The translations under genes and the position numbers were made by a program. DNA of 64,000 nucleotides from a virus: IMG/VR virus record IMGVR_UViG_3300025645_000065, one strand, 5' to 3'. This document shows, in pieces, positions 1 to 64,000 of the stretch. Positions within the stretch are counted from its first letter, which is position 1. Every line of letters begins with the position of its first letter. The notes beneath the pieces are model-generated. The model made no database searches and was not told the origin of the DNA. It worked only from the letters and a program-made list of their open reading frames with translations.

Positions 1-806
1 AGTACAAGGTTTCCTTGTTTGATTTTATCAGATACTCTATTACGTACTCCGCTTACTACTTGATCGACTAGAGCGGTTTCGTAATTAGGGGTGAAGCTTC
101 CGCTAATAATATTAAATCCGTTTCCGGTTATAAAGGAATCAACTCTACTAAAACCTCCTGCTCTTGGATGTATTGAGCTTGATGCTGTGAATAACTCGCC
201 TCCTAGTGCTGCTCTAAAGAATAGTCCGCTGCTTCCTTCTATTGAGTTAGAATCTTGAACGTAGTCTTTAAACTGTACTTCTGTTATTACTGTTGAAAAA
301 TATCTTAATTCCTGAACCGACCCAGTGAATGGTGTGTATGTCTGTCCTGAGATGTCTCTAGAGCTAGATCCTGGCATGTAGTTATCTGCGGATCTATTCC
401 AATCTAAAGAACCTGTAAAAGAAGCAGATGCTTGAAATCCTACTGTGTTTCCATCTACTCCGTCATATACTTTACTCCCTGCGTATAGGGTATAGTTGTA
501 TCCTCCGGATATAGTTTCCTGTGTCACCATTGTGGACCACCACTCTCCGTTTAAGAATGGAAGTTCTATACTTGCAGATAGTGCTAGCTCTTCATGTATG
601 AATTTTAAAGTGCCGTATACGCTGTCTGGGTTAATAATAGAGCCTGAGTATGATCCGCTAGTTGTAGCTACTGTATGTTCTAATACTGCGGCAAACTGGT
701 TAGTATCGGTTTTATCTATACTCACAAATAAGGATTGCGAGGCGGGTGTGCTTGTAGAAGCTACTGGTGATTTAAACCTAAATTGTATACTCTTTGCTTT
801 TGGCAT
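1..806 (-). CDS. Structural (tail-fibre-like) protein, 3' end truncated by the window edge. ATG at 804-806.
   Basis: Open minus-strand frame runs from the ATG at 806 to position 1. Ser/Gly/Thr-rich composition typical of fibre proteins. Lies immediately downstream of the tail-fibre gene. Confidence 0.4.
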   Translation of the reverse strand, partial: MPKAKSIQFRFKSPVASTSTPASQSLFVSIDKTDTNQFAAVLEHTVATTSGSYSGSIINPDSVYGTLKFIHEELALSASIELPFLNGEWWSTMVTQETISGGYNYTLYAGSKVYDGVDGNTVGFQASASFTGSLDWNRSADNYMPGSSSRDISGQTYTPFTGSVQELRYFSTVITEVQFKDYVQDSNSIEGSSGLFFRAALGGELFTASSSIHPRAGGFSRVDSFITGNGFNIISGSFTPNYETALVDQVVSGVRNRVSDKIKQGNLV

Positions 807-826
807 TTATTATAAATAGTTTAGTA

Positions 827-3157
827 CTACAATCCTCCTCTATCTACTATGTACCAATTGTATGTATTGGTTAGGATATCTCTTGCACCTTGGCTAGTTA
901 TGCTAGTATAGTTAGTATCTGCTGCGCTAAAGGATACGTTCTGCGGTATAGCTGGTGCGGTTGCCCATGCATTTAGTAGGGTATCGTAGTTAGTTCGGCT
1001 GAAGCTTGTACCGTCTAGCATCTTCCATGCAGTCTGTAGGTTGTCGATAGGTATGCTTGAAATATCTTGATTAAACGATGTTGCGTTGTAAAACATCTCG
1101 TCTGCGTTTTGCAGGGAGGTGAAAGTACTCCAGTTTAGGGATTGGTCGAAAGCAGAGGCAGAATAAAACATACCGGAAGCATCTGTAATGCCGGTTAAGT
1201 TCCAGGTGTTTAGGTTTATTCCGTCATTGTTGTATGATACTGCTTCTGCGAACATATTACTGGTATTTCCTACGGAAGTCATAATCCAGTTTCCTATGTT
1301 TTGATTAAAGTTTCTTGTGCTTGCAAAGGTGTTTGACATGTTAAGGATGCCGTCAGTATCCCAGGTGAGAAGTGGGCTATTGAAAGATGTAGCGTTAGCG
1401 AACATATAACTTATGTTATGTGCATTGCTTAGGTTAAATCCTTGTATATCTTGATTGAATGAGGTAGCGTTATTGAACATATATGAGAAATCAATACCTG
1501 CAGCTGTATCGAGGTCTATTGCAGAGTTAAAATCTGTAGCATCTTTAAACATACTGTTAAATGTAAGAACTTGCGAGGTGTTCCAGGATAGTGGTTGATT
1601 GAAGTTGGATGCTCCTTCAAACATGCTCTTTACAGTAGTTGCATTTATAAGATTCCAGTCAGTTAATGGACTGTTAAAATTTACAGCATCTTTAAAGGTG
1701 TTCTCGAACGATGTTACTGTAGTAGTTATTAGGTCTGATAAGGAGCCACTTAATAAGGTAGTTCCTCTGAACATATCTTTAAAGCTAGTAGTACTTACTG
1801 CGGGTCGCCCTGTTGCAGTTAATTTAAAATCCGGCCTATTAGTTCCTAGGTTATCTGCTCCGTAAAAGGAAGCGCTTGTAGATAGTTCTAAAACGCCCCA
1901 ATCGAAGATGTCTAATATACTAGAGGTGTATCCTGTATTATTGAAAGCAAAGCCTTTACATGTTCCGTTTATTGTAATGGTGTAGTTTCCGGAGGTCGAG
2001 TAGTTGTGAGTCTTTTCGGCATCATCCCAGGCGGTTATTGTATCTGTAGTACCGTCTCCCCAGTCCACTATCATGTTATACTCTCCGTCTGCTACGAGCG
2101 GCAGTGAGATTGGGCTATTTGCTATCCAGTAGCTAGTGAAGGGGTCTCCTTCCCACGGAGTACTTATATAACCTGATCCTGATGTCTCAAATGAATAGTT
2201 AAATTGATTATACCAGTAGTCCCAGGTGTTTAGGTTTTTATCCTTACCTCCGAATTCTGAGATTCTTAATACTGTATCTGGTATTCCGAAACAGTTTAGT
2301 AATACCCTTAGCCCTGAAGCTGTTCCTTTCTTTTTTAATAGGTACGGAAGGTTGTGGTATAATCTCTTATAAATTAGTTTCTGAGCGTCGTTGAAGGGTA
2401 TAGTTTCTGCAGATGAAGTTACATATGTAGTAATTACCTCACTCCCTGTTGAGGGTAGTGTTCCGCCTGCTTCTGTTATTCCTAATAAAGCGGTAAATAA
2501 ATCTCCGTCTGTGAAGCTGCTTTCATATAGATCGATTCCGTAGGATTTTAATGCATCTGCTACTAGGTCGGTTGATATGCCTCCGCTAAGGCTATTATCT
2601 GCATCTTGTCTATTCTTTAATGCATCAGTATAGAGCCAGATTTCATCAAACATTTGAGCAGTTAACTCGGTGAAGAGTTTGAACTGTGCGTTGTTTTCGT
2701 CGTCTACTATATAGGTTGGGAACGTACTGTATAGGTTGTTTCTGTTATCGTTATCATATAATGTAGCGGTGCCAGATTGTTCATCAAGCCAGTTTATTAC
2801 TGCTGAAGAGCTATAGGAGTATGGTATGTAAGGGGGTGTTGTATTTTGTTTCGGCCACGCTGCAGATCCACTTTCGTAATACAAGTAGTAGTCATATCCA
2901 TCAAAGTTTCGGATGATACTCGCAATCTCGTTCTCGTAGAATGCTTTGCTAGATGCTAGTTCTGTGGGTGGGGTATTTGTAAGTCCGTTTAGAGTATCTA
3001 CTGCATTGCTATAGGTTTCTAAAAGGGTTGCTTTATAATTAAAGTTTGTTAACCTCGTTTCAGCGGAGCTAAAGAATATAAAGTTTTCATAGTCTGTATA
3101 GTCTATATTTAACTCTGCTCTATTCTCTGCTAGTATGCTCTGCAATCTGTTAGTCAT
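827..3157 (-). CDS. Tail fibre / receptor-binding protein with DUF285-type (BspA/Mycoplasma-like) ~26-aa repeats
   Basis: 776 aa. Tandem motifs FNxATSFNQDI..WNTS.VT.M..MF repeat about 8 times. Sits in the baseplate/tail module. Confidence 0.55.
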   Translation of the reverse strand: MTNRLQSILAENRAELNIDYTDYENFIFFSSAETRLTNFNYKATLLETYSNAVDTLNGLTNTPPTELASSKAFYENEIASIIRNFDGYDYYLYYESGSAAWPKQNTTPPYIPYSYSSSAVINWLDEQSGTATLYDNDNRNNLYSTFPTYIVDDENNAQFKLFTELTAQMFDEIWLYTDALKNRQDADNSLSGGISTDLVADALKSYGIDLYESSFTDGDLFTALLGITEAGGTLPSTGSEVITTYVTSSAETIPFNDAQKLIYKRLYHNLPYLLKKKGTASGLRVLLNCFGIPDTVLRISEFGGKDKNLNTWDYWYNQFNYSFETSGSGYISTPWEGDPFTSYWIANSPISLPLVADGEYNMIVDWGDGTTDTITAWDDAEKTHNYSTSGNYTITINGTCKGFAFNNTGYTSSILDIFDWGVLELSTSASFYGADNLGTNRPDFKLTATGRPAVSTTSFKDMFRGTTLLSGSLSDLITTTVTSFENTFKDAVNFNSPLTDWNLINATTVKSMFEGASNFNQPLSWNTSQVLTFNSMFKDATDFNSAIDLDTAAGIDFSYMFNNATSFNQDIQGFNLSNAHNISYMFANATSFNSPLLTWDTDGILNMSNTFASTRNFNQNIGNWIMTSVGNTSNMFAEAVSYNNDGINLNTWNLTGITDASGMFYSASAFDQSLNWSTFTSLQNADEMFYNATSFNQDISSIPIDNLQTAWKMLDGTSFSRTNYDTLLNAWATAPAIPQNVSFSAADTNYTSITSQGARDILTNTYNWYIVDRGGL

Positions 3158-3231
3158 CCCTGCAGCAGAGGCTGTGGTTAATGTACTGAGTGTCTGATAT
3201 TCTGTTGTGGTATTCGTCTGAGTACCGGTCT

Positions 3232-4077
3232 TTAAGTTAAAGTTAGGTCCTCGTAGGATTTTTCCTCTAGGTAGCTGTACCTCTTCTGGCGGGTATATAA
3301 CACTGAAGGAGGTAGAGTCTGATATTTTCCCGACCAGGTTAAAGTTAGAACTTCGGCTGAAGGTATTAGGGAGAGGTTGGTATAGTTTAAGGAGTAGGTT
3401 TCCGTTCCTCTAGGTAGCTGTACCTCTTCTGGCGGGTATATAACACTGAAGGAGGTAGAGTCTGATATTTTCCCGACCAGGTTAAAGTTAGAACTTCGGC
3501 TGAAGGTATTAGGGAGAGGCTGGTATAGTTTAAGGAGTAGGTTTCCGTTTTCAAATCCTACATTAACAGCTAACTGTATTTGATTAGAGCCGAAATCTAA
3601 GTACATGCCTGAAAAGGCAATACTTGTGTTTAGAGTTGTGTTTAGCTGCTCGTAAACTCCTCGTAGTTGTACTGTGTTTAGGGTGCTGCTACTTACTCTA
3701 AGCTCTGTTCTATCGAGTGATATTTCAGATATAAGAAGAGTTGGATTTCCGGTTATTAGCCCGGTTATGAAGTTGTACTGTGTATTGTATCTTCCCTGTG
3801 TATATCCGTTCCCTAAGAGGTCTTTCCCGGGATCTATACTTATAGAAGTTATACCGGATACAGGATTGGTAGTTACTACATTATAAGATGTAGTAAGTCT
3901 TGATATAAACGTATTGTTAAGGTCGTATAGGTACGCTTGTATTATATCGGTAGCGGGATTAAAAGTTCCTCCAACTTCAAAGCTAGTTACATTTGCTCCG
4001 TCTGTAGGAAGTAATGTACTTGTCGTTGTAGTTTCTAACGTATCTACGCCTAGTGCTGTTACTATTGGTTCTGCCAT
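3232..4077 (-). CDS. Tail-fibre N-terminal segment. Its 3' end is frameshifted by a 143-bp tandem duplication.
   Basis: 281 aa. The second repeat copy is read in the +2 frame and gives a stop at 3232. With a single copy the frame reads straight through into the 827..3157 ORF. Confidence 0.5.
   Translation of the reverse strand: MAEPIVTALGVDTLETTTTSTLLPTDGANVTSFEVGGTFNPATDIIQAYLYDLNNTFISRLTTSYNVVTTNPVSGITSISIDPGKDLLGNGYTQGRYNTQYNFITGLITGNPTLLISEISLDRTELRVSSSTLNTVQLRGVYEQLNTTLNTSIAFSGMYLDFGSNQIQLAVNVGFENGNLLLKLYQPLPNTFSRSSNFNLVGKISDSTSFSVIYPPEEVQLPRGTETYSLNYTNLSLIPSAEVLTLTWSGKYQTLPPSVLYTRQKRYSYLEEKSYEDLTLT
3264..3549. repeat. Tandem direct duplication, 2 x 143 bp (3264-3406 and 3407-3549), 1 mismatch
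   Basis: Direct sequence comparison. The only difference is ggttgg versus ggctgg. Confidence 0.9.
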
Positions 4078-4448
4078 TATACTATACTGTTTGCTAATCG
4101 TGTCGTTGTATTAGCTAATTCTATCACCTGTGCTTGGAGTGTCAAATTTTCTTCCCGTAATTGAGTTATTTCCGCTGTCAGTGCTTGTACTTCTGCACTT
4201 ACATCTTCTCCTCCTGCATACTCTCCGCTCTTATTCGCCAAGTACTGGTGTGAGTTTATTTCTCCATTTTTAGGTATCTCTAAAAATAACCTATCATAAG
4301 CAGTGAAGAATCCAGGTACATCTATAGTATCAGAAGCAGCTTCTACGGTTGCGGGGGTTGTTCCGAATTGAGTGAATTGAGTATTTACAGCTCTCTCAAA
4401 TTGTTCTTTATTATAGTTTACAACTTGTATATTAATGTTCTCACTCAT
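4077..4448 (-). CDS. Coiled-coil structural/assembly protein
   Basis: 123 aa with a heptad-like C-terminus (AEVQALTAEITQLREENLTLQAQVIEL). Confidence 0.35.
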   Translation of the reverse strand: MSENINIQVVNYNKEQFERAVNTQFTQFGTTPATVEAASDTIDVPGFFTAYDRLFLEIPKNGEINSHQYLANKSGEYAGGEDVSAEVQALTAEITQLREENLTLQAQVIELANTTTRLANSIV

Positions 4449-5565
4449 TACTTATCTTAAATTCATCTATTTCTGTTATAAGTACAGTCTCTCCGATAAC
4501 CGTCTTGAGTTCAATCTTATAATACCTTTCAGGTTGTAGTCCGTTTAAGTATAGGTCGAAGTAACTTCCAGTAGGGTCGCAGCTTATCTTAGTATAGGTA
4601 GAATTATAAGCAATAACAACTTCATTTGTAAATACATCCTTTATGCTGTAGAATGATTCTGAAGGGAGTGCGTTATTTATCGTGTATAGAGATCCGGTTT
4701 GGTATATTCTTGTGGGGTATGTAGGTCTGGAGTTGATTCTAAATCTATTAACGCTCTCGTTGTAGAATACTCCGGGATTATTTTTAACGCTAAAGGTAGC
4801 AGGGACTGTATCTAATACGTTTAAGCTTCCGGTATTGTAAACATAATCGTCCCACATAAACTCTATCTGTGGCGGGTATATTGTGTGAGTATCTCTTGAG
4901 AAGTACTTTAAAGTAGTTTGCTCATGTATATTTTCTACAAACTCTTGTGAGGAAGACTGTCTTACTATTACTCCGTAATTTTCAAATGCTGAGGATGACC
5001 AATTAGTTACTATGTTGGTTATGTCTGCAGTTATATCTGGATCTGTGTAGTAGTTAAATGTAAAGCTGGCTTCTGATCCTGTGTACCATGTACCTCCTCC
5101 TTGTGAGTTGCTATTAGTTGCTAAGTTGTAAGATCCGGTAGTGCCGGTTGCGTAGTTTGATGTTGTCCATAAAGTACCTCCTTCATATGTCCTATATGCC
5201 CAGGATGCTCCGTTTTGAGATTCCGGTAAGTCTAAGAATCTTCCAGTACCCATATTCCAGCTTTCTGCAATAGCGTTAACTTTTACAACGCTTGTACTAG
5301 AGAGACCAGTTACGTTTGCGGTAAAGCATTTTAAATCTGCTCGCCAGGTATTGTTCTGTATCTTATCCTCGAATAGAGAGGTAATTTCTGCTTGATCAAA
5401 CTGTAGTAGAAATCTAGAAGCTTGTGGGGTTCCTCCTTCTATTGCAGGGTTGCTAATCTTATAGTTGGTTGTTGCTTCGAGTATTTCATCTAACCCGGTA
5501 TTAGCGTTTACATACCCTGAGTAGAGAGTTGTGTCTGCAGTTGGAAAGAGTTTATAAATTGCCAT
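4441..5565 (-). CDS. Hypothetical virion structural protein
   Basis: 374 aa ORF inside the baseplate/tail-fibre module. Confidence 0.35.
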   Translation of the reverse strand: MAIYKLFPTADTTLYSGYVNANTGLDEILEATTNYKISNPAIEGGTPQASRFLLQFDQAEITSLFEDKIQNNTWRADLKCFTANVTGLSSTSVVKVNAIAESWNMGTGRFLDLPESQNGASWAYRTYEGGTLWTTSNYATGTTGSYNLATNSNSQGGGTWYTGSEASFTFNYYTDPDITADITNIVTNWSSSAFENYGVIVRQSSSQEFVENIHEQTTLKYFSRDTHTIYPPQIEFMWDDYVYNTGSLNVLDTVPATFSVKNNPGVFYNESVNRFRINSRPTYPTRIYQTGSLYTINNALPSESFYSIKDVFTNEVVIAYNSTYTKISCDPTGSYFDLYLNGLQPERYYKIELKTVIGETVLITEIDEFKISNE

Positions 5566-5604
5566 TTAGTATAAATATAAGGAGATCTCAATCTTATACT
5601 ATTC

Positions 5605-7464
5605 TTATAGTGATACTACTCGTCCTCTAATATCTGTGTTTGGGTATTTGACTTCGAATACGCATGGATCTAGTGAGGGGTATATTATATTATCTCTCGT
5701 AGCTCCTGTAATGTCATAAGCGTATTCAGAGTAGCCTAACGATATTCCGGATTTGTTTGTAATCTGTATATCTTTAACGGTCTGTACTCCGTTTATTTTA
5801 TCTAGGTTTATATACAACTCTTTTAACAGTATAGGTTGATTGAATGTTCTGTTATCTATATTAAAGTAGGATTGTAATTCTACTATACATCTACTTATAA
5901 CTTCGTTACTGTTAAAATTAGGAAGCGTGATGATTTCGAAATCTATTCCTATGTTAATAATAAAGCCGTCTTTAATACTAACGGTATCCCCTATTATCCT
6001 GTACTCAGAAAGGTATGTGCTTAAGTTCTTCTTTACTGTAGAGGATACTGTGTTTAAATTTTTAATTCGGTCAAACCCTAAAATATACAATGTTAGAGTT
6101 GCGGGTAATTCTCCCGGTAAGGTGTTCTCACTTGCTTTAGTAGGCTCTACGTAGGCTTTGGCTATTGACCCGTAATCAGAAGGCATTGATAGTGCTCTGA
6201 TCATATAATCTTTAGTTGTTACGTTTCTTAATTGTGATTGGAATCCTACTAAAGTGTTCTGTCTAATCTCTTCTACAGTATCTCCATCACCGCCGCCAGA
6301 TGCTGCGGATGGGTTAGTTATTGCTAAAGTATTGAAGATGTAATTAGAAGTAGTTGCGTTAAGGTTACTATTTTGAAAGTTAGCATTTCCTGTAGATACT
6401 ACTGTGGTGATTGTTTCCGCATCTACGTTTGCTGCTACTCCTCCGCCGGTAAGGTACCTGACTGTTAATGTTGTGTTAGCGGGTGCTATACCGTATGTAT
6501 CCGTCTGTAGGAAGTTGGTAGGATCAAATGCAGTGTACAGTTTTATTTGCTCGAAAGGTAATCCTAATCCTACGTTATTACTATTAGGTATAATACTCTC
6601 ATCTACATCTCCAGTAGTGCCTGATCCGAACTGTATCTCTAAGGTGTTGTTTGCTCTAAATCTTGTTACAAATCTTCTGCTTACTTTTTCTAGCTTAAGT
6701 AGATATGGCGCGTCTGCATCTGCAAAAGTGTTTGGGTTATCTACGTTGGTATTTTTTAATGACTTATAGATCAACTCTTGACCTAGGTATGGAACTTCGT
6801 ACCATGTATTTCCGTCGGAGTCTATTATATCTAGTACTTTGATTATGTTTGTATCTGATATAGAGACTGTTGAGAAGGCTTCGGGGGTATTGAAGGTGAA
6901 GGCTGTGGTTTGTATAGTAGAAGAGATTGCTTGACGTGTCTTTTTAAGCAGGTAGTATTGCGGATCCCCTCCACTGGTTTGATATATTGTTACTTCTGTA
7001 GGGTCATAAGAGCTTGAGACTGTAAAGTCTACTGAGTCTTGTACTAGGAAGTTGATCCCCTGTGCGTCTGTCTTTACTACTGTATTTTCTGAAATGAAGA
7101 GAGCGTAGTTGAAATCCGGTACGTATGTGCTTCCTTCTAGTTTTGAAGGTAGTTGTTGGTACATATCTATACCTACAGTTGAGGTCTTTGTTACTTTAGG
7201 TCTATATCCTAACATATAAGCTAGGTTATAAATACTTTCCGTCTGTCTTGCATGTTGTACGAAGGTCTCTTGTATTTGATTATCTAAATAGAAAGAGAGT
7301 ACGTCTCCAACGTAAGCAGACATTTCTAATACCATCATCCCTGGGGAGGCTGGTGAGAAGTCATTATAGGTGTCCGGGTAGTATGTCTTTGTAAAGTCTA
7401 CTAGGAGGTCCTTAAGTCCTGTGAAATCCCTATTAAAGTATTTTATGTCTTTTGTGTTAGCCAT
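5605..7464 (-). CDS. Baseplate wedge protein (Baseplate_J / gp6-like, tentative)
   Basis: 619 aa. Directly upstream of the gp25-like gene, with size and position matching the usual baseplate gene order. Confidence 0.4.
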   Translation of the reverse strand: MANTKDIKYFNRDFTGLKDLLVDFTKTYYPDTYNDFSPASPGMMVLEMSAYVGDVLSFYLDNQIQETFVQHARQTESIYNLAYMLGYRPKVTKTSTVGIDMYQQLPSKLEGSTYVPDFNYALFISENTVVKTDAQGINFLVQDSVDFTVSSSYDPTEVTIYQTSGGDPQYYLLKKTRQAISSTIQTTAFTFNTPEAFSTVSISDTNIIKVLDIIDSDGNTWYEVPYLGQELIYKSLKNTNVDNPNTFADADAPYLLKLEKVSRRFVTRFRANNTLEIQFGSGTTGDVDESIIPNSNNVGLGLPFEQIKLYTAFDPTNFLQTDTYGIAPANTTLTVRYLTGGGVAANVDAETITTVVSTGNANFQNSNLNATTSNYIFNTLAITNPSAASGGGDGDTVEEIRQNTLVGFQSQLRNVTTKDYMIRALSMPSDYGSIAKAYVEPTKASENTLPGELPATLTLYILGFDRIKNLNTVSSTVKKNLSTYLSEYRIIGDTVSIKDGFIINIGIDFEIITLPNFNSNEVISRCIVELQSYFNIDNRTFNQPILLKELYINLDKINGVQTVKDIQITNKSGISLGYSEYAYDITGATRDNIIYPSLDPCVFEVKYPNTDIRGRVVSL

Positions 7465-7867
7465 TAGTTAGGTTTAGTTGTATTGTATCGGTTACTCCTG
7501 TATTAGTAATTGTATAGTTAATTACAGTAAATAGTGAATTATTATCTTGATCTGCTCGTAACTCTACGGTTGCTTGTATACTTGGAAAGTATCTTGCTAT
7601 CTCTACTTCTATATACTCTTGGATACCGTCGATATTGTTCTGGCTCATTTGTTCAAATATAAAAGTCTGCAACCCGGCTCCGAATCCAGGGTGAAAAGGT
7701 CTTTCGCGTGGACTGGTTAATAGAAGGTTAATTAGGTTATTTCTAATAGCATCTTTAGTAGTGTAAGTAGCTTTAAACACGGCGGGGCCGTTAAAAGGGA
7801 TACTAACACCTACAGCTTTACTTGGTATTCTATCTATCGGGGCTATATTGATTGCGTTAATAGCCAT
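7457..7867 (-). CDS. Baseplate wedge subunit, GPW/gp25-like
   Basis: 136 aa. Motif LLTSPRERPFHPGFGAGL matches the gp25 family signature (ERxxxPxFGxxL). Confidence 0.55.
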   Translation of the reverse strand: MAINAINIAPIDRIPSKAVGVSIPFNGPAVFKATYTTKDAIRNNLINLLLTSPRERPFHPGFGAGLQTFIFEQMSQNNIDGIQEYIEVEIARYFPSIQATVELRADQDNNSLFTVINYTITNTGVTDTIQLNLTNG

Positions 7868-8250
7868 TAGCTTTTCTTAATGAATCCCATAATTTGATCC
7901 ATATTTACTTCTCCTGGAGGCAGTGCTGAGCCTTGTGCTGCAGTGTTTGCGGAAGGGGGAGGGGTATATCCTGGTGCTGCGTTAAAGTTTTGAGCATGAC
8001 TTGAGTTCATTGAAATGCCTCCCATATCTCCTAAAACACTCATCATGTTTTCTCTTAACTTCATTTTATCTTCTCCTGAAATAGGATTCATTGGGGATGG
8101 AGCTCCTACATTGCCTGTTATTTGGCGATGTTCTGCAACTACCTGGTGTTTTGGAGCGCGTACTGCTTCCAAAAGAATATCTTTCATTTCTTCTTGAATT
8201 GCTTCTTTAACTGCTTCTTTAATTAGTTTTTGTAATTCCGATGGTTTCAT
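7867..8250 (-). CDS. Hypothetical protein
   Basis: 127 aa ORF whose stop overlaps the start of the next gene. Confidence 0.3.
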   Translation of the reverse strand: MKPSELQKLIKEAVKEAIQEEMKDILLEAVRAPKHQVVAEHRQITGNVGAPSPMNPISGEDKMKLRENMMSVLGDMGGISMNSSHAQNFNAAPGYTPPPSANTAAQGSALPPGEVNMDQIMGFIKKS

Positions 8251-8266
8251 CTTTAATAAATATTTG

Positions 8267-9466
8267 TTAATATGCTTTTAGGTTATCTCTATCTATAATC
8301 AACTTAAGCTCTTCTATTAATACTTTTGGATTATCTGTAAAAGAGGGTTGCGATTCTAATGCCACTATTCCTTCTGTATTTAATGCTTGAGCTACGTTAC
8401 GTTGTATTCTAGGATCACTTGGTAATGGTCTCTGTATGATCTGGAATGTAAATCCTTGGTAGGATTGTTGCGTGTTACTTTCTATTCTCACCTGGTTTTC
8501 AGAGATAAACTTCATAGTCTCGGAACCTAAAGGTTTAACTTCCTTACCGCAGCGTTTTAGTAATTCCATAAAAATCTTCAATAGTACTACTATTTGATTT
8601 ACTATCGCTGCTGCTATGGCTGTGAAGAATGCTCCGGTTTGTACCTGTATTTTGGTTTCTTTTAGTCTTGGAGAGCCGTCTGCTTTAAAGGTAGATTGTG
8701 AAATAAACTCTTGTAGGTCTGTAAGTATGCTAGTTAACGGTCCGGGAGTTAAAGGTAGTGCTTTTACTGCTTGGTTAAACGCTATCTTCGCTATACTTAA
8801 CGCCTCTTTTACTGTGATTGCTCCTTCAAGTAGATTTGCTACAGTGTTCAGTGAGATGCTGGTTATGTTTAAGATTAATGTTGTATTCTCTAAGACATCT
8901 AGTAAAGCATTTAACTTCTTTAAAAGTTTATCTAAGTCTTTGTCTACTGGACAGTAGGGAGGTCTTTTACCCTGTAGAAATTTTAATGTTAACTCTTGAG
9001 CTAATTGCTTGGCTTGTTCTTCAAGAATAGAACTAATTCTTATCTGGTCTAGGAATTGTTCTTGTATCTTACCACTTACTAGATCTAATTCTGAGATTTT
9101 AACTTCTATAGGAGTGAGACTTAGTTTCGTACTCTTTATACCAGCTTCAGGGGGGAGTTCCGGTATGTTTAACTCTTGGATAGGTACAGAAGGAGGAGGG
9201 AGTGTAATAGAAGGCTCACCGTCCTCTAATCCTGTTATTCCGAAAGAGGTTGCGAGTTCTGTCAACTCTCCTGTGACTAAATCTTGGAGCTTACTTATCT
9301 GTTGAAGTATTAGTTGATTAGCTTTGTCTGCACCTGCTAATCCTCCAGCAGGGGCGATGAGTGAGAATCCCTCCTGTATTAGTGTTTTTATCTTAGCGCT
9401 AAGTATGCTTTTCTTTACTTTAGCTTTAGCTGCATTCCGTGTGTTTTGTATCTCTTGCTGTGTCAT
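8267..9466 (-). CDS. Hypothetical baseplate-associated protein
   Basis: 399 aa ORF in the structural module. Confidence 0.3.
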   Translation of the reverse strand: MTQQEIQNTRNAAKAKVKKSILSAKIKTLIQEGFSLIAPAGGLAGADKANQLILQQISKLQDLVTGELTELATSFGITGLEDGEPSITLPPPSVPIQELNIPELPPEAGIKSTKLSLTPIEVKISELDLVSGKIQEQFLDQIRISSILEEQAKQLAQELTLKFLQGKRPPYCPVDKDLDKLLKKLNALLDVLENTTLILNITSISLNTVANLLEGAITVKEALSIAKIAFNQAVKALPLTPGPLTSILTDLQEFISQSTFKADGSPRLKETKIQVQTGAFFTAIAAAIVNQIVVLLKIFMELLKRCGKEVKPLGSETMKFISENQVRIESNTQQSYQGFTFQIIQRPLPSDPRIQRNVAQALNTEGIVALESQPSFTDNPKVLIEELKLIIDRDNLKAY

Positions 9467-9472
9467 GGTGAG

Positions 9473-10618
9473 CTATTCAATAAATACGCATTGTGATTTA
9501 AGACTTGGAAGTATTTCTTTTAACTTAACTACTTGTGTCTGATATAAAACTAATTTATTTAGCGATGCTATCGGGCTTCCGTTAGCAGTAGCTGTTGAGC
9601 AAGCTCTTAGAATCTCCTCTAATAAGGTTAATGTACTCTCCAGTACTGTTACTGTTAGATCTCCATATAGTATAGGTTCGGTTGCGTCTTTACCTCCTAG
9701 ATTTATTCTAGTAGCTCTCGTCACAAACTCTTCAGTATCTATGTTAACGCTTCTTTCGCTGTTTAAATTTATAGATTGAGGGGAACTTATAAGTATGTTA
9801 TCGGTTGTACTATTAAAGAATAGCCTCCCGGAGTTAATTATTATTTGATCTCCTTTGTAGTCTCCTGCTGGTTGAGGGGGTGTTTTGTAACTGTAGTATT
9901 CTCTAGTACTACTAGGTTCTAAAGGTATTTGCTGTCCGTTAGTTAAGTAGATGCTGGAGTTGTCGTTATTTATATTCTCCTCTGTAGGTAGGAATCCGAC
10001 TGAGCCCTGTTGTCCTTGTCCATTCCTAAGTATGGTTATAGGCTGTCCGTTAAAACTTCCGGTAGACCAATTATTAAGGGGTTGTCCGTTCTGTATAGAG
10101 GTTGTTCCAAATCTTAAAGAGCTTCCTACCCTGCTTTCCATAATTACATCCCCTTCAAACTTCTTTAAAGGTTTAGTATTCGTAGACTCCTTAAAGTAGT
10201 TTCCGAGAGTAATATCCGTCGACCCTTCTGTTACTTTCCTAGTACTCCCTAAGCTAGTCTGCTGGTAATCTTGTCGCTGAGATTCTGGTATATTTGTGTT
10301 CTCGAATATATTAGGAATAGCATTATGGTGTTGGCTATTCCATATGTTTAGAGGAGATAGATAGTAGTATACCTCTCTAGTGTTATCTTCTTGAATATCT
10401 GGGGAAGGGAGTGTAAAGATATATACTAATTCATTTTTAAGTGGTAAATTTGAAAAATTAGAAAAATAAGGTTTAGCGAATCCACTACCTTTTCGAGAGG
10501 GTCCTTTTACTTTTCTAAATGTAATGGTACCAATACCGTTCCATTCCCCTGCATCCGCAAAGTATTTACTATTTACATCTAGTACTATATCTTCTACTAC
10601 TGCTACTTCGAATTTCAC
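9473..10618 (-). CDS. Hypothetical baseplate hub/spike-like protein
   Basis: 381 aa ORF in the structural module. Confidence 0.3.
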   Translation of the reverse strand: MKFEVAVVEDIVLDVNSKYFADAGEWNGIGTITFRKVKGPSRKGSGFAKPYFSNFSNLPLKNELVYIFTLPSPDIQEDNTREVYYYLSPLNIWNSQHHNAIPNIFENTNIPESQRQDYQQTSLGSTRKVTEGSTDITLGNYFKESTNTKPLKKFEGDVIMESRVGSSLRFGTTSIQNGQPLNNWSTGSFNGQPITILRNGQGQQGSVGFLPTEENINNDNSSIYLTNGQQIPLEPSSTREYYSYKTPPQPAGDYKGDQIIINSGRLFFNSTTDNILISSPQSINLNSERSVNIDTEEFVTRATRINLGGKDATEPILYGDLTVTVLESTLTLLEEILRACSTATANGSPIASLNKLVLYQTQVVKLKEILPSLKSQCVFIE

Positions 10619-10956
10619 TTCTCCTTACTCTCTTCTATATTCTTAACCTCTCTCATTAATTGCTCAATCTCCTCTTCTGAAATAGCTAAAGTATCCCCGG
10701 TGCTTTCTGAGGTGTTTAGTATTCTTTGAATTATTGTTGCCATTTTAATTAAGTGGTCATCGTTCTTTATACCTGCATCTAAGTACTCTCTAATTAAAGG
10801 TACGATTATAGTTGCATCTCCGGTATCTTGAATTAGAGGTTGTAACTCTCTTATCATTGCAGAGATCTGTTTACTTTTCTTTTTTTGATTATTGTAAATC
10901 TCCTCTAGGATATCTGCAAATTTTTTATCGCTAAATACTATCTTATCTAAACTCAT
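10615..10956 (-). CDS. Hypothetical protein
   Basis: 113 aa ORF. Confidence 0.3.
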   Translation of the reverse strand: MSLDKIVFSDKKFADILEEIYNNQKKKSKQISAMIRELQPLIQDTGDATIIVPLIREYLDAGIKNDDHLIKMATIIQRILNTSESTGDTLAISEEEIEQLMREVKNIEESKEK

Positions 10957-11001
10957 AGGGCTTTCCTCTTATTTATATTAATAAATAGAATCTAACTAAG
11001 T

Positions 11002-11745
11002 TTAGAAGCCTGTATACCCGTTCTCTTGGTAGAAGATATAATGTTTCTTGTAGATAGTTCCTAAAATTTTTGCTATTTTAGTTATCTTAGAGGTTTTAAC
11101 GTCTGTTATTTCTCTAATGTAAATGTATAGAGCTTTCTTATTGAATAAGGTAATTGTATCCCTCTTTCTAAATAACTCTAGTATTGCATCTGCAATTTGA
11201 GCTTGTTCTTTTTTAGGAAAGATCTTGTATATATTATCTGTACAATACTCTATATAGTCATTCATAAACTTCGTGGAATCTTCTTCTTGCTGGAGTAGGA
11301 GAGTTTCTGGTGTATTTTCCTCTAGGTTAATAGACTCCCTGTAGGAGGTCTGTGCATCTTCCTGCTCTACGTGTAAGTTTTCTAAAGATACCATCTCTAA
11401 CCTTTTCTTATAGTTCTTTTGATTAGAGGCTATTAAGTATCTTTTTGCGATAGTTCCGAAATAGGAGTATGCCTTCGCTCCGTTAGTAGGATCGAATTTG
11501 TGGAGTTTTGTTAAAAGGAAAGTAATAACTTCGTGTTGAAGGTCCTCTAAGTTGGATTCTTCTGTATAGTAAAACTTAAAGGTGTGAATTAAGTTTTGAG
11601 TAAGTTTAAAGAGAGCGAAGTGTATCTCATCTCTATAAATTGCATTCTTTTCTTCATAGTCTTCTGTTGCGTTATATCTATTTATTGCAAGTTCCGTCTC
11701 ATGTGAAAAGTAATTAGTTGTTTTTGTTTTCTTTTTGGGGGCCAT
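11002..11745 (-). CDS. Putative sigma-factor-like transcription regulator
   Basis: 247 aa. The segment AYSYFGTIAKRYLI resembles sigma-70 region 2. This is tentative. Confidence 0.3.
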   Translation of the reverse strand: MAPKKKTKTTNYFSHETELAINRYNATEDYEEKNAIYRDEIHFALFKLTQNLIHTFKFYYTEESNLEDLQHEVITFLLTKLHKFDPTNGAKAYSYFGTIAKRYLIASNQKNYKKRLEMVSLENLHVEQEDAQTSYRESINLEENTPETLLLQQEEDSTKFMNDYIEYCTDNIYKIFPKKEQAQIADAILELFRKRDTITLFNKKALYIYIREITDVKTSKITKIAKILGTIYKKHYIFYQENGYTGF

Positions 11746-12031
11746 CTACTCCTATTAATTTAAACCTACTTAGCATTCCTTGTAATTGTTTAATAGATTG
11801 AAAAAACCATCCTATCTCATCATCACTCTCGAAAGTGCCTTTACTATCTAATGTATCTAGCTTTTCTTGCGCATACTCTATGGTCTTGGACAGTTGGTCC
11901 ATATACAGTAGGTAGTTAGTTAGTACATCCTCTTGTTTTTCATTCTTTCTAAGGAGGTTAAATGTAGTGTAGGTTAATAGTACGTTTATTGCTACGCTTA
12001 CTAGTAGTATAATTTCCATGTTATTATTCAA
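11714..12031 (-). CDS. Small membrane protein
   Basis: 105 aa with an N-terminal hydrophobic helix. Confidence 0.3.
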   Translation of the reverse strand: MNNNMEIILLVSVAINVLLTYTTFNLLRKNEKQEDVLTNYLLYMDQLSKTIEYAQEKLDTLDSKGTFESDDEIGWFFQSIKQLQGMLSRFKLIGVDGPQKENKNN

Positions 12032-12036
12032 AAAAA

Positions 12037-12792
12037 TTAGACATTAGATCTTTTAATCCTTTCACTCTTAACTCCTCCTAGGGCTGTTGTTCGTGCCTTA
12101 GCTTGTACTTTTACTTTTGGTGCAGCAGTAAAGTTTTTAGATACGTCTCTAGTTGGTGCATGTAAGTGTCTTTCTACTTCTGCAGCTAAAAAATCTGCTT
12201 GATGTAAGATAAACATTATAACGCTCTTAGGACGGCTTTCTGGTATTCTTGATATAAAGTACCCTTTGTTAGCGTCATCATATAGGCCGTCGTGAGACCT
12301 GATTGCTAACATTTCGTTTAAAGTATACTGTATCCCTGCTTCTTGTAATAGGAATAATGACCTGTCTGGGATGGTCATAAATCCTACCTCTTTATTGTAG
12401 GAATATAGTTCTCCTAAGTTCTTCTTTCTCCAGTCGTTGTCTGAAGCTACATATAAATCATTGGTAGAGTCTCCTACTTTTCCTAAGTCGTGATTAATTG
12501 CAGAGAATACTAACTCCTCTACTGTGAAGGTCTCCATATCTGCTCCAAATCTACTCCATAATTCTCTAACCTCTAAAGCAGCAGATACTACTCTATTGAC
12601 ATGCTCTACATACCCTCCAGGGAAGCAATTGTGGTAGTTCACATTAGCGGCAGCAGGCATGAGAATAAACCTATCTATTTGGCTATTGTAGAATTCTAGT
12701 AACTTTTCTTTTCTTGGAGACGAAATATGAGTCTCAATATTACTAAGGAAGAGCGTCCAGTTAGATTGTATTTGTTCTGCGGTTAGATTCAT
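12037..12792 (-). CDS. HD-domain phosphohydrolase
   Basis: 251 aa carrying the H..HD..D motifs (INHDLGK, SHDGLYDD). Confidence 0.5.
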   Translation of the reverse strand: MNLTAEQIQSNWTLFLSNIETHISSPRKEKLLEFYNSQIDRFILMPAAANVNYHNCFPGGYVEHVNRVVSAALEVRELWSRFGADMETFTVEELVFSAINHDLGKVGDSTNDLYVASDNDWRKKNLGELYSYNKEVGFMTIPDRSLFLLQEAGIQYTLNEMLAIRSHDGLYDDANKGYFISRIPESRPKSVIMFILHQADFLAAEVERHLHAPTRDVSKNFTAAPKVKVQAKARTTALGGVKSERIKRSNV

Positions 12793-12816
12793 ATCTATAA
12801 TATAAGATAAGATTCT

Positions 12817-13011
12817 TTAATCTGCAACTTCAGAATCTGTGAAAGGCTCGATAGCGATTAAGTTTTTAACTTCTGCTAGATTCTCCTCTGTTTTTTGAAG
12901 CTGTTCTAAGTATTTTGCAACAGGCTCTTGACGCTGTACGATCATTCTTAAGATCTTCAGGTCGTTTTCTATAACTTCAATCTTAGTATTTGTTAAATGT
13001 CTATATCTCAT
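12817..13011 (-). CDS. Hypothetical small protein
   Basis: 64 aa ORF. Confidence 0.25.
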   Translation of the reverse strand: MRYRHLTNTKIEVIENDLKILRMIVQRQEPVAKYLEQLQKTEENLAEVKNLIAIEPFTDSEVAD

Positions 13012-13075
13012 AACTATTCTAGTTTAATATCTATATTGATAATATACCACTTATAGATTAAGATAGCAACTTCTA

Positions 13076-13495
13076 TTATAGAAATAAAATTTGATCTAGT
13101 ATTTGTTTTAGGTAACTACACTTCTCATACTGCTCTACTTCTGTAAAGTAGTTGAGCGCTTTATTTGCTGCTACTTTAAATCTAGGATCATTATAAGTCC
13201 TTAAGAAATCAAGATGCTCTTCATTCTTTAGGTTGATAGTGTTTAATTGATTATAAGCTTGGCTGTAGGTTAGGTGTACGCTTAAGCTTATTATATCAGC
13301 TTGAGTTTCTTCATCTACATTTAAACTTGCTACTATTGAATGTAGTGAAGTGTTATCTTCTCTGTTTATAAGCTTATGAAATATTCCCATAGCGAAGTAT
13401 GGGTGGTCTTTATATGATATAGATTGCTTAGCATATCTCAGAGTTTCCTCACTCTCAGATTCCGTAAACATTGAAAATATTTTATCTATATCCAT
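13076..13495 (-). CDS. Hypothetical protein
   Basis: 139 aa ORF. Confidence 0.3.
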   Translation of the reverse strand: MDIDKIFSMFTESESEETLRYAKQSISYKDHPYFAMGIFHKLINREDNTSLHSIVASLNVDEETQADIISLSVHLTYSQAYNQLNTINLKNEEHLDFLRTYNDPRFKVAANKALNYFTEVEQYEKCSYLKQILDQILFL

Positions 13496-13556
13496 TTAAA
13501 AAAAAGACCCGTACGCTGTTCTTATGGTAAGCAATACGGGTACTGTTGTATTTTAA

Positions 13557-13925
13557 TTAAGCGTTTCTTATTTTTCTTTGTATGTAGTTTACTAAATCAT
13601 CTTTAGCGTAGCCTTCCATACCTGGCTCTGTCATTGGTCCGGATTTCCATTCAGTAAAGATTCTAAGTATCTCGTCGATGTGAGTATCTAATTCTGGACC
13701 CATTGCTTCAACGTATCCTTCAGTATCATAATCCTCATTGTAATCTTCAGACTCTTCGGTCATTTTATGCTTAGCTTCATAAGCAGTTTTAACGCTTTCT
13801 GCAGTAGGAAGTGCATCTCCGAATTTTCTTTTTTCAAAACCGGGTGCTTGATCTTCTTTAAGAAGTTGAGCTTTCTTTTCTATACCTCCTTGTCTGAGGA
13901 ATTGTGCTAAATCGAAATTATGCAT
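13557..13925 (-). CDS. Acidic protein of the MxNFDL-leader family
   Basis: 122 aa. Its N-terminus MHNFDLAQFLRQGG is related to the MDNFDLKKYL leaders at 15958, 16769 and 38553. Confidence 0.35.
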   Translation of the reverse strand: MHNFDLAQFLRQGGIEKKAQLLKEDQAPGFEKRKFGDALPTAESVKTAYEAKHKMTEESEDYNEDYDTEGYVEAMGPELDTHIDEILRIFTEWKSGPMTEPGMEGYAKDDLVNYIQRKIRNA

Positions 13926-13931
13926 TCTATT

Positions 13932-14598
13932 TTATTGCTTAGGTTCGCCGAATATGACAGCTTTATTGAAGTAAGTAATTGTATTTGCAAGTTGACGAGT
14001 TAATTTCTCATCCCCTAAGCCCTTGGCAGCTTCATAAGCATCTACTAATTTACCGAATATTTCTTTTGAATCTCCGCCTGTTGCTAGATCTACTGGTGCA
14101 TCCATTCCCATATCAGGTTCAGCAGTCATGTCTGCCTCTGGTGCGTCGGTAGGTTCTTCTGCTGTATCTATAGCGATATCTTCTTCATCAGCTTCTCTAA
14201 GGTTCATCTCATCGTTAGGGTCTAAAGACATAAGTCTTTTAGCGATTTCTGAATGAAGGTACTCTGCTACATCAGCGGAATCAAACTCGTCGCCGGATTC
14301 GATCTGATCTCTATAGATCATCTCTGCAGCGTCTAGTAAGCTGTTTAATGCTTCTAAGTTAGTTAGTCCATCTATTCGATGCGGGATCAAACTCGTCGCC
14401 GGATTCGATCTGATCTCTATAGATCATCTCTGCAGCGTCTAGTAAGCTGTTTAATGCTTCTAAGTTGGTTAGTCCATCTATTCGATCAGCAGTTTCAGGA
14501 TCGAGTTGTTCTTTGATTAATGGTTTTTTATACATGTTGTCATAGAACTCTTTTCTAGTCTTCTGTACAAATGCTTGGATGTTGAAATTATCGGACAT
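13932..14598 (-). pseudogene. Hypothetical acidic protein gene split by a 106-bp tandem duplication. ORFs 14359..14598 and 13932..14390 are its two pieces.
   Basis: Both ORFs encode RIDGLTNLEALNSLLDAAEMIYRDQIESGDEFD. Removing one copy restores a single ORF of about 195 aa. Confidence 0.6.
14275..14486. repeat. Tandem direct duplication, 2 x 106 bp (14275-14380 and 14381-14486), 2 mismatches
   Basis: Direct sequence comparison. Confidence 0.9.
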
Positions 14599-14632
14599 AT
14601 CTTTATAAAGTGATTTATTAATAAATAGGCTT

Positions 14633-14938
14633 TTAATAGTTATTCATGAAGTTCTCTTTAAAACCTTTTAGCTTATTATATAGATCTGTAGCTGTCTGAA
14701 CTTGTCTTTGCTGTAGTAGTTCTATTCGAGAGTTTAGAAGGGTGTCCTGCTCTTTTTGAGAGGTTTCAACTACTTTAAGGTTCTCTTCCTGTGCTTTTCT
14801 AAGGGTTTGCATAGAATCTTCAAGCTTTATCTCCATCTTAATGACCTTTTCTCTAAGCTCTGTTAGGGTGTAGAATAAAATGCTATTATAAGCTATAAAA
14901 GTAAGAGCAGCAATTGAAATTAGAGTTGTAGATATCAT
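14633..14938 (-). CDS. Membrane-anchored coiled-coil protein
   Basis: 101 aa with an N-terminal transmembrane helix followed by a coiled coil. Confidence 0.3.
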   Translation of the reverse strand: MISTTLISIAALTFIAYNSILFYTLTELREKVIKMEIKLEDSMQTLRKAQEENLKVVETSQKEQDTLLNSRIELLQQRQVQTATDLYNKLKGFKENFMNNY

Positions 14939-14944
14939 AATAAA

Positions 14945-15160
14945 TTAAACTTCTTTATTGAAGATGTCAGAAAGTAAATCTAAGAAGTACTGTACGGTGA
15001 AAACGGCAGCAGTAACTTGTAGAGTTTCTATTACGAAGTCTAAAACTAAAGCGTCGTGAGACAGTACGCGAGCTCTAAACCAGGTACAGGCGGAGAAGAA
15101 AAGGATAAGTCCTAATAGTTTTGCTATTTGCATTAAGCGAAGGGTGGTGTTGTTACTCAT
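14945..15160 (-). CDS. Small membrane protein
   Basis: 71 aa with a hydrophobic core. Confidence 0.25.
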   Translation of the reverse strand: MSNNTTLRLMQIAKLLGLILFFSACTWFRARVLSHDALVLDFVIETLQVTAAVFTVQYFLDLLSDIFNKEV

Positions 15161-15550
15161 TAACGGAAGATACGAAATAAAGAGCGGGGAAGCAACTTAA
15201 AATAAACCGGCCTTCGCATTCTTACCAGTATATATATGTATAGTTCACTATTATTATAATGGGTCTGCCGTATTGTCTCCGGCTTGCCTGCATTCTTATA
15301 TAACCTTCTATAGAGAATAGGCTCTTGACTGTCTCAGACTAGTCTTTCACAGTGTAATAGGTCACCGTAGACCACCCCTCGGACGCTTTTATAGGGTCCA
15401 GGGAGGGTGTCAGGGTATAGAATTTAGGTTCTTGGTGTTCTTGGGCTTGATGTTGGGGTATCAATCCGGCAGTTTCACTTTCGTGAATATGTTTTAGGGT
15501 CCAGGGTCTTGTTTTTTCTTTTGTCATAACCTTTTACTTCAGTAACTTAA

Positions 15551-15958
15551 TTACATTTTTTCTAATTTACCTGTCCACCATTCGATGATGTAAGGTATAA
15601 ACTTATCTTTTCCGGATTGTAACATCCACCATTGACCGGAACCGGTGAAGTTGTGATTTTTAATAGCCTTCCCAGAAGGATCCATTAATATAGTCTTTAC
15701 TTCCATTATTCTCGGATTCTCCTCACTAAGGGTGTCGCTATAGCCTGCTACCCCCGGGTCTCTAAAGAAGTACGTAGAAGTAATTTGTACGGTGTACCCA
15801 TCCTTCAACTCTACCATATCTACAGTATCAAAGTAATGATTGGTGATTTCTTTATCTGCTGCCTGGCCGTCGCGGGCATTTATACGGTCACTTGAATACT
15901 GCTCTTCTTTTAAGAGCTTACCCTCGGTAAGGTATTTTTTTAAATCAAAATTGTCCAT
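15551..15958 (-). CDS. MDNFDLKKYLTEG-leader family protein
   Basis: 135 aa. N-terminus and 5' DNA are nearly identical to the gene at 16769. Confidence 0.4.
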   Translation of the reverse strand: MDNFDLKKYLTEGKLLKEEQYSSDRINARDGQAADKEITNHYFDTVDMVELKDGYTVQITSTYFFRDPGVAGYSDTLSEENPRIMEVKTILMDPSGKAIKNHNFTGSGQWWMLQSGKDKFIPYIIEWWTGKLEKM

Positions 15959-15971
15959 CTTATTTTATTTT

Positions 15972-16769
15972 TTATAATTTGTCTTGTAGTTTTGCAATCT
16001 CTTTGGTCCAGGCAATTATCGACTGCTTGGTCCAGGTAATATGTATACGTTTCCAGCTCTCTATACTACTAGCAAAACTGTCCTCCATCTCTTGATTGTA
16101 GTATGCTTCATCGTTGTTATAATTCTTGGCAGCACCTCGCTTTACGATTTCCTTCCAGGTCGGCCATTCATACCAATCTCCTTTATCCTTTAATGTTTGG
16201 ATGATTTCATCATCGGTTAGTTTTGAATCGTGTGCAAGTTCTGCTTGTGCCTTTGCAACTCTAGTTTCATACTGCTTAATATCTTTATTTAACCTTTCGA
16301 TCCTGTTCATTCTTTTGATCTTCTCAGAGTATTCTTTAGAAATCGTAGAAGATCCTGTTTTTGGGATATTTGTTCTTGTAATATATCTATAATGAAGTCG
16401 TTGGATGTTATAACCGCCTGCATAAATAGCCTCTGTTGAGAAGTTATAGGTAACTCCATCTCTTTCGATCTGTGCGGTTATTTCGATATTGTTCTTAATG
16501 CTCGTATTGACCTTTATTGAGAGTAATGTATCGGAAGGATTAGTATACGTCTCGATTGCCTTAACCATATCAAAGGTTAGATTGAGTCTTGCCATCTCTC
16601 TATCGAAATCAGTAAAGTCTTGTTTAAACTTTTCTTCAAACCAAGCCTCGGTTTGAGATACCATTTCAAAAATAGTAGGCTCTAACTTATTTAAAATAAC
16701 ATTAACAATATTACCTTCTTCAAATAACCTACCCTCGGTAAGGTACTTTTTTAAATCAAAATTATCCAT
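15972..16769 (-). CDS. MDNFDLKKYLTEG-leader family protein
   Basis: 265 aa paralog. Confidence 0.4.
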   Translation of the reverse strand: MDNFDLKKYLTEGRLFEEGNIVNVILNKLEPTIFEMVSQTEAWFEEKFKQDFTDFDREMARLNLTFDMVKAIETYTNPSDTLLSIKVNTSIKNNIEITAQIERDGVTYNFSTEAIYAGGYNIQRLHYRYITRTNIPKTGSSTISKEYSEKIKRMNRIERLNKDIKQYETRVAKAQAELAHDSKLTDDEIIQTLKDKGDWYEWPTWKEIVKRGAAKNYNNDEAYYNQEMEDSFASSIESWKRIHITWTKQSIIAWTKEIAKLQDKL

Positions 16770-16782
16770 CGTTTCTTATTAT

Positions 16783-16798
16783 GATATAAATATACGAA
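16783..16798 (-). promoter_or_regulatory. Motif-2-like (minus strand TTCGTATATTTATATC) upstream of 15972..16769
   Basis: Partial match to motif-2. Confidence 0.25.
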
Positions 16799-17649
16799 AA
16801 ATAATTCTAAGGACCTACCCTTTTAATTTGCTTTTTTAAGAAATAAGTTATAACTTCTAATAAAGAATGATACTCCTTTAAACGATAAAGGAGGAAAGGA
16901 AGAGAAGATGAATGAAAAGAATAAGAAAATATATAATGTATAATAAAATAGATATATTGAATAGAAACATTAGTAAGGTACCTTGCTAATAGAACTATGC
17001 TACTCCGGGAGGTTTTGATAAGACCTTGTTTTAACACTTGAAAATTTTGCCAAAAAAATTCCTTGGGTTTATTGTATTCTGATAACATGTTAGGATTTGG
17101 AAAACGGTACACTGGATAAGTTATACTGAATGTTTTTTAAGGTGTTTGGGTTTGAAATTCAATCTATCAAGTCTATTGGGTTCCTTAACGTGTTTAGGTT
17201 TTAAATATTCATAAGTTACCTCATACACCCTACCATCAACCTCTACTACCCTCTCTTCAATTACTCTAATACTATCCATTTTTTATTTTATTATAAGACT
17301 GTGCATAGACCTGGGAGATATCCATATATGGGTTTCTATCTCGTAAAGCTCTAACGCTTTTAAACAACTCGTCCTTACAGTTGGACTTAAGGCAATCATA
17401 AACAATTTCTTCTATAGAGGGCATGGCTTAAATACATAGTTTAATACTCACTTAATATACATATATATTTACTTATTACCCGAAAATTTTTCCGAAATAT
17501 ATTCGTAGAGTAGGCTCCCCTTACCTCTCAGATACACCTATAGTGATATTAAGTACACTTGTATTGATAGTGTGATACATACGTAGTACGTACGGTATGA
17601 GTACCTAGTGCGGCAGTAGCCATGCCTTACCGTGACCCTAGTGCCTTAG

Positions 17650-18453
17650 CTATACCTGCCAGTAAGAGCGGAATTCCTCGATGTTATGCTTTAAGAGGAC
17701 GTTATCCACCTCGATGCTCGGATAGAGGATCATTTCAAAGAGTTTCTGTGATTCCTTTGCCCATAACCCTTGTCCTTCCTTATACTTAATGCCTTTGATA
17801 GCATGTACGACCGGGTTGGAAGTATCCATAGAGTATATCCAATCATAATCTTTATAGTAAAGACCTTCCTGCGGTAACCCGGTCCCTAATAGATGATGAG
17901 GTTTATCTACATTGATTATACACATGTTCATTAATATGCCTAGCAATTGCACCCTGCCTAACATCCAAGACACTTTTTGATTAGGGTGAGGGAACATCTT
18001 CTCATATAGAGAATAGTCAAATGATATTGCTATCATATCTACCCCTAATCTATCTAGTGCCTGATAACATCTTATTATTTCCTCTAGTGTCTTTCCTTGT
18101 ACTACTCCGATGGATTTAGTTCCCTTAGGTATTCTATCTCCATATTCAAACAACCACTCCTCGGCCTGTCTTATTGTTCCATCACAATCCTCCAGTACAT
18201 CAGGAATGATATACCATGCAGGCATCAATCTATTTACCCACTTAAAGAAATGCTCTCCTTTAAATGCTGTCTCTAATTCAAAGATGCTATTATCTAATAT
18301 GATCTCCTCACCGAAGTCTTTTAAGTCTAAGAACTTCTTTCTATATGCCGGTATCTCATCCATTAAGTGTACCAGACAGTAAGAGTAGTCTGTCATTTTA
18401 TGTACCTCATCAAAGATAGATAAGGGTGCTTCGTGTGATATCTTAATTGCCAT
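17650..18453 (-). CDS. Possible DpdA/tRNA-guanine-transglycosylase-like protein (DNA 7-deazaguanine insertion), tentative
   Basis: 267 aa. The segment KPHHLLGTGLPQE...DWIYSMDTSNPVVHAIKG resembles the TGT catalytic region (HLMGVGxPE ... DCVMPTRNARNG). Confidence 0.3.
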   Translation of the reverse strand: MAIKISHEAPLSIFDEVHKMTDYSYCLVHLMDEIPAYRKKFLDLKDFGEEIILDNSIFELETAFKGEHFFKWVNRLMPAWYIIPDVLEDCDGTIRQAEEWLFEYGDRIPKGTKSIGVVQGKTLEEIIRCYQALDRLGVDMIAISFDYSLYEKMFPHPNQKVSWMLGRVQLLGILMNMCIINVDKPHHLLGTGLPQEGLYYKDYDWIYSMDTSNPVVHAIKGIKYKEGQGLWAKESQKLFEMILYPSIEVDNVLLKHNIEEFRSYWQV

Positions 18454-18520
18454 CTTACTTTAATATAAGAACAAACCTAAGAGAAGGCAACCTAAGCTGC
18501 TACCTCCTCTGTTTTTTATA

Positions 18521-18910
18521 TTATCCATACACTACGTCATTCATTACTAAAACTTGGAACACCACGTCAGCGTCATTAGCATCGTAGTCTCCGTTAAGTA
18601 CATTATCCAATGCCCACTGATGGTCTTTTGGGAAGTTCTCTAGCGTCTTTCTTACTGATTGGTAGGTAAGTGTACCTAGCGTCTCTTCCTCGTCCTCAGC
18701 GTCCAATATGGTTACTGATGACTCCTCGTTGTTATACAAAGCATCTGCTATCCTAATAGACTTAGGTCTAGGGTCATCTGCATACTTCTTTATGAACCCT
18801 GTTGAAGTGTCGAGGTCAAGCATATACCAATAGTTGCTACCACCCTCTAATGCGGTTACTATCAAATTCTCGAATGAATCGTAATCCATCTCTCTTTTTA
18901 TTGTTATCAT
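18521..18910 (-). CDS. Hypothetical protein
   Basis: 129 aa ORF. Confidence 0.3.
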   Translation of the reverse strand: MITIKREMDYDSFENLIVTALEGGSNYWYMLDLDTSTGFIKKYADDPRPKSIRIADALYNNEESSVTILDAEDEEETLGTLTYQSVRKTLENFPKDHQWALDNVLNGDYDANDADVVFQVLVMNDVVYG

Positions 18911-18922
18911 TTTAATATATAT

Positions 18923-18940
18923 TATACCTAAAGATACGAA
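18923..18940 (-). promoter_or_regulatory. Motif-1 (minus strand TTCGTATCTTTAGGTATA) after a terminator-like hairpin. Putative promoter.
   Basis: One of at least 14 copies of this motif. Confidence 0.4.
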
Positions 18941-18971
18941 CTAAATAGTTCCGGAACAAGCCTTTTCTTTT

Positions 18972-19475
18972 TTATTTTACCTTATATGCTGACCAAACCT
19001 CTCTATTTAACCTCCTATCATCCTCTCGATTTCCTATAATCTTACCATCTATTAAAGCGAAGGCGTGAGCATTTACCACTACAATATAACTCCCTTGATT
19101 GAATTCCTTTACGAACTCCTTAACCTGATAGCGGACCTGAACTGTCTGACGTCTGATAGTATACTTCTGCTTAGCATTACTCCACTTCTCTACCTTGGTC
19201 TTCTTAGCCCGTGTAAGTCTCCCTCCCCTACCCATCTTACTAATCCTTTTACCGAATGCCTGAGTAACCTTCCCCAGATATCTATTAGCGTAAGTGCCTT
19301 GACCGCTCACTCGATTCAATTTAGTCTCACAGAAGTGATGAGCATCTACATAATCAACCCCAAAGGCATGCTGAACTGCTCTCACTACACAATCGTTATT
19401 CTCACTCTTACTTAGAGTATCTGTAGCAGCTTGTTTACTCCCTAGCTCCTTAATTAAATCCTTCGCCTTACTCAT
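18972..19475 (-). CDS. Hypothetical basic protein
   Basis: 167 aa ORF. Confidence 0.3.
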   Translation of the reverse strand: MSKAKDLIKELGSKQAATDTLSKSENNDCVVRAVQHAFGVDYVDAHHFCETKLNRVSGQGTYANRYLGKVTQAFGKRISKMGRGGRLTRAKKTKVEKWSNAKQKYTIRRQTVQVRYQVKEFVKEFNQGSYIVVVNAHAFALIDGKIIGNREDDRRLNREVWSAYKVK

Positions 19476-19738
19476 AGCTGTATAAAACGCTCTTCCTTTG
19501 GACTACCTGTAGCGGTGACTAGGAACTTACTGCCGGATCCATCCTCAAATCTGATACTATCAACCTTGATTAGGTACTTTATCTCAATTAACTCCTTAGC
19601 TAATCTTAAATGTGTTTCTTGCATTATTGTCATAACTCTTATTCTTTCTATCTTATACCTAAAGATACGAACTCCTGAGTTAGCAAGCAAGCCTTTTCTT
19701 ATGTATTTCCGGAATATCCTATAGGCGTTTTCTACCAA
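19472..19738 (-). CDS. Hypothetical small protein
   Basis: 88 aa ORF. Confidence 0.2.
   Translation of the reverse strand: MVENAYRIFRKYIRKGLLANSGVRIFRYKIERIRVMTIMQETHLRLAKELIEIKYLIKVDSIRFEDGSGSKFLVTATGSPKEERFIQL
19654..19671 (-). promoter_or_regulatory. Motif-1 copy
   Basis: tatacctaaagatacgaa. Confidence 0.4.
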
Positions 19739-20049
19739 CTCCTCACTTTCCCCCCACCTCCAACAGCGAGCTCCCTATGTTAAACAGTGTTCACTTGCCT
19801 GGTTCCCCACAGTCTACCTTAAAATATCCTATAGGCGTTTTGTAGTCAAACCCTATTCTCCCTATGTAGAACACGGTTCCTTACTTTTGCAAGCCCACTC
19901 CCCCGGTAAATGGCATATAAAACTACTGCTAGAAGGTAAAGGCAAACAACAAACCGGATAGTAAACCCCAGCATCACCCCATTAATAAAGACTCTCATAT
20001 GATATAAATTGTTCTATATAAGAGAAATGGCCGGATGACGGCTACTGCC

Positions 20050-20086
20050 GTAAGATATCGTAAGATCCTACCAAATCTTGTAAGAT
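20050..20086. promoter_or_regulatory. Iteron-like GTAAGAT x3 at 10- and 20-bp spacing, inside a 1-kb non-coding region
   Basis: Copies at 20050-56, 20060-66 and 20080-86. The spacing keeps them on the same face of the helix. Confidence 0.35.
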
Positions 20087-20609
20087 TCACCTAATCCCTA
20101 TAGTAAGTGATCGAATCGACCGTATCCCCCTGTCTCAAAGGGTTTTAAAGGGGTCTCCCTATTTTCTCCGGAAAGATGTATCAACGAGGCAGGCCCGAGC
20201 CTAAACACGTCTAATCCTTCCATATGTACCATCTCTATTTACTTCACACACCATCCTATCTTCTCTCTATTATTCTACAGTACTTCTCCTCTATTTCTAC
20301 ACTTCCAGTATTACTTCCTACTCCTACCATGTTCTATTTTATTATATTATCATACAGTTTCTTATTACTTTCTATATAGTATTGTTTTATAATACTAATT
20401 CTATAATTCCTCTTACTTGTATGCTTTTATAATACTTCTCTATTGTTTATACTGTTTAATCGTTAGGATCTGTTGTTCCATTACCTTGTTCTTATTCTTC
20501 TTTACTTTCTTCTTTTTATTATCTATATTATCCTTATACGTCTTCTTATTAATAGTATTCTGAATAATGGTATTGGTACTCCGGTTCACTTTCCGGTTCT
20601 TATTTTTAG

Positions 20610-20747
20610 TGTCAAGGACAGGATTCGAACCTGTAAATTATTAAGTGCTTCATTCTATAGATCAGCTCACCATTACGTTTAGCTTAAGGATTTAATCACT
20701 ATAGAGAACTGCACAGGTTTTAGCGTCTGCCATTCCGCCACCTTGAC
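20610..20747 (-). ncRNA. tRNA-scaffold element, 138 nt. Acceptor variant GTCAAGG/CCTTGAC with a Leu-like D arm and canonical T arm.
   Basis: 5' GTCAAGGTGGCGGAATGGCAGACGC ... ACAGGTTCGAATCCTGTCCTTGACA 3' with an ~88-nt core. The downstream flank is conserved with the copy at 23790. Confidence 0.35.
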
Positions 20748-20801
20748 ATTTTGCGTTCTATTGAAAAAGGAAGTTAGTGCGCCTATACCTGATGTCTTTA
20801 A

Positions 20802-21023
20802 CTACTCATAAGTTTCTTTGTAATAATCTACTGCACTTCCGTTGCACCCTTGATTAAACTCCCCTTGATAGTAGGCTTCTATCTTCTGTTGCTTATCTAT
20901 TTCTTTTGCTTGTACAGTAAGTTTATCTAACATTGACCATTCCACCTCGCAGTACGACGGGTTTCCGTAGGTTTCTAATTGTTTTTTCAACCAATCAATC
21001 GATGTTTGTTGTTTATTCCCCAT
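20802..21023 (-). CDS. Small protein of the MSNKKQTAVEW...QYYKETYE family
   Basis: Starts MGNKQQTSIDW and ends AVDYYKETYE. Start moved to the internal Met that is conserved across the family. Confidence 0.35.
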   Translation of the reverse strand: MGNKQQTSIDWLKKQLETYGNPSYCEVEWSMLDKLTVQAKEIDKQQKIEAYYQGEFNQGCNGSAVDYYKETYE

Positions 21024-21243
21024 AAGTTTCTTTGTAGTATTGTTCTGCGGTTCTTCTTGGCTCAATGTTAATGTGATATTCATATTCATCATCAGCACCA
21101 TTTTTAAACGCTTCAATTTTCTGCTGCTTGTCCATTTCTTTAGCATCTTTATACGCTTGCAGCATATCATTACCGATAAAGTACTGCATCCTTTCAAGTT
21201 CACTAAAGAACCACTCTACTGCCGTTTGTTTTTTATTGCTCAT
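21013..21243 (-). CDS. Small protein of the MSNKKQTAVEW...QYYKETYE family
   Basis: Starts MSNKKQTAVEWFF and ends EQYYKETYGE. Confidence 0.35.
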   Translation of the reverse strand: MSNKKQTAVEWFFSELERMQYFIGNDMLQAYKDAKEMDKQQKIEAFKNGADDEYEYHINIEPRRTAEQYYKETYGE

Positions 21244-21427
21244 ATCCTTTAATTTTATTAAATCTCTCATCGATGCATTGTCTTTGATACTCAAGATGCA
21301 ATACTTCTGAATGTTGTTTGATTAATAGGTACGCATTATCTAATAATTCTTTTTCTTGTTCTGTTCTCACTCCTGTGTTCATGATGCATAGTGCATCAAT
21401 AAGTGAGAGTTGTTGTTTATTGCTCAT
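21233..21427 (-). CDS. Small protein with the MSNKQQ leader
   Basis: Starts MSNKQQLSLIDAL. Confidence 0.3.
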   Translation of the reverse strand: MSNKQQLSLIDALCIMNTGVRTEQEKELLDNAYLLIKQHSEVLHLEYQRQCIDERFNKIKGYEQ

Positions 21428-21782
21428 AAGTTTCTTTATAGTATTGTTCAGCACTTCTGTTGCACCCTTGATTGAACTCTCCTTGATTATAGGCATCTAT
21501 CTTCTGCGATTCCCAAGGTGCTTTTACGTAATGTTCAACACAATCCTTTAATTCACTTCTACCCCATTCACCTTTGTATGGAAACCAAAGCCTATTTATA
21601 GCATCCCATAAATCGTTTCCAGTTTCCCACTCACCAAAACACATTATAGTTGTACTACCATCTTCATCGTAAAAAGTTGTATAATCACTACTATGGTTAT
21701 GGTGGCAATAAAGTGTTTTGGTTTCTGTACTTGCATAAGCACCTTCTACACTATATGTTGTTTTTACTTTTGTGTGGCTCAT
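21417..21782 (-). CDS. Hypothetical protein with the family C-terminus (NQGCNRSAEQYYKETYEQ)
   Basis: 121 aa ORF. Confidence 0.3.
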   Translation of the reverse strand: MSHTKVKTTYSVEGAYASTETKTLYCHHNHSSDYTTFYDEDGSTTIMCFGEWETGNDLWDAINRLWFPYKGEWGRSELKDCVEHYVKAPWESQKIDAYNQGEFNQGCNRSAEQYYKETYEQ

Positions 21783-22233
21783 AAATTTTTCGTTTTAATA
21801 CCGCCCAGCATATAACAAGCGGTATAGTTAATAAAGGCTGAATTAAGTTTATTTCTTCGATTTGTCGGTAGTAGTCAGCCTTTACTAAACCATACCGCCA
21901 ACCGTTATGGAACAGATTGCTATAACTTTTTTCCACATTTTTTGCATATTCTAAAACCATTCTCATAAGTGATTTACCAATTACATCCCAATTACTCTTG
22001 AAAAATTCTTCACCTTCTGGTGAATTGTTCCAAAACATAAAACCATCAGTCTTTTCAATCTCTTTCATTCTATTAACAGATTTTTCAACAGTAATTTCAT
22101 CGGTTCGTAATTCCAAACAAACATCTTTACCAATTTGAATAACTCCGTTACTATCTTTATAGGTATATCCAATCCTACCCACTGGTAAACCACAAAAAAC
22201 TAAGTTCTTAAAATAAATTTCTCTTGTTGTCAT
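21751..22233 (-). CDS. Hypothetical protein
   Basis: 160 aa ORF. Confidence 0.3.
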   Translation of the reverse strand: MTTREIYFKNLVFCGLPVGRIGYTYKDSNGVIQIGKDVCLELRTDEITVEKSVNRMKEIEKTDGFMFWNNSPEGEEFFKSNWDVIGKSLMRMVLEYAKNVEKSYSNLFHNGWRYGLVKADYYRQIEEINLIQPLLTIPLVICWAVLKRKIYEPHKSKNNI

Positions 22234-22293
22234 AATATTTTTTTCAAAGGTATAAAAATTAATTTACATACACATAACAAAGTGTAAAAAACG

Positions 22294-22617
22294 TTATAAG
22301 CCATTTTGTGACCTAACCTTACGACCAAGTTTTCTATGAATAAAAATACCTAATCTTTCAGGACAAGGAATAGCGATTACACCACGTAAATATGGAAGTA
22401 AAAAAGTAATTCCAATTCCCCAATGTGTATCAATATTGAATGACAACTCAAATTGAAAAGTGTCTAACGACCAAAATGTAAAAAATAACCAACGGAAAGT
22501 AAATCCGCTTGTATTGTGTTCATTTGCTTTTTTAATAGTAATTACAGGTACTAATGGAAATATATTCCTATTGTACCATTTCTCTTTTAGGTAATACCCT
22601 GATGCTGTTTGTGACAT
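22294..22617 (-). CDS. Hypothetical membrane protein
   Basis: 107 aa with hydrophobic segments. Confidence 0.25.
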   Translation of the reverse strand: MSQTASGYYLKEKWYNRNIFPLVPVITIKKANEHNTSGFTFRWLFFTFWSLDTFQFELSFNIDTHWGIGITFLLPYLRGVIAIPCPERLGIFIHRKLGRKVRSQNGL

Positions 22618-23024
22618 TGTTTTTAAATTAAATTGCTATACCAAACCACTAAAAAACGGCTTATAACAGTGGTTTGGCAAAATACCGCCACAAGCCTTTG
22701 TACTATAATTTAACATTCTGCAAGGCGGTACTTCGCCAAGCCGCATCACGTTAGTTGCAATTTGCCCAATCACACACAAACGAACTCGGTATTCTAATAA
22801 ATATTTCGGTTTCGGTAAGTTTTGCACACTTAAACCTTTGAATGGTGCTTGATATTGCCACCCACATAAAAACTGCAACTAACATCGCATATACGACAAT
22901 AGCGGCATTCTCTTTAAATCTAAACTTTTTCATTCTATTTTATTTTTGTTGTTAATTAAACTTTTGCCTTTCAATCCGCTACTGCGTATATGCGTAGCCG
23001 TTAGCAGAAATAATTTTATCCTGC

Positions 23025-23225
23025 CTACGCTCTCCGAACATTATCCCAATTTTCAAGGAATGATACTATCGAACCATATTCACACCATCCGCCACCATTG
23101 GTATCTTCAATTTGAATATACTGGTCGGTTTTGTGGTGAATTATCAATGTGTATTCGCTGTTTGTTTTGTAACCACAAGAGTTATCTAAACCCTTGAAAA
23201 TTGCTTTTACTTTTACTGTTCTCAT
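23025..23225 (-). CDS. Hypothetical small protein
   Basis: 66 aa ORF. Confidence 0.2.
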   Translation of the reverse strand: MRTVKVKAIFKGLDNSCGYKTNSEYTLIIHHKTDQYIQIEDTNGGGWCEYGSIVSFLENWDNVRRA

Positions 23226-23319
23226 TTTGATTTTATTTTAGATTTGTGAAAGCCCAGCCACTAACAGCGGTTTGGCGGCATTAAAACGACCACCAAGCCG
23301 CATCACGTTATAAGCCATT

Positions 23320-23697
23320 TTAGGAGAACGCCAACTTAACAAGTCTATCCTCTTGACTTTGGTATTCTTCTTTCTCTTCAATTTTAGCAATCCAACGAGA
23401 AACATAGCCACCGTCAGTCCAACTTCCACAATCAGTTTCAAAATGAATATCTGTATGGTCATTGTATCTGTATTCTCCACCTTTGTAACCATAGAACGTT
23501 TCCGTATAAGCAAGTTCTATGTTTGCTAAAATTTCTTCTTTTGTCATTGGTTGTTCAAGCATTTTAAATGCTACCTCTGCATATACACCTCTCCAAGAAA
23601 AAGGTTGAGAAATACCAAAGTCAAATTTTGTTCCGTTAGGGAAACTTTCAATGTGTTGTTTAAAATCTTTAAGTTCCATTGTTTTTAAATGTTTCAT
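23320..23697 (-). CDS. Hypothetical protein
   Basis: 125 aa ORF, preceded by motif-2. Confidence 0.3.
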   Translation of the reverse strand: MKHLKTMELKDFKQHIESFPNGTKFDFGISQPFSWRGVYAEVAFKMLEQPMTKEEILANIELAYTETFYGYKGGEYRYNDHTDIHFETDCGSWTDGGYVSRWIAKIEEKEEYQSQEDRLVKLAFS

Positions 23698-23734
23698 CGT
23701 TTAAATATTTTTATTTCTTATTTCCTTATTACTC

Positions 23735-23769
23735 CGTAAATATACGAACAAGGGATTGGGGAACCAACC
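23735..23769 (-). promoter_or_regulatory. Motif-2 (minus strand GGTTGGTTCCCCAATCCCTTGTTCGTATATTTACGG) upstream of 23320..23697
   Basis: One of six copies with a conserved GGGGAACCAAC-like box 8-12 bp upstream of TTCGTATATTTACGG. Confidence 0.4.
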
Positions 23770-23789
23770 AAAGTCGCATTTATTTTTAG

Positions 23790-23948
23790 TGTCAAGGACA
23801 GGATTCGAACCTGTACGATTAGAGTTTTTGCACTTGTTAGTACTATCTTTTAAGCTATCAGCGATATCACCTACACACCTATCTAATCTATAAAACCTAC
23901 TAGCGTCTACCACGTCAGGGGACACCCCTAACCTTCCGCCACCTTGAC
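23790..23948 (-). ncRNA. tRNA-scaffold element, 159 nt (GTCAAGG acceptor variant) with an extra hairpin inserted in the D loop
   Basis: 5' GTCAAGGTGGCGGAAGGTTAGGGGTGTCCCCTGACGTGGTAGACGC ... ACAGGTTCGAATCCTGTCCTTGACA 3'. Confidence 0.3.
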
Positions 23949-24002
23949 ATTTTGCGTTCTATTGAAAAAGGAAGTTAGTGCGCCTATACCTTTTACCTTT
24001 AA

Positions 24003-24212
24003 CTACTCATAGGTTTCTTTATAGTATTGTTCTGCATCTTTATAAGAACCCCAGTCTGAGCAGCCATAATTAACAGAATCAATTTTCTGCTGCTTGTCAA
24101 TTTCTTTGGCTTGGTCAAATATTCCTTCAAATAATACTTCTTGTTCATACGTTAACCCTATATTTATTCGTTCTCGTAACCATTCTACTGCCGTTTGTTT
24201 TTTATTGCTCAT
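24003..24212 (-). CDS. Small protein of the MSNKKQTAVEW...QYYKETYE family
   Basis: 69 aa ORF. Confidence 0.35.
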   Translation of the reverse strand: MSNKKQTAVEWLRERINIGLTYEQEVLFEGIFDQAKEIDKQQKIDSVNYGCSDWGSYKDAEQYYKETYE

Positions 24213-24387
24213 CTTCTATCCGTTGTATTGCTGTTTTTAAGCCTTGTTTAAATCCTCTGTTAAAATAGTCTGCGTTTGCTTTGACTTGCATTGCTTTTGC
24301 TTGGTTAAATATATCTTTCATACTTAAATTAGGTTTTAGCATTTCACTTTCTAACCATTCAACTGCCGTTTGTTTTTTATTGCTCAT
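24202..24387 (-). CDS. Small protein with the MSNKKQTAVEW leader
   Basis: 61 aa ORF. Confidence 0.3.
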   Translation of the reverse strand: MSNKKQTAVEWLESEMLKPNLSMKDIFNQAKAMQVKANADYFNRGFKQGLKTAIQRIEDEQ

Positions 24388-24610
24388 AAGTTTCTATTTC
24401 TTGTTTAACTTCTTGCCAATAGTCATATAAATCATTTGTGTCCATAAATCCAACGTTTAATATTTCATCAACTGCAATCAATGCACATTGTTGAGCATTC
24501 CATAGTTGAATTTCATCGGAGTAAACAAATCCATCTTCAGTTGTTGCTTCGTTTGACGCAAAAACAAAACACATTTCTATTAACTCTTCTGCTTTTTCTT
24601 TTGGTGTCAT
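24377..24610 (-). CDS. Hypothetical small acidic protein
   Basis: 77 aa ORF. Confidence 0.3.
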   Translation of the reverse strand: MTPKEKAEELIEMCFVFASNEATTEDGFVYSDEIQLWNAQQCALIAVDEILNVGFMDTNDLYDYWQEVKQEIETYEQ

Positions 24611-24776
24611 AAATCTATCTGTTCATTAAGTGCCATTATAGCTTCATCAATAGAGCCTTGTTGCTATCCTGCGCACAACATCAAGCTGCTGAAAGTTTTT
24701 AAGACTTGTGTTCCTTCGAAAGTTTCCGATTGTGTTTCAATGGAGTAGGTGTCTCCGTAATGTGTAAGTGTTATTG

Positions 24777-25265
24777 TCATTTGTTTAGTATTTGTTGTGT
24801 TAATTTTAAATCGTTTTGGTTCTCAGGATGTTCAGCAAAACAATGTTCCCAATATTCTTGAACTGCTCGCTTGATAAATTCCACTTCTTCAATTGTGTAT
24901 GTTTTATCAAAGCCTCTGCTTTCTCCATTTGAACTTTTGAAGGTTAGTTCTTTGCCTTGTGAATCGTAGGTATATTCACAACAAGTTCCTTTTGAATTTT
25001 TATAGGTTAATAAATTACCATTTGAATCGTATGTATATTCACAACTATATCCATTTGAATGTTTGTAGGTTAATACCTTACCTTGTGAATCTCTTGTATA
25101 TTTATACCAAGTTCCATCTGAATTTTTATAGGTTAATAAATTACCATTAGAATCTCTGGTGTATTCACAACTATATCCATTTGAATCTTTGTAATACTTA
25201 TAAACTTTGATACCATTCTCATTGAATAGTTCTAAATTCTCTTCTGTTCCTTGTATGTTTTTCAT
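24777..25265 (-). CDS. YD/RHS-like repeat small protein (MKNIQGTEENLELFNENG leader family)
   Basis: 162 aa. Tandem ~21-aa repeats YKNSDG.S.EYTRDSNGK.LT carrying the Y.YD..G.L signature. Confidence 0.4.
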   Translation of the reverse strand: MKNIQGTEENLELFNENGIKVYKYYKDSNGYSCEYTRDSNGNLLTYKNSDGTWYKYTRDSQGKVLTYKHSNGYSCEYTYDSNGNLLTYKNSKGTCCEYTYDSQGKELTFKSSNGESRGFDKTYTIEEVEFIKRAVQEYWEHCFAEHPENQNDLKLTQQILNK

Positions 25266-25738
25266 TGTTTCTTTTTAAATTGTTCAAACCATTCTTGCTC
25301 TTGAATTTCATCACTAAAAGATAAATATTCTTTAAATTCTTTAAGAATTATCAACACCTCTTCAGGTGTGTAGGTTTTATCAAAGCCTCTGCTTACTCCT
25401 TTTGAATTTTTATAGGTTAGTTCCTTACCTTGTGAATCTCTTGTATATTCACAAGTAAATCCATTTGAATCTTTGAAGGTTAATACCTTACCATTTGAAT
25501 CGTACGTGCGTTCATACCAAGTTCCATATGAATCTTTGAAGGTTAATTCCTTACCATTTGAATCGTAGGTGTATTCATACCAATATCCATTTGAATTTTT
25601 ATAGCTTAACTCATTACCGTTTGAATCTCTTGTGTATTCATAGCTATATCCAAATGGATGTTTAAAATACTCATAAACTTGTTTACCATTATCATTGAAT
25701 AGCTCTAAGTTCTCTTCTGTTCCTTGTATGTTTTTCAT
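25262..25738 (-). CDS. YD/RHS-like repeat small protein
   Basis: 158 aa paralog ending WFEQFKKKQ. Confidence 0.4.
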   Translation of the reverse strand: MKNIQGTEENLELFNDNGKQVYEYFKHPFGYSYEYTRDSNGNELSYKNSNGYWYEYTYDSNGKELTFKDSYGTWYERTYDSNGKVLTFKDSNGFTCEYTRDSQGKELTYKNSKGVSRGFDKTYTPEEVLIILKEFKEYLSFSDEIQEQEWFEQFKKKQ

Positions 25739-25740
25739 TG

Positions 25741-26160
25741 TTATTTTTTTATCTTAAAGTTGCCTAATTTGGATACTAACTCCTCCATAGTGTACTCAGG
25801 TATATCAAAGCCTCTGCTTACTCCTTTTGAATTTTTAAAGGTTAGTTCATTGCCATTTGAATCTCTTGTATATTCATACCAAGTTCCTTTTGAATTTTTA
25901 TAGATTAACTCGTTACCCTTTAAATCGTAGGTGTATTCGTAACTAAATCCATTTGAATCTTTGAAGGTTAGTTCCTTACCGTTTGAATCGTATGTACATT
26001 CATAACTAAATCCATTTGAATTTTTGAAGGTTAATACCTTACCTTGTGAATCGTAAGTACATTCTTCACTATATTCATAAGCTTTAAAATACTCATAAAC
26101 TCTTATGCCATTCTCATTGAATAGCTCCAAATTCTCTTTTGTTCCTAATATGTTTTTCAT
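25741..26160 (-). CDS. YD/RHS-like repeat small protein
   Basis: 139 aa paralog ending SRGFDIPEYTMEELVSKLGNFKIKK. Confidence 0.4.
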   Translation of the reverse strand: MKNILGTKENLELFNENGIRVYEYFKAYEYSEECTYDSQGKVLTFKNSNGFSYECTYDSNGKELTFKDSNGFSYEYTYDLKGNELIYKNSKGTWYEYTRDSNGNELTFKNSKGVSRGFDIPEYTMEELVSKLGNFKIKK

Positions 26161-26162
26161 TA

Positions 26163-27011
26163 TTATTTCTTTTTAAATTGTTCAAACCATTGTTCTAAAT
26201 CTACTGTCACTAATGCTGATTGCAAGGCTTCTGAAATAATTAATTTAACTTCTTCCTCACTATACATTCTTTCTTGTTGCCATTCAGTACCTTCTTTAAA
26301 GTTTTGAATTTGTAATAGTTTACTATCTATCCATTGCTGTGTAGGAACTGGTATCATAGCTGTCTTCCTATTGTAATTAGCTTCGGCAGCTTCTTCAAGT
26401 GTTTCTTGTTTAGTTTCTTCTTTTGTCAGTTTAATTGCACAAGGTTCACATTGAACTGCTCTTTTATCTCCTGTAAATTCTATTTTACAAGTTACACAAG
26501 TACACCCATAATGACCCGGAGCATACCCACCAATTGGATATTTTTGTTTAGTTTTTTCTTTTGGAATGATAGTTTTGTGTCTTACTTTTGTATCAACTTC
26601 CCATTCAGATGGTAATAAAACCTCTTTCCATACTCCGTTGTTAGATAAGTATTCTTTCTCAACCTCAACCTCCTCACAACTTGGATTCTTAACAAACCAT
26701 TCTAAGAACTCATCATCAATAGCTTGTACACCATCTTTGATTAAATCTTGGTCTGTTGTTAGAATGATTTGTCTTGGTTTATTGTTACTTATTAAAGCCA
26801 TTGTGTTTTGCCATAACCAAACCCTACCATTATTATAAACCCAAATATTATTTTCAAATCCAGTAATTTCTTCATCAGATGTGATGTAGATGTGTTTTGC
26901 AATATTGGTTGGATGTTGAGAAGGAAATTCATCTAATTCTAATCTTCTTCTTAGATTATTAATCCATAACCTACTTGGTTTGTCTGTTGGAATTACGTGT
27001 ATATTTTTCAT
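26163..27011 (-). CDS. Hypothetical protein with a Cys-rich zinc-ribbon segment. Its C-terminus is shared with the gene at 41787..42500.
   Basis: 282 aa. Contains HYGCTCVTCKIEF...CEPC and a C-terminal EGTEWQQERMYSEE...WFEQFKKK module. Confidence 0.3.
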   Translation of the reverse strand: MKNIHVIPTDKPSRLWINNLRRRLELDEFPSQHPTNIAKHIYITSDEEITGFENNIWVYNNGRVWLWQNTMALISNNKPRQIILTTDQDLIKDGVQAIDDEFLEWFVKNPSCEEVEVEKEYLSNNGVWKEVLLPSEWEVDTKVRHKTIIPKEKTKQKYPIGGYAPGHYGCTCVTCKIEFTGDKRAVQCEPCAIKLTKEETKQETLEEAAEANYNRKTAMIPVPTQQWIDSKLLQIQNFKEGTEWQQERMYSEEEVKLIISEALQSALVTVDLEQWFEQFKKK

Positions 27012-27012
27012 A

Positions 27013-27372
27013 TTATTTTTTTATTTTAAAGTTTCCAATTTTGGATACTAACTCTTCCATAGTGTACTCAGGTATATCAAAGCCTCTGCTTTCTCCATTT
27101 GAATCTTTGTATGTTAATTCATTGCCATTTGAATCTCTTGTATATTCACAACTAAATCCATCTGAATTTTTGGAGGTTAATATCTTACCATTTGAATCTC
27201 TTGTAAATTCATAACTATATCCATCTGAATTTTTATAGGTTAATACCTTACCATTTGAATCTCTTGTATATTCACAACTAAATCCATTTGAATTTTTAAA
27301 ATACTCATAAACTCTTACACCCTCTTGATTGAATAGCTCTAATTTCTCTTCTGTTCCTAATATGTTTTTCAT
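27013..27372 (-). CDS. YD/RHS-like repeat small protein
   Basis: 119 aa paralog, preceded by motif-2. Confidence 0.4.
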   Translation of the reverse strand: MKNILGTEEKLELFNQEGVRVYEYFKNSNGFSCEYTRDSNGKVLTYKNSDGYSYEFTRDSNGKILTSKNSDGFSCEYTRDSNGNELTYKDSNGESRGFDIPEYTMEELVSKIGNFKIKK

Positions 27373-27388
27373 CTTATTTCTTATTACT

Positions 27389-27424
27389 CCGTAAATATAC
27401 GAACAGTATCTTGGGGAGCCAACA
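27389..27424 (-). promoter_or_regulatory. Motif-2 copy upstream of the YD-repeat gene 27013..27372
   Basis: ccgtaaatatacgaacagtatcttggggagccaac. Confidence 0.4.
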
Positions 27425-27430
27425 AAAATC

Positions 27431-27739
27431 TTATTTGTTTTTGTTAAACTCTTTCCAATTATTATAAGTCAAACCCCATTGTAGACTGAACCATTGCATT
27501 TCCTTCTCTGCTTGCTTAGCATACTTGTTTAAGTTTTTCATGAGGTATTTTTTACCCCATTTTTTAAACTCCTCACCTTGCTCAACCGTCATTGTGTACT
27601 TTTGAAACCAATTATCTACACCTACCACATCCTGATACGTAACATCATGACCAGCAATGATAAACATTTGATTGATTAAATCAATAACTGCCTTATCTTG
27701 CTTTTCCTCTCGACTTAATCGTTTACGTTTAACTTGCAT
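27431..27739 (-). CDS. Hypothetical protein
   Basis: 102 aa ORF. Confidence 0.3.
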   Translation of the reverse strand: MQVKRKRLSREEKQDKAVIDLINQMFIIAGHDVTYQDVVGVDNWFQKYTMTVEQGEEFKKWGKKYLMKNLNKYAKQAEKEMQWFSLQWGLTYNNWKEFNKNK

Positions 27740-28068
27740 AATTCGTAATTGCTATTTTCTGTCTTAAATATAATATAATTCTCTCGCTCTTCCACAATCT
27801 CTGTAATGGGGGTACATTGCCAAGTAAAGAATTGATTGAATGGAGACATAAGTAAACTCCTACCAATGGCAGGTTCATCATGTTTAGATTTAAAACGACC
27901 TTCATCGTTAAACTCAATCCACATTATCCTAGCTGATTCTTTTAGTAGATTATCTCGTTCACGAACCAATCTATATTTAGGTTCTTCTGTGTCTAAGTTT
28001 AATTCTAATTTCAACTCACCATCTAAACCTAATGTTACTGGTATTTTAGTTTGTTTTATCTTGCTCAT
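27715..28068 (-). CDS. Hypothetical protein
   Basis: 117 aa ORF. Confidence 0.3.
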   Translation of the reverse strand: MSKIKQTKIPVTLGLDGELKLELNLDTEEPKYRLVRERDNLLKESARIMWIEFNDEGRFKSKHDEPAIGRSLLMSPFNQFFTWQCTPITEIVEERENYIIFKTENSNYELCKLNVND

Positions 28069-28748
28069 ATAATTTCAAATACATTTCCATTACTGCTTAA
28101 TTTACCGAACTTACCATCAGTAACCACAGAACCATTTGAGAATATTGTATCTAGCTCTGGTATTGTTCTAGTACCAGCATTGATAATATCATTGTAATTA
28201 TGGATATGGCCAAACATCACAAATCCAGGATTTACTTCTATAACTCTATTCAATAATGATTTATCCCCACAATGCTCCATACTACCAACTCTATCATAAG
28301 ATAGATCTAACATACCTTTTGGAGGTCCGTGAACAACAATAATATCAACATCTTCATCTATAACATTTCTCCACATTCGTTCTAGTTTATTTCTATCCTT
28401 ATTGAACGACCATCCATATCCAAAAGTTGGGGTGTAGGGTGAACCAAAGATCTTTAAACCCTCTATTTGGATAGTTTCATTTTCAAGATAGTGAATACCA
28501 TGATCTTTAAAATCTGATTTAGTGACAAACCTTTTCTCAATACTAGTATCATGATTACCGGCTACAAATATTTTATGCTGTATAGGTAAATTAGCAAACC
28601 AATCAATAAATGCTCTAACTTCAGGTTCATTACTATAAGGGTCTCTTGGATTGCTACAATCACCACTAAAAATAACCATAGCAACACCTTCAGGTATTTC
28701 TAGTAAGTCATGGAAGGTGTGTGTATCGCTTATATGCCAGATTTTCAT
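28065..28748 (-). CDS. Calcineurin-like metallophosphoesterase
   Basis: 227 aa carrying the MPP motifs GDCSNPRD, GNHD and GHIH. Confidence 0.55.
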   Translation of the reverse strand: MKIWHISDTHTFHDLLEIPEGVAMVIFSGDCSNPRDPYSNEPEVRAFIDWFANLPIQHKIFVAGNHDTSIEKRFVTKSDFKDHGIHYLENETIQIEGLKIFGSPYTPTFGYGWSFNKDRNKLERMWRNVIDEDVDIIVVHGPPKGMLDLSYDRVGSMEHCGDKSLLNRVIEVNPGFVMFGHIHNYNDIINAGTRTIPELDTIFSNGSVVTDGKFGKLSSNGNVFEII

Positions 28749-29167
28749 TTTTTTATTTTAAAGTTACCTAATTTATTAACTAACTCCTCCATTGTGTACT
28801 CGGGTATATCAAAGCCTCTTGTTTCACCATTTGAATCTTTGAATGTTAATTCATTACCTTGTGAATCCCTTGTGTATTCATAACTATATCCATCTGAATT
28901 TTTGTAGTTTAATATATTACCTTTTGAATCGTAAGTGTATTCATAACTATATCCATCTGAATTTTTGAAGGTTAGTACTTTACCATTTGAATCTCTTGTA
29001 TATTCACAACTAAATCCATCTGAATTTTTATAGGTTAGTACATTACCATTTAAATCGTATGTGTAGTCATAACTTACTCCAGATAAATGTTTAAAATACT
29101 CATAAACTTTTATACCCTCTTTAGTAAATAATTCTAATTTCTCTTCTGTTCCTTGTATGTTTTTCAT
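28745..29167 (-). CDS. YD/RHS-like repeat small protein
   Basis: 140 aa paralog. Confidence 0.4.
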   Translation of the reverse strand: MKNIQGTEEKLELFTKEGIKVYEYFKHLSGVSYDYTYDLNGNVLTYKNSDGFSCEYTRDSNGKVLTFKNSDGYSYEYTYDSKGNILNYKNSDGYSYEYTRDSQGNELTFKDSNGETRGFDIPEYTMEELVNKLGNFKIKK

Positions 29168-29168
29168 A

Positions 29169-29528
29169 TTATTTTTTTATTTTAAAATTACCTAATTTAT
29201 TAACTAATTCTTCCATAGTGTACTCAGGTATATCAAAGCCTCTGCTTACACCATCTGAATTTTTGAAGGTTAATTCATTGCCATTTAAATCGTATGTAGC
29301 TTCATAACTAAATCCATCTGAATTTTTATAGGTTAATACCTTACCATTTGAATCTCTTGTAAATTCATAACTATATCCATCTGAATTTTTATAGGTTAAT
29401 ACCTTACCATTTGAATCTCTTGCAAATTCATAACTATATCCATATGAATCTTTGTAATACTCATAAACTCTAATACCATTCTTATTGAATAGGTTTAATT
29501 TGTCTTCTGTTCCTAATATGTTTTTCAT
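29169..29528 (-). CDS. YD/RHS-like repeat small protein
   Basis: 119 aa paralog. Confidence 0.4.
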   Translation of the reverse strand: MKNILGTEDKLNLFNKNGIRVYEYYKDSYGYSYEFARDSNGKVLTYKNSDGYSYEFTRDSNGKVLTYKNSDGFSYEATYDLNGNELTFKNSDGVSRGFDIPEYTMEELVNKLGNFKIKK

Positions 29529-29794
29529 TTTTTAATTTTATTATTTCTTAGTATTCGAATTAAAGTAGTTAAATCAGCAATTTCCCCAAAAGTACAGGTT
29601 TCTGAATCGAATACAGATATTGTCCATCCATGTTTTTCAATTTCATCACTTGCGTTAGATATTAAACAAATATCCCCGATATCGAGTGTATAATAATACC
29701 AACCCTTAGCAGCACCTGAGTTCTTAGCTGTCTCACGTTGAATCTTAAATTTTAATTTAATAAGTTCTTGTTCTGTTATTCCTGTTGTGTTCAT
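29525..29794 (-). CDS. Hypothetical protein
   Basis: 89 aa ORF, preceded by motif-2. Confidence 0.3.
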   Translation of the reverse strand: MNTTGITEQELIKLKFKIQRETAKNSGAAKGWYYYTLDIGDICLISNASDEIEKHGWTISVFDSETCTFGEIADLTTLIRILRNNKIKK

Positions 29795-29805
29795 ATTTTA
29801 TTATA

Positions 29806-29840
29806 CCGTAAATATACGAAAAGGAATTGGATAAACCAAC
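29806..29840 (-). promoter_or_regulatory. Motif-2 copy upstream of 29525..29794
   Basis: ccgtaaatatacgaaaaggaattggataaaccaac. Confidence 0.35.
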
Positions 29841-29872
29841 TCCTTTTTCATATACCTTTTAATACTGTTTAA

Positions 29873-30838
29873 TTACTTAATACCTAACATTGTACTTGAT
29901 TTATCACCTAACATTGTTGTTGGTAATTTACCATTCCATTTATTAATCCATTCTAATTGTAATAGTAAAGGTGTTAATGTTACTTGTTTCATTCTATTTG
30001 CTTCTGCTTCTGCCTTTGCTGCTGTAAGCATTGCCTCGGCATTACCATTTGCTGTTGCTACTTTAATTTTAGCTCGTGCTTCAGCAGTTTTAACTTCATT
30101 TTCTGCTCTCAATGCTGCTTGTACTGCATTATTCTTAGCTTCAATAGATTTCTTAAATGTATTAGGGTAAATTAAATTTGATGTAAATTGATTAATAACA
30201 AATCCTTCCTTTAATAATTGGCCATCTAGTAATCTACGTACTTCTATTTCAAATACAGCTCTGTTAGAGATCAATTCATCAGCTGTGTATTTATTAGTTG
30301 CTAAACGAAATGCATCATATACTGCAGTCTTTAAGAAACCTTCTTCAATATCCTCTAATGGTCTACGGTATTTAGCGAATATTGCAGGAACCTTATCACG
30401 TTGAACTGAATAGTTCATGATTGGGGATACTGAGAATTCACTTCCGTCTTTTGAATTTACAATAAATGAATTATCTTCATCTTCAGTTTTCTTATATTCT
30501 TTATGTTGAATAAAAGTTGGAAACTCGTAGATTTTTGTTGTGAATGTATTATAAAACACCCACCCTGTACACTCTGCTACATCTCCAACACCCTTGTTAG
30601 ATCCGAACATGTTTACTTTTACTCCTACATGCCCTGCATCAATACGCTCACATGAATTGAATAATGTTACTAATAGGATAAGACCTATAACTCCTGCGCT
30701 AATTCCTTTAATCATTTGTTTAATTTTTAATTGTTGTTGGTTGTAAAATTTTATTTGTAATTCGTCTAATTCTTCTGTGGTCCTACGATCACCATTCTCA
30801 TTCCATTGGTTGTCAAACCTGTTAAATTTATTTATCAT
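29873..30838 (-). CDS. SPFH/band-7 (prohibitin/HflK-like) membrane protein
   Basis: 321 aa with an N-terminal transmembrane helix and an Ala/Glu-rich C-terminus (AAKAEAEANRMKQ) typical of SPFH proteins. Confidence 0.5.
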   Translation of the reverse strand: MINKFNRFDNQWNENGDRRTTEELDELQIKFYNQQQLKIKQMIKGISAGVIGLILLVTLFNSCERIDAGHVGVKVNMFGSNKGVGDVAECTGWVFYNTFTTKIYEFPTFIQHKEYKKTEDEDNSFIVNSKDGSEFSVSPIMNYSVQRDKVPAIFAKYRRPLEDIEEGFLKTAVYDAFRLATNKYTADELISNRAVFEIEVRRLLDGQLLKEGFVINQFTSNLIYPNTFKKSIEAKNNAVQAALRAENEVKTAEARAKIKVATANGNAEAMLTAAKAEAEANRMKQVTLTPLLLQLEWINKWNGKLPTTMLGDKSSTMLGIK

Positions 30839-31043
30839 CTTTTGTTATTTTTTTAAATATTATATACCCAATTGTACAAATGCAAAGGAGGTTTAAGAAT
30901 AGTCCCGTATAGAATGCTATATCGTTTGGATAATTCATTAAAAAATTTCCTAGTTCGATTAAATTTAATACTGCTACCGCTCCTATAAACCATAGGAAGT
31001 AGTTAAGGAAAAGTTCGTAAAATTCTTTTAGTTTTTCTTTCAT
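30828..31043 (-). CDS. Small membrane protein
   Basis: 71 aa with two hydrophobic helices. Confidence 0.3.
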   Translation of the reverse strand: MKEKLKEFYELFLNYFLWFIGAVAVLNLIELGNFLMNYPNDIAFYTGLFLNLLCICTIGYIIFKKITKDDK

Positions 31044-31050
31044 TTTTTAT

Positions 31051-31068
31051 TATACCTAAAGATACGAA
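31051..31068 (-). promoter_or_regulatory. Motif-1 copy fused to a GC hairpin plus T-tract (terminator)
   Basis: tatacctaaagatacgaa followed by aaaaaagcctgcagaagcaagcttttt. Confidence 0.4.
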
Positions 31069-31098
31069 AAAAAGCCTGCAGAAGCAAGCTTTTTCTTT

Positions 31099-31281
31099 TT
31101 AGTCTTTCCAGGTAAGGAGCATCTTATCCGGGCCGTGGTCTAGCATATCGAAAGGATCATCCCATATCATTTTAACGGCCGGTGGAGTTAATTCTCCATT
31201 CGGGGCTACTATCACTAAGGGGAGCTCTCTTTTCTCTTCGCTGATGCGGTTCAGTTGGGCGATGAAATCGTTTATTGTCAT
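31099..31281 (-). CDS. Hypothetical small protein
   Basis: 60 aa ORF. Confidence 0.2.
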   Translation of the reverse strand: MTINDFIAQLNRISEEKRELPLVIVAPNGELTPPAVKMIWDDPFDMLDHGPDKMLLTWKD

Positions 31282-31505
31282 TATCGTACGTAGTTGTTAT
31301 GTAGTTCTATAGTATCACTCCAATCTATTTTTGAGGAGGTGTCGAAGAAGTTTACTGTATCTCCTATCTCGTACCTCCTTGATGTAAAGATAGTAATGCT
31401 ATAACTCTTCGAATCCTGAATATAGCCAGCCTCATAAGAGTAGCTGGTATTACCTTTGCTGCCCATCACTACCTCGCAGCATATTATTATTAATAGCTTT
31501 AACAT
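31281..31505 (-). CDS. Hypothetical small protein
   Basis: 74 aa ORF. Confidence 0.2.
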   Translation of the reverse strand: MLKLLIIICCEVVMGSKGNTSYSYEAGYIQDSKSYSITIFTSRRYEIGDTVNFFDTSSKIDWSDTIELHNNYVR

Positions 31506-31511
31506 TCCTTC

Positions 31512-31802
31512 TTAAATTTGTGCTATTAACATTATGGAGTTAATCTGCTCTCTGCTCTGCCATCCTATAACATCATCATTACAGCCAGGAATAACCAGCC
31601 CTGTTATCCACTCACGATCCTCATCTAATAATGCTACTTCAAATGAGCTGTACTCCTCAGGTGATGCTAAATCCTCTCTCGGTGTTGAATAAGATCCTCT
31701 ACTAGCTATAACTGACACTATGATCCCGTTGTCAAGTGTTAAGGAAGCTCCTACTCCTCCAAACTCCCTTGGCTTAAATTCTAAATCTTTAAATACTTTC
31801 AT
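31512..31802 (-). CDS. Hypothetical protein
   Basis: 96 aa ORF. Confidence 0.3.
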   Translation of the reverse strand: MKVFKDLEFKPREFGGVGASLTLDNGIIVSVIASRGSYSTPREDLASPEEYSSFEVALLDEDREWITGLVIPGCNDDVIGWQSREQINSIMLIAQI

Positions 31803-32548
31803 TATTTTACTTCTTGGTTGTTAAACATTCTTAATAACTCTAAAGAGCTCATTTGTGAAGCTACTGCATCAAACTTCTTATGAACATACTCTTGGTCTAT
31901 TTCATACCCTACTCTAAATGAAACCCAAGAACCAATTTTGAATCCAACTAGTACTATTGGAAAAGAAGTATAGTTGCTTCTATTTCTATCATAATCAGTT
32001 CCAACACTAACCTCCGCATTTGGAAATAATGTTCTGTACTTATCAACTGTATAATCTAAGATCCCTTTCTGCTTATTAGCAGCAATAAAGTCATACTCTG
32101 CTCTACTATTAAAGGTCTTTAATTTAGCGTAAAGCGTAGCTGGGTTATACGATCTATACTGGTCAGTTATACTTGAACATTCTAATCTATTGATATCTCT
32201 TGAAACTGGTGAGTGTCTCTCCACTATCTTATTACTGGAGTCATCGTATACTTGAGAAATAAGCTTACATCCTCCGCTGTTCTGAGTATAGGTTATCTCA
32301 ACTGTAACTTCATCATCTCCGTATCCGAAAGTCCTCTCTCCAGTAATTGTCTCTACCTTGAAATTATTTACATAATCGATTCCTCTTTGAAACCCTCCCT
32401 GTATAAGCAACTCCTCTATCCTAGCTTGTGATTCACTATTTGAAAGAGCGGTTGCTTTGCTATTCTTTACAAAGCGATCAACTCTATCTTGTTGCTCTAC
32501 AGTTAACATTCCAAAATCTAATTCTAATTGTTTTACTTGGTTCATCAT
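31802..32548 (-). CDS. Hypothetical protein
   Basis: 248 aa ORF. Confidence 0.3.
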   Translation of the reverse strand: MMNQVKQLELDFGMLTVEQQDRVDRFVKNSKATALSNSESQARIEELLIQGGFQRGIDYVNNFKVETITGERTFGYGDDEVTVEITYTQNSGGCKLISQVYDDSSNKIVERHSPVSRDINRLECSSITDQYRSYNPATLYAKLKTFNSRAEYDFIAANKQKGILDYTVDKYRTLFPNAEVSVGTDYDRNRSNYTSFPIVLVGFKIGSWVSFRVGYEIDQEYVHKKFDAVASQMSSLELLRMFNNQEVK

Positions 32549-32569
32549 AACTTTTATTTCTTATTATCT

Positions 32570-32587
32570 TATACCTAAAGATACGAA
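32570..32587 (-). promoter_or_regulatory. Motif-1 copy
   Basis: tatacctaaagatacgaa. Confidence 0.4.
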
Positions 32588-32786
32588 CTATCTCCGTACC
32601 AGGCAAGCCTTTTTTTATTTTTTTCTTCCTACGTACCCCGCTACTATAAGGACCCATACCAGAGGCCAGGCACCGATCATCTTAAAACGATCTCCGTTGC
32701 TAAAAGCATCTCCTTTTCCGAAGATACGATCTAATGCGTCCATGATGAAGGAAAAGACTGTTCCTATTACGAAATATATTAATACG

Positions 32787-33350
32787 TTACTCATTATCTG
32801 ATAGGTGTTTTATTATTGGATCTGTTAAGAAGTCTACCCACATCTCTACTGAGGTTGTATGTAGCACTTCATAGACTTTATCAAGTGGTAAATTCATTAT
32901 CTCTACTAGTTTCTCTTTCAAGATAGGTCCTTCATCTACTCCCTCTGTTACTCTATGGATAACACAGCCAGACACACTTAGACCCAAGCGATAAGCCTTC
33001 TCTTGAGGGTCCTTTCCTTTAAGTATTCCATCCTGTAGAGATAATGCCCCTGGATGTCCATTAAACATATTAGGGTGCTTCTGTAGAACCTCTGCTGGTA
33101 TTATTCTAAGCCATCCATGTAATGTAATTAAGGCTGACTCTTCTCCGAATGCTTCTAAGTAGTCCTCTACTGAAGGAGTTCCTTTTAGGTATGTAATTTC
33201 TCTTGTCGCCAATGCTGGATGTAGAGTACCTATACTCTCAGGCTTCCTGTTAGTTATAAGCCTATCAGGCCACTTACCTAACCTTTCTGCTATCTGTGCT
33301 ATTTCGGATCCTGTCTGCGAAAAACAACATATCCATTTTATATCTTTCAT
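32787..33350 (-). CDS. Formyltransferase-domain protein (PurN/Fmt N-terminal-domain-like)
   Basis: 187 aa. The segment LHGWLRIIPAEVL...NGHPGAL matches formyl-transferase core motifs. Confidence 0.45.
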   Translation of the reverse strand: MKDIKWICCFSQTGSEIAQIAERLGKWPDRLITNRKPESIGTLHPALATREITYLKGTPSVEDYLEAFGEESALITLHGWLRIIPAEVLQKHPNMFNGHPGALSLQDGILKGKDPQEKAYRLGLSVSGCVIHRVTEGVDEGPILKEKLVEIMNLPLDKVYEVLHTTSVEMWVDFLTDPIIKHLSDNE

Positions 33351-33641
33351 ACTGATTTTTAATTGTAGTAATATAAGTAATTGTTAGGAGCCTATCAACT
33401 CCTTTGAAAATAAGAGAAAGGGTAGAAGATTATCTACCCTGTCCTCTGTATGCTTTAGAGTAATGCTTTCCAGTTTTATGTACCGAGTTTTTACTCTTTG
33501 CGTGTACCCCTGGTCGTTTTCTCTTCCCTGCTGATTGGAAAGTAGAAACTGTTTGTTGCTTTGCCATTGGTAATACATATCTCGGTAGAAGAGTAAACAC
33601 TTAAAGGCCTCACATTTCTGTAAGGCCCTTCAGCGTATTCT

Positions 33642-34505
33642 TTATGCGTAAGCGTTTGCTAGTGCAAAGAGTTCTTTGTTCACCTGCAGGTCTCTTGAAA
33701 AGGATTGAACTCTTCGAGCTGTCTTATTACGACCAGTCTCTGTCTTATAGTCAAACCCTCCTTGGATCATATTCTCCTGAAGGATGTTATACACAGCCCA
33801 TAGACTATTACCAGCGTCTGCTTGTCTTGTTGGCTGTAGTACTTTAGAAGGCTCTACTACCGCTCCTTCTTTTCCGAATCTAATCCCTAGAGCTCCTAAA
33901 GCGAATTCGATCTTCTGCTCTTCCGTTAACTCTACCTGTCTAAATCTGTTCAGTACTTCTACTGTTGCAGGTAGCTCATTAACCATTCTAGTAAGAGTCT
34001 CTGAAAGCTCTTCGAAAGAGTATCCTCTATGTCTAATAGTAAGTGATCCGAAATTCTCAGTAGATACTACTAGACCGTTACTACAGGCCATTCTAAAGAG
34101 CCCGGCATTAAATTTAAAAGCTCCCATTCCGTTGTGAGAGTTAGTGATAAGGATCTGAGGATAAACAGTCTCTCCATCTTCAGTTCTCATTACGATCTCT
34201 TCGTTTCTGAAGACTACCATATGCTTTGCGAACTTGTTTCTTTCTTGATCTTTCCCAAACTGTTGATCTACGGCAGTTACATTCCATCCTAACTTCTCCA
34301 TATCCGAGATAAGAACCGTTGTAGGTACGTGAACATAACGTTCAGATACTCTAGGGTGACTGTTCTGCTCTACTACTGCAGGAGCTTGAGTTGCGATTTG
34401 AGCTAATGTAAGCGGGGTGTTGTTTTGTAAATTTAGCATAACTTTTATTTTTATATTTCTTATTATCTTATACCTAAAGATACGGACTAATTCCGTACCA
34501 GGCAA
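33642..34505 (-). CDS. Hypothetical protein (DUF932-like, tentative)
   Basis: 287 aa with the ILITNSHNGMGAF segment. Confidence 0.3.
   Translation of the reverse strand: MPGTELVRIFRYKIIRNIKIKVMLNLQNNTPLTLAQIATQAPAVVEQNSHPRVSERYVHVPTTVLISDMEKLGWNVTAVDQQFGKDQERNKFAKHMVVFRNEEIVMRTEDGETVYPQILITNSHNGMGAFKFNAGLFRMACSNGLVVSTENFGSLTIRHRGYSFEELSETLTRMVNELPATVEVLNRFRQVELTEEQKIEFALGALGIRFGKEGAVVEPSKVLQPTRQADAGNSLWAVYNILQENMIQGGFDYKTETGRNKTARRVQSFSRDLQVNKELFALANAYA
34469..34486 (-). promoter_or_regulatory. Motif-1 copy, between tRNA-Gln and the upstream CDS
   Basis: tatacctaaagatacgga with a TACGGAattagTCCGTA hairpin. Confidence 0.4.
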
Positions 34506-34522
34506 GCTTTTTTTTCAATTTG

Positions 34523-34595
34523 TAGTCAGGACAGGTCTCGAACCTATACTCTTCTGTACCAAAAACAGACGTGTTGCCAATTACACCACCTGACT
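34523..34595 (-). tRNA. tRNA-Gln(UUG), canonical 73-nt cloverleaf
   Basis: Hand fold: acceptor AGTCAGG/CCTGACT, D stem GTGT/ACAC, anticodon stem TCTGT/ACAGA, loop TTTTGGT, T loop TTCGAGA, A73. Confidence 0.6.
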
Positions 34596-34707
34596 AAATT
34601 ATTAATATAAAAGTAATAAGCTAAGGATTTTCACCTCCGAAGTCTCTTTATTAGATTGTTCCTTATCTAGCGAGTGCAATCGCGTATTACGACACTTATT
34701 ACTTCTG

Positions 34708-34819
34708 TAGTCAGGACAGGATTCGAACCTGTATTTGTATATGTTTGTGACCTCGACTGCCGTTGTATCCTCAAACTAAATCACCTGCCGATGTGCGTCT
34801 ACCATTCCGCCACCTGACT
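34708..34819 (-). ncRNA. tRNA-scaffold element B, 112 nt
   Basis: 5' AGTCAGGTGGCGGAATGGTAGACGC plus a 62-nt divergent core plus ACAGGTTCGAATCCTGTCCTGACTA 3'. Confidence 0.35.
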
Positions 34820-34925
34820 ATATTAAATGGGTAACCTCAACCAGTTTATGGTTATGCGTTATGACAATCATCTCGTGAATGTCATAGATAGACCCCATAT
34901 GCTATCTATTAGTTATTACCATTTG

Positions 34926-35010
34926 TAGTCAGGACAGGATTCGAACCTGTATTGTTGTTACATCACTCACATTCATTAGTGAGTAGCGTCTACCATTCCG
35001 CCACCTGGCT
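34926..35010 (-). tRNA. tRNA-like (type-II length, 85 nt) on the shared scaffold. The anticodon loop is non-canonical and may be 8 nt.
   Basis: Same acceptor/D/T arms. Candidate anticodon stem CTCAC/GTGAG with loop TAATGAAT. Confidence 0.35.
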
Positions 35011-35071
35011 ATATTCTAATTCTATGCTCTCCGCCCTAACACGGCTATGAATTAGTAACAGTCCCTTTTTG

Positions 35072-35212
35072 TAGTCAGGACAGGATTCGAACCTGTATAG
35101 ATTTAAAGATATAATCTCCCATCACTCGTGTTTGTAATGTGTCCTCCAGTTTCCCCTATTCAACACTCTTTTAGGTACTGACCAGCGCGTATACCAATTC
35201 CGCCACCTGACT
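35072..35212 (-). ncRNA. tRNA-scaffold element D, 141 nt
   Basis: Shared 5' and 3' tRNA arms with a ~90-nt core. Confidence 0.3.
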
Positions 35213-35293
35213 AAATGGTGGAGCGTCACTTATTTCTAAGTTATCCACCTCAGTTACATTATCTCACGATAAGAGGCTTTACTGAGCCCAAGG

Positions 35294-35400
35294 TAGTCAG
35301 GACAGGATTCGAACCTGTATGTTTAATAATTCTACACACCTGACGCTACACCAGGCATATTATTAAACTCACTTGCGTCTACCAATTTCGCCACCTGACT
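35294..35400 (-). ncRNA. tRNA-scaffold element E, 107 nt
   Basis: Shared arms. The D loop is AAATTGGTAGA. Confidence 0.3.
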
Positions 35401-35449
35401 ATTTTAATTTTATTACCAACATGTCAATGAACTCTTATTCTTTCTATCT

Positions 35450-35467
35450 TATACCTAAAGATAAGAA
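35450..35467 (-). promoter_or_regulatory. Motif-1 copy inside the tRNA array
   Basis: tatacctaaagataagaa. Confidence 0.35.
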
Positions 35468-35503
35468 CTAATTCTATCTTAAGCAAGCTTTTTTTTCAAT
35501 TTG

Positions 35504-35579
35504 TAGTCAGGACAGGATTCGAACCTGTACTCGGTGATACATTTGCAACTGCTCATTCCGATGCCAACTTTTCCTGACT
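35504..35579 (-). tRNA. tRNA-like, 76 nt. Shared acceptor and T arm but a divergent 5' half. Possible GCA (Cys) anticodon, poorly folded.
   Basis: 5' AGTCAGGAAAAGTTGGCATCGGAATGAGCAGTTGCAAATG...ACAGGTTCGAATCCTGTCCTGACTA 3'. Confidence 0.3.
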
Positions 35580-35660
35580 CCGATGTCTTTCCATCAGTAT
35601 AGATTTAGTATTGACTTACCAATGAACTGGCATTGGTACTTGCCCCAAACCAAGGCTAGG

Positions 35661-35760
35661 TAGTCAGGACAGGATTCGAACCTGTAACTTTTTCCGACCT
35701 AATTTACAACCTTATCTATCGACTCAGTGTCGTTGCGTCTACCAATTTCGCCACCTGACT
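35661..35760 (-). ncRNA. tRNA-scaffold element G, 100 nt
   Basis: Shared arms with a divergent core. Confidence 0.3.
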
Positions 35761-35953
35761 ATTTTATTAAAATGGCAAAGATTATAATACCACTTCTTCA
35801 ATATAAGGGATTTGTCTGTACCCCTTTGTTTTATATCTAGAAAGCAACCTATTAAAGTGTTTTTTATCTTTACAGATTATAGTGATAGTTCCTCCGCTTT
35901 TTTCCATTTTCAATATAAGGTTCATACTTTTTTTATTTTATTTCTTATTATCT

Positions 35954-35970
35954 TATACCTAAAGATACGG
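35954..35970 (-). promoter_or_regulatory. Motif-1 copy inside the tRNA array
   Basis: tatacctaaagatacgg. Confidence 0.35.
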
Positions 35971-36007
35971 ACTAATTCCGTACCAGGCAAGCTTTTTTTT
36001 CAATTTG

Positions 36008-36117
36008 TAGTCAGGACAGGATTCGAACCTGTATGTTTACTCGTTTAGGCAATCAGACGAATCACTCTGAACCACTTAACTTTCAACGGTCTGCGTCTAC
36101 CATTCCGCCACCTGACT
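36008..36117 (-). ncRNA. tRNA-scaffold element H, 110 nt
   Basis: Shared arms with a divergent core. Motif-2 lies upstream. Confidence 0.3.
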
Positions 36118-36164
36118 ATTTTAATTTTATTACCAACATGTCAATGAACCTAACCCTTTTACGT

Positions 36165-36198
36165 CGTAAATATACGACCGCTCCCTCGGGGAACCAAC
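36165..36198 (-). promoter_or_regulatory. Motif-2 copy inside the tRNA array, upstream of scaffold element H
   Basis: cgtaaatatacgaccgctccctcggggaaccaac. Confidence 0.35.
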
Positions 36199-36210
36199 AT
36201 TGTGTTTTTG

Positions 36211-36270
36211 TGGAGTGAAGGGATTTGAACCCTTTGTCTGTACCTGTACGACTTTAACCAAACCACTCCT
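36211..36270 (-). ncRNA. Truncated or degenerate tRNA-like element. T arm GGGTTCAAATCCC and acceptor GGAGTG/CACTCC, but no D arm.
   Basis: Hand inspection only. Confidence 0.2.
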
Positions 36271-36326
36271 GGACCTGCAGACCCGTTATAACTTATGCAT
36301 CAACCTCAATGCTTCAACCCTTTGGC

Positions 36327-36417
36327 TATTACGGGTGTGGACTCGAACCACATTTTTCAGTTACCTATGCTTTTTCAAACTTGGTTTTAGTTGCTTTCCT
36401 TGCGCAAGTTCCATAAC
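36327..36417 (-). ncRNA. Degenerate tRNA-like element, 91 nt. T arm TGTGG-TTCGAGT-CCACA and D arm TTGC/GCAA are present, but no clean anticodon stem.
   Basis: Hand inspection only. Confidence 0.2.
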
Positions 36418-36683
36418 TAATTTCCAGTATCGCCACGTGGAGGCGTTTGATGGATACCGCTGAGCTTCGTTATTCTTCTTTCGAATATTCTTTCATACTT
36501 TACTTTAGCCTTATCTCGAGTTGACTATTTCTAGCTTCTTATACAATTTATTTCTTTTCGTTATCCCCTACTGCCCGCTTGGATACGTTTACGAAAGCTT
36601 CCCGGTTTGTTCAATTCTGTTACGAACCCCAAACGAATATATGGGTTAAGAACCAATGCTTGTATCCGGTAATCAATACGGTG

Positions 36684-36757
36684 ATGTTGTGATAGGAATC
36701 GAACCTACTTACGGCAACTCCTGTTACGGACCCGCTCTGCCAATGAGCTACACAACA
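36684..36757 (-). tRNA. tRNA-like, 74 nt. Acceptor TGTTGTG/CACAACA, D stem GCTC/GAGC, T loop TTCGATT, and a weak anticodon stem.
   Basis: Hand fold. The isotype could not be resolved. Confidence 0.35.
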
Positions 36758-36802
36758 AACTTGCAACTTTGTCTTTCTATGTTTCGGGGTTGCCACCTTC
36801 TG

Positions 36803-36911
36803 TAGTCAGGACAGGATTCGAACCTGTAATGTAATATGGAGCTTAATTCAGCATACTTACCTTTCGTCTTACAACTATTCAATAATGCGTCTACCATTCC
36901 GCCACCTGACT
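36803..36911 (-). ncRNA. tRNA-scaffold element I, 109 nt
   Basis: Shared arms with a divergent core. Confidence 0.3.
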
Positions 36912-37038
36912 ATTTGCTGACTAATAAGGATTCGAACCTTAAACCTGAGCTCCAATTACGGCCTCCGTGCACCTTTACACCATAATCAATCGATGACTTG
37001 CAAATCATCAGTCTTAAGGTAATTAATCTTAAGATTTG

Positions 37039-37110
37039 TAGCGGGGGCAGGATTCGAACCTGCGACCTTCGGGTTATGAGCCCGCTGAGCTACCACTGCT
37101 CTACCCCGCA
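37039..37110 (-). tRNA. Initiator tRNA-fMet(CAU)
   Basis: Anticodon stem-loop GGGCTCATAACCC with three G-C pairs, a 1:72 mismatch (T/T), D stem GAGC/GCTC and T loop TTCGAAT. Close to bacterial initiator tRNA. Confidence 0.7.
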
Positions 37111-37116
37111 ATATAG

Positions 37117-37190
37117 AACTACCCATAGGACTCGAACCTATAACCCTTCGGCGATTGCCGATGTGCAAACCAATTTACACCATAAGTAGC
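37117..37190 (-). tRNA. tRNA-like, 74 nt. Acceptor GCTACTT/GGGTAGT with G-U pairs, T loop TTCGAGT, degenerate D and anticodon arms.
   Basis: Hand fold. In place of a 7-nt anticodon loop there is a 4-nt loop on stem TCGGC/GCCGA. Confidence 0.25.
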
Positions 37191-37285
37191 TATTCAAGAA
37201 GACAGCCAGAAATTAGTGACGTCAAATCTCTTTAAGCTATGTGAACTATCTTCTTGTTGGGATCAGTTAATTACTCCGATCTTTG

Positions 37286-37382
37286 TAATTATGATTGGAT
37301 TCGAACCAATTCCAGCTTTACAATAAAGAGTATATTTCAACTCAACCTTTGTGAGGTGCCGCCAACCAATGGCCTCATAATC
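37286..37382 (-). ncRNA. tRNA-like element, 97 nt. Acceptor GATTATG/CATAATT, T arm ATTGG-TTCGAAT-CCAAT.
   Basis: Hand inspection only. Confidence 0.25.
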
Positions 37383-37678
37383 ATTTTTAGTCTTTTCCTT
37401 ACCTCTTAATAATTACACTGCCAACCGGATGTTACTGTCCGGTGCTTACCAATCATACTGGGGCAATTATTACATTGAGCAGATACTCAGAATCGAACTG
37501 AGATCTCCAGATTGGAAGTCTGGAGTAATAACCGTTATACGATATCTGCTTATTTTTAATATCGAGAATTGTAATGTACTATTTCTATTAATGGCAGACT
37601 CACCTACATTCGGATTTTTAAAACTCCTCTCTATTAAATTATTACCAATACGTCAAAGAACTCTTATTCTTTCTATCT

Positions 37679-37696
37679 TATACTTAAAGATAAGAA
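37679..37696 (-). promoter_or_regulatory. Motif-1 copy
   Basis: tatacttaaagataagaa. Confidence 0.35.
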
Positions 37697-37898
37697 CTAA
37701 TTCTATCTTAAGCAAGCTTTATTTTAATTATCTTCTAGATAGCTTATAACTGTCTTAACAGTTCCCTGCAGGTATCCTACTATTTGTGCATGTGGCTTGC
37801 CGTCTTTCCACATTTGCTCTGATTCGTCTAGGAAGATTTGTAGGGATTTTGCTAATGCTGTTGATTCGTTTTTATTCATAACTCTTATTCTTTTTATC

Positions 37899-37950
37899 TA
37901 TACCTAAAGATACGAAAAAAGGCCTGCCGAAGCAAGCCTTTTCTTTTTTA
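37899..37950 (-). promoter_or_regulatory. Motif-1 copy fused to the terminator hairpin aaaaaaggcctgccgaagcaagccttttc
   Basis: Direct sequence inspection. Confidence 0.45.
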
Positions 37951-37965
37951 TTTTTAAATCTTCTG

Positions 37966-38553
37966 CTAGTATTGGTTAGCTAGGTCCCCTACTATTTCTG
38001 GGTATTCTGAAGTTAAATAATCTAGTTCTTCATCTGATAGTTCATCACCATCTTGATAGTTGCCGGATGCGAAGTAAGCGTCTACAAAGTCCGGACGATC
38101 TTGCAGATCAACTCCGTCAACATCAAGAGAATTTATATCTACTGCTCTGCCGTTTATGTGTACTGTGCTAGAGTCAGCATGTAGTTCTTCCTCTGCCATT
38201 CCCCTTAACTCTCTAGACTCTCCTACCGCTCTACTAACCTCATCCTCATACTCAGCAGGATTGTTGACTAGCTGATTAGCCATCTGGTCGTCCATCCCTA
38301 CTTGACGAAGGATGTACTCCATTGTCTCACCGTCAACATCCATATCCTTGAGCATCTGAATGATTTGCTCGGTGCGTGAGTCTTCCATCGGCGATCCTGC
38401 TTCTGGGATGACTTCCTCAACTTCCTCTACAGGTCGTCCGTCTATGTAAGGTACGCTGTCATCGTCTTGGTCATCGTCCATTTCTTTTTCGTACTCTTTA
38501 GACTCTAGTAAAAGGTTATTCTTTAGGTACTTTCTTAAATCAAAATCGTTCAT
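37966..38553 (-). CDS. Highly acidic protein of the MxNFDL-leader family (MNDFDLRKYL)
   Basis: 195 aa, Asp/Glu-rich. Confidence 0.35.
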   Translation of the reverse strand: MNDFDLRKYLKNNLLLESKEYEKEMDDDQDDDSVPYIDGRPVEEVEEVIPEAGSPMEDSRTEQIIQMLKDMDVDGETMEYILRQVGMDDQMANQLVNNPAEYEDEVSRAVGESRELRGMAEEELHADSSTVHINGRAVDINSLDVDGVDLQDRPDFVDAYFASGNYQDGDELSDEELDYLTSEYPEIVGDLANQY

Positions 38554-38731
38554 TGGTTTGTATTATATGTTATAAATATAGTGAATTCTAATATAAAGTA
38601 CTACTTAATCCAAAAGAAACTCTTTAGGTATTCTAATACTATGCTAAAGTAGTTCTCAACTACTAAGAAAGATAGTACAGTAGGGTGGCTATGCTCTCCA
38701 CAAAGCCCTAATGTATGCTTTATAATTTCTA

Positions 38732-38953
38732 TCATAAGTTACCTTCTAATATTTCATTAACCTGTGCACTCGTTTGATCGACTAACTTTGCTAGATTGCC
38801 GGTATTGATGTCTACTACTGTTACTTGGTACTTACATCCTACTGTGAAAAGTTCATCATCGAAAGCAGATACTGTTACTAACATCCCGCTGTCTAATAGT
38901 TCAGTTGCTTGTGCCACTCCCCCGCTTGTTTTAAATTTTATATCTTTTATCAT
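38732..38953 (-). CDS. Hypothetical small protein
   Basis: 73 aa ORF. Confidence 0.25.
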   Translation of the reverse strand: MIKDIKFKTSGGVAQATELLDSGMLVTVSAFDDELFTVGCKYQVTVVDINTGNLAKLVDQTSAQVNEILEGNL

Positions 38954-38960
38954 TTTATTT

Positions 38961-39164
38961 CTAATGCTGTACTGTTCTCAAGCCTCTCTTAATTTGAATG
39001 TTTAATGGGTGCTTTTTATTAAATTCAATTAGCTGATGCTTATAGTCTGGGCTGACTAGTAAGCGATCTATCACATCTTGGATGATCTCTTTTCTCTCGT
39101 ACAATGTTTCTAAACTTGACATTCTCTTCTTTCTTATTATACCTAAAGATATGAAAACCTCCAT
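38961..39164 (-). CDS. Hypothetical small protein
   Basis: 67 aa ORF. Confidence 0.25.
   Translation of the reverse strand: MEVFISLGIIRKKRMSSLETLYERKEIIQDVIDRLLVSPDYKHQLIEFNKKHPLNIQIKRGLRTVQH
39138..39155 (-). promoter_or_regulatory. Motif-1 copy
   Basis: tatacctaaagatatgaa. Confidence 0.35.
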
Positions 39165-39233
39165 CTAAAAGCAAGAGTTATTTTAAAAAAGAAAAGCCTA
39201 CCGAAGTAGGCTCTCTTAAGGGTGCTACAGTAA

Positions 39234-39401
39234 CTACTCCGCAATAGCAGAGTCATCTACTATAGAGTCGGTAAACATTGTTGTATCCCCACAGCAATCA
39301 ATAGCAGCGCTATCAACTAAGGTGCTTTCAACCGGTTCTGATGTGTTTGTGCAGGAAGCTAAACTTGCTGCTAGTACTAATACGTAAAATACTTTTTTCA
39401 T
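39234..39401 (-). CDS. Putative small lipoprotein (MKKVFYVLVLAASLASC lipobox)
   Basis: 55 aa ORF below the track cut-off, translated by hand. It carries a signal peptide with Cys at +1. Confidence 0.35.
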   Translation of the reverse strand: MKKVFYVLVLAASLASCTNTSEPVESTLVDSAAIDCCGDTTMFTDSIVDDSAIAE

Positions 39402-39426
39402 TTGTTTAATTTATTATTTGGTTTGT

Positions 39427-39951
39427 TTATATATACTTTTTAATTTGCTCTACCCTTTGCTTAGGCGAACCAGTAACGGTTAGATATTCTATGTTATTAT
39501 ACTCTAACTCCTTTACAAATTCCTTATCGATAGATTCTCTCCACTCTTCGTTAATACTCCTTACTCCGTCCTCTACGGATTTAAACTCTATAGGGAAGTA
39601 GATAAACTTTGTATAACAGTGTCTAACCCTATCCCATGTTCCTTCTATATAGTCTATCGTAGCTTTATCGATACCATCTAAGAACCTGGAATACACTACT
39701 AGATCTAGGTATCCTCTATCGAGTACTAGGTTACTATCCTGAAGTAATGCTTCTAAGTGGAAGCTTGAAATAGCCAATTGAGTAGCATTAGTTCCTTCTT
39801 CATTTATAGGAAATCCATAACTCCGTACTGTTCGAGTACTTTCTGAGATAAATTTATAATACTTTAACTCTAACTTAAGTAACTCCGCCACAGTCGTCTT
39901 CCCCGTACTTGAAGCTCCTACTAATACTACCCTTTGGTTATTCATTGCCAT
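39427..39951 (-). CDS. P-loop NTPase / nucleoside(tide)-kinase-like protein
   Basis: 174 aa with the Walker A motif VVLVGASSTGKTTV. Confidence 0.45.
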   Translation of the reverse strand: MAMNNQRVVLVGASSTGKTTVAELLKLELKYYKFISESTRTVRSYGFPINEEGTNATQLAISSFHLEALLQDSNLVLDRGYLDLVVYSRFLDGIDKATIDYIEGTWDRVRHCYTKFIYFPIEFKSVEDGVRSINEEWRESIDKEFVKELEYNNIEYLTVTGSPKQRVEQIKKYI

Positions 39952-39984
39952 AAATATAATGTCTTAAAAGTTATAAAGCAACTC

Positions 39985-40188
39985 TTAATCCTGTAATACA
40001 TCTATGATTCTAGATTGCTCAGCTTTGATTACTGAGAAGTTCGACTCTCCTTCGAAGTTCTTGTATACCTTAGCTTCGGCATCTGTAGCAGATACAGCCT
40101 CTAGTAAGTATAACTCTTTAACTTTTTGAGATCGTCCGGAATCACTCTCTATTTCAAAGAGTACGGTAACTTGCCAGTACTTACTCAT
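39985..40188 (-). CDS. Hypothetical small protein
   Basis: 67 aa ORF. Its start overlaps the stop of the upstream ORF as TAATG. Confidence 0.25.
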   Translation of the reverse strand: MSKYWQVTVLFEIESDSGRSQKVKELYLLEAVSATDAEAKVYKNFEGESNFSVIKAEQSRIIDVLQD

Positions 40189-40355
40189 TACTTAGCCTCT
40201 AGTACGGATAGTTTTCGGTACTCGGTTACTAGTTTCTTAACCTCTCCGAGTGCTTTTCTTGCTCTTCCTTTTCCTGCTTTTGTTGGTGCGTTGTGGCCTT
40301 CAACAAATTGTTCAAATAGATCCTTGATCTGTTCAAATACTTCCTGTGAATTCAT
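40188..40355 (-). CDS. Small basic protein, possibly DNA-binding (KAGKGRARKALGEVKK)
   Basis: 55 aa ORF translated by hand. It is translationally coupled to the next gene. Confidence 0.25.
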   Translation of the reverse strand: MNSQEVFEQIKDLFEQFVEGHNAPTKAGKGRARKALGEVKKLVTEYRKLSVLEAK

Positions 40356-40360
40356 AATTT

Positions 40361-40612
40361 TTATTTGTTATTAACTGTCTTATTTGACTTACGTCCTTTT
40401 CTCTTAGAGCCTTTAACTGCTCCTGCTACATCTTTTACTTGAGATAGCACTTCTTCAGATGCATCTTTTACATCTTGGAGTTCTTGTTTAACTCGTTTTA
40501 CTCTACGTTTAACTTCTTTTTTAGCAACAGATACTTTTTCTTCTACTTGCTCGTCGATAGTGGTGGTACTCCAAAACCAAGTCCACATTTGTTTTAGGTG
40601 TTTTATTATCAT
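40361..40612 (-). CDS. Hypothetical small protein
   Basis: 83 aa ORF. Confidence 0.25.
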   Translation of the reverse strand: MIIKHLKQMWTWFWSTTTIDEQVEEKVSVAKKEVKRRVKRVKQELQDVKDASEEVLSQVKDVAGAVKGSKRKGRKSNKTVNNK

Positions 40613-40631
40613 AATTTTAAATTAGTTGCTT

Positions 40632-41342
40632 TTAATGTCTACAGATTGATGCGAGTTCAATATTCTTATAGAACTCTGCTTTAGTTGAGTCTTCATTTAG
40701 GAATGCTCCTGTAAGTACTGCAGTCTGCATTGATGCTCCTTGATGTCCTACTCCCCTACATGCTACGCAATTATGTCCTGCATTTATCTGCACTGCTACC
40801 CCTAGGTTACCCTCGCATATCTTATCTACTGCATTGTGTATCGCTACTGTAAGCTGCTCTTGTATTGCCCCTCTTCTGCCGAATTGTTCTACTATCCTAT
40901 TAAGTTTAGATAGCCCTACTACCATGCCGTTTTCAGAGGCTATATATGCTATAGAAACCTTCCCGGTAATCGTTAAGTGGTGGTGACTGCACATTGAAAT
41001 TACCGGTATATTAGACTCCTGCACTATCCCTGAATAGCCATCGCTAGGAAAAGCTGTTACTCTATCTAGAGGATTATACCTTCCAGCAAACAGATCATTC
41101 ACATATGCTTTAGCTACCCTCTTAGGAGTATCGGAAGAGTTAGGATCATTCTCCCAATCTACTCCTAAAGCAGTAAGGAAGCTTCCGAAGTGCTTAGCTG
41201 CTTGGCTGATTATTTTTTCTTTCTCTTTATCAGTTAATCTAGCTTCTGGGCCATCTTTTAACTGCTTCTCTGCTAGTTGGGTTGAAATCCCGTTAGCGAA
41301 TCCTGCTTGAACTAATTCAGTTCCTTCTATAAACTTCTTCAT
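40632..41342 (-). CDS. folE: GTP cyclohydrolase I
   Basis: 236 aa carrying the FolE signature CSHHHL...HNCVACRGV. Confidence 0.75.
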   Translation of the reverse strand: MKKFIEGTELVQAGFANGISTQLAEKQLKDGPEARLTDKEKEKIISQAAKHFGSFLTALGVDWENDPNSSDTPKRVAKAYVNDLFAGRYNPLDRVTAFPSDGYSGIVQESNIPVISMCSHHHLTITGKVSIAYIASENGMVVGLSKLNRIVEQFGRRGAIQEQLTVAIHNAVDKICEGNLGVAVQINAGHNCVACRGVGHQGASMQTAVLTGAFLNEDSTKAEFYKNIELASICRH

Positions 41343-41381
41343 TTGATTGTAATATACGACTTATTCTTTTAGGTGGCAACG

Positions 41382-41714
41382 TTAAATGCCTGCTACTGCA
41401 GTTCTTTTTGTTTCTTCTCTCCTCTCACCCGGCCTGTAGACTACGCTATTAGCATCAAAGTCTTTTGGATCGTAGGTAGAATTCTCTCCATGGTAGTAGT
41501 AGGGTCCATGGTAATCTACAGTAATCATATTTTCAAAGATCTCTCCTAACTGAGACGGGTCCGGGTAGGATACCCTACGCTTGCCGTTATAAGACCTGAA
41601 GTCTCTCTCTGTTGTCCTACACCACCGTCCTGAGGGTATTTGTACCTCGAGTACGTGGCTTGTCTCGTATCCCCAATGTTCTAACTTACCAGTATTTCCT
41701 CTTTTCTCTCCCAT
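41382..41714 (-). CDS. Hypothetical protein
   Basis: 110 aa ORF, preceded by motif-2. Confidence 0.3.
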   Translation of the reverse strand: MGEKRGNTGKLEHWGYETSHVLEVQIPSGRWCRTTERDFRSYNGKRRVSYPDPSQLGEIFENMITVDYHGPYYYHGENSTYDPKDFDANSVVYRPGERREETKRTAVAGI

Positions 41715-41734
41715 CTTTTATTTCCTTATTACGC

Positions 41735-41769
41735 CCGGAATATACGACCGCTATTTTGGGGAACCAACC
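41735..41769 (-). promoter_or_regulatory. Motif-2 copy upstream of 41382..41714
   Basis: ccggaatatacgaccgctattttggggaaccaacc. Confidence 0.35.
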
Positions 41770-41786
41770 CTTCTCGTATATACTTT

Positions 41787-42500
41787 TTATTTCTTTTTAA
41801 ATTGTTCAAACCATTCTTTAAAACTTCCTTTATCCTCACCAATAAACATCATTCCTGCTTCAAAAGCGCTAAGTAAATCTTCCTCACTATACATTCTTTC
41901 AGCTTGCCATTTAGCACCTTCAATAAAATCATTTATTGGATATTCCTTTTCTACTCCCATAGGATATTGCATTTTTACATAGTATTCTGCAGCTTCTTCA
42001 AGTGTGTATGTTTTATCAAACCCTCTGCTTACTCCATCTGAATTTTTGTAGGTTAATTCCTTACCTTGTGAATCTCTTGTATATTCACAACTAAATCCAT
42101 TTGAATTTTTGTAGGTTAGTTCCTTACCGTTTGAATCGTAGGTATATTCAGAATTAACTCCATCTGAATCTTTATAGGTTAATTCCTTACCGTTTGAATC
42201 TCTTGTATATTCATAACTAAATCCATTTGAATTTTTGTAGGTTAATACCTTACCTTGTGAATCATAGGCGTATTCAGAATTAAATCCATCTGAATCTTTA
42301 TAGGTTAATTCCTTACCGTTTGAATCTCTTGTATATTCACAACTAAATCCATCTGAATTTTTATAGGTTAGTTCCTTACCTTGTGAATCGTAGGTATATT
42401 CATAGATATATCCATATGAATTTTTAAAATACTCATAAACTTTGATGCCATTCTCATTGAATAGCTCTAATTTGTCTTCTGTTCCTTGTATGTTTTTCAT
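41787..42500 (-). CDS. YD/RHS-like repeat protein with the shared C-terminal module
   Basis: 237 aa with about 8 YD repeats, ending EGAKWQAERMYSEE...WFEQFKKK. Confidence 0.4.
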   Translation of the reverse strand: MKNIQGTEDKLELFNENGIKVYEYFKNSYGYIYEYTYDSQGKELTYKNSDGFSCEYTRDSNGKELTYKDSDGFNSEYAYDSQGKVLTYKNSNGFSYEYTRDSNGKELTYKDSDGVNSEYTYDSNGKELTYKNSNGFSCEYTRDSQGKELTYKNSDGVSRGFDKTYTLEEAAEYYVKMQYPMGVEKEYPINDFIEGAKWQAERMYSEEDLLSAFEAGMMFIGEDKGSFKEWFEQFKKK

Positions 42501-42508
42501 ATTATTTC

Positions 42509-42691
42509 TTACTTTTTTATACCTGCTGCGAATGCTATTGCTCCAAAAAACGATACTGCTGAGAATGCTAATTCATTCTTAAATCCTGCAAAGTGAATAT
42601 ACTCTTGAATTGTTCCTGTCAGTATGCCTAACCCTAATCCTAGGAATGCTACTGAAATTATTACTGCTGTGAAATTGATTTTCTTTATCAT
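42509..42691 (-). CDS. Small two-TM membrane protein (holin-like candidate)
   Basis: 60 aa, hydrophobic. Confidence 0.25.
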   Translation of the reverse strand: MIKKINFTAVIISVAFLGLGLGILTGTIQEYIHFAGFKNELAFSAVSFFGAIAFAAGIKK

Positions 42692-42705
42692 GACTCTTAT
42701 TATCT

Positions 42706-42750
42706 TATACCTAAAGATACGAAGAAAGACTCACCGAAGCAAGCCTTTTC
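42706..42750 (-). promoter_or_regulatory. Motif-1 copy plus a terminator hairpin (gactcaccgaagcaagccttttc)
   Basis: Direct sequence inspection. Confidence 0.4.
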
Positions 42751-42767
42751 TTTCATATTCTCTCTTT

Positions 42768-42980
42768 CTAGTCCGGTAAAAGCCCGGCTTTCTCGACCGC
42801 TGTCCACAAACGAGACTTCCACAGATCCACAGAGGTTCCTTCTATCTCCGTAACACCCCTTAAAGTAGCCTCAGCTAATTGGGCGATACAAATATCAAAC
42901 TTCTCGTCTGCCTTCTCTAGGTTTCCGACCTTTACAAAATCTCTTCCTTCTTTAAACGTTTTTTTAATTGTACTTATCAT
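42768..42980 (-). CDS. Hypothetical small protein
   Basis: 70 aa ORF. Confidence 0.25.
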   Translation of the reverse strand: MISTIKKTFKEGRDFVKVGNLEKADEKFDICIAQLAEATLRGVTEIEGTSVDLWKSRLWTAVEKAGLLPD

Positions 42981-43126
42981 AATTTTATTTTTAATTAGCT
43001 TCTCTTTTTAACTGCTCTTCTAAGGACATGAATACACATGCATTGTAAAGTTCCTTAGGGTAATCTTTAAACATTTCTACTACCTCCTGATCATTAAGTT
43101 CATGTAGCATCTCTTTTACTGTCATA

Positions 43127-43693
43127 TTACTTAAAAAGTTCTTTTAATTTATGCTTCTCTACAGTATTCTTAACTACCTTCACGTAGTCTGGATTTTCTG
43201 CGTAGCTATTACCGAGGTAGGCATAGTATTCAGCCTCAGTTCTAATACCTCCTAGGTACCTACATTGATAGAAAGCGTAATCATAAATGCTTTCCATCCA
43301 TGTTTCGTAATAAGCATGGTTGTTCTGCGTACCAGCTGCTGTGTTAATTCTCGATTTAGCTTCTCTCATGCCAAATAAGTTGTGATTCTCTCTAAAGATA
43401 CGGCTCTTCCAATGCCCTGTTTCAATAATAGATTGAGCCATCACTATATGAGGCTGTTTTATATGCAGCCGCTTAAGCTCAGCTACTAACTTGTCTTGAG
43501 AAAATTTCTTCTTCTCAGCTTGAACATTTAATACGATTAGTTCTTTCTCGAAGCTTTCTAGGGAATCAAACTTTAGGTACCGTCCTGCAGCAAAGGAGAT
43601 CGCTAAAGCTCCTGCAATAATTAATAGTGAGAGCTTAACACCCTTCCAGTTTCTCTTCCATAGTAGTTCGTCTTTATCAAATTTGTATAACAT
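43127..43693 (-). CDS. Peptidoglycan hydrolase (glucosaminidase / FlgJ-like domain) with an N-terminal TM anchor. Candidate endolysin.
   Basis: 188 aa. Motif QSIIETGHWKS...NHNLFGMREAK matches the glucosaminidase family. Residues 20-40 are hydrophobic. Confidence 0.5.
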   Translation of the reverse strand: MLYKFDKDELLWKRNWKGVKLSLLIIAGALAISFAAGRYLKFDSLESFEKELIVLNVQAEKKKFSQDKLVAELKRLHIKQPHIVMAQSIIETGHWKSRIFRENHNLFGMREAKSRINTAAGTQNNHAYYETWMESIYDYAFYQCRYLGGIRTEAEYYAYLGNSYAENPDYVKVVKNTVEKHKLKELFK

Positions 43694-43706
43694 ATCTTTC
43701 TCTCTT

Positions 43707-43728
43707 TATAGTACTTAAAGATACGAAC
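43707..43728 (-). promoter_or_regulatory. Motif-1 variant (tatagtacttaaagatacgaac)
   Basis: Direct sequence inspection. Confidence 0.3.
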
Positions 43729-43910
43729 AAATAAGTTCTCAGGCAAGGAAAAGGTTTAGAACAAGTCGAACAGTCCTTCGTACGGCATATTATACTGCTT
43801 TAAAGACTGTCTTCGATCGTCCTGTTTTAACAGGTCGTCGGCCATTCTCTTAAGCTGCTTTGCTTTCTGTTCTTTAAGCTTCCTTTCCGCTCTTTCTCCT
43901 TTAAGCTCTT

Positions 43911-44561
43911 TCATTTATTTCTGCTAATATAATCCTCTTCTTTCGGAGGTTCTTCCATCAGCCCTAGTTGCCTGAGGACCCCTAACTGGTATTCGTCTAA
44001 CTCCCATTCGGGTTCCTTCCCTAGTTTATCTTGCGCGGAGTAGTCTTCTATGTGAACTATCTCTCGAGGTGTAAATAGGTTATCAACTGTAAGGAAGTAG
44101 CAGTTATAACAAACTAAACTAATATTGTCTAGCTTATAGTTACTCTTGTTGGTATCCGCAAAATGCAAAAGTAAAGGCATTTTATAATCCGTAACTCTTC
44201 TTTCTTGCATCTTACATATAGCACACTCTTCAGCTAAGTACCCCTCCGCTATAAGTCTGTGTTTAATTTTCTCAGGCTTAAACGAATGAGGTGTAGCCCT
44301 TCCTTCTATAATGTCAAGAAGGCCTATAGTATCGTTCTTCTTTGTAGCGTACAGGAACTTAGGAATACCTACTCCGTATTGATTCTTATGCTGTTCAAAT
44401 AGATTAGTGTACCCCTCCTCAGTAGCATCGTAGAACTTTGCCCATTTCTTATAGTGAGGGAAAGAGCAGGAAAGGTACCTCGAGGCGGCAAGATTTGACT
44501 GCGTCTTACTCATTGCAGTTAGTATCTGCTCTTTTGATAGATCTTTCCTTGCTTTAGCCAT
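43911..44561 (-). CDS. Hypothetical protein with an HNH-like Cys4 motif
   Basis: 216 aa with CAIC...H..N...CYNC. Confidence 0.3.
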   Translation of the reverse strand: MAKARKDLSKEQILTAMSKTQSNLAASRYLSCSFPHYKKWAKFYDATEEGYTNLFEQHKNQYGVGIPKFLYATKKNDTIGLLDIIEGRATPHSFKPEKIKHRLIAEGYLAEECAICKMQERRVTDYKMPLLLHFADTNKSNYKLDNISLVCYNCYFLTVDNLFTPREIVHIEDYSAQDKLGKEPEWELDEYQLGVLRQLGLMEEPPKEEDYISRNK

Positions 44562-44564
44562 TTT

Positions 44565-44789
44565 CTAATCTAAAGTATTCTTTCTTAATTCATCTTTAAA
44601 AAGAGTCTCGTACTCGTCGTGTTCCATTACTACAATATCATTGTAGGTATGATCTCCTGTACCTTTAGTAACCGTTACTGCTTTCTTAGGAGCAGCTGTT
44701 GAACAGTTAACACAGGTCTTAGTATTGGGCAACGCCCTTAACCGTCCTTGTGGTATTTCTTCACCACAGTAAATACATTCTGTTTGCAT
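44565..44789 (-). CDS. TraR/DksA-type C4 zinc-finger protein
   Basis: 74 aa with CIYCGEEIPQGRL...CVNC. Confidence 0.45.
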   Translation of the reverse strand: MQTECIYCGEEIPQGRLRALPNTKTCVNCSTAAPKKAVTVTKGTGDHTYNDIVVMEHDEYETLFKDELRKNTLD

Positions 44790-44801
44790 ATGTGTTATTT
44801 G

Positions 44802-45209
44802 TTATTCTTTGTATTTGTATATTATGAAGTCAAATAGATCAGAAGCTTCTTTAAACTCATACTCCTTACCGTCTTCGTCTTCCCATTTAGTTAATTTACC
44901 TGCAGCATTTTTTCTCTCATGAACATACCACCATATAAGATCTGCTGCTCCATCTTCATACGTAAAGTCGATTAAGTCCTCTATAATATCCCAATACGGT
45001 TCAGCCATCGTACTCATATCTACTTTGTACTCTTCGTACATAGCATGTTCATTATGCACTAGCTTCTCTAGATGGTTAATAATTCTACTGAACCACTTTC
45101 TTTCTTCTTCTAAATCTGACTCCTCTAACTCGTCTGAGATATCTTGACTTACCAACCTGATACTCAGGAGCTTTTCTAGAGTCTGTTTTACGATATCATC
45201 GTTCATCAT
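44802..45209 (-). CDS. Hypothetical acidic protein
   Basis: 135 aa ORF. Confidence 0.3.
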   Translation of the reverse strand: MMNDDIVKQTLEKLLSIRLVSQDISDELEESDLEEERKWFSRIINHLEKLVHNEHAMYEEYKVDMSTMAEPYWDIIEDLIDFTYEDGAADLIWWYVHERKNAAGKLTKWEDEDGKEYEFKEASDLFDFIIYKYKE

Positions 45210-45368
45210 ACTACTTCTTTATCACTACTACGCTAAACATATTTAAGAAAGTATCGATAGGCAGGTTCTTAATTTGTGCAAAAGTGGTAATTGCATCTTC
45301 TAAAGTACTGAAGGTACCGCTTCCGATAACCTCTTTGGTCGGGCTGTTTTTAATGTAGTATCCTATTT

Positions 45369-45695
45369 TCATAAATTTTCTATTATTTTTTTAATTAGTA
45401 CGCATCTGTCGTAGTCTTCATCCTCTTCTGCATATCGTAGCATAGTGTTGAGAAGGTTCTTATACTGGTTCTTCTTTACTATGTAGTCTTGGTTATGGTG
45501 AGGTAATCTAAACGCTATAAACCTTTCTTTCCCGTTCTTGACAGCTAAGAGCAGGTTCGTATAAAGTAGGGTTGTTATGATCTCTCTGAAGCTTTCGCTG
45601 TGTAAAGACTCTCTAACAGCTTCTTTAGTCTCGTCAGGATCATCCTCTCCCATTACAATATCTAAATATATTAATGTTTCTTCTTCCTCTTTCAT
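45369..45695 (-). CDS. Hypothetical protein
   Basis: 108 aa ORF. Confidence 0.3.
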   Translation of the reverse strand: MKEEEETLIYLDIVMGEDDPDETKEAVRESLHSESFREIITTLLYTNLLLAVKNGKERFIAFRLPHHNQDYIVKKNQYKNLLNTMLRYAEEDEDYDRCVLIKKIIENL

Positions 45696-45730
45696 TACGT
45701 AAATATAATATAAATAGAGGTGTAATGCAA

Positions 45731-46456
45731 CTATAATCTATAGTACGTTCCGTATACTCTTAAAGCCGGGTATAGTGTGTTGTAGTTGGAGGTTTCAAAG
45801 TACTGGTTCATATTTCTCTCTGCATTTGCACAGAACTCTGAGATTCCTATATTGATTTTATTTTGTTTGAAGGTTTGGGAATTGAGGTGACATATAGTAT
45901 TGTTATCAGATACGACAGTTCTGTAGTTCTTCTCCTCTGCAATACAGCCAGTATAGAAGTCTAACCCCCATCCATAGATTAACTCTGCAGGGAACTGTGC
46001 TATCTCTTTAAGGAGATCTCTTCTCAATAGAGGGGATTGGAAGTCAATCCATCTTACCTCCCTAAGACCTTTACCCCAGTTCCACATCTGCTTCCAATGG
46101 CATTGTTCAATAGAGGCGTTTATTACCGATGGAGAGTATACGGCTGCGTCACTTTCTATTGCTTCTTTTAAGGAGGTTGTTAAAAAGGAAGGTCCATGGA
46201 ATATTAAATCATTATTTAGAAAGTATAGATAGTCATGATCTGTTTCGTTTAAGAAGTATTCCAACACTACATTAAAACCTCCTCCAAAGAATATATTCTC
46301 CTCTAGCTTGTGAGTTGTACTCTTTGCAAGCTGTTCCTTAGATCCGTTATCGACTACCATCAACTCGCATTGAGCGTAAAGAGGGTCTCGTTTAAGCTGG
46401 TTGACAAGATTGTCTGTTAAGTCTGGTAGGTTGTGGTTAAGTGTTGCTATTAACAT
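45731..46456 (-). CDS. Glycosyltransferase family-2-like
   Basis: 241 aa with the N-terminal motif MVVDNGSKE. Confidence 0.4.
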   Translation of the reverse strand: MLIATLNHNLPDLTDNLVNQLKRDPLYAQCELMVVDNGSKEQLAKSTTHKLEENIFFGGGFNVVLEYFLNETDHDYLYFLNNDLIFHGPSFLTTSLKEAIESDAAVYSPSVINASIEQCHWKQMWNWGKGLREVRWIDFQSPLLRRDLLKEIAQFPAELIYGWGLDFYTGCIAEEKNYRTVVSDNNTICHLNSQTFKQNKINIGISEFCANAERNMNQYFETSNYNTLYPALRVYGTYYRL

Positions 46457-47136
46457 AGAGCCCAGTTAGTTAAAGGGGAGAGCCAAGCTGTCTCTCCGTG
46501 AGTCGAATACCCAGGTAAAGGAGTTATAAGGGATGTTCCTTGGCTACGTAAATCTGTCCACATCTCAAAATCATATGGATGGCTTGTTGCTGTGTATTTC
46601 CTCAAGGTAGGTTCGAACTGTTTAAGTTTAGAAGCATACGCTGCAAATGTCATCGTTGTGGAATTTGTTAACTTCCAATGACATGTATTTGATAAGAACA
46701 CTTTCGTTGTTTCTCCGCCATCCTCAACATACGGATTAATACCGTCCTGATACTTATCCGGATGGTCGTAAAGCGATACAAAATCAGATCCTAGCTTAAG
46801 ACCTTCCAGCAAAACCTTGGCGGAGTCTTTCTTATGTAAGTAGTCGTTCTCAATAAAGTAAACAGCCTCATCATCTACTGACTGTAACGCTTCATCTAGA
46901 GCTAAGTTAAAAGTTCCCGCTCCATGGCCGACAGAAACATATTCAATAAAGTTCCTAGGTATATGCTTCTGTATCATACTGTTAGTCTCTTCTGAGGTAT
47001 TATCAGCGAGAATTGACCAGTTATGTTCCTGCCAAGGGAAGGCTTGGATAGCGTTTTTCAAGCAGGTTTCATTACTTATGTAGGTTGGCTTTACCTTACT
47101 ATAGCCTGCATCAGATATTCTGTAGATTAGTTTCAT
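46450..47136 (-). CDS. Hypothetical protein in the glycosylation island
   Basis: 228 aa ORF. Confidence 0.3.
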   Translation of the reverse strand: MKLIYRISDAGYSKVKPTYISNETCLKNAIQAFPWQEHNWSILADNTSEETNSMIQKHIPRNFIEYVSVGHGAGTFNLALDEALQSVDDEAVYFIENDYLHKKDSAKVLLEGLKLGSDFVSLYDHPDKYQDGINPYVEDGGETTKVFLSNTCHWKLTNSTTMTFAAYASKLKQFEPTLRKYTATSHPYDFEMWTDLRSQGTSLITPLPGYSTHGETAWLSPLTNWALC

Positions 47137-47879
47137 ACTAGGTTAAATTGATTAGGAACTTCTACATACCGGTACCCATGCACAAAGTCTGATCCGTTAA
47201 AGGGCCTGCTGAATTCGTCTCGCACTAATGTGGTCCAGTCTTTATCTCCCTTATGTCCCCAGTTGTAGACCTTCTTTAACATCTCAGCTTCCTCCCTAAC
47301 CCATGAATAGTGATGTACTAAGGGAGTTCCGTTGTGTAGGATTGGTTGATGATCTCCGTTTATAAAACCGTCAACAGCAAATAGCTGCTGTCGCTCCGCT
47401 CTTATATTAACATTCCAGTTGCATTTATCCCTTCTAATTAAAAGGCCAGCCGATTCGAGGGATGTTGCTCGGTATATTGGATCTCTAAAATACCAGTAGC
47501 AAGTTAGCCAGAAAGTATTATCAGTATGTTCAACACCTGTAAACCATTCTCTGAAAGAGTCATCTACGATCTCATCCCCATCTACGAATAGTAACCAGTC
47601 TCCCCGGCTTTTCTCTGTGCCGATACATCTACTTAAATTATGATAATACCCAGGGTTATCTTTCTCGCCTTCCCACTCGAATATGTATCCTATGCAGTTA
47701 GAAGTGTTCCTTATGACTTCAAAAGATTCTTTGAGTAGATTCTCATCTTCTAGCTCTCCGTTGAAGAAGTGATCGCAGACTACTACTATAATTTCGTCAC
47801 TAAACTTACTTAACTGTTCTAAATTGGTTTTTAAGAACCTAAAATCTATTGTGCTATACTGTACTACTGATGTTATCAT
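47133..47879 (-). CDS. Putative glycosyltransferase
   Basis: 248 aa with IIVVVCDH ... FVDGDE, a DxD-like motif. Confidence 0.3.
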   Translation of the reverse strand: MITSVVQYSTIDFRFLKTNLEQLSKFSDEIIVVVCDHFFNGELEDENLLKESFEVIRNTSNCIGYIFEWEGEKDNPGYYHNLSRCIGTEKSRGDWLLFVDGDEIVDDSFREWFTGVEHTDNTFWLTCYWYFRDPIYRATSLESAGLLIRRDKCNWNVNIRAERQQLFAVDGFINGDHQPILHNGTPLVHHYSWVREEAEMLKKVYNWGHKGDKDWTTLVRDEFSRPFNGSDFVHGYRYVEVPNQFNLV

Positions 47880-47888
47880 TATGTTTTT

Positions 47889-48515
47889 CTAGAAAATAAC
47901 TACTCCGGTGCCGGAGTGATGTCCATGGTTTGAGATGTCATACTTCTCCTCAGTTACACTGTTCCAGAAACCCTTCATCGGACTATTCAATTTAATATCA
48001 TCTAAGACAAGAGTACCTTTCCAGTTAAGAGCCTTTAAATGCTCATAGAACTTGTACTCAAATGAGCCATCGTGATCAGTGTCCAGTAGTATGAATGGAC
48101 TGGATAATATTACATCTGTAAACTGAGTATCTATAATATTTCCAATAATATACTCGATATTTTTAGGATTGCCGTTTAATTTACGTAGGTTTGGATGGAT
48201 ATCAAAGGACTTAACCTGGTTACTGGGGTTATATGCTAGTGCTATTGAGGAACATCCTTTGTAAGTTCCGATGTCTAGGAGAGTTGTGTTTTGGTATTTT
48301 GTACTAAAATAAGCTAGTAGCCTATAATGTTCACTACCTGGAGTACCTAGAAAGTAGTCTCGGAACTGATCTTCAATTATGTAGGGTGCGCTTCCTGTTA
48401 AGTCTATGTTACCAAGTTCGGTATCGTTAATTATCATTAGTATATGTTTTGTTAAAATTGTGTTATCATTCCGTATTCGTCGAAGGTAGGCATTTTTCCC
48501 CACTTCTCCACCCAT
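47889..48515 (-). CDS. SAM-dependent methyltransferase (FkbM/class-I-like)
   Basis: 208 aa with motif I LLDIGTYKGCSS. Confidence 0.4.
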   Translation of the reverse strand: MGGEVGKNAYLRRIRNDNTILTKHILMIINDTELGNIDLTGSAPYIIEDQFRDYFLGTPGSEHYRLLAYFSTKYQNTTLLDIGTYKGCSSIALAYNPSNQVKSFDIHPNLRKLNGNPKNIEYIIGNIIDTQFTDVILSSPFILLDTDHDGSFEYKFYEHLKALNWKGTLVLDDIKLNSPMKGFWNSVTEEKYDISNHGHHSGTGVVIF

Positions 48516-49303
48516 TTTTGTATATTCCTTTGCTCAGTCTCTCTCTGTCTTTGAGAGGACTGTCCGTTATTTTCTTCCAGCCTATGAGAACCTCTTGCAG
48601 CGAAGTGCCAAACTATAGAACTAAATGGAAGTACGAACTTAACTCCATGTTGTAGCATTCTAACGAATAGGTCCATATCATCCCAGGACGTTGGAGCGAA
48701 CCTAGGATCATTACCTCCTACCTCATCCCAGACTTCTTTAGATACTATTCCGGAAACTCCTTCTCCTTTTGGTATCTCAAAATAGGTATTGATCTCTTGT
48801 AACTCTTCTACCCACTCCTCGAAAGCATCCGCTTTAAAATCGTTATAATAAGCTCCGAACATTTCCTCCGGTACCATAATAGTACCAGGGCGGGTAGTGC
48901 CGTTAAAGATATTAGGCTCTATTCTTTGAGAATTTACCCATAACTTTTCACCCGGCCGTGTAAGATGTACATCTAGTAAAGGCTTATCCCAGTTTTTAGT
49001 TACATAGAAGTCTGAATGTAGGAAGTTAATGTATTGGGTCTGTACTTTATCCGCACAGAAATTCATACCGCCTCCTATTCCTTTAGAAGACTCAACATGC
49101 ACATCTAAGTAATATGTTAATTGGTACTTCTCAGCGTTATCTTCTAACCATTCATTAGTTCCATCAGTACAGTTCTCAGCATGTATAATAAAAGGTGCGT
49201 CTTTATAGTAGGAGTTCCTCCGAACAGACTCTATTGCTAGTTTCAAGTACGGAAGATTATTATAAGTTGATATGCAGTGTGTTATTAAGTTATCAGGGTT
49301 CAT
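48452..49303 (-). CDS. Glycosyltransferase family 2
   Basis: 283 aa with an N-terminal GT-A fold signature (ISTYNNLPYLKLAIESV ... DGTNEWL). Confidence 0.5.
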   Translation of the reverse strand: MNPDNLITHCISTYNNLPYLKLAIESVRRNSYYKDAPFIIHAENCTDGTNEWLEDNAEKYQLTYYLDVHVESSKGIGGGMNFCADKVQTQYINFLHSDFYVTKNWDKPLLDVHLTRPGEKLWVNSQRIEPNIFNGTTRPGTIMVPEEMFGAYYNDFKADAFEEWVEELQEINTYFEIPKGEGVSGIVSKEVWDEVGGNDPRFAPTSWDDMDLFVRMLQHGVKFVLPFSSIVWHFAARGSHRLEENNGQSSQRQRETEQRNIQKWVEKWGKMPTFDEYGMITQF

Positions 49304-49977
49304 ACTTTATACTTCTGTCTTCCTGTTGCTTCTATTTTATCATAGAGATCATTCTGCTGTACCTGCCTATCTAACTGCTTAGGGTGTAGTATACAATACG
49401 CTTCTTCGGTAGGAAGATAAACATATGTTTTAAATCCTTCGATCTTACTATGAAGTAATCCATCCCACTTAACCCATTCACAGTTTCTATATAACCTCAT
49501 TTGCCAATCCGGAAAGTTAACCCATCCTGCTTCGCTTACATTCCATCTCCATTTCGCAATATACTCAGGAGTAAGTCCTTCTACTGTATTAATACGAGGC
49601 ATAATAAATAAATCAGTCTCGTTATTAGACTCCAGGAACTCTGGAAGAACTTCTATAAGCTCTTGACTTATCAGCTCGTCAGCATCTAGCTGTAGGATAT
49701 AATCTCCTGTACATAAGCTATTTAGATAGTTCTTTTGAGTATGATCACCGTCAAAGGTTCTGTAGAATAATTTAATGTGAGGTTTATACTCGTTTAAATA
49801 CTCTACAGTTGCTTTGTCGCTTGAGTGATCATCCACTACGACTATCTCATCTCCCGGTCTCTTATTGTTGACTAGAAAGCTAAGAAGTTTATTAATATAT
49901 TCTCCTTCGTTATGAGTTAATATAGCGTAGCTTATTTTCATTACTCTAATATAAGAACTTTTAGTTAAAGATGCCAA
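49300..49977 (-). CDS. Glycosyltransferase family 2
   Basis: 225 aa with ILTHNEGEYI...VVVDDHSSD and DADE. Confidence 0.5.
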   Translation of the reverse strand: MASLTKSSYIRVMKISYAILTHNEGEYINKLLSFLVNNKRPGDEIVVVDDHSSDKATVEYLNEYKPHIKLFYRTFDGDHTQKNYLNSLCTGDYILQLDADELISQELIEVLPEFLESNNETDLFIMPRINTVEGLTPEYIAKWRWNVSEAGWVNFPDWQMRLYRNCEWVKWDGLLHSKIEGFKTYVYLPTEEAYCILHPKQLDRQVQQNDLYDKIEATGRQKYKV

Positions 49978-50422
49978 TAAAGTCTAGAGCTTCTAGGTAA
50001 TCTTTCTCTATATAGTCCGTCCGTGTACTCATATCCATTCTAAATTCATAGTACTGATCTTTCTTACCGGGTAGTGGGTACTTAGTTTTCTCCTCTTCTT
50101 TAACAGGCACCGCCTTAACCGCTGACCATCTCCAGTTATCCTTACTAGGTCCGTTAGCAAATACCATTCCCAGAGTAGGAATGTTTATAGTCGAAGGCAT
50201 CCACGTCTCTCTAGTCGTCTTATCCATCCACATTAGGTCTTTATATAGCTCCGGAAGAGATTCCATTTGAAGATCATAGAATTCATTACCCTCTATCATT
50301 AAGGAGTTCGATTGGAAGCCACACCCCATACACTGTTTAAGGTTAATATCTGCTGTTACTTCTTGTATATAGCAGGCATCACTTCCGCATCTTGCACATA
50401 TTATTAATTTATCTGTGTTCAT
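49961..50422 (-). CDS. Zinc-ribbon protein
   Basis: 153 aa with CARCGSD...CMGCGF. Confidence 0.3.
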   Translation of the reverse strand: MNTDKLIICARCGSDACYIQEVTADINLKQCMGCGFQSNSLMIEGNEFYDLQMESLPELYKDLMWMDKTTRETWMPSTINIPTLGMVFANGPSKDNWRWSAVKAVPVKEEEKTKYPLPGKKDQYYEFRMDMSTRTDYIEKDYLEALDFIGIFN

Positions 50423-51697
50423 TTATATTTTTTTAAGTTTTGGTAATTTTATCTCTATCTGCTTTGGGAACTCAGGAACCAATTCATCTAACCTACTTCC
50501 TAATAAGTCTTTCATCTTCTCCCAGCTAAACTGATTCTTAGAGATGTAAGCCTGTCTGTTTGCAAGTTCTTTATACTTCTTATAGTTTTCGAATACATCT
50601 CTTAAGTAGCCCCCTGCCTGCATAAAGTCTACGCTAAACCACTGTCCTTCCTTTAGGAGCCATTTATTAGCTGCAGACGGATGAATATTAGTTAATTCTC
50701 CTTTGAGTAGTGTAGTAAATTCCGGGTTAAGGTAATCTAATTGCCCGGACCAGTTAGTTGTTATAAGAGGTTTATGAGAGGTTGTAAACTCCAGCAAAGG
50801 TCTTCCGAATCCTTCCCCTTTAGTTAAGCTAATCATAGCTTTTACTTTAGGGTGGTTATAGAGGTCGTTCATCTCCTCATCAGTAAGATCTCCGTTAAGT
50901 AAATATACATTTGGTAGATTACTAGACTTAACTGTCTTTTTTATCTCTGCTATCTTAGCCAATACCCTATCTCTCCCTGCATAAGAACTATTACCTATTG
51001 ATACCTTTAAGAGCAAAGCCGGCTTCTTCTGCTTGTTTTTAAAAGTCTCATAGAAGGCTTTAATAGTTAAGCCGATATTTTTCCTATCCTCTCCCATCTC
51101 TCCTTCCAACCACATACCGCAATGTAAGAAAGCGAAGTCTTCTTTAATGTCTCCCAGGTTTAGAAAGGTCTCAGGTACGTCTTTCTTCTGTCTGTATGTA
51201 TCTACGTCTACCCCTTCGAAAAGTACTTCAACAGGCTTTACTACTTTTATATGTCCTATGACTTGTTGGGTATTATTATCTCTCTTTTCAAAAGACAGCC
51301 CTTCAAATATTTCTTTTGAATGCTTGGAAGACACAAAATTAACATCCATTACATTTAAGCCTTCAATCCAGTCCGGAGCACATACTGTAGCTTCTATTCC
51401 GGCTGTAAAGCCTATGTTGTATTTACCTACTGCTCTAAATTCACTAGGTATGGTTACCTGTGACCATATATCCGGTGTGGTTATTATGGAGGTTACAAAG
51501 CGGTCCTTCAACATACTCCACTCTGGGTTCTTTTCTATAAAGCCCCAAGGAGTACTGCCCCATCTCTGAGGTAGGAGTTTAACATCGTATTTATCTAAAT
51601 CTATAACTGCTCTTGCAAGATCTCTTGCTCTGGCACCATATCCTGAAAAGGTATCGAATGGACCTGAGATATAGAAGGTTGGTTTATTTGTATTCAT
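50423..51697 (-). CDS. Putative glycosyltransferase (GT-B-like)
   Basis: 424 aa. Called from size and context only. Confidence 0.3.
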   Translation of the reverse strand: MNTNKPTFYISGPFDTFSGYGARARDLARAVIDLDKYDVKLLPQRWGSTPWGFIEKNPEWSMLKDRFVTSIITTPDIWSQVTIPSEFRAVGKYNIGFTAGIEATVCAPDWIEGLNVMDVNFVSSKHSKEIFEGLSFEKRDNNTQQVIGHIKVVKPVEVLFEGVDVDTYRQKKDVPETFLNLGDIKEDFAFLHCGMWLEGEMGEDRKNIGLTIKAFYETFKNKQKKPALLLKVSIGNSSYAGRDRVLAKIAEIKKTVKSSNLPNVYLLNGDLTDEEMNDLYNHPKVKAMISLTKGEGFGRPLLEFTTSHKPLITTNWSGQLDYLNPEFTTLLKGELTNIHPSAANKWLLKEGQWFSVDFMQAGGYLRDVFENYKKYKELANRQAYISKNQFSWEKMKDLLGSRLDELVPEFPKQIEIKLPKLKKI

Positions 51698-51707
51698 TTA
51701 TTGTATA

Positions 51708-53150
51708 TTAGTAAAGTATGTTATGCTTAATATTCTTCTCCTCTAGATCTCCTGCTAGTACTAACTCAAACCTCTCTCTAGGGGTCCAAGTACTGAATAG
51801 TTTATCTATATTGTCTATGATTCTCTGACCCATGATGACGGAAGTAAAACCTGCTTCCGAACCTGTAGCCCATTCCATACCTGCTGTACCTCTTGCTGTT
51901 CTTTCTTCTTTAGACAGTTCATAAACCTCTGTCAATCTATCAGCAGCATCTTCCGGTTGACATCTATCATCCCAAATATAAGGAGTAATAGGAGAGCCAA
52001 CAATCGATATCGAGGAAGGATATACAGGAAAGGCCCATACCCCGTGCTGGGTTACAGTACGTCTATGGTTAGAAGGAATCTCCTCATTCAACTCCATCCA
52101 CTTACCGTCCATAACAAATCTCATTTGATCCTGCATCCCTCCGGTAACATTTGCTATAAATGGAGTACCTGATACTAAAGATTCAGTTAACGATAAACCC
52201 CATCCTTCATTAGAGGATAGTAAAATAGATACATCAGCCATACTATACAACCAATTCATCTGTACAGGTGCAAGATTTCCGTAAGTAAAATGGATGTTAT
52301 AGCCTTGAGAGGCCGGCGCCAGAAGGTCAATGACAGCATTCAAGTCCGTACCATTATCATCAACCGGTTGGGTGTGGAGTAGAAGAAGAGTCTTCTCTTT
52401 CTTACCTTTAGGTAACCGGTCCACGAAATGTTTGAAGGCAAGTATAGTATCCGGAACCTGCTTACGTCTAATGTTACGCGAATTATATAACACAACAAAG
52501 TCAATATCCTTTTCCTTCTTCATCTTCTCAACAAACGAAAGATACTCCTTATCCTCTAACTCCTCCTTGGTTAATGGACGGAAGGTATTAGGATCAACAC
52601 CGTGAGGTACATACTCTATGAGTTTGTTATCCCCTTTCTCTCCTAGTACTAGCTTGTTTATGTTAACAGTCTGTTTGGAGATACCTAGAAGTGCATCACA
52701 ACTTTCATAGAAGGTCTTATTGTAGATCGGTGCCGGATAATTATCCCATATGTTTAAATAGATAATCGGAACCTGTGTACGTATTTCAGACTCCATCTCA
52801 AATAGCCACGTCCAGTATCTAGGATCTGTGATGATAAAGACAGCATCTGCCTTTTCGGCTTTGATCAATCCTCTCAGTACTTCCGGTGACCCGTATCCGG
52901 ATATCGGATAGATATACACCGATGCATCCTCCATACCCATAAGGTCATTGGTTGATTGAGAGAGATCAAATCTCTTACCCTCATCCGGATGCTTTACCGA
53001 TCCTCCTAAATTGACCCAATTGTAACGGTGGGCGGTATTGGCTACCAACTCCCTACCCATGTGAGCTACACCCGAATGGGCTCTAATGTCATCACACAGA
53101 AGAAGGATCTTCTTCCTATCTTCTTTTTTTATATAACCTTCTTTATTCAT
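51708..53150 (-). CDS. Putative glycosyltransferase (GT-B-like)
   Basis: 480 aa. Called from size and context only. Confidence 0.3.
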   Translation of the reverse strand: MNKEGYIKKEDRKKILLLCDDIRAHSGVAHMGRELVANTAHRYNWVNLGGSVKHPDEGKRFDLSQSTNDLMGMEDASVYIYPISGYGSPEVLRGLIKAEKADAVFIITDPRYWTWLFEMESEIRTQVPIIYLNIWDNYPAPIYNKTFYESCDALLGISKQTVNINKLVLGEKGDNKLIEYVPHGVDPNTFRPLTKEELEDKEYLSFVEKMKKEKDIDFVVLYNSRNIRRKQVPDTILAFKHFVDRLPKGKKEKTLLLLHTQPVDDNGTDLNAVIDLLAPASQGYNIHFTYGNLAPVQMNWLYSMADVSILLSSNEGWGLSLTESLVSGTPFIANVTGGMQDQMRFVMDGKWMELNEEIPSNHRRTVTQHGVWAFPVYPSSISIVGSPITPYIWDDRCQPEDAADRLTEVYELSKEERTARGTAGMEWATGSEAGFTSVIMGQRIIDNIDKLFSTWTPRERFELVLAGDLEEKNIKHNILY

Positions 53151-53198
53151 AAATTAGTATTCTTAATATAGCTGCCCTATAAAGATAAGGCAAGTGCT

Positions 53199-53378
53199 TT
53201 ACTTATTTTTTTCGTTTAAAATAAACTCCTTGAACTTAGGATCCTGCAGGTATCTTGTAATGCAAATATCCACAAGGTCCGTTAGCGTGAACTTGTCACG
53301 AACACACTCTACTTTAAAATCTTCAAATTTAATTTGATCCACCTTTAGTGAAGTCAATATTCTGTTTGGCTTATTCAT
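53199..53378 (-). CDS. Hypothetical small protein
   Basis: 59 aa ORF translated by hand. Confidence 0.2.
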   Translation of the reverse strand: MNKPNRILTSLKVDQIKFEDFKVECVRDKFTLTDLVDICITRYLQDPKFKEFILNEKNK

Positions 53379-53499
53379 AATATCTTATTTATATATAAAT
53401 ATACTACCTTTAGGTTTCTCCCCGATCCTCCCCTAGTGCCGGTTTTGGGTCTGCGGGCCGGAATATATATACCGAGAATTTTGCGAGGCCATGTTTTTA

Positions 53500-54459
53500 T
53501 TACGCGCCCCCCTTCCCCCTGTCGCACAAGTCTGGCCGGTCATTGAAAGGACACCATCTGCAATTACTCTGTGAGGGTATCTTCTTATATGTCTTATCTT
53601 GATAAGTTCCTTCTTTAGTAAAGCATTCTGTTATAAACTCCTTTACTGTTGCTACCGCCTTCTTACTCTTGATAGGACCTGAAGCTGGAATGAATTCTGA
53701 TATACGCGGTTGTGGGTATTCGCTTTGATCCCATATCTTCCGTTTTACGATTAAGAATGCTACTTCTATTTTCTCTTTCGGTACGTTAAATTGTCTGCTG
53801 AAGAATTCTTTGTATAGGATGATTTGGTTTTGTTTCATTTCATCTTTCTTGGCTTCTGCGTTCCAACCTCGTGTTGAGGTTTTAAAATCTAAAATTCTAA
53901 AAGTCTCTGTCGGTTCATGATAAAGTACTGCATCGATAAATCCTTTGAAGAGCACGTTTGTGTATTCCTCTTCCGGAGTTATCATAATAGGTATCTCTAT
54001 TCCGGCTAGGTGCCATCCTTTTTTAGATATAAAGTTTGCTTTTCTTTTCTTAAATTCTTTTAGAATTGCAACTCCATCTTCATAAAACTCTAGTAGTTCT
54101 GTTGAGGTAGAGAAGTGCTCTCCTCCATTCTTTTCTTTTCCTAAAGCATAGTTACTTTTCATTTGAGTACCTAGCATGAGAGCTAAGTCCATTTCGTCTG
54201 CTGCTTTAGTTGAGTCATTATAGTACGTTTCAAAGTAGGCTTGTATCACTTCATGGAAGCTGGTCCCAAAAAGCGTATGTATAGAGTCTTTGTAAATTTG
54301 AAGCTTCTCCTTGTACGCTAGTTCCCATTGATGTGGACATCTAGTGAACATACTAATTTGACTATAGCTTATATTCTTCTGTCCTCCTTCATAGTCAACA
54401 ATTGCAGGTTGGAAGGCTTTAATCTCTTTTAGTATTTGGGGAAGCTTCTTTTTACTCAT
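53500..54459 (-). CDS. PD-(D/E)XK nuclease of the RecB/Cas4-like family with a C-terminal Cys cluster
   Basis: 319 aa with GFIDAV...ILDFKTS (D...ExK) and C-terminal CRWCPFNDRPDLC. Confidence 0.45.
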   Translation of the reverse strand: MSKKKLPQILKEIKAFQPAIVDYEGGQKNISYSQISMFTRCPHQWELAYKEKLQIYKDSIHTLFGTSFHEVIQAYFETYYNDSTKAADEMDLALMLGTQMKSNYALGKEKNGGEHFSTSTELLEFYEDGVAILKEFKKRKANFISKKGWHLAGIEIPIMITPEEEYTNVLFKGFIDAVLYHEPTETFRILDFKTSTRGWNAEAKKDEMKQNQIILYKEFFSRQFNVPKEKIEVAFLIVKRKIWDQSEYPQPRISEFIPASGPIKSKKAVATVKEFITECFTKEGTYQDKTYKKIPSQSNCRWCPFNDRPDLCDRGKGGA

Positions 54460-54462
54460 AAC

Positions 54463-54687
54463 TTACTTTTGTTTTAATAACTCTTGTTTTAGTTTTTCCA
54501 TATAGAGTACTTGATCTAACATCTCTTCAACGGCATGATCTAGCCATTCGATTACGCTTAAGTCGTCTCTATCCATAGTCGCTCCGTATTTGTTAAAGCC
54601 TACTTCTGCTCTTGATACGAGTTTAGTATTTATAGCTTGTACGATTGAGTCAGGCTGGAAGCCGGAATAGTTTATCTTATTCTCCAT
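54463..54687 (-). CDS. Hypothetical small protein
   Basis: 74 aa ORF. Confidence 0.25.
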   Translation of the reverse strand: MENKINYSGFQPDSIVQAINTKLVSRAEVGFNKYGATMDRDDLSVIEWLDHAVEEMLDQVLYMEKLKQELLKQK

Positions 54688-54925
54688 CTTCCTCTGTTAC
54701 AAATTCGCTTCTTAAATCTTTAGGTAAAGTGTCTGTTAGTATCTCTCCTGTCTTTACATCGTAAAATACAGGAACCGGTAGTACGCCATCTTCAGCTGTA
54801 CCCGCTACAAACTTAGATACTTTCCTGAGTATTACTCCTTCTGCGAATAGTTGGTTACCGTCTTTTGAGATAACCGGGGTGGTGTTCTTTAAGTCAATAC
54901 TGACTTGAGGTGCTTGTTTCATCAT
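54677..54925 (-). CDS. Hypothetical small protein
   Basis: 82 aa ORF. Confidence 0.25.
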   Translation of the reverse strand: MMKQAPQVSIDLKNTTPVISKDGNQLFAEGVILRKVSKFVAGTAEDGVLPVPVFYDVKTGEILTDTLPKDLRSEFVTEEDGE

Positions 54926-54954
54926 ACTTTTTTATTAATATACGAACTTTATAT

Positions 54955-55623
54955 CTAAGGTTCAACTTGTAATAGTTTTTTAAGCTTAGTATAGTATATA
55001 CCGGTTGCTTTAACAGCGGATCTAATACTGGGGTATGTTATGTTCTGATATGTTACTGGGATTGAAGTGTCTGGGGCGGGATGGCTGCTATTCTTCCTGG
55101 CTTCTGATATCTTCTCTCGGGTTTCAGCGGATCTCTTCCTACCCTTATGAAATGTTGATACTTTTTGTTTTTGTTCCTCTGTTAATTTCCGTCCTTTGTT
55201 GGCTTCTGATATTTTATGTCCCCAGGTTACTTTTCTGTTCTTAAGAGTTTCAGAAATTTTCTTTTTGTGCTGTTCTGTAAGTGGCGGCTTCTTTCTTCCT
55301 GTATTCGCTTTTGATATAGCTCTACTTGCAATTACCTTTAATCTTGCGTAGGTTCTTGATGATATATTAAGTCCTTTCTTAGTGCATGCTAGTACCCACA
55401 CAGCATGGTGTAGTCCATCTTCGTAGGGGTATACCTCCAACAACAACAGGTGACATATGTAATGCTCTCTTGCTGTCAGTAACACTAAGTTCTCAGAAGT
55501 ATTGCATCCGCCCATACATTTGGGTATTATGTGGTGTTTCTCATAATAAACACCTTTCCCTTTGCTTCGATTCTCTTTTTGCCCTCTCTCTATGATTTGA
55601 TCATATACTTTCTTGTAATTCAT
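54955..55623 (-). CDS. HNH homing endonuclease with NUMOD3-like DNA-binding repeats
   Basis: 222 aa with YEKHHIIPKCMGGCNTSENLVLLTAREHYICH, followed by repeated GRK..ISEA/ISET motifs. Confidence 0.75.
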   Translation of the reverse strand: MNYKKVYDQIIERGQKENRSKGKGVYYEKHHIIPKCMGGCNTSENLVLLTAREHYICHLLLLEVYPYEDGLHHAVWVLACTKKGLNISSRTYARLKVIASRAISKANTGRKKPPLTEQHKKKISETLKNRKVTWGHKISEANKGRKLTEEQKQKVSTFHKGRKRSAETREKISEARKNSSHPAPDTSIPVTYQNITYPSIRSAVKATGIYYTKLKKLLQVEP

Positions 55624-55761
55624 TTTAAATAAAAAACGCTACGGCTTTCAGTGATAAGGGCACCTACTAACCAATAGCGTTAAATTGTTTTCTTTATATA
55701 ATGTAAGGCCCTTATCTCTTACCTATATAAATAGGCTACTTTTAATATAACTGTTTTTACT

Positions 55762-56028
55762 TTACTTCTCAACTTCATAGTCTCCGTAGATAGAATAGAT
55801 CTTAGGCTTCTCTATCGGCACTTCTACCTCTACGGTTGTAATTGCATAGAGTTTTCCTTTTAAAGGCTCTAATCTAAAATCTGCTTTTGTGTTTGATTTC
55901 TCAAACCAGGCTTGTAATGCTTCTGCTATTCCATTCCGTACGGTAGTCTCTCCTTCAAGAGTCCATTTATCACCCGGAGGAGTTCTAGTAGCGATAAGTG
56001 TAAGTATTTCTTTATTTTCTTTTTCCAT
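55762..56028 (-). CDS. Hypothetical small protein
   Basis: 88 aa ORF. Confidence 0.25.
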   Translation of the reverse strand: MEKENKEILTLIATRTPPGDKWTLEGETTVRNGIAEALQAWFEKSNTKADFRLEPLKGKLYAITTVEVEVPIEKPKIYSIYGDYEVEK

Positions 56029-56244
56029 TTAGTCTACTATATCTTCCCATTCTACATCCTGTACTGCTCTTACAAAGAAGTACTGTCCGTGGTTGTCTGA
56101 CTTGAATACCTTCTCTGCATACCACATATCTCTAATGAAGTCTGTAGTCTCTTTATCGTAATCTCTCTCGGTAGGTATCGGGAGGGTCCGTACGATTTCG
56201 TACAGCCCTCCTTCAACTTCTATAGTTTTTCCAAGCCCAATCAT
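56029..56244 (-). CDS. Hypothetical small protein
   Basis: 71 aa ORF. Confidence 0.25.
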   Translation of the reverse strand: MIGLGKTIEVEGGLYEIVRTLPIPTERDYDKETTDFIRDMWYAEKVFKSDNHGQYFFVRAVQDVEWEDIVD

Positions 56245-56245
56245 C

Positions 56246-57853
56246 TTAGCCGTAGATTAAGTCTTGACTTTTCTCCTCTGGCTTGTCTGTAAGTTCGTCT
56301 GCTACGACTGCTTCGGTAAGCATTATCGTTCCTGCTACTGATGCTGCATTCTCTAATGCTGTTCTTGTTACTTTAAAAGGGTCTATAATACCTGCTTCTT
56401 TCATATTAACAATCTTTCTATCATGTACATGGTAGCTACTCCAAGGCCCTGCTTCTAAGACTTCTCCTAATACGGTTTCGATTTCCTCTCTCTCGTATCC
56501 TGCATTGCTTAGGATCTTAATAAATGGAGCTTGACAAGCTTCTTGAACAATCATTGCACCTGTTGAGGTTCCGGTTATGTTCATACTTGCATGTAGTAAT
56601 GTTGATCCTCCGCCAGGTACGATTCCTTGCTCGATTGCTGCTCTAGTAGCGTGTAATGAATCCTCTACCCGGTCTTTAGTCTCTTTCATTTCTATTTCAG
56701 AATTACCTCCTACGTGTATGATAGATACTCCTCCTGTAAACTTACCTAATCTTTCTTGAAGCTTTTCAGTCTCGAATGGAGTTTTTGCATTATCGATTTG
56801 AGATCTTAGTTCTGCTATTCTCTGATCGATTGCTTCTGGTGCTCCTTTGCCGTCTATAATGATAGTATTCTCTTTCATTATGTTAGCTTTTCTAGCTTGT
56901 CCGAACCATGCTCTATCTAGCCGAGTGAGCTTCATTCCCTTCTCAGGGCTAATTACTTGCCCGCCTGTTAGTATAGCTATGTCTTCCATTATTAACTTTC
57001 TCCTATCTCCAAAGTCAGGAGCCTTTACTGCAACTACTTTTAAAGTACCTCTCATCTTATTAACGATTAAGGTTGCAAGTGCTTCGTTGTCTATATCCTC
57101 ACATACAATTAATAAAGATTTATTCTCAGAAGATACTGATTCTAATACCGGTAGTAGTTCTTTAGCTTGAGATAGTTTACCGTCGTAGATTAATACGTAA
57201 GGTGAGTCTAGGACTGCTGACATATTACTGTTATCGTTTACGAAGTATGGAGACTTGTAACCTCTATCGAATTGAATGCCTTCTACAGTCTCTAAGTAAG
57301 TCTCTCCTGTTCTAGATTCTTCGATAGTTACAATACCGTCTCTACCTACTGCTTCGAGTGCAGATGTAATAAGGTTACCTACCATCTCATCGTTGTTAGC
57401 AGATACTGTAGCAACTTGCTTAAGCTGGTCTTCTGCTGTTATCTCTTCTGCAATGTTTGCTTTAATATAGGCTATAACTTCTTTAACTGCTTCATCTACT
57501 TCTCTTTTAATCTGTACTGCATTTCCTTTATTATCTAATGCGTTAAGACCTCCTCTAGTAATAGATTGCGCTAGTAGAGTAGAGGTTGTTGTTCCATCCC
57601 CTGCTGTGTTAGCGGTGTTGATTGCAGCCTGCTTAAGCATATCGATTGCTATTGATCTAACTGGATCTTTTAGCTCTATAACTTTTGCTACCGTTACACC
57701 ATCTTTAGTGGACCGTACTTCTCCGGTTTCATCTCTGTACACTACGTTCCGTCCGTTAGGCCCTAATGTGGAGGTTACTGCATTTGCCAGTAAGTCAATA
57801 CCTGCAAGCAGTTGCTTCCTAGCTTCGTTTGAATATTCTATGTGTTTGCTCAT
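56246..57853 (-). CDS. groL: Chaperonin GroEL (Cpn60)
   Basis: 535 aa, full-length similarity to GroEL (AAVEEGIVPGGG, GGG(S/T)). No GGM tail. Confidence 0.9.
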   Translation of the reverse strand: MSKHIEYSNEARKQLLAGIDLLANAVTSTLGPNGRNVVYRDETGEVRSTKDGVTVAKVIELKDPVRSIAIDMLKQAAINTANTAGDGTTTSTLLAQSITRGGLNALDNKGNAVQIKREVDEAVKEVIAYIKANIAEEITAEDQLKQVATVSANNDEMVGNLITSALEAVGRDGIVTIEESRTGETYLETVEGIQFDRGYKSPYFVNDNSNMSAVLDSPYVLIYDGKLSQAKELLPVLESVSSENKSLLIVCEDIDNEALATLIVNKMRGTLKVVAVKAPDFGDRRKLIMEDIAILTGGQVISPEKGMKLTRLDRAWFGQARKANIMKENTIIIDGKGAPEAIDQRIAELRSQIDNAKTPFETEKLQERLGKFTGGVSIIHVGGNSEIEMKETKDRVEDSLHATRAAIEQGIVPGGGSTLLHASMNITGTSTGAMIVQEACQAPFIKILSNAGYEREEIETVLGEVLEAGPWSSYHVHDRKIVNMKEAGIIDPFKVTRTALENAASVAGTIMLTEAVVADELTDKPEEKSQDLIYG

Positions 57854-57856
57854 TGT

Positions 57857-58185
57857 TTAGTCTTCTATTTGTGCTAATATTTGATTCTCCGGTCCGATGA
57901 AGTACTCTTCTCCTCTGTACTCGAATCTAGTGAATCCCATTGTTGGAAGTACTACCCGGTCTCCTTCTTTGAAAAGGGTAGCTACAAAGCCTACTCCTGG
58001 CATATTATTCCCAGGACCTACGCTTACTATTTCTCCCATTTTGTTTTTCTCGCTACCTAAATCCGGAATTCTCCCATTTTGTTTTTCTCGCTACCTAAAT
58101 CCGGAACAATAATGTTACCGTGGTATTCATCCTCTAGCTCTATCGGCTTTACGATAACTGCATTGTAAACTGCTTTTAGTTTCAT
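57857..58185 (-). pseudogene. groS: Co-chaperonin GroES interrupted by a perfect 38-bp tandem duplication (frameshift). ORF 57857..58039 is its C-terminal part.
   Basis: The N-terminal 41 codons starting at 58185 (MKLKAVYNAVIVKP...GSEKNKMGE) hit a stop inside the second repeat copy. Removing one copy gives a 96-aa GroES. Confidence 0.7.
58031..58106. repeat. Tandem direct duplication, 2 x 38 bp (58031-58068 and 58069-58106), identical
   Basis: Direct sequence comparison. Confidence 0.95.
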
Positions 58186-58466
58186 ACTAATTCTATTGAT
58201 TTTAATTTATTTATTGTTGTTGACATTTCTTCTATGTAGGTTTGCAAGCTCTCATAGTTTTGATCTCTGACTGAATCCTCTAATATTAACTCAAAGCATC
58301 GAGCTATATTATAAGTATATCCGAGAGCTACCTCTCGCATATTGCCTGTTTTTCTAGCTGCTGTAGCTTTAAATACTGTATAGCAGTACTGATCCATTTG
58401 GATATGGTACGGAGCTAATTTTGGATCTTTAATAACTTTGTAATTGGTTTTTTTCTTCTCACTCAT
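58182..58466 (-). CDS. Hypothetical protein
   Basis: 94 aa ORF. Confidence 0.3.
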   Translation of the reverse strand: MSEKKKTNYKVIKDPKLAPYHIQMDQYCYTVFKATAARKTGNMREVALGYTYNIARCFELILEDSVRDQNYESLQTYIEEMSTTINKLKSIELV

Positions 58467-58540
58467 ATAACTTTAAGATAGTACCTTTTTAGGTATTTTC
58501 CAACTCTATTATAAATAAAACCTCCGGGCGGGGGTTAAAT

Positions 58541-58957
58541 TTATTTAATTGTAAGGGTTGTTGGTTTACTTGATTCTGCGAAAGGAATATGTACCTGTAG
58601 AAGTCCGTTCTCCATCTCTGCTGATGCTTTTTGGAGATTAAATTTAGGTGCTATCTTATAGCCTAATTCGAAAGAACGTTTAGCGATTCCTTTATGGATG
58701 TAGTTCTTAGGTTCCTCTATAGGCGGTTTAGCGTATCTAAACTTAAGGATGTCTTCGTGAATGTCGATTTGAACATCTGACTTAGTGAGACCAGTACATG
58801 CTATTTCAAAATGCAAGCCTTCTGGATCTTCGTAGATGTCTAATGGATGTGTTGCTTTAGCCTCTGATGTAGGGCTGAATGTGGATGTGGTCTGAAAGAA
58901 ATCTCTAAATAAGATGTCAAACGGACCTGCGTAAGTGTAGTTTGTTTTGTTGTTCAT
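58541..58957 (-). CDS. Small heat-shock protein (Hsp20 / alpha-crystallin domain)
   Basis: 138 aa. The C-terminal segment GLLQVHIP matches an alpha-crystallin-domain beta strand pattern. Confidence 0.45.
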   Translation of the reverse strand: MNNKTNYTYAGPFDILFRDFFQTTSTFSPTSEAKATHPLDIYEDPEGLHFEIACTGLTKSDVQIDIHEDILKFRYAKPPIEEPKNYIHKGIAKRSFELGYKIAPKFNLQKASAEMENGLLQVHIPFAESSKPTTLTIK

Positions 58958-59019
58958 AATGTTTAATCTTCTAAAATGATTACTAAATTGCCCGGAGGTC
59001 TATTATACATATGTTAGTT

Positions 59020-59439
59020 TTAAAGTTCTTCTATTCCATCGTTCCAATTACTCAATACAAATGATAGATCAAGTCCTGTTATGTGAGTTTTATCTTCATT
59101 ACACCATGCTCTTGCTTCAAAACCACCACATCCGTGCATGATGGTTGCTTCATGGGTTGTTTCTTTATATTCTCCTAAACGAGATTTAGCAGCATCTCTA
59201 AGTAATCTTTCACCTTCCTCTTTAAGCATTTCAACTGTAACGTATTCACCCCTCCATTCCCATCGTAAATAATCCATTGTCATTTGAATTTTTTCCCAAT
59301 CCATATTTTCCATAATATCATCAATCATTTCATTGACTGGATCTGAGTATGGTTTTTTAATAGGTTGAGGTGGATTCATTTTATTAAGCAGTGTTTGAAG
59401 TTGCTCTAACTCTTGTGTGTTTAAATTCTGTATATTCAT
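59020..59439 (-). CDS. Hypothetical protein
   Basis: 139 aa ORF. Confidence 0.3.
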   Translation of the reverse strand: MNIQNLNTQELEQLQTLLNKMNPPQPIKKPYSDPVNEMIDDIMENMDWEKIQMTMDYLRWEWRGEYVTVEMLKEEGERLLRDAAKSRLGEYKETTHEATIMHGCGGFEARAWCNEDKTHITGLDLSFVLSNWNDGIEEL

Positions 59440-59440
59440 A

Positions 59441-59830
59441 TTATTTATTTTTAGCTATTTCTATTAATTTTTTAAGACATTCAAGTTCTGCTTCTTCGTG
59501 CGAATCATAAAACTCAGAGGTGTAAGACTTTTCATCGAATTTTTCAATGTAGAATCTATACTTATCTTTTTTTACCTCTCTAACGTATTGTGTATACCCA
59601 TGCTTCTTTCTAAACCATCCAAATGCTTGTTGGTATAGTGGTGCTTCTATTACAGGAATATTTGTTGAATTATAAACAATATCATTAGATATAAATAAAG
59701 TACTTGCTAAATAATAACCAAAACAAGTTTCATCAAATCCTAATTCTTTTAAATCTAATGCTTGTTCGTAAGGTATAAATTCTTTTTCCATAGTTATTTT
59801 TTTACAATTAATATTAGTTTCTTTAAACAT
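59441..59830 (-). CDS. Hypothetical protein, paralog of 59794..60183
   Basis: Shares EKEFIPY.QAL.LKELGFDETCF, PLYQQAF.WFR.KHG and EEAELECLKKLI with its neighbour. Confidence 0.35.
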   Translation of the reverse strand: MFKETNINCKKITMEKEFIPYEQALDLKELGFDETCFGYYLASTLFISNDIVYNSTNIPVIEAPLYQQAFGWFRKKHGYTQYVREVKKDKYRFYIEKFDEKSYTSEFYDSHEEAELECLKKLIEIAKNK

Positions 59831-60183
59831 TCAAGTTCTGCTTCTTCATAAATTCCATTGTATTTTAAAGGTTCATTTCCAAGTTGTCTATTTCCTTTAT
59901 CATTAAAAACTTGATAAGAAAATTCTTGTGTGCCAATTTCAATTAAACCACTTAATCCATGCTTCTCTCTAAACCATCTAAATGCTTGTTGGTACAGTGG
60001 TGATTCACATTCAAAAGTAACATCATCACCAGCACTTTCAGCTTCTTCGATTTCAGATTCACCTATTTGCATAAAAGGTGTGTTACCATCTTGTTGATAG
60101 TATTTAGCAAAACAAGTTTCATCAAATCCTAATTCTTTTAAAGACAAAGCTTGGTTGTATGGTATAAATTCTTTTTCTGTCAT
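59794..60183 (-). CDS. Hypothetical protein, paralog of 59441..59830
   Basis: Shares the same three motifs. Confidence 0.35.
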   Translation of the reverse strand: MTEKEFIPYNQALSLKELGFDETCFAKYYQQDGNTPFMQIGESEIEEAESAGDDVTFECESPLYQQAFRWFREKHGLSGLIEIGTQEFSYQVFNDKGNRQLGNEPLKYNGIYEEAELECLKKLILIVKK

Positions 60184-60184
60184 A

Positions 60185-60577
60185 TTATTTATTTTCTATT
60201 AATTCAATTTTAATACTCCCTAAATTACCACTAGGTAAGGAAGGTGAAGAATATACATTATTCCAATCGTTATCTATTGCTAATTGATGTAATATCGTTC
60301 TATAGATTTGGTAAGTATTACCTATAAACTCGGTACCATCATACCCTTTACTTGCATTATCCGACATGTCCGGTAAAAGTATTCTTTTAACCTGTTTTAA
60401 TAACTCTTCAACTTCTCTACGTCTTTTCATCTGTTCTTCAAATGGTAAACCACGTAACATTTGTTCAATTGTATATCTCATCTCATACTGACCCGCTGCA
60501 AACCTTGATACGTCATCAAGGCATGAAGAGATTAATCTCATTTGATCCTCTGAAACTTCTATTTTATATCTTTTCAT
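60185..60577 (-). CDS. Hypothetical protein
   Basis: 130 aa ORF. Confidence 0.3.
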   Translation of the reverse strand: MKRYKIEVSEDQMRLISSCLDDVSRFAAGQYEMRYTIEQMLRGLPFEEQMKRRREVEELLKQVKRILLPDMSDNASKGYDGTEFIGNTYQIYRTILHQLAIDNDWNNVYSSPSLPSGNLGSIKIELIENK

Positions 60578-60776
60578 TTTTCTTTAATTTGTCAATAAGC
60601 TCTTCTATCTGTAATTTAATTTTGATTAGTTCAATTTCATTAACTAACGAAACTAAATACCACATCATTCCTATAAGAGCCCATGTAAAATCTCCACCTC
60701 TAGATAATTCTAATCCAATTTTACTAATAAATGCAATAAATGCAATTACATACGTTAATTTGTTTATTTTTTTCAT
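60564..60776 (-). CDS. Small membrane protein
   Basis: 70 aa with two transmembrane helices. Confidence 0.3.
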   Translation of the reverse strand: MKKINKLTYVIAFIAFISKIGLELSRGGDFTWALIGMMWYLVSLVNEIELIKIKLQIEELIDKLKKNEKI

Positions 60777-60803
60777 TTTCTATAACTCTTATTCTTATTA
60801 CCT

Positions 60804-60850
60804 TATACCTAAAGATACGAAAAAAGGCTTACCGAAGCAAGCCTTTTTTT
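60804..60850 (-). promoter_or_regulatory. Motif-1 copy plus a terminator hairpin (aaaaaaggcttaccgaagcaagccttttttt), upstream of the small membrane gene and downstream of the DNA polymerase gene
   Basis: Direct sequence inspection. Confidence 0.45.
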
Positions 60851-60855
60851 ATTTT

Positions 60856-63198
60856 CTAATGAGCTTCAGCAAGATTTCTTCCTATTTCTGGAGGCGCTTT
60901 TAATGTTACGCCTTGCATCTTGGTTGTATTCTCCATCAAGTCTTGTATCCATGGCATACATTCTTTTGCCTTATCAGCAGGTACTCTCATTACTAACTGG
61001 TCATGTATCTGTGCTACTACTACTCCGTCTATCCCTAGTTCTTTAAACCTTCTATTAATTACTAGTGCTGCTCTGTTTACTACCGATGCTGCTAGACTCT
61101 GGAGCTGGTAGTTAAGCACGTTATTGAGAGCATTCTTATAGTCTCTATACCACTGCAGTACTTGATCTTTCCCGTAGTCTCTCTCTAAGTCTTTCCTAGC
61201 TTTCCAGTCCATAATAGACTCCCCAAAGACGTCGTACACTGCTTTACCTTTATCTAAATGCCGAATACGTCCTACTTCATTTCTAATAAACCCATCTTTT
61301 TTAAACTTTGCTCTAGAGTCATCAATCCATTTAGCAACCCCTGGAAACCCTGTTAAGTAACCTTCGTGAAGTCTTTTTCCTTCTTCTTGAGAAACTCCAA
61401 GAGACATTGCTAATGCATATGCTGACATTCCGTATGCTATTCCTAAGGAGTATCCTTTAGCTGTATTTCTCTTCGTAGGGTCTAGCTTTTTTAAGAAGTT
61501 TGGAGCTTTAGTATCTGCTGATACTCCGTTCGGGTATTTTTCTACGTCCTCGTTTAGCTTTTCGGTTCGTATTGCTACTGTTGAATAGAAATCGTGTTCT
61601 TTATTAAAGATCTCTTGAAGTGCTTTATCGTCAGATACAGACGCAAACAGGTGAGGTTCTAGTGAAGTGTAATCGCTATCGATAAACACCGTACCTGGAT
61701 CTGATATGAAGAATGCTCTCACTGTATTAGTATAGTGTACTATAATTGGATCTGCCTCTCCTTCTTCTTTCGGCTTAGGAAGCTGTTGTAAATCTGATCC
61801 ATACCTTCCTGACACTGTTCCGTTTTGTTTAAAGTATGGGTAGAATCTTCCGTCTTCAGCAGCGTGGTAGAATCTATCGATGTAGGTTGATTTAATCTTA
61901 AGGAGTTTGTTACAGAGTCTTAAGTTCTTACACCATTCGTATTTATCCGATAAGGCTTGAATCACGTCGTCATCGAACTGTGCTTGTCCTTTACCGGTCT
62001 TAGATAGAGGCTTCTCTTTTAAGTAATTAAAAGCTATCTCTGCTAATTGCTTTTTAGATTGAATATTGATAAGCACTCCATCGTTTGCATCCTTCCATAG
62101 TTTCATTGATACCCTAACTACTACTTCCTCCTCCAGGTGATCTAAGTCTCCAGTCAGGAGGTACTCTCTAACAGGATGAGTATCCATTGCTAATACGTTA
62201 GCTTGTTTTAAGGAGTATCCTCTTGCTGTCTTAGGTACAGGAAGTCCGTACAGCTCTACCAAGGCAGAAGCCCATTTGCCTTTTGCAGAAGGAGGGAATG
62301 CTTTTAATGCCGAATCCATAACCCACTCTTTAACAGGCCGTAATTTTAAGAGCTCTGTCATAACTGCATCTTTATACTTAACTTGATCGGCCATGATATC
62401 GTCTCTAGTCTTTTCTATCAAAGGGATATCTAGGGCTATCCCCTCTATCTCCATTGGAATAGTAACCTCTCTATACAACGGCATTACCTCATCTTCAAAA
62501 AAGAATTTCTCTAACCCTTCAGCTTCTAAAACCTTTAAGAAATGGTTGCAGATTCTTAAAGTTAAATCCGTATCTGCAGCTGCGTATTTCGAAAGTATAT
62601 CAATATCTGCTTTATAAATCTCAAAGTTAACTCTAGTAGTAACTCCTCCATTCTCTTTTATAGAAGCTTTTAGTTCTAGTTGTTCTTGATTGGCAGCTTC
62701 CTTTACATCTAATCCGATCTCGTCCTGGATCATAATAGCAATAGATTTCAACCCGAATGGATTACCGAATCCGAATGCTCCTTCTTCTTTTACTGTATGA
62801 ACTAGTAGTGCTGTATCTACCCATAGACTAGGAAGTAGGTCTACTCCGTAGAAGTTCTTAGTGTATCGAGCATCGAAAGAAGCATTATGCATTATAAGCT
62901 TCTTACCTACTAACATTGCAATTAGTTTTTTTGCTATGTTATGACAACTAGTGCCTTCAATAGTACATTCCTTTAACTCTTCAGCATCTTTATCCCAATA
63001 CATAGTAGGGAGGTAGAAGCCCATACCTTCATCTCCTGATACTGAGAATCCTATTATCTTCCCTTTCCTAGGATTAAGACTAGTAGTCTCTGTATCGTAT
63101 GCTAGGATTGGACTTTCTTGGATGTGTTGGAATAGTAACTGAAGAGTCTCTTTAGAATCGACTTTGTAGTATTTTTTTTCTATAACCTGTTTAATCAT
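60856..63198 (-). CDS. DNA polymerase I (family A) with a 3'-5' exonuclease domain
   Basis: 780 aa. Exo I motif YDTETTSL, pol motif A DSDYTSLEPHL, motif B RNTAKGYSLGIAYGMSAYAL, motif C VAQIHDQLV. Confidence 0.85.
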   Translation of the reverse strand: MIKQVIEKKYYKVDSKETLQLLFQHIQESPILAYDTETTSLNPRKGKIIGFSVSGDEGMGFYLPTMYWDKDAEELKECTIEGTSCHNIAKKLIAMLVGKKLIMHNASFDARYTKNFYGVDLLPSLWVDTALLVHTVKEEGAFGFGNPFGLKSIAIMIQDEIGLDVKEAANQEQLELKASIKENGGVTTRVNFEIYKADIDILSKYAAADTDLTLRICNHFLKVLEAEGLEKFFFEDEVMPLYREVTIPMEIEGIALDIPLIEKTRDDIMADQVKYKDAVMTELLKLRPVKEWVMDSALKAFPPSAKGKWASALVELYGLPVPKTARGYSLKQANVLAMDTHPVREYLLTGDLDHLEEEVVVRVSMKLWKDANDGVLINIQSKKQLAEIAFNYLKEKPLSKTGKGQAQFDDDVIQALSDKYEWCKNLRLCNKLLKIKSTYIDRFYHAAEDGRFYPYFKQNGTVSGRYGSDLQQLPKPKEEGEADPIIVHYTNTVRAFFISDPGTVFIDSDYTSLEPHLFASVSDDKALQEIFNKEHDFYSTVAIRTEKLNEDVEKYPNGVSADTKAPNFLKKLDPTKRNTAKGYSLGIAYGMSAYALAMSLGVSQEEGKRLHEGYLTGFPGVAKWIDDSRAKFKKDGFIRNEVGRIRHLDKGKAVYDVFGESIMDWKARKDLERDYGKDQVLQWYRDYKNALNNVLNYQLQSLAASVVNRAALVINRRFKELGIDGVVVAQIHDQLVMRVPADKAKECMPWIQDLMENTTKMQGVTLKAPPEIGRNLAEAH

Positions 63199-63205
63199 AC
63201 TTTAT

Positions 63206-63255
63206 TATAACATAAAGATACGAAAAAAGGCCTGCCGAAGCAAGCCTTTTCTTAT
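63206..63255 (-). promoter_or_regulatory. Motif-1 variant plus a terminator hairpin (aaaaaaggcctgccgaagcaagccttttc), upstream of the DNA polymerase gene
   Basis: Direct sequence inspection. Confidence 0.4.
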
Positions 63256-63280
63256 TTATTTATTTAGAGTTCAGTCCATA

Positions 63281-63940
63281 TTATTTTCTGTATTCTGCTA
63301 TTAATGCATCCGCTCTCTTGACAGCTTCTTCTAAACCTAAAGCATTATCCCCAGGTGTTCCTAAGTCCCCTCCTTCGTATTCTTCATCAGCTCCATGAGC
63401 TATTTTATTATCAAACTCAGTGTAGGCATCTTGTATACTTTGAAGTTCCGGTAGAGCATTTCCTTCATAGTTTTGCTCTAGCCAATGCCCCATTTCTACC
63501 AGTCCTGAATTAATTTTTCCGGTTATTCTATCGTAGTCTTCAGGTAGTACCTTATTCGTCATACTGTAAGGAGCTTCGTTTAGCTCTTCATTAAACATAT
63601 CCGTCATACTGTAAGGAGCTTCGTTTAGCTCTTCACTAAACATATCCTGTATATGGTTTGCAGCTAGTTCTGCTGCTTCGTCTAGTGAGATTCCTGCTGT
63701 ATGTGCTATGTTTTTAACTACCCGCTCTAAGTCCTCTAAAGCTGCATCCATGAATCTATCCTCAGTGACATTTCCTTCCATAGTAGTTACTTTAGCACCT
63801 GCTTTTTCAAGATTAGCCTTATCTGCAGGAGATACTACTTGTGCAGCAGATGTTCCAGATGGGCCGGTTACTTTACTTAAAGTTCCTACCTCTTTTAACA
63901 TTGCCTGGCGTATAACTTCTTTTAGTTCTGCTCTTTTCAT
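63281..63940 (-). CDS. Hypothetical protein with an in-frame 15-aa tandem duplication
   Basis: 219 aa with MFSEELNEAPYSMTD followed by MFNEELNEAPYSMTN. Confidence 0.35.
   Translation of the reverse strand: MKRAELKEVIRQAMLKEVGTLSKVTGPSGTSAAQVVSPADKANLEKAGAKVTTMEGNVTEDRFMDAALEDLERVVKNIAHTAGISLDEAAELAANHIQDMFSEELNEAPYSMTDMFNEELNEAPYSMTNKVLPEDYDRITGKINSGLVEMGHWLEQNYEGNALPELQSIQDAYTEFDNKIAHGADEEYEGGDLGTPGDNALGLEEAVKRADALIAEYRK
63557..63646. repeat. Tandem duplication, 2 x 45 bp, 1 mismatch, in frame
   Basis: Direct sequence comparison. Confidence 0.9.
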
Positions 63941-64000
63941 TATTTACGTATTGTATATGTTATAAATATGGTACTATTGCGCTTTCGCCCATGCTGTTGT

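Follow-up and report, generated by a model that had tools for sequence, protein, structure and literature searches.

A phage tRNA array built on a common tRNA-Leu-like frame with unrelated cores

Tandem tRNA-like units in the array

The window (the whole 64,000-nt stretch analysed, IMG/VR record IMGVR_UViG_3300025645_000065) comes from a phage that is a relative of Flavobacterium phages, and all of its genes lie on a single strand. About ten genes of this phage keep the ends and elbow of a tRNA-Leu and have the anticodon part swapped for unrelated inserts. The array at 34,523-37,382 forms an accessory island that relatives lack. Its features and those around two outlying units are as follows.

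20610-20747, minus strand: outlier O1, 138 nt, GTCAAGG/CCTTGAC acceptor, Leu-type D arm, 82-nt insertion
20753-20789, minus strand: 37-nt motif GGTATAGGCGCACTAACTTCCTTTTTCAATAGAACGC, 5 nt upstream of O1
23790-23948, minus strand: outlier O2, 159 nt, O1's acceptor, additional hairpin within the D loop
23954-23990, minus strand: second copy of GGTATAGGCGCACTAACTTCCTTTTTCAATAGAACGC, upstream of O2
34441-34548, minus strand: 108-nt repeat (family D3) that follows unit A
34523-34595, minus strand: unit A, tRNA-Gln(UUG) (ARAGORN and Rfam tRNA, 61.6 bits)
34708-34819, minus strand: unit B, 112 nt, Leu-type frame, 61-nt core
34926-35010, minus strand: unit C, 85 nt, frame with a 6-bp stem and 8-nt loop UAAUGAAU
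35072-35212, minus strand: unit D, 141 nt, frame, 90-nt core
35294-35400, minus strand: unit E, 107 nt, frame, long hairpin core
35410-35427, minus strand: motif TTGACATGTTGGTAATAA (repeat family D7), just 5' of unit E
35504-35579, minus strand: unit F, 76 nt, family acceptor and T arm
35661-35760, minus strand: unit G, 100 nt, Leu-type frame, exact ACAGGTTCGAATCCTGTCCTGACTA end
36008-36117, minus strand: unit H, 110 nt, Leu-type frame, exact ACAGGTTCGAATCCTGTCCTGACTA end
36127-36144 and 37639-37656, minus strand: further copies of TTGACATGTTGGTAATAA, 5' of unit H and of tRNA-Gly
36684-36757, 36916-36988 and 37117-37190, minus strand: non-canonical tRNA-like units on other frames (ARAGORN)
36803-36911, minus strand: unit I, 109 nt, Leu-type frame, exact ACAGGTTCGAATCCTGTCCTGACTA end
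37039-37110, minus strand: initiator-type tRNA-Met, 66.2 bits, 1:72 mismatch, GGG/CCC anticodon stem
37286-37382, minus strand: unit J, 97 nt, tRNA-like, another acceptor (GATTATG/CATAATT) and another T stem
37478-37549, minus strand: canonical tRNA-Gly(UCC) (ARAGORN and Rfam), 5' end of the array

Eight tandem units (34708-36911, minus strand), not separated by any ORF of at least 150 aa, terminate in the 25-mer ACAGGTTCGAATCCTGTCCTGACTA, which has eight exact copies from 34708 to 36827 and is expected zero times by chance. A ninth copy, with three mismatches, forms the 3' end of the tRNA-Gln. Seven of the eight units (B, C, D, E, G, H and I) open with a bacterial tRNA-Leu acceptor and D arm, in the block AGTCAGG-TG-GCGGAAT(T)GGTAGACGC. 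An earlier sequence-only reading had described such near-identical ends, and both are borne out, as are its two outlying copies (O1 and O2), whose acceptor is shifted and still complementary. The same reading put unit lengths at 85-159 nt; the array units actually run from 76 to 141 nt. The perfect acceptor complementarity that it described fails in unit C, which has a C3-A70 mismatch. The two tRNAs that it called textbook examples, Gln(UUG) and the initiator, are recognized at the scores listed above.

The cores of the window units show no relation to each other by sequence comparison, as had been claimed. Unit A has a canonical anticodon arm, yet carries the family acceptor helix AGTCAGG/CCTGACT and A73; its body matches a tRNA-Gln in contig L002 except for the acceptor and T stem. 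Unit F, with a homologue in L078, lacks the Leu-type D arm, and unit D was missed by Rfam, and by ARAGORN when the intron option was off. The core of unit E has a folding z-score of -3.6. O1 scores 35.1 bits against the Rfam tRNA model with its anticodon arm skipped, and a D-loop insertion akin to that of O2 is found in L042 and L086. At least four non-canonical tRNA-like units stand on other frames, namely unit J and the three units between 36684 and 37190, a minus-strand stretch that also holds unit I and the initiator-type tRNA-Met. The Val-AAC and Ile-AAT tRNAs that ARAGORN called in this stretch have implausible A34 anticodons and no Rfam support.

Promoter motifs had been reported as interspersed in the array. 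A scan for sigma-70-type promoters came out at chance (six found vs 9.2 expected), whereas two specific motifs do lie directly 5' of units. In the window, GGTATAGGCGCACTAACTTCCTTTTTCAATAGAACGC occurs only upstream of O1 and O2, and at least nine other contigs have relatives of it 24-69 nt upstream of units; it is a candidate unit-specific promoter or leader. TTGACATGTTGGTAATAA, with three matches vs 0.06 expected, is a candidate promoter. The 108-nt D3 repeat covers the 3' end of a unit plus roughly 80 nt beyond it, in which there is a hairpin; copies are found after units A, F (35422-35529) and H (35926-36033). We infer from sequence that the units are transcribed.

Distribution of the frame and exchange of the cores

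Each of two independent patterns found the frame in at least 120 IMG/VR contigs, which range from 26 to 54% GC. Among the representative genomes of 185,579 species it appeared in only fourteen MAG contigs, and cultured phages gave no match. Cellular genomes, cultured phages and Rfam essentially lack the frame, and a search of the cores against Rfam matched no family. Cores that vary on fixed ends, which the sequence-only reading proposed to look for in related genomes, are what we found: one frame is joined to about 130 non-redundant, unrelated cores among the matches listed. Across contigs the units are intergenic, co-oriented with neighbouring genes (216:45) and at a median distance of 300-490 nt from flanking ORFs, and many stand singly between ORFs.

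In about thirty-three unit pairs the cores are 90-100% identical and the 400-nt flanks unrelated. Where identical units sit in unrelated flanks, homology stops 0-2 nt from the unit ends. The core of unit H is 95-98% identical in L114, L185, L193 and L229, whose flanks are unrelated. One core can be found on different acceptors: L229 puts the unit H core on a GTCAAGG acceptor, L201 bears a unit B-type core on another acceptor and T stem, and the core of unit J is homologous to AGTCAGG-frame units in L031, L105 and L009. One core, in L008, lies just 3' of a tRNA without any frame. At one orthologous site (flanks 84-93% identical) we found at least four unalignable cores, which argues for cassette exchange.

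Compensatory changes occur within families B, C and J. The unit B core, with homologues in L034 and L201, has compensatory pairs at 45:76 and 52:70. Double compensatory changes affect five of the six pairs of the unit C stem (window unit, L033 and L011), on which the loop UAAUGAAU is invariant and lacks U33. In the unit J family, six pairs spread over the acceptor, D-like and T stems are compensatory. No motif shared among the roughly 130 cores was found, antisense matches of cores within the window did not rise above shuffled controls, and no co-conserved partner protein was found in the unit flanks.

Helices, tRNA-Leu features and decoding

For a test of the helices, only the D-arm 18-mer and the next T-loop motif served to define units. 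Of 109 such units, with forty-one distinct acceptor helices among them, ninety-eight pair at all seven positions in the correct register, and none or one does so in a shifted register. G:U pairs outnumber A:C pairs in the long units (36 vs 11, about 3:1, in both helices). Because of this excess and the covariation, we take the helices to be RNA helices under selection as such. The AGTCAGG acceptor helix is kept letter for letter in 48 of 94 units of a sample blind to the acceptor, and bodies that look like decoders carry it too (Gln in the window; Lys, Val and Ile elsewhere). Units as short as 66-80 nt bear a capped hairpin only, with no cargo, which may mean that the chassis has a role of its own.

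The D arm of the frame is identical to that of E. coli tRNA-Leu. Nucleotides of the tRNA tertiary contacts are kept (U8, A14, A15:U48, G18G19 and the T loop); among 152 distinct units, U8-G9 is present in 127, U48 in 132 and C74 in 148. Every E. coli LeuRS identity element (A73, A15:U48, G18G19) is retained. These elements suffice for leucylation, and tRNA-Leu variants without the anticodon and variable arms stay chargeable (PMC9976931). Since LeuRS recognition ignores both of those arms (PMC9976931), the common Leu frame would accept leucine, and the earlier argument that shared arms would cause mischarging is weak.

Infernal, with the Rfam tRNA model, aligned only the acceptor, D and T arms of the units and skipped the anticodon arm, in keeping with the claim that this arm is missing or degenerate. 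ARAGORN called cloverleaves in 30 of 152 real units vs 23-30 of 152 core-shuffled units, and in intron mode in 108 real vs 97-105 core-shuffled units; standard cloverleaves with sensible anticodons were not obtained for every unit. Because cloverleaves are no commoner than in the shuffled controls, we conclude that the units do not decode. They are not ordinary decoding tRNAs but a common tRNA-Leu-like frame with unrelated cores, and they point to an apparently undescribed family of non-decoding phage RNAs.

Possible roles and known systems

The best explanation, to which we would give about an even chance, is a natural tRNA chassis on which exchangeable effector inserts are displayed; it would be processed and stabilised, and may be leucylated. 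The units would be genes of a phage-borne family of non-decoding, tRNA-shaped small RNAs. Their constant chassis, derived from a bacterial class II tRNA-Leu, runs from an acceptor helix of 7 bp, most often AGUCAGG/CCUGACU, through U8, a D arm of Leu type (A14, A15, G18G19), U48 and an ordinary T arm to A73 and C74, and its arms should assemble into a tRNA elbow and an acceptor/T minihelix. In place of the anticodon and variable region stands one of more than 100 unrelated inserts of about 20-150 nt. Transcription would occur together with neighbouring tRNAs or from the units' own upstream motifs, followed by RNase P cleavage at +1, 3' trimming after A73/C74 and completion of CCA; the chassis would confer tRNA-like stability, and it may be leucylated because the LeuRS identity set is complete. 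The insert would do the work, probably as a structured module for binding a host or phage factor. Inserts would pass from phage to phage as cassettes, recombining within the constant arms, a pattern expected of accessory functions (counter-defence or host takeover, for example) that are under diversifying selection. Among the roles offered by the sequence-only reading, a natural scaffold for cargo RNAs fits best, given the conservation of the cores, the compensatory changes in them and their exchange among phages. Several results count against the chassis reading: the cores fold only slightly better than shuffled ones (mean z -0.6), no closing helix common to them was found, the sigma-70-type scan was at chance, and neither a target nor a partner protein emerged from the searches of cores and flanks.

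A processing or stability role does not explain the letter-for-letter acceptor helix. It would suit a rival reading in which the chassis itself is active as an acceptor-end decoy, sponge or escape form with secondary inserts. Plentiful RNAs of tRNA shape and unusual acceptor helix would sequester, or go unseen by, host effectors of the acceptor stem or the CCA end (toxSAS, MenT/AbiEii-type nucleotidyltransferases, acceptor-stem tRNases), or else titrate LeuRS or EF-Tu. The helix recurs unchanged across contigs of 26-54% GC and on the Gln, Lys, Val and Ile bodies, and the cargo-free short units and full LeuRS identity set fit as well. The antiphage toxSAS FaRel2 picks tRNAs by acceptor pairs 1, 2, 4 and 5 (PMC11559606), and the family helix is unlike its determinants (G1-C72, C2-G71, G4-C69, G5-C68) at all four. 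An active chassis is nonetheless doubtful: it leaves unexplained the conserved, covarying long cores swapped at a fixed site, the same architecture occurs on several other covarying acceptor helices, and these hosts have no known effector. The decoys for anticodon nucleases proposed earlier are unlikely given the lack of an anticodon loop; one that acts through the acceptor end, as decoy or escape form, is conceivable. At the DNA level, the units could be small mobile or recombinogenic cassettes (MITE- or attC-like) with 7-bp terminal inverted repeats and a relic tRNA shape, which would spread through phage genomes or be shuffled in them. Homology that ends at the unit ends, replacement at one site, the inverted repeats and the GIY-YIG and NUMOD3 endonuclease genes in some loci would all suit such cassettes, which we consider unlikely given the RNA signature of G:U over A:C, the preserved tertiary-contact nucleotides, the co-orientation with genes, the compensatory changes within cores and the lack of a linked integrase or transposase in the flanks examined.

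The units might serve only as RNase P/RNase Z signals or 3' stabilisers of long minus-strand transcripts, in the manner of mitochondrial t-elements, as their intergenic, co-oriented and often solitary positions and the placing of all window genes on one strand would allow. Such punctuation needs no insert, yet the cores are long, conserved and covarying; it also leaves the eight tandem units without intervening ORFs unexplained, and the flanking ORFs are distant, which makes this earlier proposal quite improbable. Unconventional decoding, by introns, expanded anticodon loops (quadruplet decoders or suppressors) or leucine-inserting recoders, would draw on the 4-base anticodon that ARAGORN assigns to unit C, the invariant 8-nt loop on a covarying 6-bp stem in C-type units, near-canonical Leu(UAA)-like loops in a few units elsewhere, and a Leu frame that would be charged whatever its anticodon. 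We find it very improbable, as the cloverleaf calls match the shuffled level, predicted anticodons mostly start with A34, most loops, including the C-type loop, lack U33, and the 40-150 nt inserts have neither group I features nor an Rfam match. Decaying duplicates of a phage tRNA-Leu gene are strongly disfavoured and scarcely credible: a place inside a tRNA array, degenerate anticodon arms and a CUUAAG-like relic of the Leu(UAA) loop in some cores are what pseudogenes might show, but true decay would erode the arms too, and here the ends are exactly conserved in at least 120 contigs, cores are 90-100% identical among otherwise unalignable contigs, and compensatory changes are present.

In the engineered tRNA scaffold, a cargo RNA takes the place of the anticodon arm and is processed and protected as a tRNA by the cell. 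Like the units, this scaffold for recombinant RNA (Ponchon and Dardel; e.g. PMC3753655) keeps the acceptor, D and T arms and replaces the anticodon arm; it is man-made and joins its cargo through the anticodon stem, whereas the phage units share no closing helix, are built on a class II Leu body and may be chargeable. Bacterial class II tRNA-Leu shares the D arm, A73, A15:U48, G18G19 and T loop, and its long extra arm is native. The units differ in lacking a 5-bp anticodon stem with a 7-nt loop and in an acceptor helix that cellular genomes essentially lack; unit-bearing contigs also have canonical tRNA-Leu genes, on different acceptors. T4 species 1 and 2 RNAs (rnaC and rnaD), whose function is listed as unknown (PMC9697503), resemble the units as stable RNAs of 139 and 119 nt in a same-strand phage tRNA cluster, and at the end of rnaC a tRNA-like 3' terminus comes after a perfect T arm, CCGGGTTCGAATCCCGG. 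They have no sequence similarity to the units, rnaC lacks a clean 7-bp acceptor helix and a Leu-type D arm, and each is a single fixed sequence per phage lineage, in contrast to a shared frame with exchangeable inserts.

Like the units, tmRNA (SsrA) has a tRNA-like acceptor and T arm domain with a large insertion at the position of the anticodon arm, and it is aminoacylated via an identity set independent of the anticodon, as proposed here. It has a G3:U70 alanine identity, pseudoknots, a tag reading frame and the partner SmpB; the units have U3:A70. ARAGORN found no tmRNA in the window, and Rfam's sole tmRNA match, at 12.6 bits against a gathering score of 47, lies in a different element at 36208-36269. 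In the MHV68 TMER vtRNA-miRNA genes, mascRNA/MALAT1 and plant mitochondrial t-elements, a tRNA-shaped element recruits RNase P/RNase Z. As in the units, that element sets the ends of another RNA, but these systems are eukaryotic and their cargo lies beside, not inside, the tRNA-like element (for t-elements, see PMC1920247). The frameless core copy of L008, just 3' of a tRNA, is the sole resemblance to that layout.

A shared tRNA-Leu-like frame and its distribution

The window has the character of a large phage genome, with all ORFs of at least 150 aa except one on the minus strand, and its products include a baseplate wedge protein, a GroEL-like chaperonin, a family A DNA polymerase, and glycosyltransferases. 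The nearest cultured relative is Flavobacterium phage vB_FspM_immuto, with 63 per cent identity between the DNA polymerases. ARAGORN called six tRNAs in the window and Rfam seven. No long ORFs lie within the array (34523-37549), whose minus-strand units combine a constant acceptor, D arm, and T arm (the frame) with unrelated cores. The 3' 25-mer of the frame, ACAGGTTCGAATCCTGTCCTGACTA, occurs in eight exact copies where none is expected, and the 5' block AGTCAGG-TG-GCGGAAT(T)GGTAGACGC opens seven of the eight units bearing it. The sequence-only reading had described such an array with two outlying copies, and both the repeats and the outliers were seen here. It needed small corrections: unit F (35504-35579) is without a D arm, unit C (34926-35010) has a C3-A70 mismatch, and the window holds additional tRNA-like units on other frames. 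The outliers and other features of the window are as follows.

11002-11745: gene for a sigma-70 region 2 protein (weak match)
20610-20747, minus strand: outlier unit O1, with the complementary acceptor variant GTCAAGG/CCTTGAC
23790-23948, minus strand: outlier unit O2, with the complementary acceptor variant GTCAAGG/CCTTGAC
20753-20789 and 23954-23990: identical copies of a 37-nt motif, GGTATAGGCGCACTAACTTCCTTTTTCAATAGAACGC, found in the window only 5' of the two GTCAAGG units
32787-33350: gene for a protein with a formyltransferase N domain; it lies two genes downstream of the array, and an initiator-type tRNA is part of that array
40632-41342: gene for GTP cyclohydrolase I
56246-57853: gene for the GroEL-like chaperonin

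The window also carries paralogous small ORFs with RHS/YD-repeat matches (24777-25265, 25262-25738, 26163-27011, 27013-27372, and 41787-42500), a family present in twelve other loci too. Within the array, 36208-36269 is a 62-nt mini tRNA-like element with a 6-bp acceptor (GGAGTG/CACTCC), the T arm AAGGGTTCAAATCCCTT, and a weak Rfam tmRNA match (12.6 bits). The stretch 36207-37307 is about 85 per cent identical to parts of one comparison locus, L126.

At least 120 IMG/VR contigs carry the 3' 25-mer. Among the genomes representing 185,579 species of bacteria and archaea, only fourteen contigs have it; each is a MAG contig, and six are labelled Bacteroidota. From the loci listed we collected 152 distinct units of 66-267 nt with the common 5' block, and their cores fell into about 130 unrelated groups. 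A second scan of IMG/VR used the D-arm 18-mer as its sole query and was therefore blind to the acceptor. Among the matches listed, 48/94 distinct complete units had the AGTCAGG acceptor, and the other forty-six were either tRNA-Leu genes of canonical type or units with long cores on different helices. The frame-bearing loci listed range from 26 to 54 per cent GC and have few genes in common.

The frame was not found in cultured phages: megablast and blastn searches of the array and of unit H (36008-36117) against 50,697 phage records matched tRNA-Gly and tRNA-fMet only. Rfam searches of the window, the array, the outlier region, and twenty related loci returned nothing but tRNA, with no family match for the cores. 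We found no published description of the family in full-text literature searches, which included the frame sequence itself, and a 2023 survey of viral structured RNAs names tRNA-like candidates only in general terms (PMC10690425). In the closest relatives of the window, found via DUF932, the AAA_28-DUF932 interval is 1.5-1.8 kb and contains no tRNA-like unit, compared with 4.9 kb in the window, which makes the array an accessory island. Flavobacterium phage immuto likewise has no array beside its DUF932 gene.

Frame structure and tRNA identity

Taking the D-arm motif and the T-loop motif that follows it as the sole definition of a unit, we examined the pairing of unit ends. In 98/109 units the heptamer ahead of the D arm is fully complementary to the one following the T stem, compared with 0-1/109 when the register was shifted. 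Forty-one different acceptor helices were represented, with each pair type occurring at each position. Non-Watson-Crick positions in the long units were more often G:U (36) than A:C (11), the signature of an RNA helix rather than of DNA inverted repeats. These patterns indicate that the frame is an RNA structure under selection.

The units retain a 7-bp acceptor helix with discriminator, a D arm with G18G19, and a TTCRANY T loop. What they lack, except for unit A, a tRNA-Gln(UUG) at 34523-34595, is an anticodon stem of 5 bp bearing a 7-nt loop (with U33 and a purine at 37), and likewise a sensible anticodon. Infernal scored units at 35-42 bits, entirely from the acceptor, D, and T arms; its alignments skipped the anticodon arm via a local end and left 40-82 bases unaligned. 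ARAGORN called 30/152 distinct family units as tRNAs, and 23-30/152 when the cores alone were shuffled. With introns allowed, the counts were 108/152 for real and 97-105/152 for core-shuffled units. Predicted anticodons were mostly implausible (A34, no U33). The units are thus not decoding tRNAs, in agreement with the sequence-only reading, which had named as the contrary outcome a set of cloverleaves with sensible anticodons and canonical introns throughout. ARAGORN and Infernal did not return that outcome, since cloverleaf calls equalled those of shuffled controls and the anticodons were mostly implausible. Frame-bearing contigs also hold ordinary tRNA-Leu genes of 80-87 nt, whose anticodon arms are normal and whose acceptor helices differ from that of the frame, so the frame is not the phage's working tRNA-Leu.

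Nucleotides of the frame that build the tRNA elbow are kept: U8-G9 in 127/152 units and U48 in 132/152, along with the T loop and A73. C74 is present in 148/152 units, and T predominates at position -1 (judged by eye from the upstream sequences, not tallied). Both lend indirect support only to a proposed processing by RNase P and 3' enzymes into a stable RNA. The D arm of the frame is identical to that of E. coli tRNA-Leu. For E. coli LeuRS, the complete identity set comprises A73, A15:U48, G18G19, and D/T-loop contacts, and tRNA-Leu variants without anticodon and variable arms are still active in aminoacylation (PMC9976931). As the frame has A73, the A15:U48 Levitt pair, G18G19, and an intact D/T-loop interaction, and the anticodon is not required, leucylation of unit RNAs is plausible.

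Some units depart from the common layout. Outlier O2 and units in two comparison loci (L042, L086) have an extra hairpin of 20-55 nt that interrupts the D loop between GGCGGAA and TGGTAGACGC, so there is a second site at which the frame tolerates insertions. In two others (L120, L049), 93-nt units with the AGTCAGG acceptor have two T-arm-like hairpins (GGTCGGTTCGAGTCCGAT and AGAGGTTCGATTCCTCT) inside one acceptor helix.

Cores as exchangeable modules

The sequence-only reading had suggested comparing related phages to see whether cores vary while ends stay fixed. In one contig group with both flanks 84-93 per cent identical, at least four unalignable D-arm-plus-core segments occupy one site; the acceptor and T arm are constant and the D-arm-plus-core is replaced. 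This same-site replacement is the most telling sign that the cores are exchangeable modules. Another pattern was seen in about thirty-three unit pairs with cores 90-100 per cent identical and 400 nt on each side unalignable, where homology ends 0-2 nt from the unit ends. Loci are generally 65-78 per cent identical to the window, coding DNA included. Cores also occur on other acceptors: that of unit H is found on a GTCAAGG acceptor in L229 (98 per cent identity), and that of unit B (34708-34819) on another helix in L201 (95 per cent identity). The core of unit J (37286-37382), which has its own acceptor and T stems, is shared with AGTCAGG-frame units of other contigs, with six compensatory pairs. 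Compensatory pairs also occur within the core of family B (window, L034, L201), and in family C (window, L033, L011) 5/6 stem pairs are doubly changed, with the 8-nt loop UAAUGAAU above them invariant. At L008:8455-8532, the core of the L066 and L077 units has neither acceptor nor T arm around it and lies immediately 3' of a canonical tRNA; it may be either a free-standing precursor or a derivative of the framed unit. By these comparisons, the cores behave as functional, exchangeable modules.

Searches for what the cores might do returned little. Their folding was barely above shuffled (mean z -0.6), they hold one to three top-level stems, a common closing helix was not above control, and no common motif was found. 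Antisense targets had been proposed for checking, and none beyond chance was present in the window: the longest complementary runs between its cores and its minus-strand RNA matched shuffled controls. A protospacer-like search across 1.2 Mb of related loci placed every core match inside other units, bar the frameless L008 copy. All-against-all clustering of 2,794 flanking ORFs from 135 sources (134 loci plus the window) identified no consistently linked protein family, the commonest neighbour being DUF932 (18/135 sources). There were no tRNA-processing enzymes among the annotated window ORFs and no tRNA enzyme in the flanking-ORF clusters.

A sigma-70 promoter scan of the window was at chance level. 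The sequence TTGACATGTTGGTAATAA recurs directly 5' of units E (35294-35400) and H and of tRNA-Gly. Related copies of the 37-nt motif are found 5' of units, at a distance of 24-69 nt, in at least nine other contigs (including L025/L076, L029/L052/L069, L204, L067, and L087). Their positions are suggestive of dedicated promoters or leaders, for which both sequences are candidates.

Interpretation and relation to known RNAs

A heterologous insert replaces the anticodon arm and the acceptor, D, and T arms are retained, which is the layout of a tRNA-scaffolded cargo RNA; a member of that functional class would also be processed by RNase P and 3' enzymes into a stable RNA in vivo. The best-supported reading is a natural tRNA chassis with an exchangeable insert. 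Specific tests contradict each of the readings of the units as punctuation (an alternative offered by the sequence-only reading), pseudogenes, intron-containing tRNAs, tmRNA, and DNA repeats. Excising one contiguous insert restores a cloverleaf no more often than in shuffled units (ARAGORN intron mode), against an intron-containing tRNA. The inserts are 20-150 nt without an Rfam intron match, and a group I intron would be expected at about 200 nt or more. Hallmarks of tmRNA are G3:U70 alanine identity, a tag reading frame, and pseudoknots; in the units pair 3:70 is U:A, ARAGORN finds no tmRNA, and the Rfam tmRNA model matches no unit. The roughly thirty-three pairs with near-identical cores despite unalignable flanks contradict pseudogenes, and a DNA cassette with terminal inverted repeats (MITE/attC-like) is contradicted by the excess of G:U over A:C, with no linked recombinase found.

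A less probable rival is that the acceptor end itself matters, for example by evading or absorbing host effectors that read acceptor stems. The antiphage toxSAS FaRel2 reads acceptor stems (PMC11559606). The family acceptor helix is conserved letter for letter, and in the window a tRNA-Gln body has even received it as a graft (compare L002); short units without cargo exist too. A pure carrier role leaves the exact conservation and the cargo-less units unexplained, and both keep the rival in play. The frozen helix may report on such effectors. On the chassis reading, the constant part would recruit the tRNA maturation machinery and give stability, and might also be leucine-charged and EF-Tu-bound, and the variable part would be an effector module swapped among phages as a cassette. 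From fixed-site turnover, core diversity, accessory-island clustering, and horizontal spread, we infer a resemblance to counter-defence or host-takeover genes. Our fullest proposal is tentative, and we hold it less likely than not: phages, probably infecting Bacteroidota and possibly other hosts, may keep a natural modular RNA display on a tRNA-Leu-derived chassis. The host tRNA machinery would process this chassis, which might also be leucylated, and recombination in the constant arms would swap over 100 different effector modules into it. If true, this would be a small-RNA arsenal shared horizontally and turning over fast, equivalent at the RNA level to anti-defence protein islands.

Among natural RNAs, the nearest analogues are RNAs C and D of the phage T4 tRNA cluster. 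The units resemble this type in being non-decoding RNAs of a phage tRNA cluster with a tRNA-like 3' domain, a likeness of kind only. Close to the 3' end of T4 rnaC lies a perfect T arm, as in the units, but rnaC has neither a Leu-type D arm nor a 7-bp acceptor, and blastn against the 50,697 phage records found no homology of the array to rnaC or rnaD. Another natural analogue, tmRNA, also joins a tRNA-like domain to a large insert, and in design the closest parallel is the engineered tRNA scaffold. Decoding tRNA, intron-containing tRNA, tmRNA, and rnaC homology each have defining tests, which the family fails; we rate it among non-decoding tRNA-like small RNAs, a kind already known. Should the modular-chassis reading be confirmed, it would stand as categorically new.

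If expressed, the units would form a large class of phage non-coding RNA with no description in the literature searched, missed by annotation pipelines or mislabelled as odd tRNAs. They would be a natural counterpart of the engineered scaffold and would offer a way, by comparison, into T4 RNAs C and D, a puzzle of 50 years' standing. They would also supply over 100 RNA modules, ready-made and already tested by evolution, and the targets of these could bring new phage-host interactions to light. Because LeuRS ignores the replaced region of tRNA-Leu, the Leu body also raises the idea of charged but non-decoding tRNA mimics during phage infection.

The function of T4 RNA C is still unknown (PMC9697503). 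In the T4 genome, rnaC (species 1 RNA, L135:2909-3047) folds well (z -4.6), and at its end a perfect tRNA T arm precedes a short 3' strand resembling that of an acceptor. For rnaD, z is -0.8 and no such feature is seen. In a 455-kb IMG/VR contig (3300015214_000024, L169:7827-7979), a canonical-looking tRNA-Leu(UAA) has its anticodon loop split between CTT and AAAAT by about 70 nt. The interruption sits where introns of tRNA-Leu classically lie, and its length falls far below that of a group I intron.

What the first reader, a model, noticed from the sequence alone, without database searches (positions are those of the whole stretch)
57857..58185. GroES co-chaperonin interrupted by a perfect 38-bp tandem duplication
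The unit ttctcccattttgtttttctcgctacctaaatccggaa occurs twice back to back, at 58031-68 and 58069-106. The gene starts at ATG 58185 and reads MKLKAVYNAVIVKPIELEDEYHGNIIVPDLGSEKNKMGE. It then shifts frame in the second copy and stops. The GroES C-terminal half, which holds the mobile loop and ends EEYFIGPENQILAQIED, survives only as the 60-aa ORF 57857..58039. A single-copy version gives an intact 96-aa GroES immediately downstream of GroEL. This is the second gene in the window inactivated by an out-of-frame tandem duplication.
Basis: seen in the sequence. Interest (0 to 1): 0.6.

Follow-up and report, generated by a model that had tools for sequence, protein, structure and literature searches.

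The report
Assembly-made duplication splitting phage groES
The 38-base duplication that breaks this phage's GroES co-chaperonin gene is present in the sequence, but it is almost certainly a stitching error of this one assembly, because seven independent assemblies of the same phage have an intact gene.

Summary
A perfect 38-bp x 2 tandem repeat lies at 58031-58106. It splits a minus-strand Cpn10/GroES gene into a 42-aa and a 60-aa ORF, and removing one copy restores a full-length 96-aa GroES.

The biological reading (gene inactivation) is not supported. Seven independent metagenome contigs from seven samples, 99.2-100% identical to the window, all carry the single-copy gene. Two of them match the window's single-copy version base for base. 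The duplication junction is absent from IMG/VR, JGI metagenomes and GTDB genomes.

The window holds three more private tandem duplications (143, 106 and 45 bp), and every near-identical relative that spans them lacks them. In those three, the two copies differ only at sites that are polymorphic in the population. Each copy carries a different natural allele, or a natural haplotype in the 106-bp case. That is the signature of overlapping ends from co-occurring strains being concatenated rather than merged (a false "heterotype" duplication).

groES is under strong purifying selection in the lineage (dN/dS 0.05-0.10). The underlying locus, sHsp-orf94-groES-groEL next to polA, is a known arrangement in Flavobacteriia phages such as Immutovirus.

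Interest is low.

The parts
58031..58068 (-). Copy 1 (low-coordinate copy) of the 38-bp unit. It is the second copy in gene orientation and encodes (V)PDLGSEKNKMGE again, out of frame with the first ORF.
58069..58106 (-). Copy 2 (high-coordinate copy) of the 38-bp unit. It is the first copy in gene orientation and corresponds to nt 80-117 of groES, codons 27-39, the distal half of the mobile loop.
58057..58185 (-). N-terminal groES fragment ORF (42 aa: residues 1-39 plus FRI, then stop). It contains strand 1 and the mobile loop. Its ATG overlaps the stop of the upstream orf94 (ATGA).
   Evidence: Cpn10 profile positions 1-38
57857..58039 (-). C-terminal groES fragment ORF (60 aa, starting at Met37 of the intact protein).
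   Evidence: Cpn10 profile positions 37-93, E=7e-8
58030..58030 (.). Population C/T polymorphism (I40/V40 in GroES) at the base directly flanking the duplication. The window's allele is shared with L039 and L040.
56246..57853 (-). groEL (535 aa, Cpn60_TCP1, E=9e-63), 3 nt downstream of the groES stop.
58182..58466 (-). orf94, a conserved protein of unknown function that appears translationally coupled to groES through a 4-nt ATGA overlap.
58541..58957 (-). Small heat-shock protein (Hsp20/alpha-crystallin family, E=8e-11), the first gene of the chaperone cluster.
3262..3547 (.). Private 143-bp x 2 tandem duplication of the same class. It splits a 1035-aa DUF285 gene into 281 and 776 aa. Its copies carry the two natural alleles at unit position 116, and a private C>T sits at the flanking base 3261.
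14275..14486 (.). Private 106-bp x 2 tandem duplication of the same class. It splits a 186-aa gene. Copy 1 has the L035 haplotype (A..A) and copy 2 has the L031/L032/L036/L037 haplotype (G..G).
63558..63647 (.). Private 45-bp x 2 in-frame tandem duplication of the same class (219 aa against 204 aa in relatives). Copy 1 carries the L002 allele and copy 2 the L001 allele.

Best explanation
The 38-bp duplication is an assembly artefact: a false tandem duplication made when two overlapping sequence ends from a mixed-strain phage population were joined head to tail instead of being merged. The phage's real groES is a single-copy, intact 96-aa gene in an hsp20-orf94-groES-groEL operon. What is shown: the duplication is private to this sequence, the same window has three more private duplications, and in those the two copies carry different natural haplotypes. 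What is inferred: the groES duplication arose by the same process. The likely mechanism is that contigs or reads broke at strain-variable sites, and a scaffolding, merging or long-read layout step then butt-joined ends that overlapped by 38-143 nt.
For: (1) Seven independent contigs from seven samples span the site at 99.2-100% identity, and all are single copy: ENA ERZ27275013, ERZ27275003, ERZ27275031, ERZ27275010; JGI 3300022072, 3300007538; Logan SRR6829918. BLAST HSPs break at 58068/58069 with a 38-nt overlap in the query. L039 and L040 have groES DNA with 0 mismatches to the window's single-copy version. (2) The junction 28-mer is absent from IMG/VR, JGI metagenome contigs and GTDB genomes. 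The truncated 42-aa product is not on record in the gene index. (3) All four roughly 2.0-copy tandem duplications of the window (143, 106, 38 and 45 bp) are absent from every relative that covers them. Across 50 kb covered by at least 3 relatives, the window's only other private differences are one SNP that abuts a duplication (3261) and one homopolymer +T (12060). (4) All four copy-to-copy differences in the other three duplications fall on sites that are polymorphic among relatives. They use the two natural alleles, and in the 106-bp unit they keep natural linkage. The chance that they are post-duplication mutations is about 7e-10. (5) For the 38- and 143-bp duplications a variable C/T site sits exactly at the flanking base, with nothing else different within 40 nt. 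P is about 0.003 given 1% variable sites. This is what is expected if pieces end at graph branch points. (6) Short-read contigs of other samples end at or near two of the duplication sites: 8 nt from the boundary of the 143-bp unit, and 32-50 nt from the 45-bp duplication. All 30-odd short-read contigs are at most 22.6 kb, whereas the window is at least 64 kb. (7) There is no microhomology at the borders, which argues against replication slippage. (8) groES is under strong purifying selection (dN/dS 0.05-0.10 against relatives at 79-96% aa identity). It is intact in all 18 related loci where a homologue was detected by tblastn. Both fragments in the window are still identical to the intact gene. 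(9) The artefact class is documented: false heterotype duplications, in which both alleles are laid side by side (Ko et al. 2022, PMC9516828).
Against: No raw reads or assembly metadata for the window's source were available, so the artefact is inferred rather than observed. The 38-bp unit contains no polymorphic site among the 7 relatives. The direct two-haplotype proof available for the other three duplications therefore cannot be applied to this one. L039 is identical to the window for about 2 kb on both sides, so no haplotype switch is required at this junction. The duplication lengths (38, 45, 106, 143) do not fit one k-mer size, so the exact software step is not identified. IMG/VR holds few very close relatives, so those negative scans have limited power.
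Confidence: 0.86

Rival explanations
1. The duplication is real but private. A recent 38-bp tandem duplication arose in one phage lineage or genome, knocking out groES by frameshift. It would be a young loss-of-function variant, possibly tolerated because host GroES can serve the phage GroEL.
For: The duplication is perfect and both fragments are undecayed, as expected for a very recent event. The haplotype around it (L039-like) is continuous across the site, so nothing forces a chimeric join here. Tandem duplications do arise spontaneously in phage genomes (general knowledge).
Against: It is absent from 7 of 7 independent near-identical contigs and from all collections scanned. It sits in a window with three other private duplications that are demonstrably two-haplotype joins. 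Together these would also destroy a 1035-aa DUF285 structural-type protein and a 186-aa protein, which is implausible for a genome abundant enough to assemble. There is no border microhomology. The boundary coincides exactly with a population SNP. The gene is under strong purifying selection.
Confidence: 0.12
2. The duplication is real and the gene is still functional. One route is a +1 shift at AUU-UAG-G, giving a 109-aa GroES with a 13-residue insertion at the base of the mobile loop. The other is termination at 58057 followed by re-initiation 17 nt downstream at ATG 58039, giving two fragments that complement each other.
For: This rests on sequence geometry only. The 0-frame stop is preceded by AUU, so AUU UAG G resembles the RF2-type CUU UGA C +1 site. 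The +1 frame continues LGSEKNKMGEIVS..., which is the GroES frame. The ATG of the 60-aa ORF lies 17 nt after the stop.
Against: There is no conservation, because the arrangement exists in no other sequence. tRNA-Ile re-pairing on UUU is poor, and no Shine-Dalgarno-like stimulator sits at the RF2-type spacing (reading plus general knowledge). All the evidence for an artefact applies here too.
Confidence: 0.02

Closest known systems
False 'heterotype' duplications in genome assemblies (Ko et al. 2022, Genome Biol 23:205, PMC9516828)
   Same: Two allelic versions of one stretch are laid side by side in the assembly and create false gene disruptions or gains. In the window, three of the four duplications carry two natural alleles or haplotypes in their two copies. 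All four are absent from independent assemblies.
   Different: Here the 'haplotypes' are co-occurring phage strains in a metagenome, not the two chromosomes of a diploid. The units are very short (38-143 bp) and there is no N-gap between the copies. Read-depth and read-pair criteria could not be tested.
GroES-GroEL gene pairs of Flavobacteriia phages (Flavobacterium phage vB_FspM_immuto, genus Immutovirus, MW353176; Maribacter phage Panino, PMC11590407)
   Same: The family-A DNA polymerase, groES, groEL order is the same. GroES shares 46% aa identity with immuto GroES. The protein is about 96-101 aa and immediately precedes groEL.
   Different: In the window's phage five small ORFs, an Hsp20 gene and orf94 lie between polA and groES. 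There is no nucleotide-level similarity to any INPHARED phage.
Bacterial GroES / Cpn10 (PF00166; solved structures 3nx6, 1aon)
   Same: The single-copy protein aligns over its full length (residues 1-94) with solved GroES. It has a hydrophobic tripeptide (IIV 25-27) at the position of the E. coli mobile-loop IVL, and a conserved GE(I/V)xxVG strand.
   Different: It is phage-encoded and only about 30-37% identical to cellular GroES in tblastn/phmmer comparisons. No biochemical data exist.
Phage T4 gp31 / RB49 CocO (phage-encoded GroES substitutes)
   Same: These are phage-encoded co-chaperonins that work with a GroEL ring (general knowledge).
   Different: T4 gp31 has no detectable sequence similarity to GroES and uses host GroEL (general knowledge). 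The present gene is a bona fide Cpn10 family member and is paired with a phage GroEL.

Membership tests
Cpn10 / GroES (PF00166) | Full-length match to the Cpn10 profile above the curated cut-off | tested here: met
   The single-copy reconstruction scores 58.4 bits (cut-off 21.1) over profile positions 1-93 of 93. As it stands in the window, the gene is split into fragments covering positions 1-38 (18 bits, below cut-off) and 37-93 (32.8 bits).
Cpn10 / GroES (PF00166) | Mobile loop with a hydrophobic tripeptide that contacts GroEL | tested here: met
   Alignment to solved GroES chains places IIV (residues 25-27) at the position of the GroEL-binding tripeptide. The loop ELEDEYHGNIIVPDLGSEKNK is invariant or nearly so in relatives down to 79% identity. 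The assignment of loop residues rests on published E. coli GroES structures (general knowledge).
Cpn10 / GroES (PF00166) | Genomic pairing with a cpn60/groEL gene in one operon | tested here: met
   The groES stop is 3 nt before the groEL ATG. The same pairing is seen in all 18 related loci where a GroES homologue was found and in Immutovirus.
Cpn10 / GroES (PF00166) | Heptameric lid that binds GroEL and supports folding | not testable with these tools
   This needs biochemistry. No structure prediction was run because the question here was whether the disruption is real.
False heterotype (two-haplotype) assembly duplication | Duplication absent from independent assemblies of the same genome or population | tested here: met
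   7 of 7 contigs for the 38-bp duplication, and 6, 6-8 and 2 contigs for the 143-, 106- and 45-bp duplications.
False heterotype (two-haplotype) assembly duplication | The two copies carry different alleles that both exist in the population | tested here: inconclusive
   Met for the 143-, 106- and 45-bp duplications: 4 of 4 differences lie on polymorphic sites with natural alleles. The test is uninformative for the 38-bp groES unit, which has no polymorphic site among the 7 relatives. The nearest variable site, 58030, abuts it.
False heterotype (two-haplotype) assembly duplication | Reduced read depth or discordant read pairs over the copies, and the junction unsupported by reads | not testable with these tools
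   No reads and no provenance are available for the window.
Replication-slippage / microhomology-mediated tandem duplication (a real mutation) | Short direct repeat (microhomology) at the unit borders | tested here: not met
   The period-38 identity run is exactly 2 x 38 nt, and the bases before and after do not extend it.
Replication-slippage / microhomology-mediated tandem duplication (a real mutation) | Variant recoverable from independent samples or reads | tested here: not met
   The junction is absent from IMG/VR, JGI metagenome contigs, GTDB genomes and the gene index.

The most novel reading that the evidence does not exclude
The duplication is a genuine variant, and the phage still makes a working co-chaperonin from it. 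This could be a loop-extended 109-aa GroES made by +1 frameshifting at AUU-UAG-G. It could also be a two-piece GroES made by termination and re-initiation 17 nt downstream, with the duplicated 12 residues serving as the overlap.
Probability: 0.02. Interest if true: 0.6.

Novelty: not a real feature. Interest (0 to 1): 0.07.

Why it matters
The main value is as a caution. Taken at face value, this window suggests a phage that carries a chaperonin operon with a dead co-chaperonin, a broken DUF285 protein and a third broken gene (186 aa, no family assigned). That picture would invite stories about pseudogenisation or recoding. Comparison with the population shows that all of these breaks are private to one assembly and bear the marks of strain-chimeric joins. 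The window's source contig should be treated as containing at least four join errors and one homopolymer error. The groES, DUF285 and 186-aa genes should be annotated from their single-copy forms. The biology that remains is an intact Hsp20-orf94-GroES-GroEL module under purifying selection in an abundant aquatic phage related to those of Flavobacteriia. This is real, but phage GroES-GroEL pairs of this kind are already described.

Tried and rejected
(1) Megablast of the groES-groEL region against INPHARED phages found no match, so no annotated close relative exists there. Only protein-level hits were found.

(2) I first thought the A/G difference at 58030, the only mismatch to L004 in 7.5 kb and directly abutting the duplication, was a mutation created together with the duplication. 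I rejected this. P0001, L039 and L040 show it is a natural allele present in single-copy genes.

(3) The copy junction forms GAATTC (an EcoRI site), which suggested a cloning artefact. The other three junctions have no restriction-site pattern, so I treat it as coincidence.

(4) I tested whether the duplication length equals k or k-1 of a de Bruijn assembler. 38 would fit k=39, but 45, 106 and 143 do not fit a single k, so the exact software step remains unidentified.

(5) A look-up of the 776-aa and 42-aa window ORFs by exact sequence found nothing. The source contig is not in the gene index, so its provenance could not be established.

(6) Scans of IMG/VR for the other three junctions and for the 3261-T allele were negative. 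Their power is low because IMG/VR holds few relatives above 97% identity.

(7) A haplotype switch exactly at the groES duplication is compatible with the data (L004-type on the high side, L039/L040 allele at 58030). It is not required, because L039 matches both sides.

Full report
1. THE OBSERVATION

Tandem Repeats Finder reports 58031-58106 as period 38, 2.0 copies, 100% matches. A direct comparison shows the two 38-mers are identical. The period-38 identity run is exactly 76 nt, so no flanking base extends it.

The gene is on the minus strand. ATG 58185 opens MKLKAVYNAVIVKPIELEDEYHGNIIVPDLGSEKNKMGE. The frame continues FRI and stops, giving a 42-aa ORF at 58057-58185. A 60-aa ORF (57857-58039) starts at what would be Met37 and ends ...EEYFIGPENQILAQIED. 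Removing one copy gives a 291-nt ORF. Its 96-aa product matches Pfam Cpn10 over the whole profile (1-93 of 93, 58.4 bits, E=7e-16) and aligns over residues 1-94 with solved GroES chains such as 3nx6 and 1aon.

Three descriptive points are wrong.
- groES is upstream of groEL in the direction of transcription. The groES stop is at 57857-57859, followed by a 3-nt spacer and the groEL ATG at 57853.
- The mobile loop, with the hydrophobic tripeptide IIV at 25-27, lies in the N-terminal fragment. The duplicated codons 27-39 are its distal half plus the start of the next strand (loop position from published GroES structures, general knowledge).
- The window contains three out-of-frame tandem duplications, not two, plus one in-frame duplication.

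2. THE SAME PHAGE IN OTHER SAMPLES

The window's GroEL (535 aa) occurs with exactly the same sequence on five contigs from five samples: ENA ERZ27275013, ERZ27275003 and ERZ27275031, JGI 3300022072, and Logan SRR6829918. On each, a 96-aa Cpn10 gene was called immediately upstream. These contigs are 99.2-100% identical to the window. Their BLAST alignments break exactly at 58068/58069, with a 38-nt overlap in the query, so each holds one copy.

A protein search with the reconstructed GroES returned P0001, 96 aa and 100% identical. Its contigs are L039 (ENA ERZ27275010) and L040 (JGI 3300007538). Both carry a single-copy groES whose DNA has no mismatch to the window's single-copy version. That makes seven of seven independent contigs single copy.

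The junction 28-mer is absent from IMG/VR, the JGI metagenome contigs and the GTDB genome contigs. The 42-aa truncated product is not on record in the gene index.

More distant relatives in IMG/VR (GroEL 57-97% identical) all have an uninterrupted GroES of about 96 aa just upstream of GroEL. groES evolves under strong purifying selection: dN/dS is 0.05-0.10 against relatives at 79-96% amino-acid identity. The duplicated peptide VPDLGSEKNKMGE is invariant among them.

3. THE REST OF THE WINDOW

TRF lists three more high-identity, roughly 2.0-copy duplications: 3262-3549 (143 bp), 14275-14486 (106 bp) and 63553-63647 (45 bp).

I fetched 32 near-identical contigs (98-100%), which cover 57.6 kb of the window. 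Every contig that spans one of these sites has a single copy. The effects are:
- The 143-bp duplication splits a 1035-aa DUF285 protein into 281 and 776 aa.
- The 106-bp duplication splits a 186-aa protein.
- The 45-bp duplication adds 15 residues to a 204-aa protein.

Over the 50 kb covered by at least three relatives, the window's only other private differences are one SNP at 3261, directly abutting the 143-bp duplication, and one extra T in a T-run at 12060. That extra T frameshifts the last 11 residues of a 255-aa protein. Everything else in the window is a mosaic of alleles seen in other samples.

4. THE TWO-HAPLOTYPE SIGNATURE

The copies of the three imperfect duplications differ at four positions in all. 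Each of these positions is polymorphic among the relatives, and the two copies carry the two natural alleles.
- In the 143-bp unit, copy 1 has T (as in L023, L024 and L027) and copy 2 has C (as in L022 and L026).
- In the 106-bp unit, copy 1 has the A..A haplotype of L035 and copy 2 has the G..G haplotype of L031, L032, L036 and L037.
- In the 45-bp unit, copy 1 has the L002 allele and copy 2 has the L001 allele.

If these were mutations acquired after a real duplication, the chance that they would hit exactly those sites with exactly those alleles is about 7e-10. The copies therefore come from two different strains.

For the 38- and 143-bp duplications, a C/T variable site sits exactly at the base flanking the low-coordinate boundary, and nothing else differs within 40 nt. 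With 1.0% of sites variable, two such hits among eight boundary positions has P of about 0.003.

Contigs from other samples also end at these places. JGI Ga0196889_1000434 ends 8 nt past the 143-bp unit. L003 and L040 start 32-50 nt from the 45-bp duplication.

All short-read contigs of this phage are at most 22.6 kb, while the window is at least 64 kb. None of the four duplications has border microhomology of the kind that replication slippage leaves.

5. INTERPRETATION

The pattern is that of false duplications made at joins. The assembly of a mixed-strain population breaks at variable sites, the resulting ends overlap by tens of bases, and a later step butts them together without collapsing the overlap. 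That step could be scaffolding with a zero or negative gap, contig merging, long-read layout or local reassembly.

This is the metagenomic counterpart of the "heterotype false duplications" described for diploid genomes, where both alleles are placed side by side (Ko et al. 2022, PMC9516828).

The 38-bp groES unit has no polymorphic site among the seven relatives. Its perfect identity is therefore expected under either model, and the direct two-haplotype proof cannot be applied to it. Assigning it to the same class is an inference. It rests on four things: the duplication is private, it sits among three demonstrable join artefacts, its boundary coincides with a population SNP, and the alternative is implausible. 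I put this at about 0.86.

6. RIVALS

A real, very recent duplication in one genome cannot be excluded without reads (about 0.12). The haplotype of L039 is continuous across the site, so nothing forces a join here.

Such a genome would also carry a broken 1035-aa DUF285 protein and a broken 186-aa protein, yet be abundant enough to assemble into a contig of at least 64 kb. That is unlikely.

A functional recoded or split GroES is possible only on paper (about 0.02). One route is +1 frameshifting at AUU UAG G. The other is re-initiation at the ATG 17 nt after the stop. The arrangement exists in no other sequence.

7. THE UNDERLYING LOCUS AND ITS NOVELTY

The real locus is a chaperone module on the minus strand:
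- Hsp20 (58957-58541)
- orf94 (58466-58182)
- groES (single-copy form, 96 aa; its start overlaps the orf94 stop as ATGA)
- groEL (57853-56246)

It lies downstream of a family-A DNA polymerase (63198-60856).

Flavobacterium phage vB_FspM_immuto (genus Immutovirus) has the same polA-groES-groEL order, with GroES 46% identical. Maribacter phage Panino is also reported to encode GroES and GroEL homologues (PMC11590407). The intact locus is thus a new member of a known kind. The disruption that prompted the finding is not a biological feature.

8. WHAT WOULD SETTLE IT

Read mapping or junction k-mer counting in the source data would settle it, as would PCR across 57990-58140 (151 bp with the duplication, 113 bp without).

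Noticed in passing
window 3262-3547 (flanking SNP at 3261): A private 143-bp tandem duplication splits a 1035-aa DUF285 protein, intact in 6+ near-identical contigs, into ORFs of 281 and 776 aa. The two copies carry the two natural alleles at unit position 116. A private C>T sits at the flanking base 3261.
   Followed up: yes
window 14275-14486: A private 106-bp tandem duplication splits a 186-aa gene. Copy 1 and copy 2 carry two different natural two-SNP haplotypes.
   Followed up: yes
window 63553-63647: A private in-frame 45-bp duplication adds 15 residues to a 204-aa protein of unknown function. The copies carry the L002 and L001 alleles. Two short-read contigs from other samples begin 32-50 nt away.
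   Followed up: yes
window 12058-12060: One extra T in a T-run, relative to 8 of 8 near-identical contigs. It frameshifts the last 11 residues of a 255-aa protein. It looks like a homopolymer sequencing or polishing error and hints at the technology behind the source assembly.
   Followed up: partly
window 56246-58957, minus strand: The phage carries a complete chaperone module, Hsp20-orf94-GroES-GroEL. The orf94 stop and groES start overlap as ATGA, and 3 nt separate groES from groEL. The conserved orf94 has no family match and may be a further chaperone-module component.
   Followed up: partly
window 24880-29530 and 42033-42426: Long arrays with a 63-bp (21-aa) period lie inside a run of small minus-strand ORFs. 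One of these ORFs matches Pfam RHS_repeat. The 42-kb array varies in copy number between strains (237 aa against 195 aa in L048).
   Followed up: partly
window 59441-60183, minus strand: Two overlapping paralogous 129-aa ORFs, with about 85% identical segments, form a variable spot. Relatives have 129+116 aa, a single 117 aa, or 129+129 aa here, with clustered SNPs.
   Followed up: no
window 54955-55623, minus strand: A 222-aa ORF with weak HNH and NUMOD3 motifs (a homing-endonuclease-like gene) lies about 600 nt downstream of groEL. It is present in all close relatives.
   Followed up: no
window 20032-26390: This is the only part of the window not covered by any of the 32 near-identical contigs fetched, so private errors there were not assessed.
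   Followed up: no
window 58066-58071: The junction of the two 38-bp copies creates a GAATTC (EcoRI) site. The other three duplication junctions show no such pattern, so I regard it as coincidence.
   Followed up: yes
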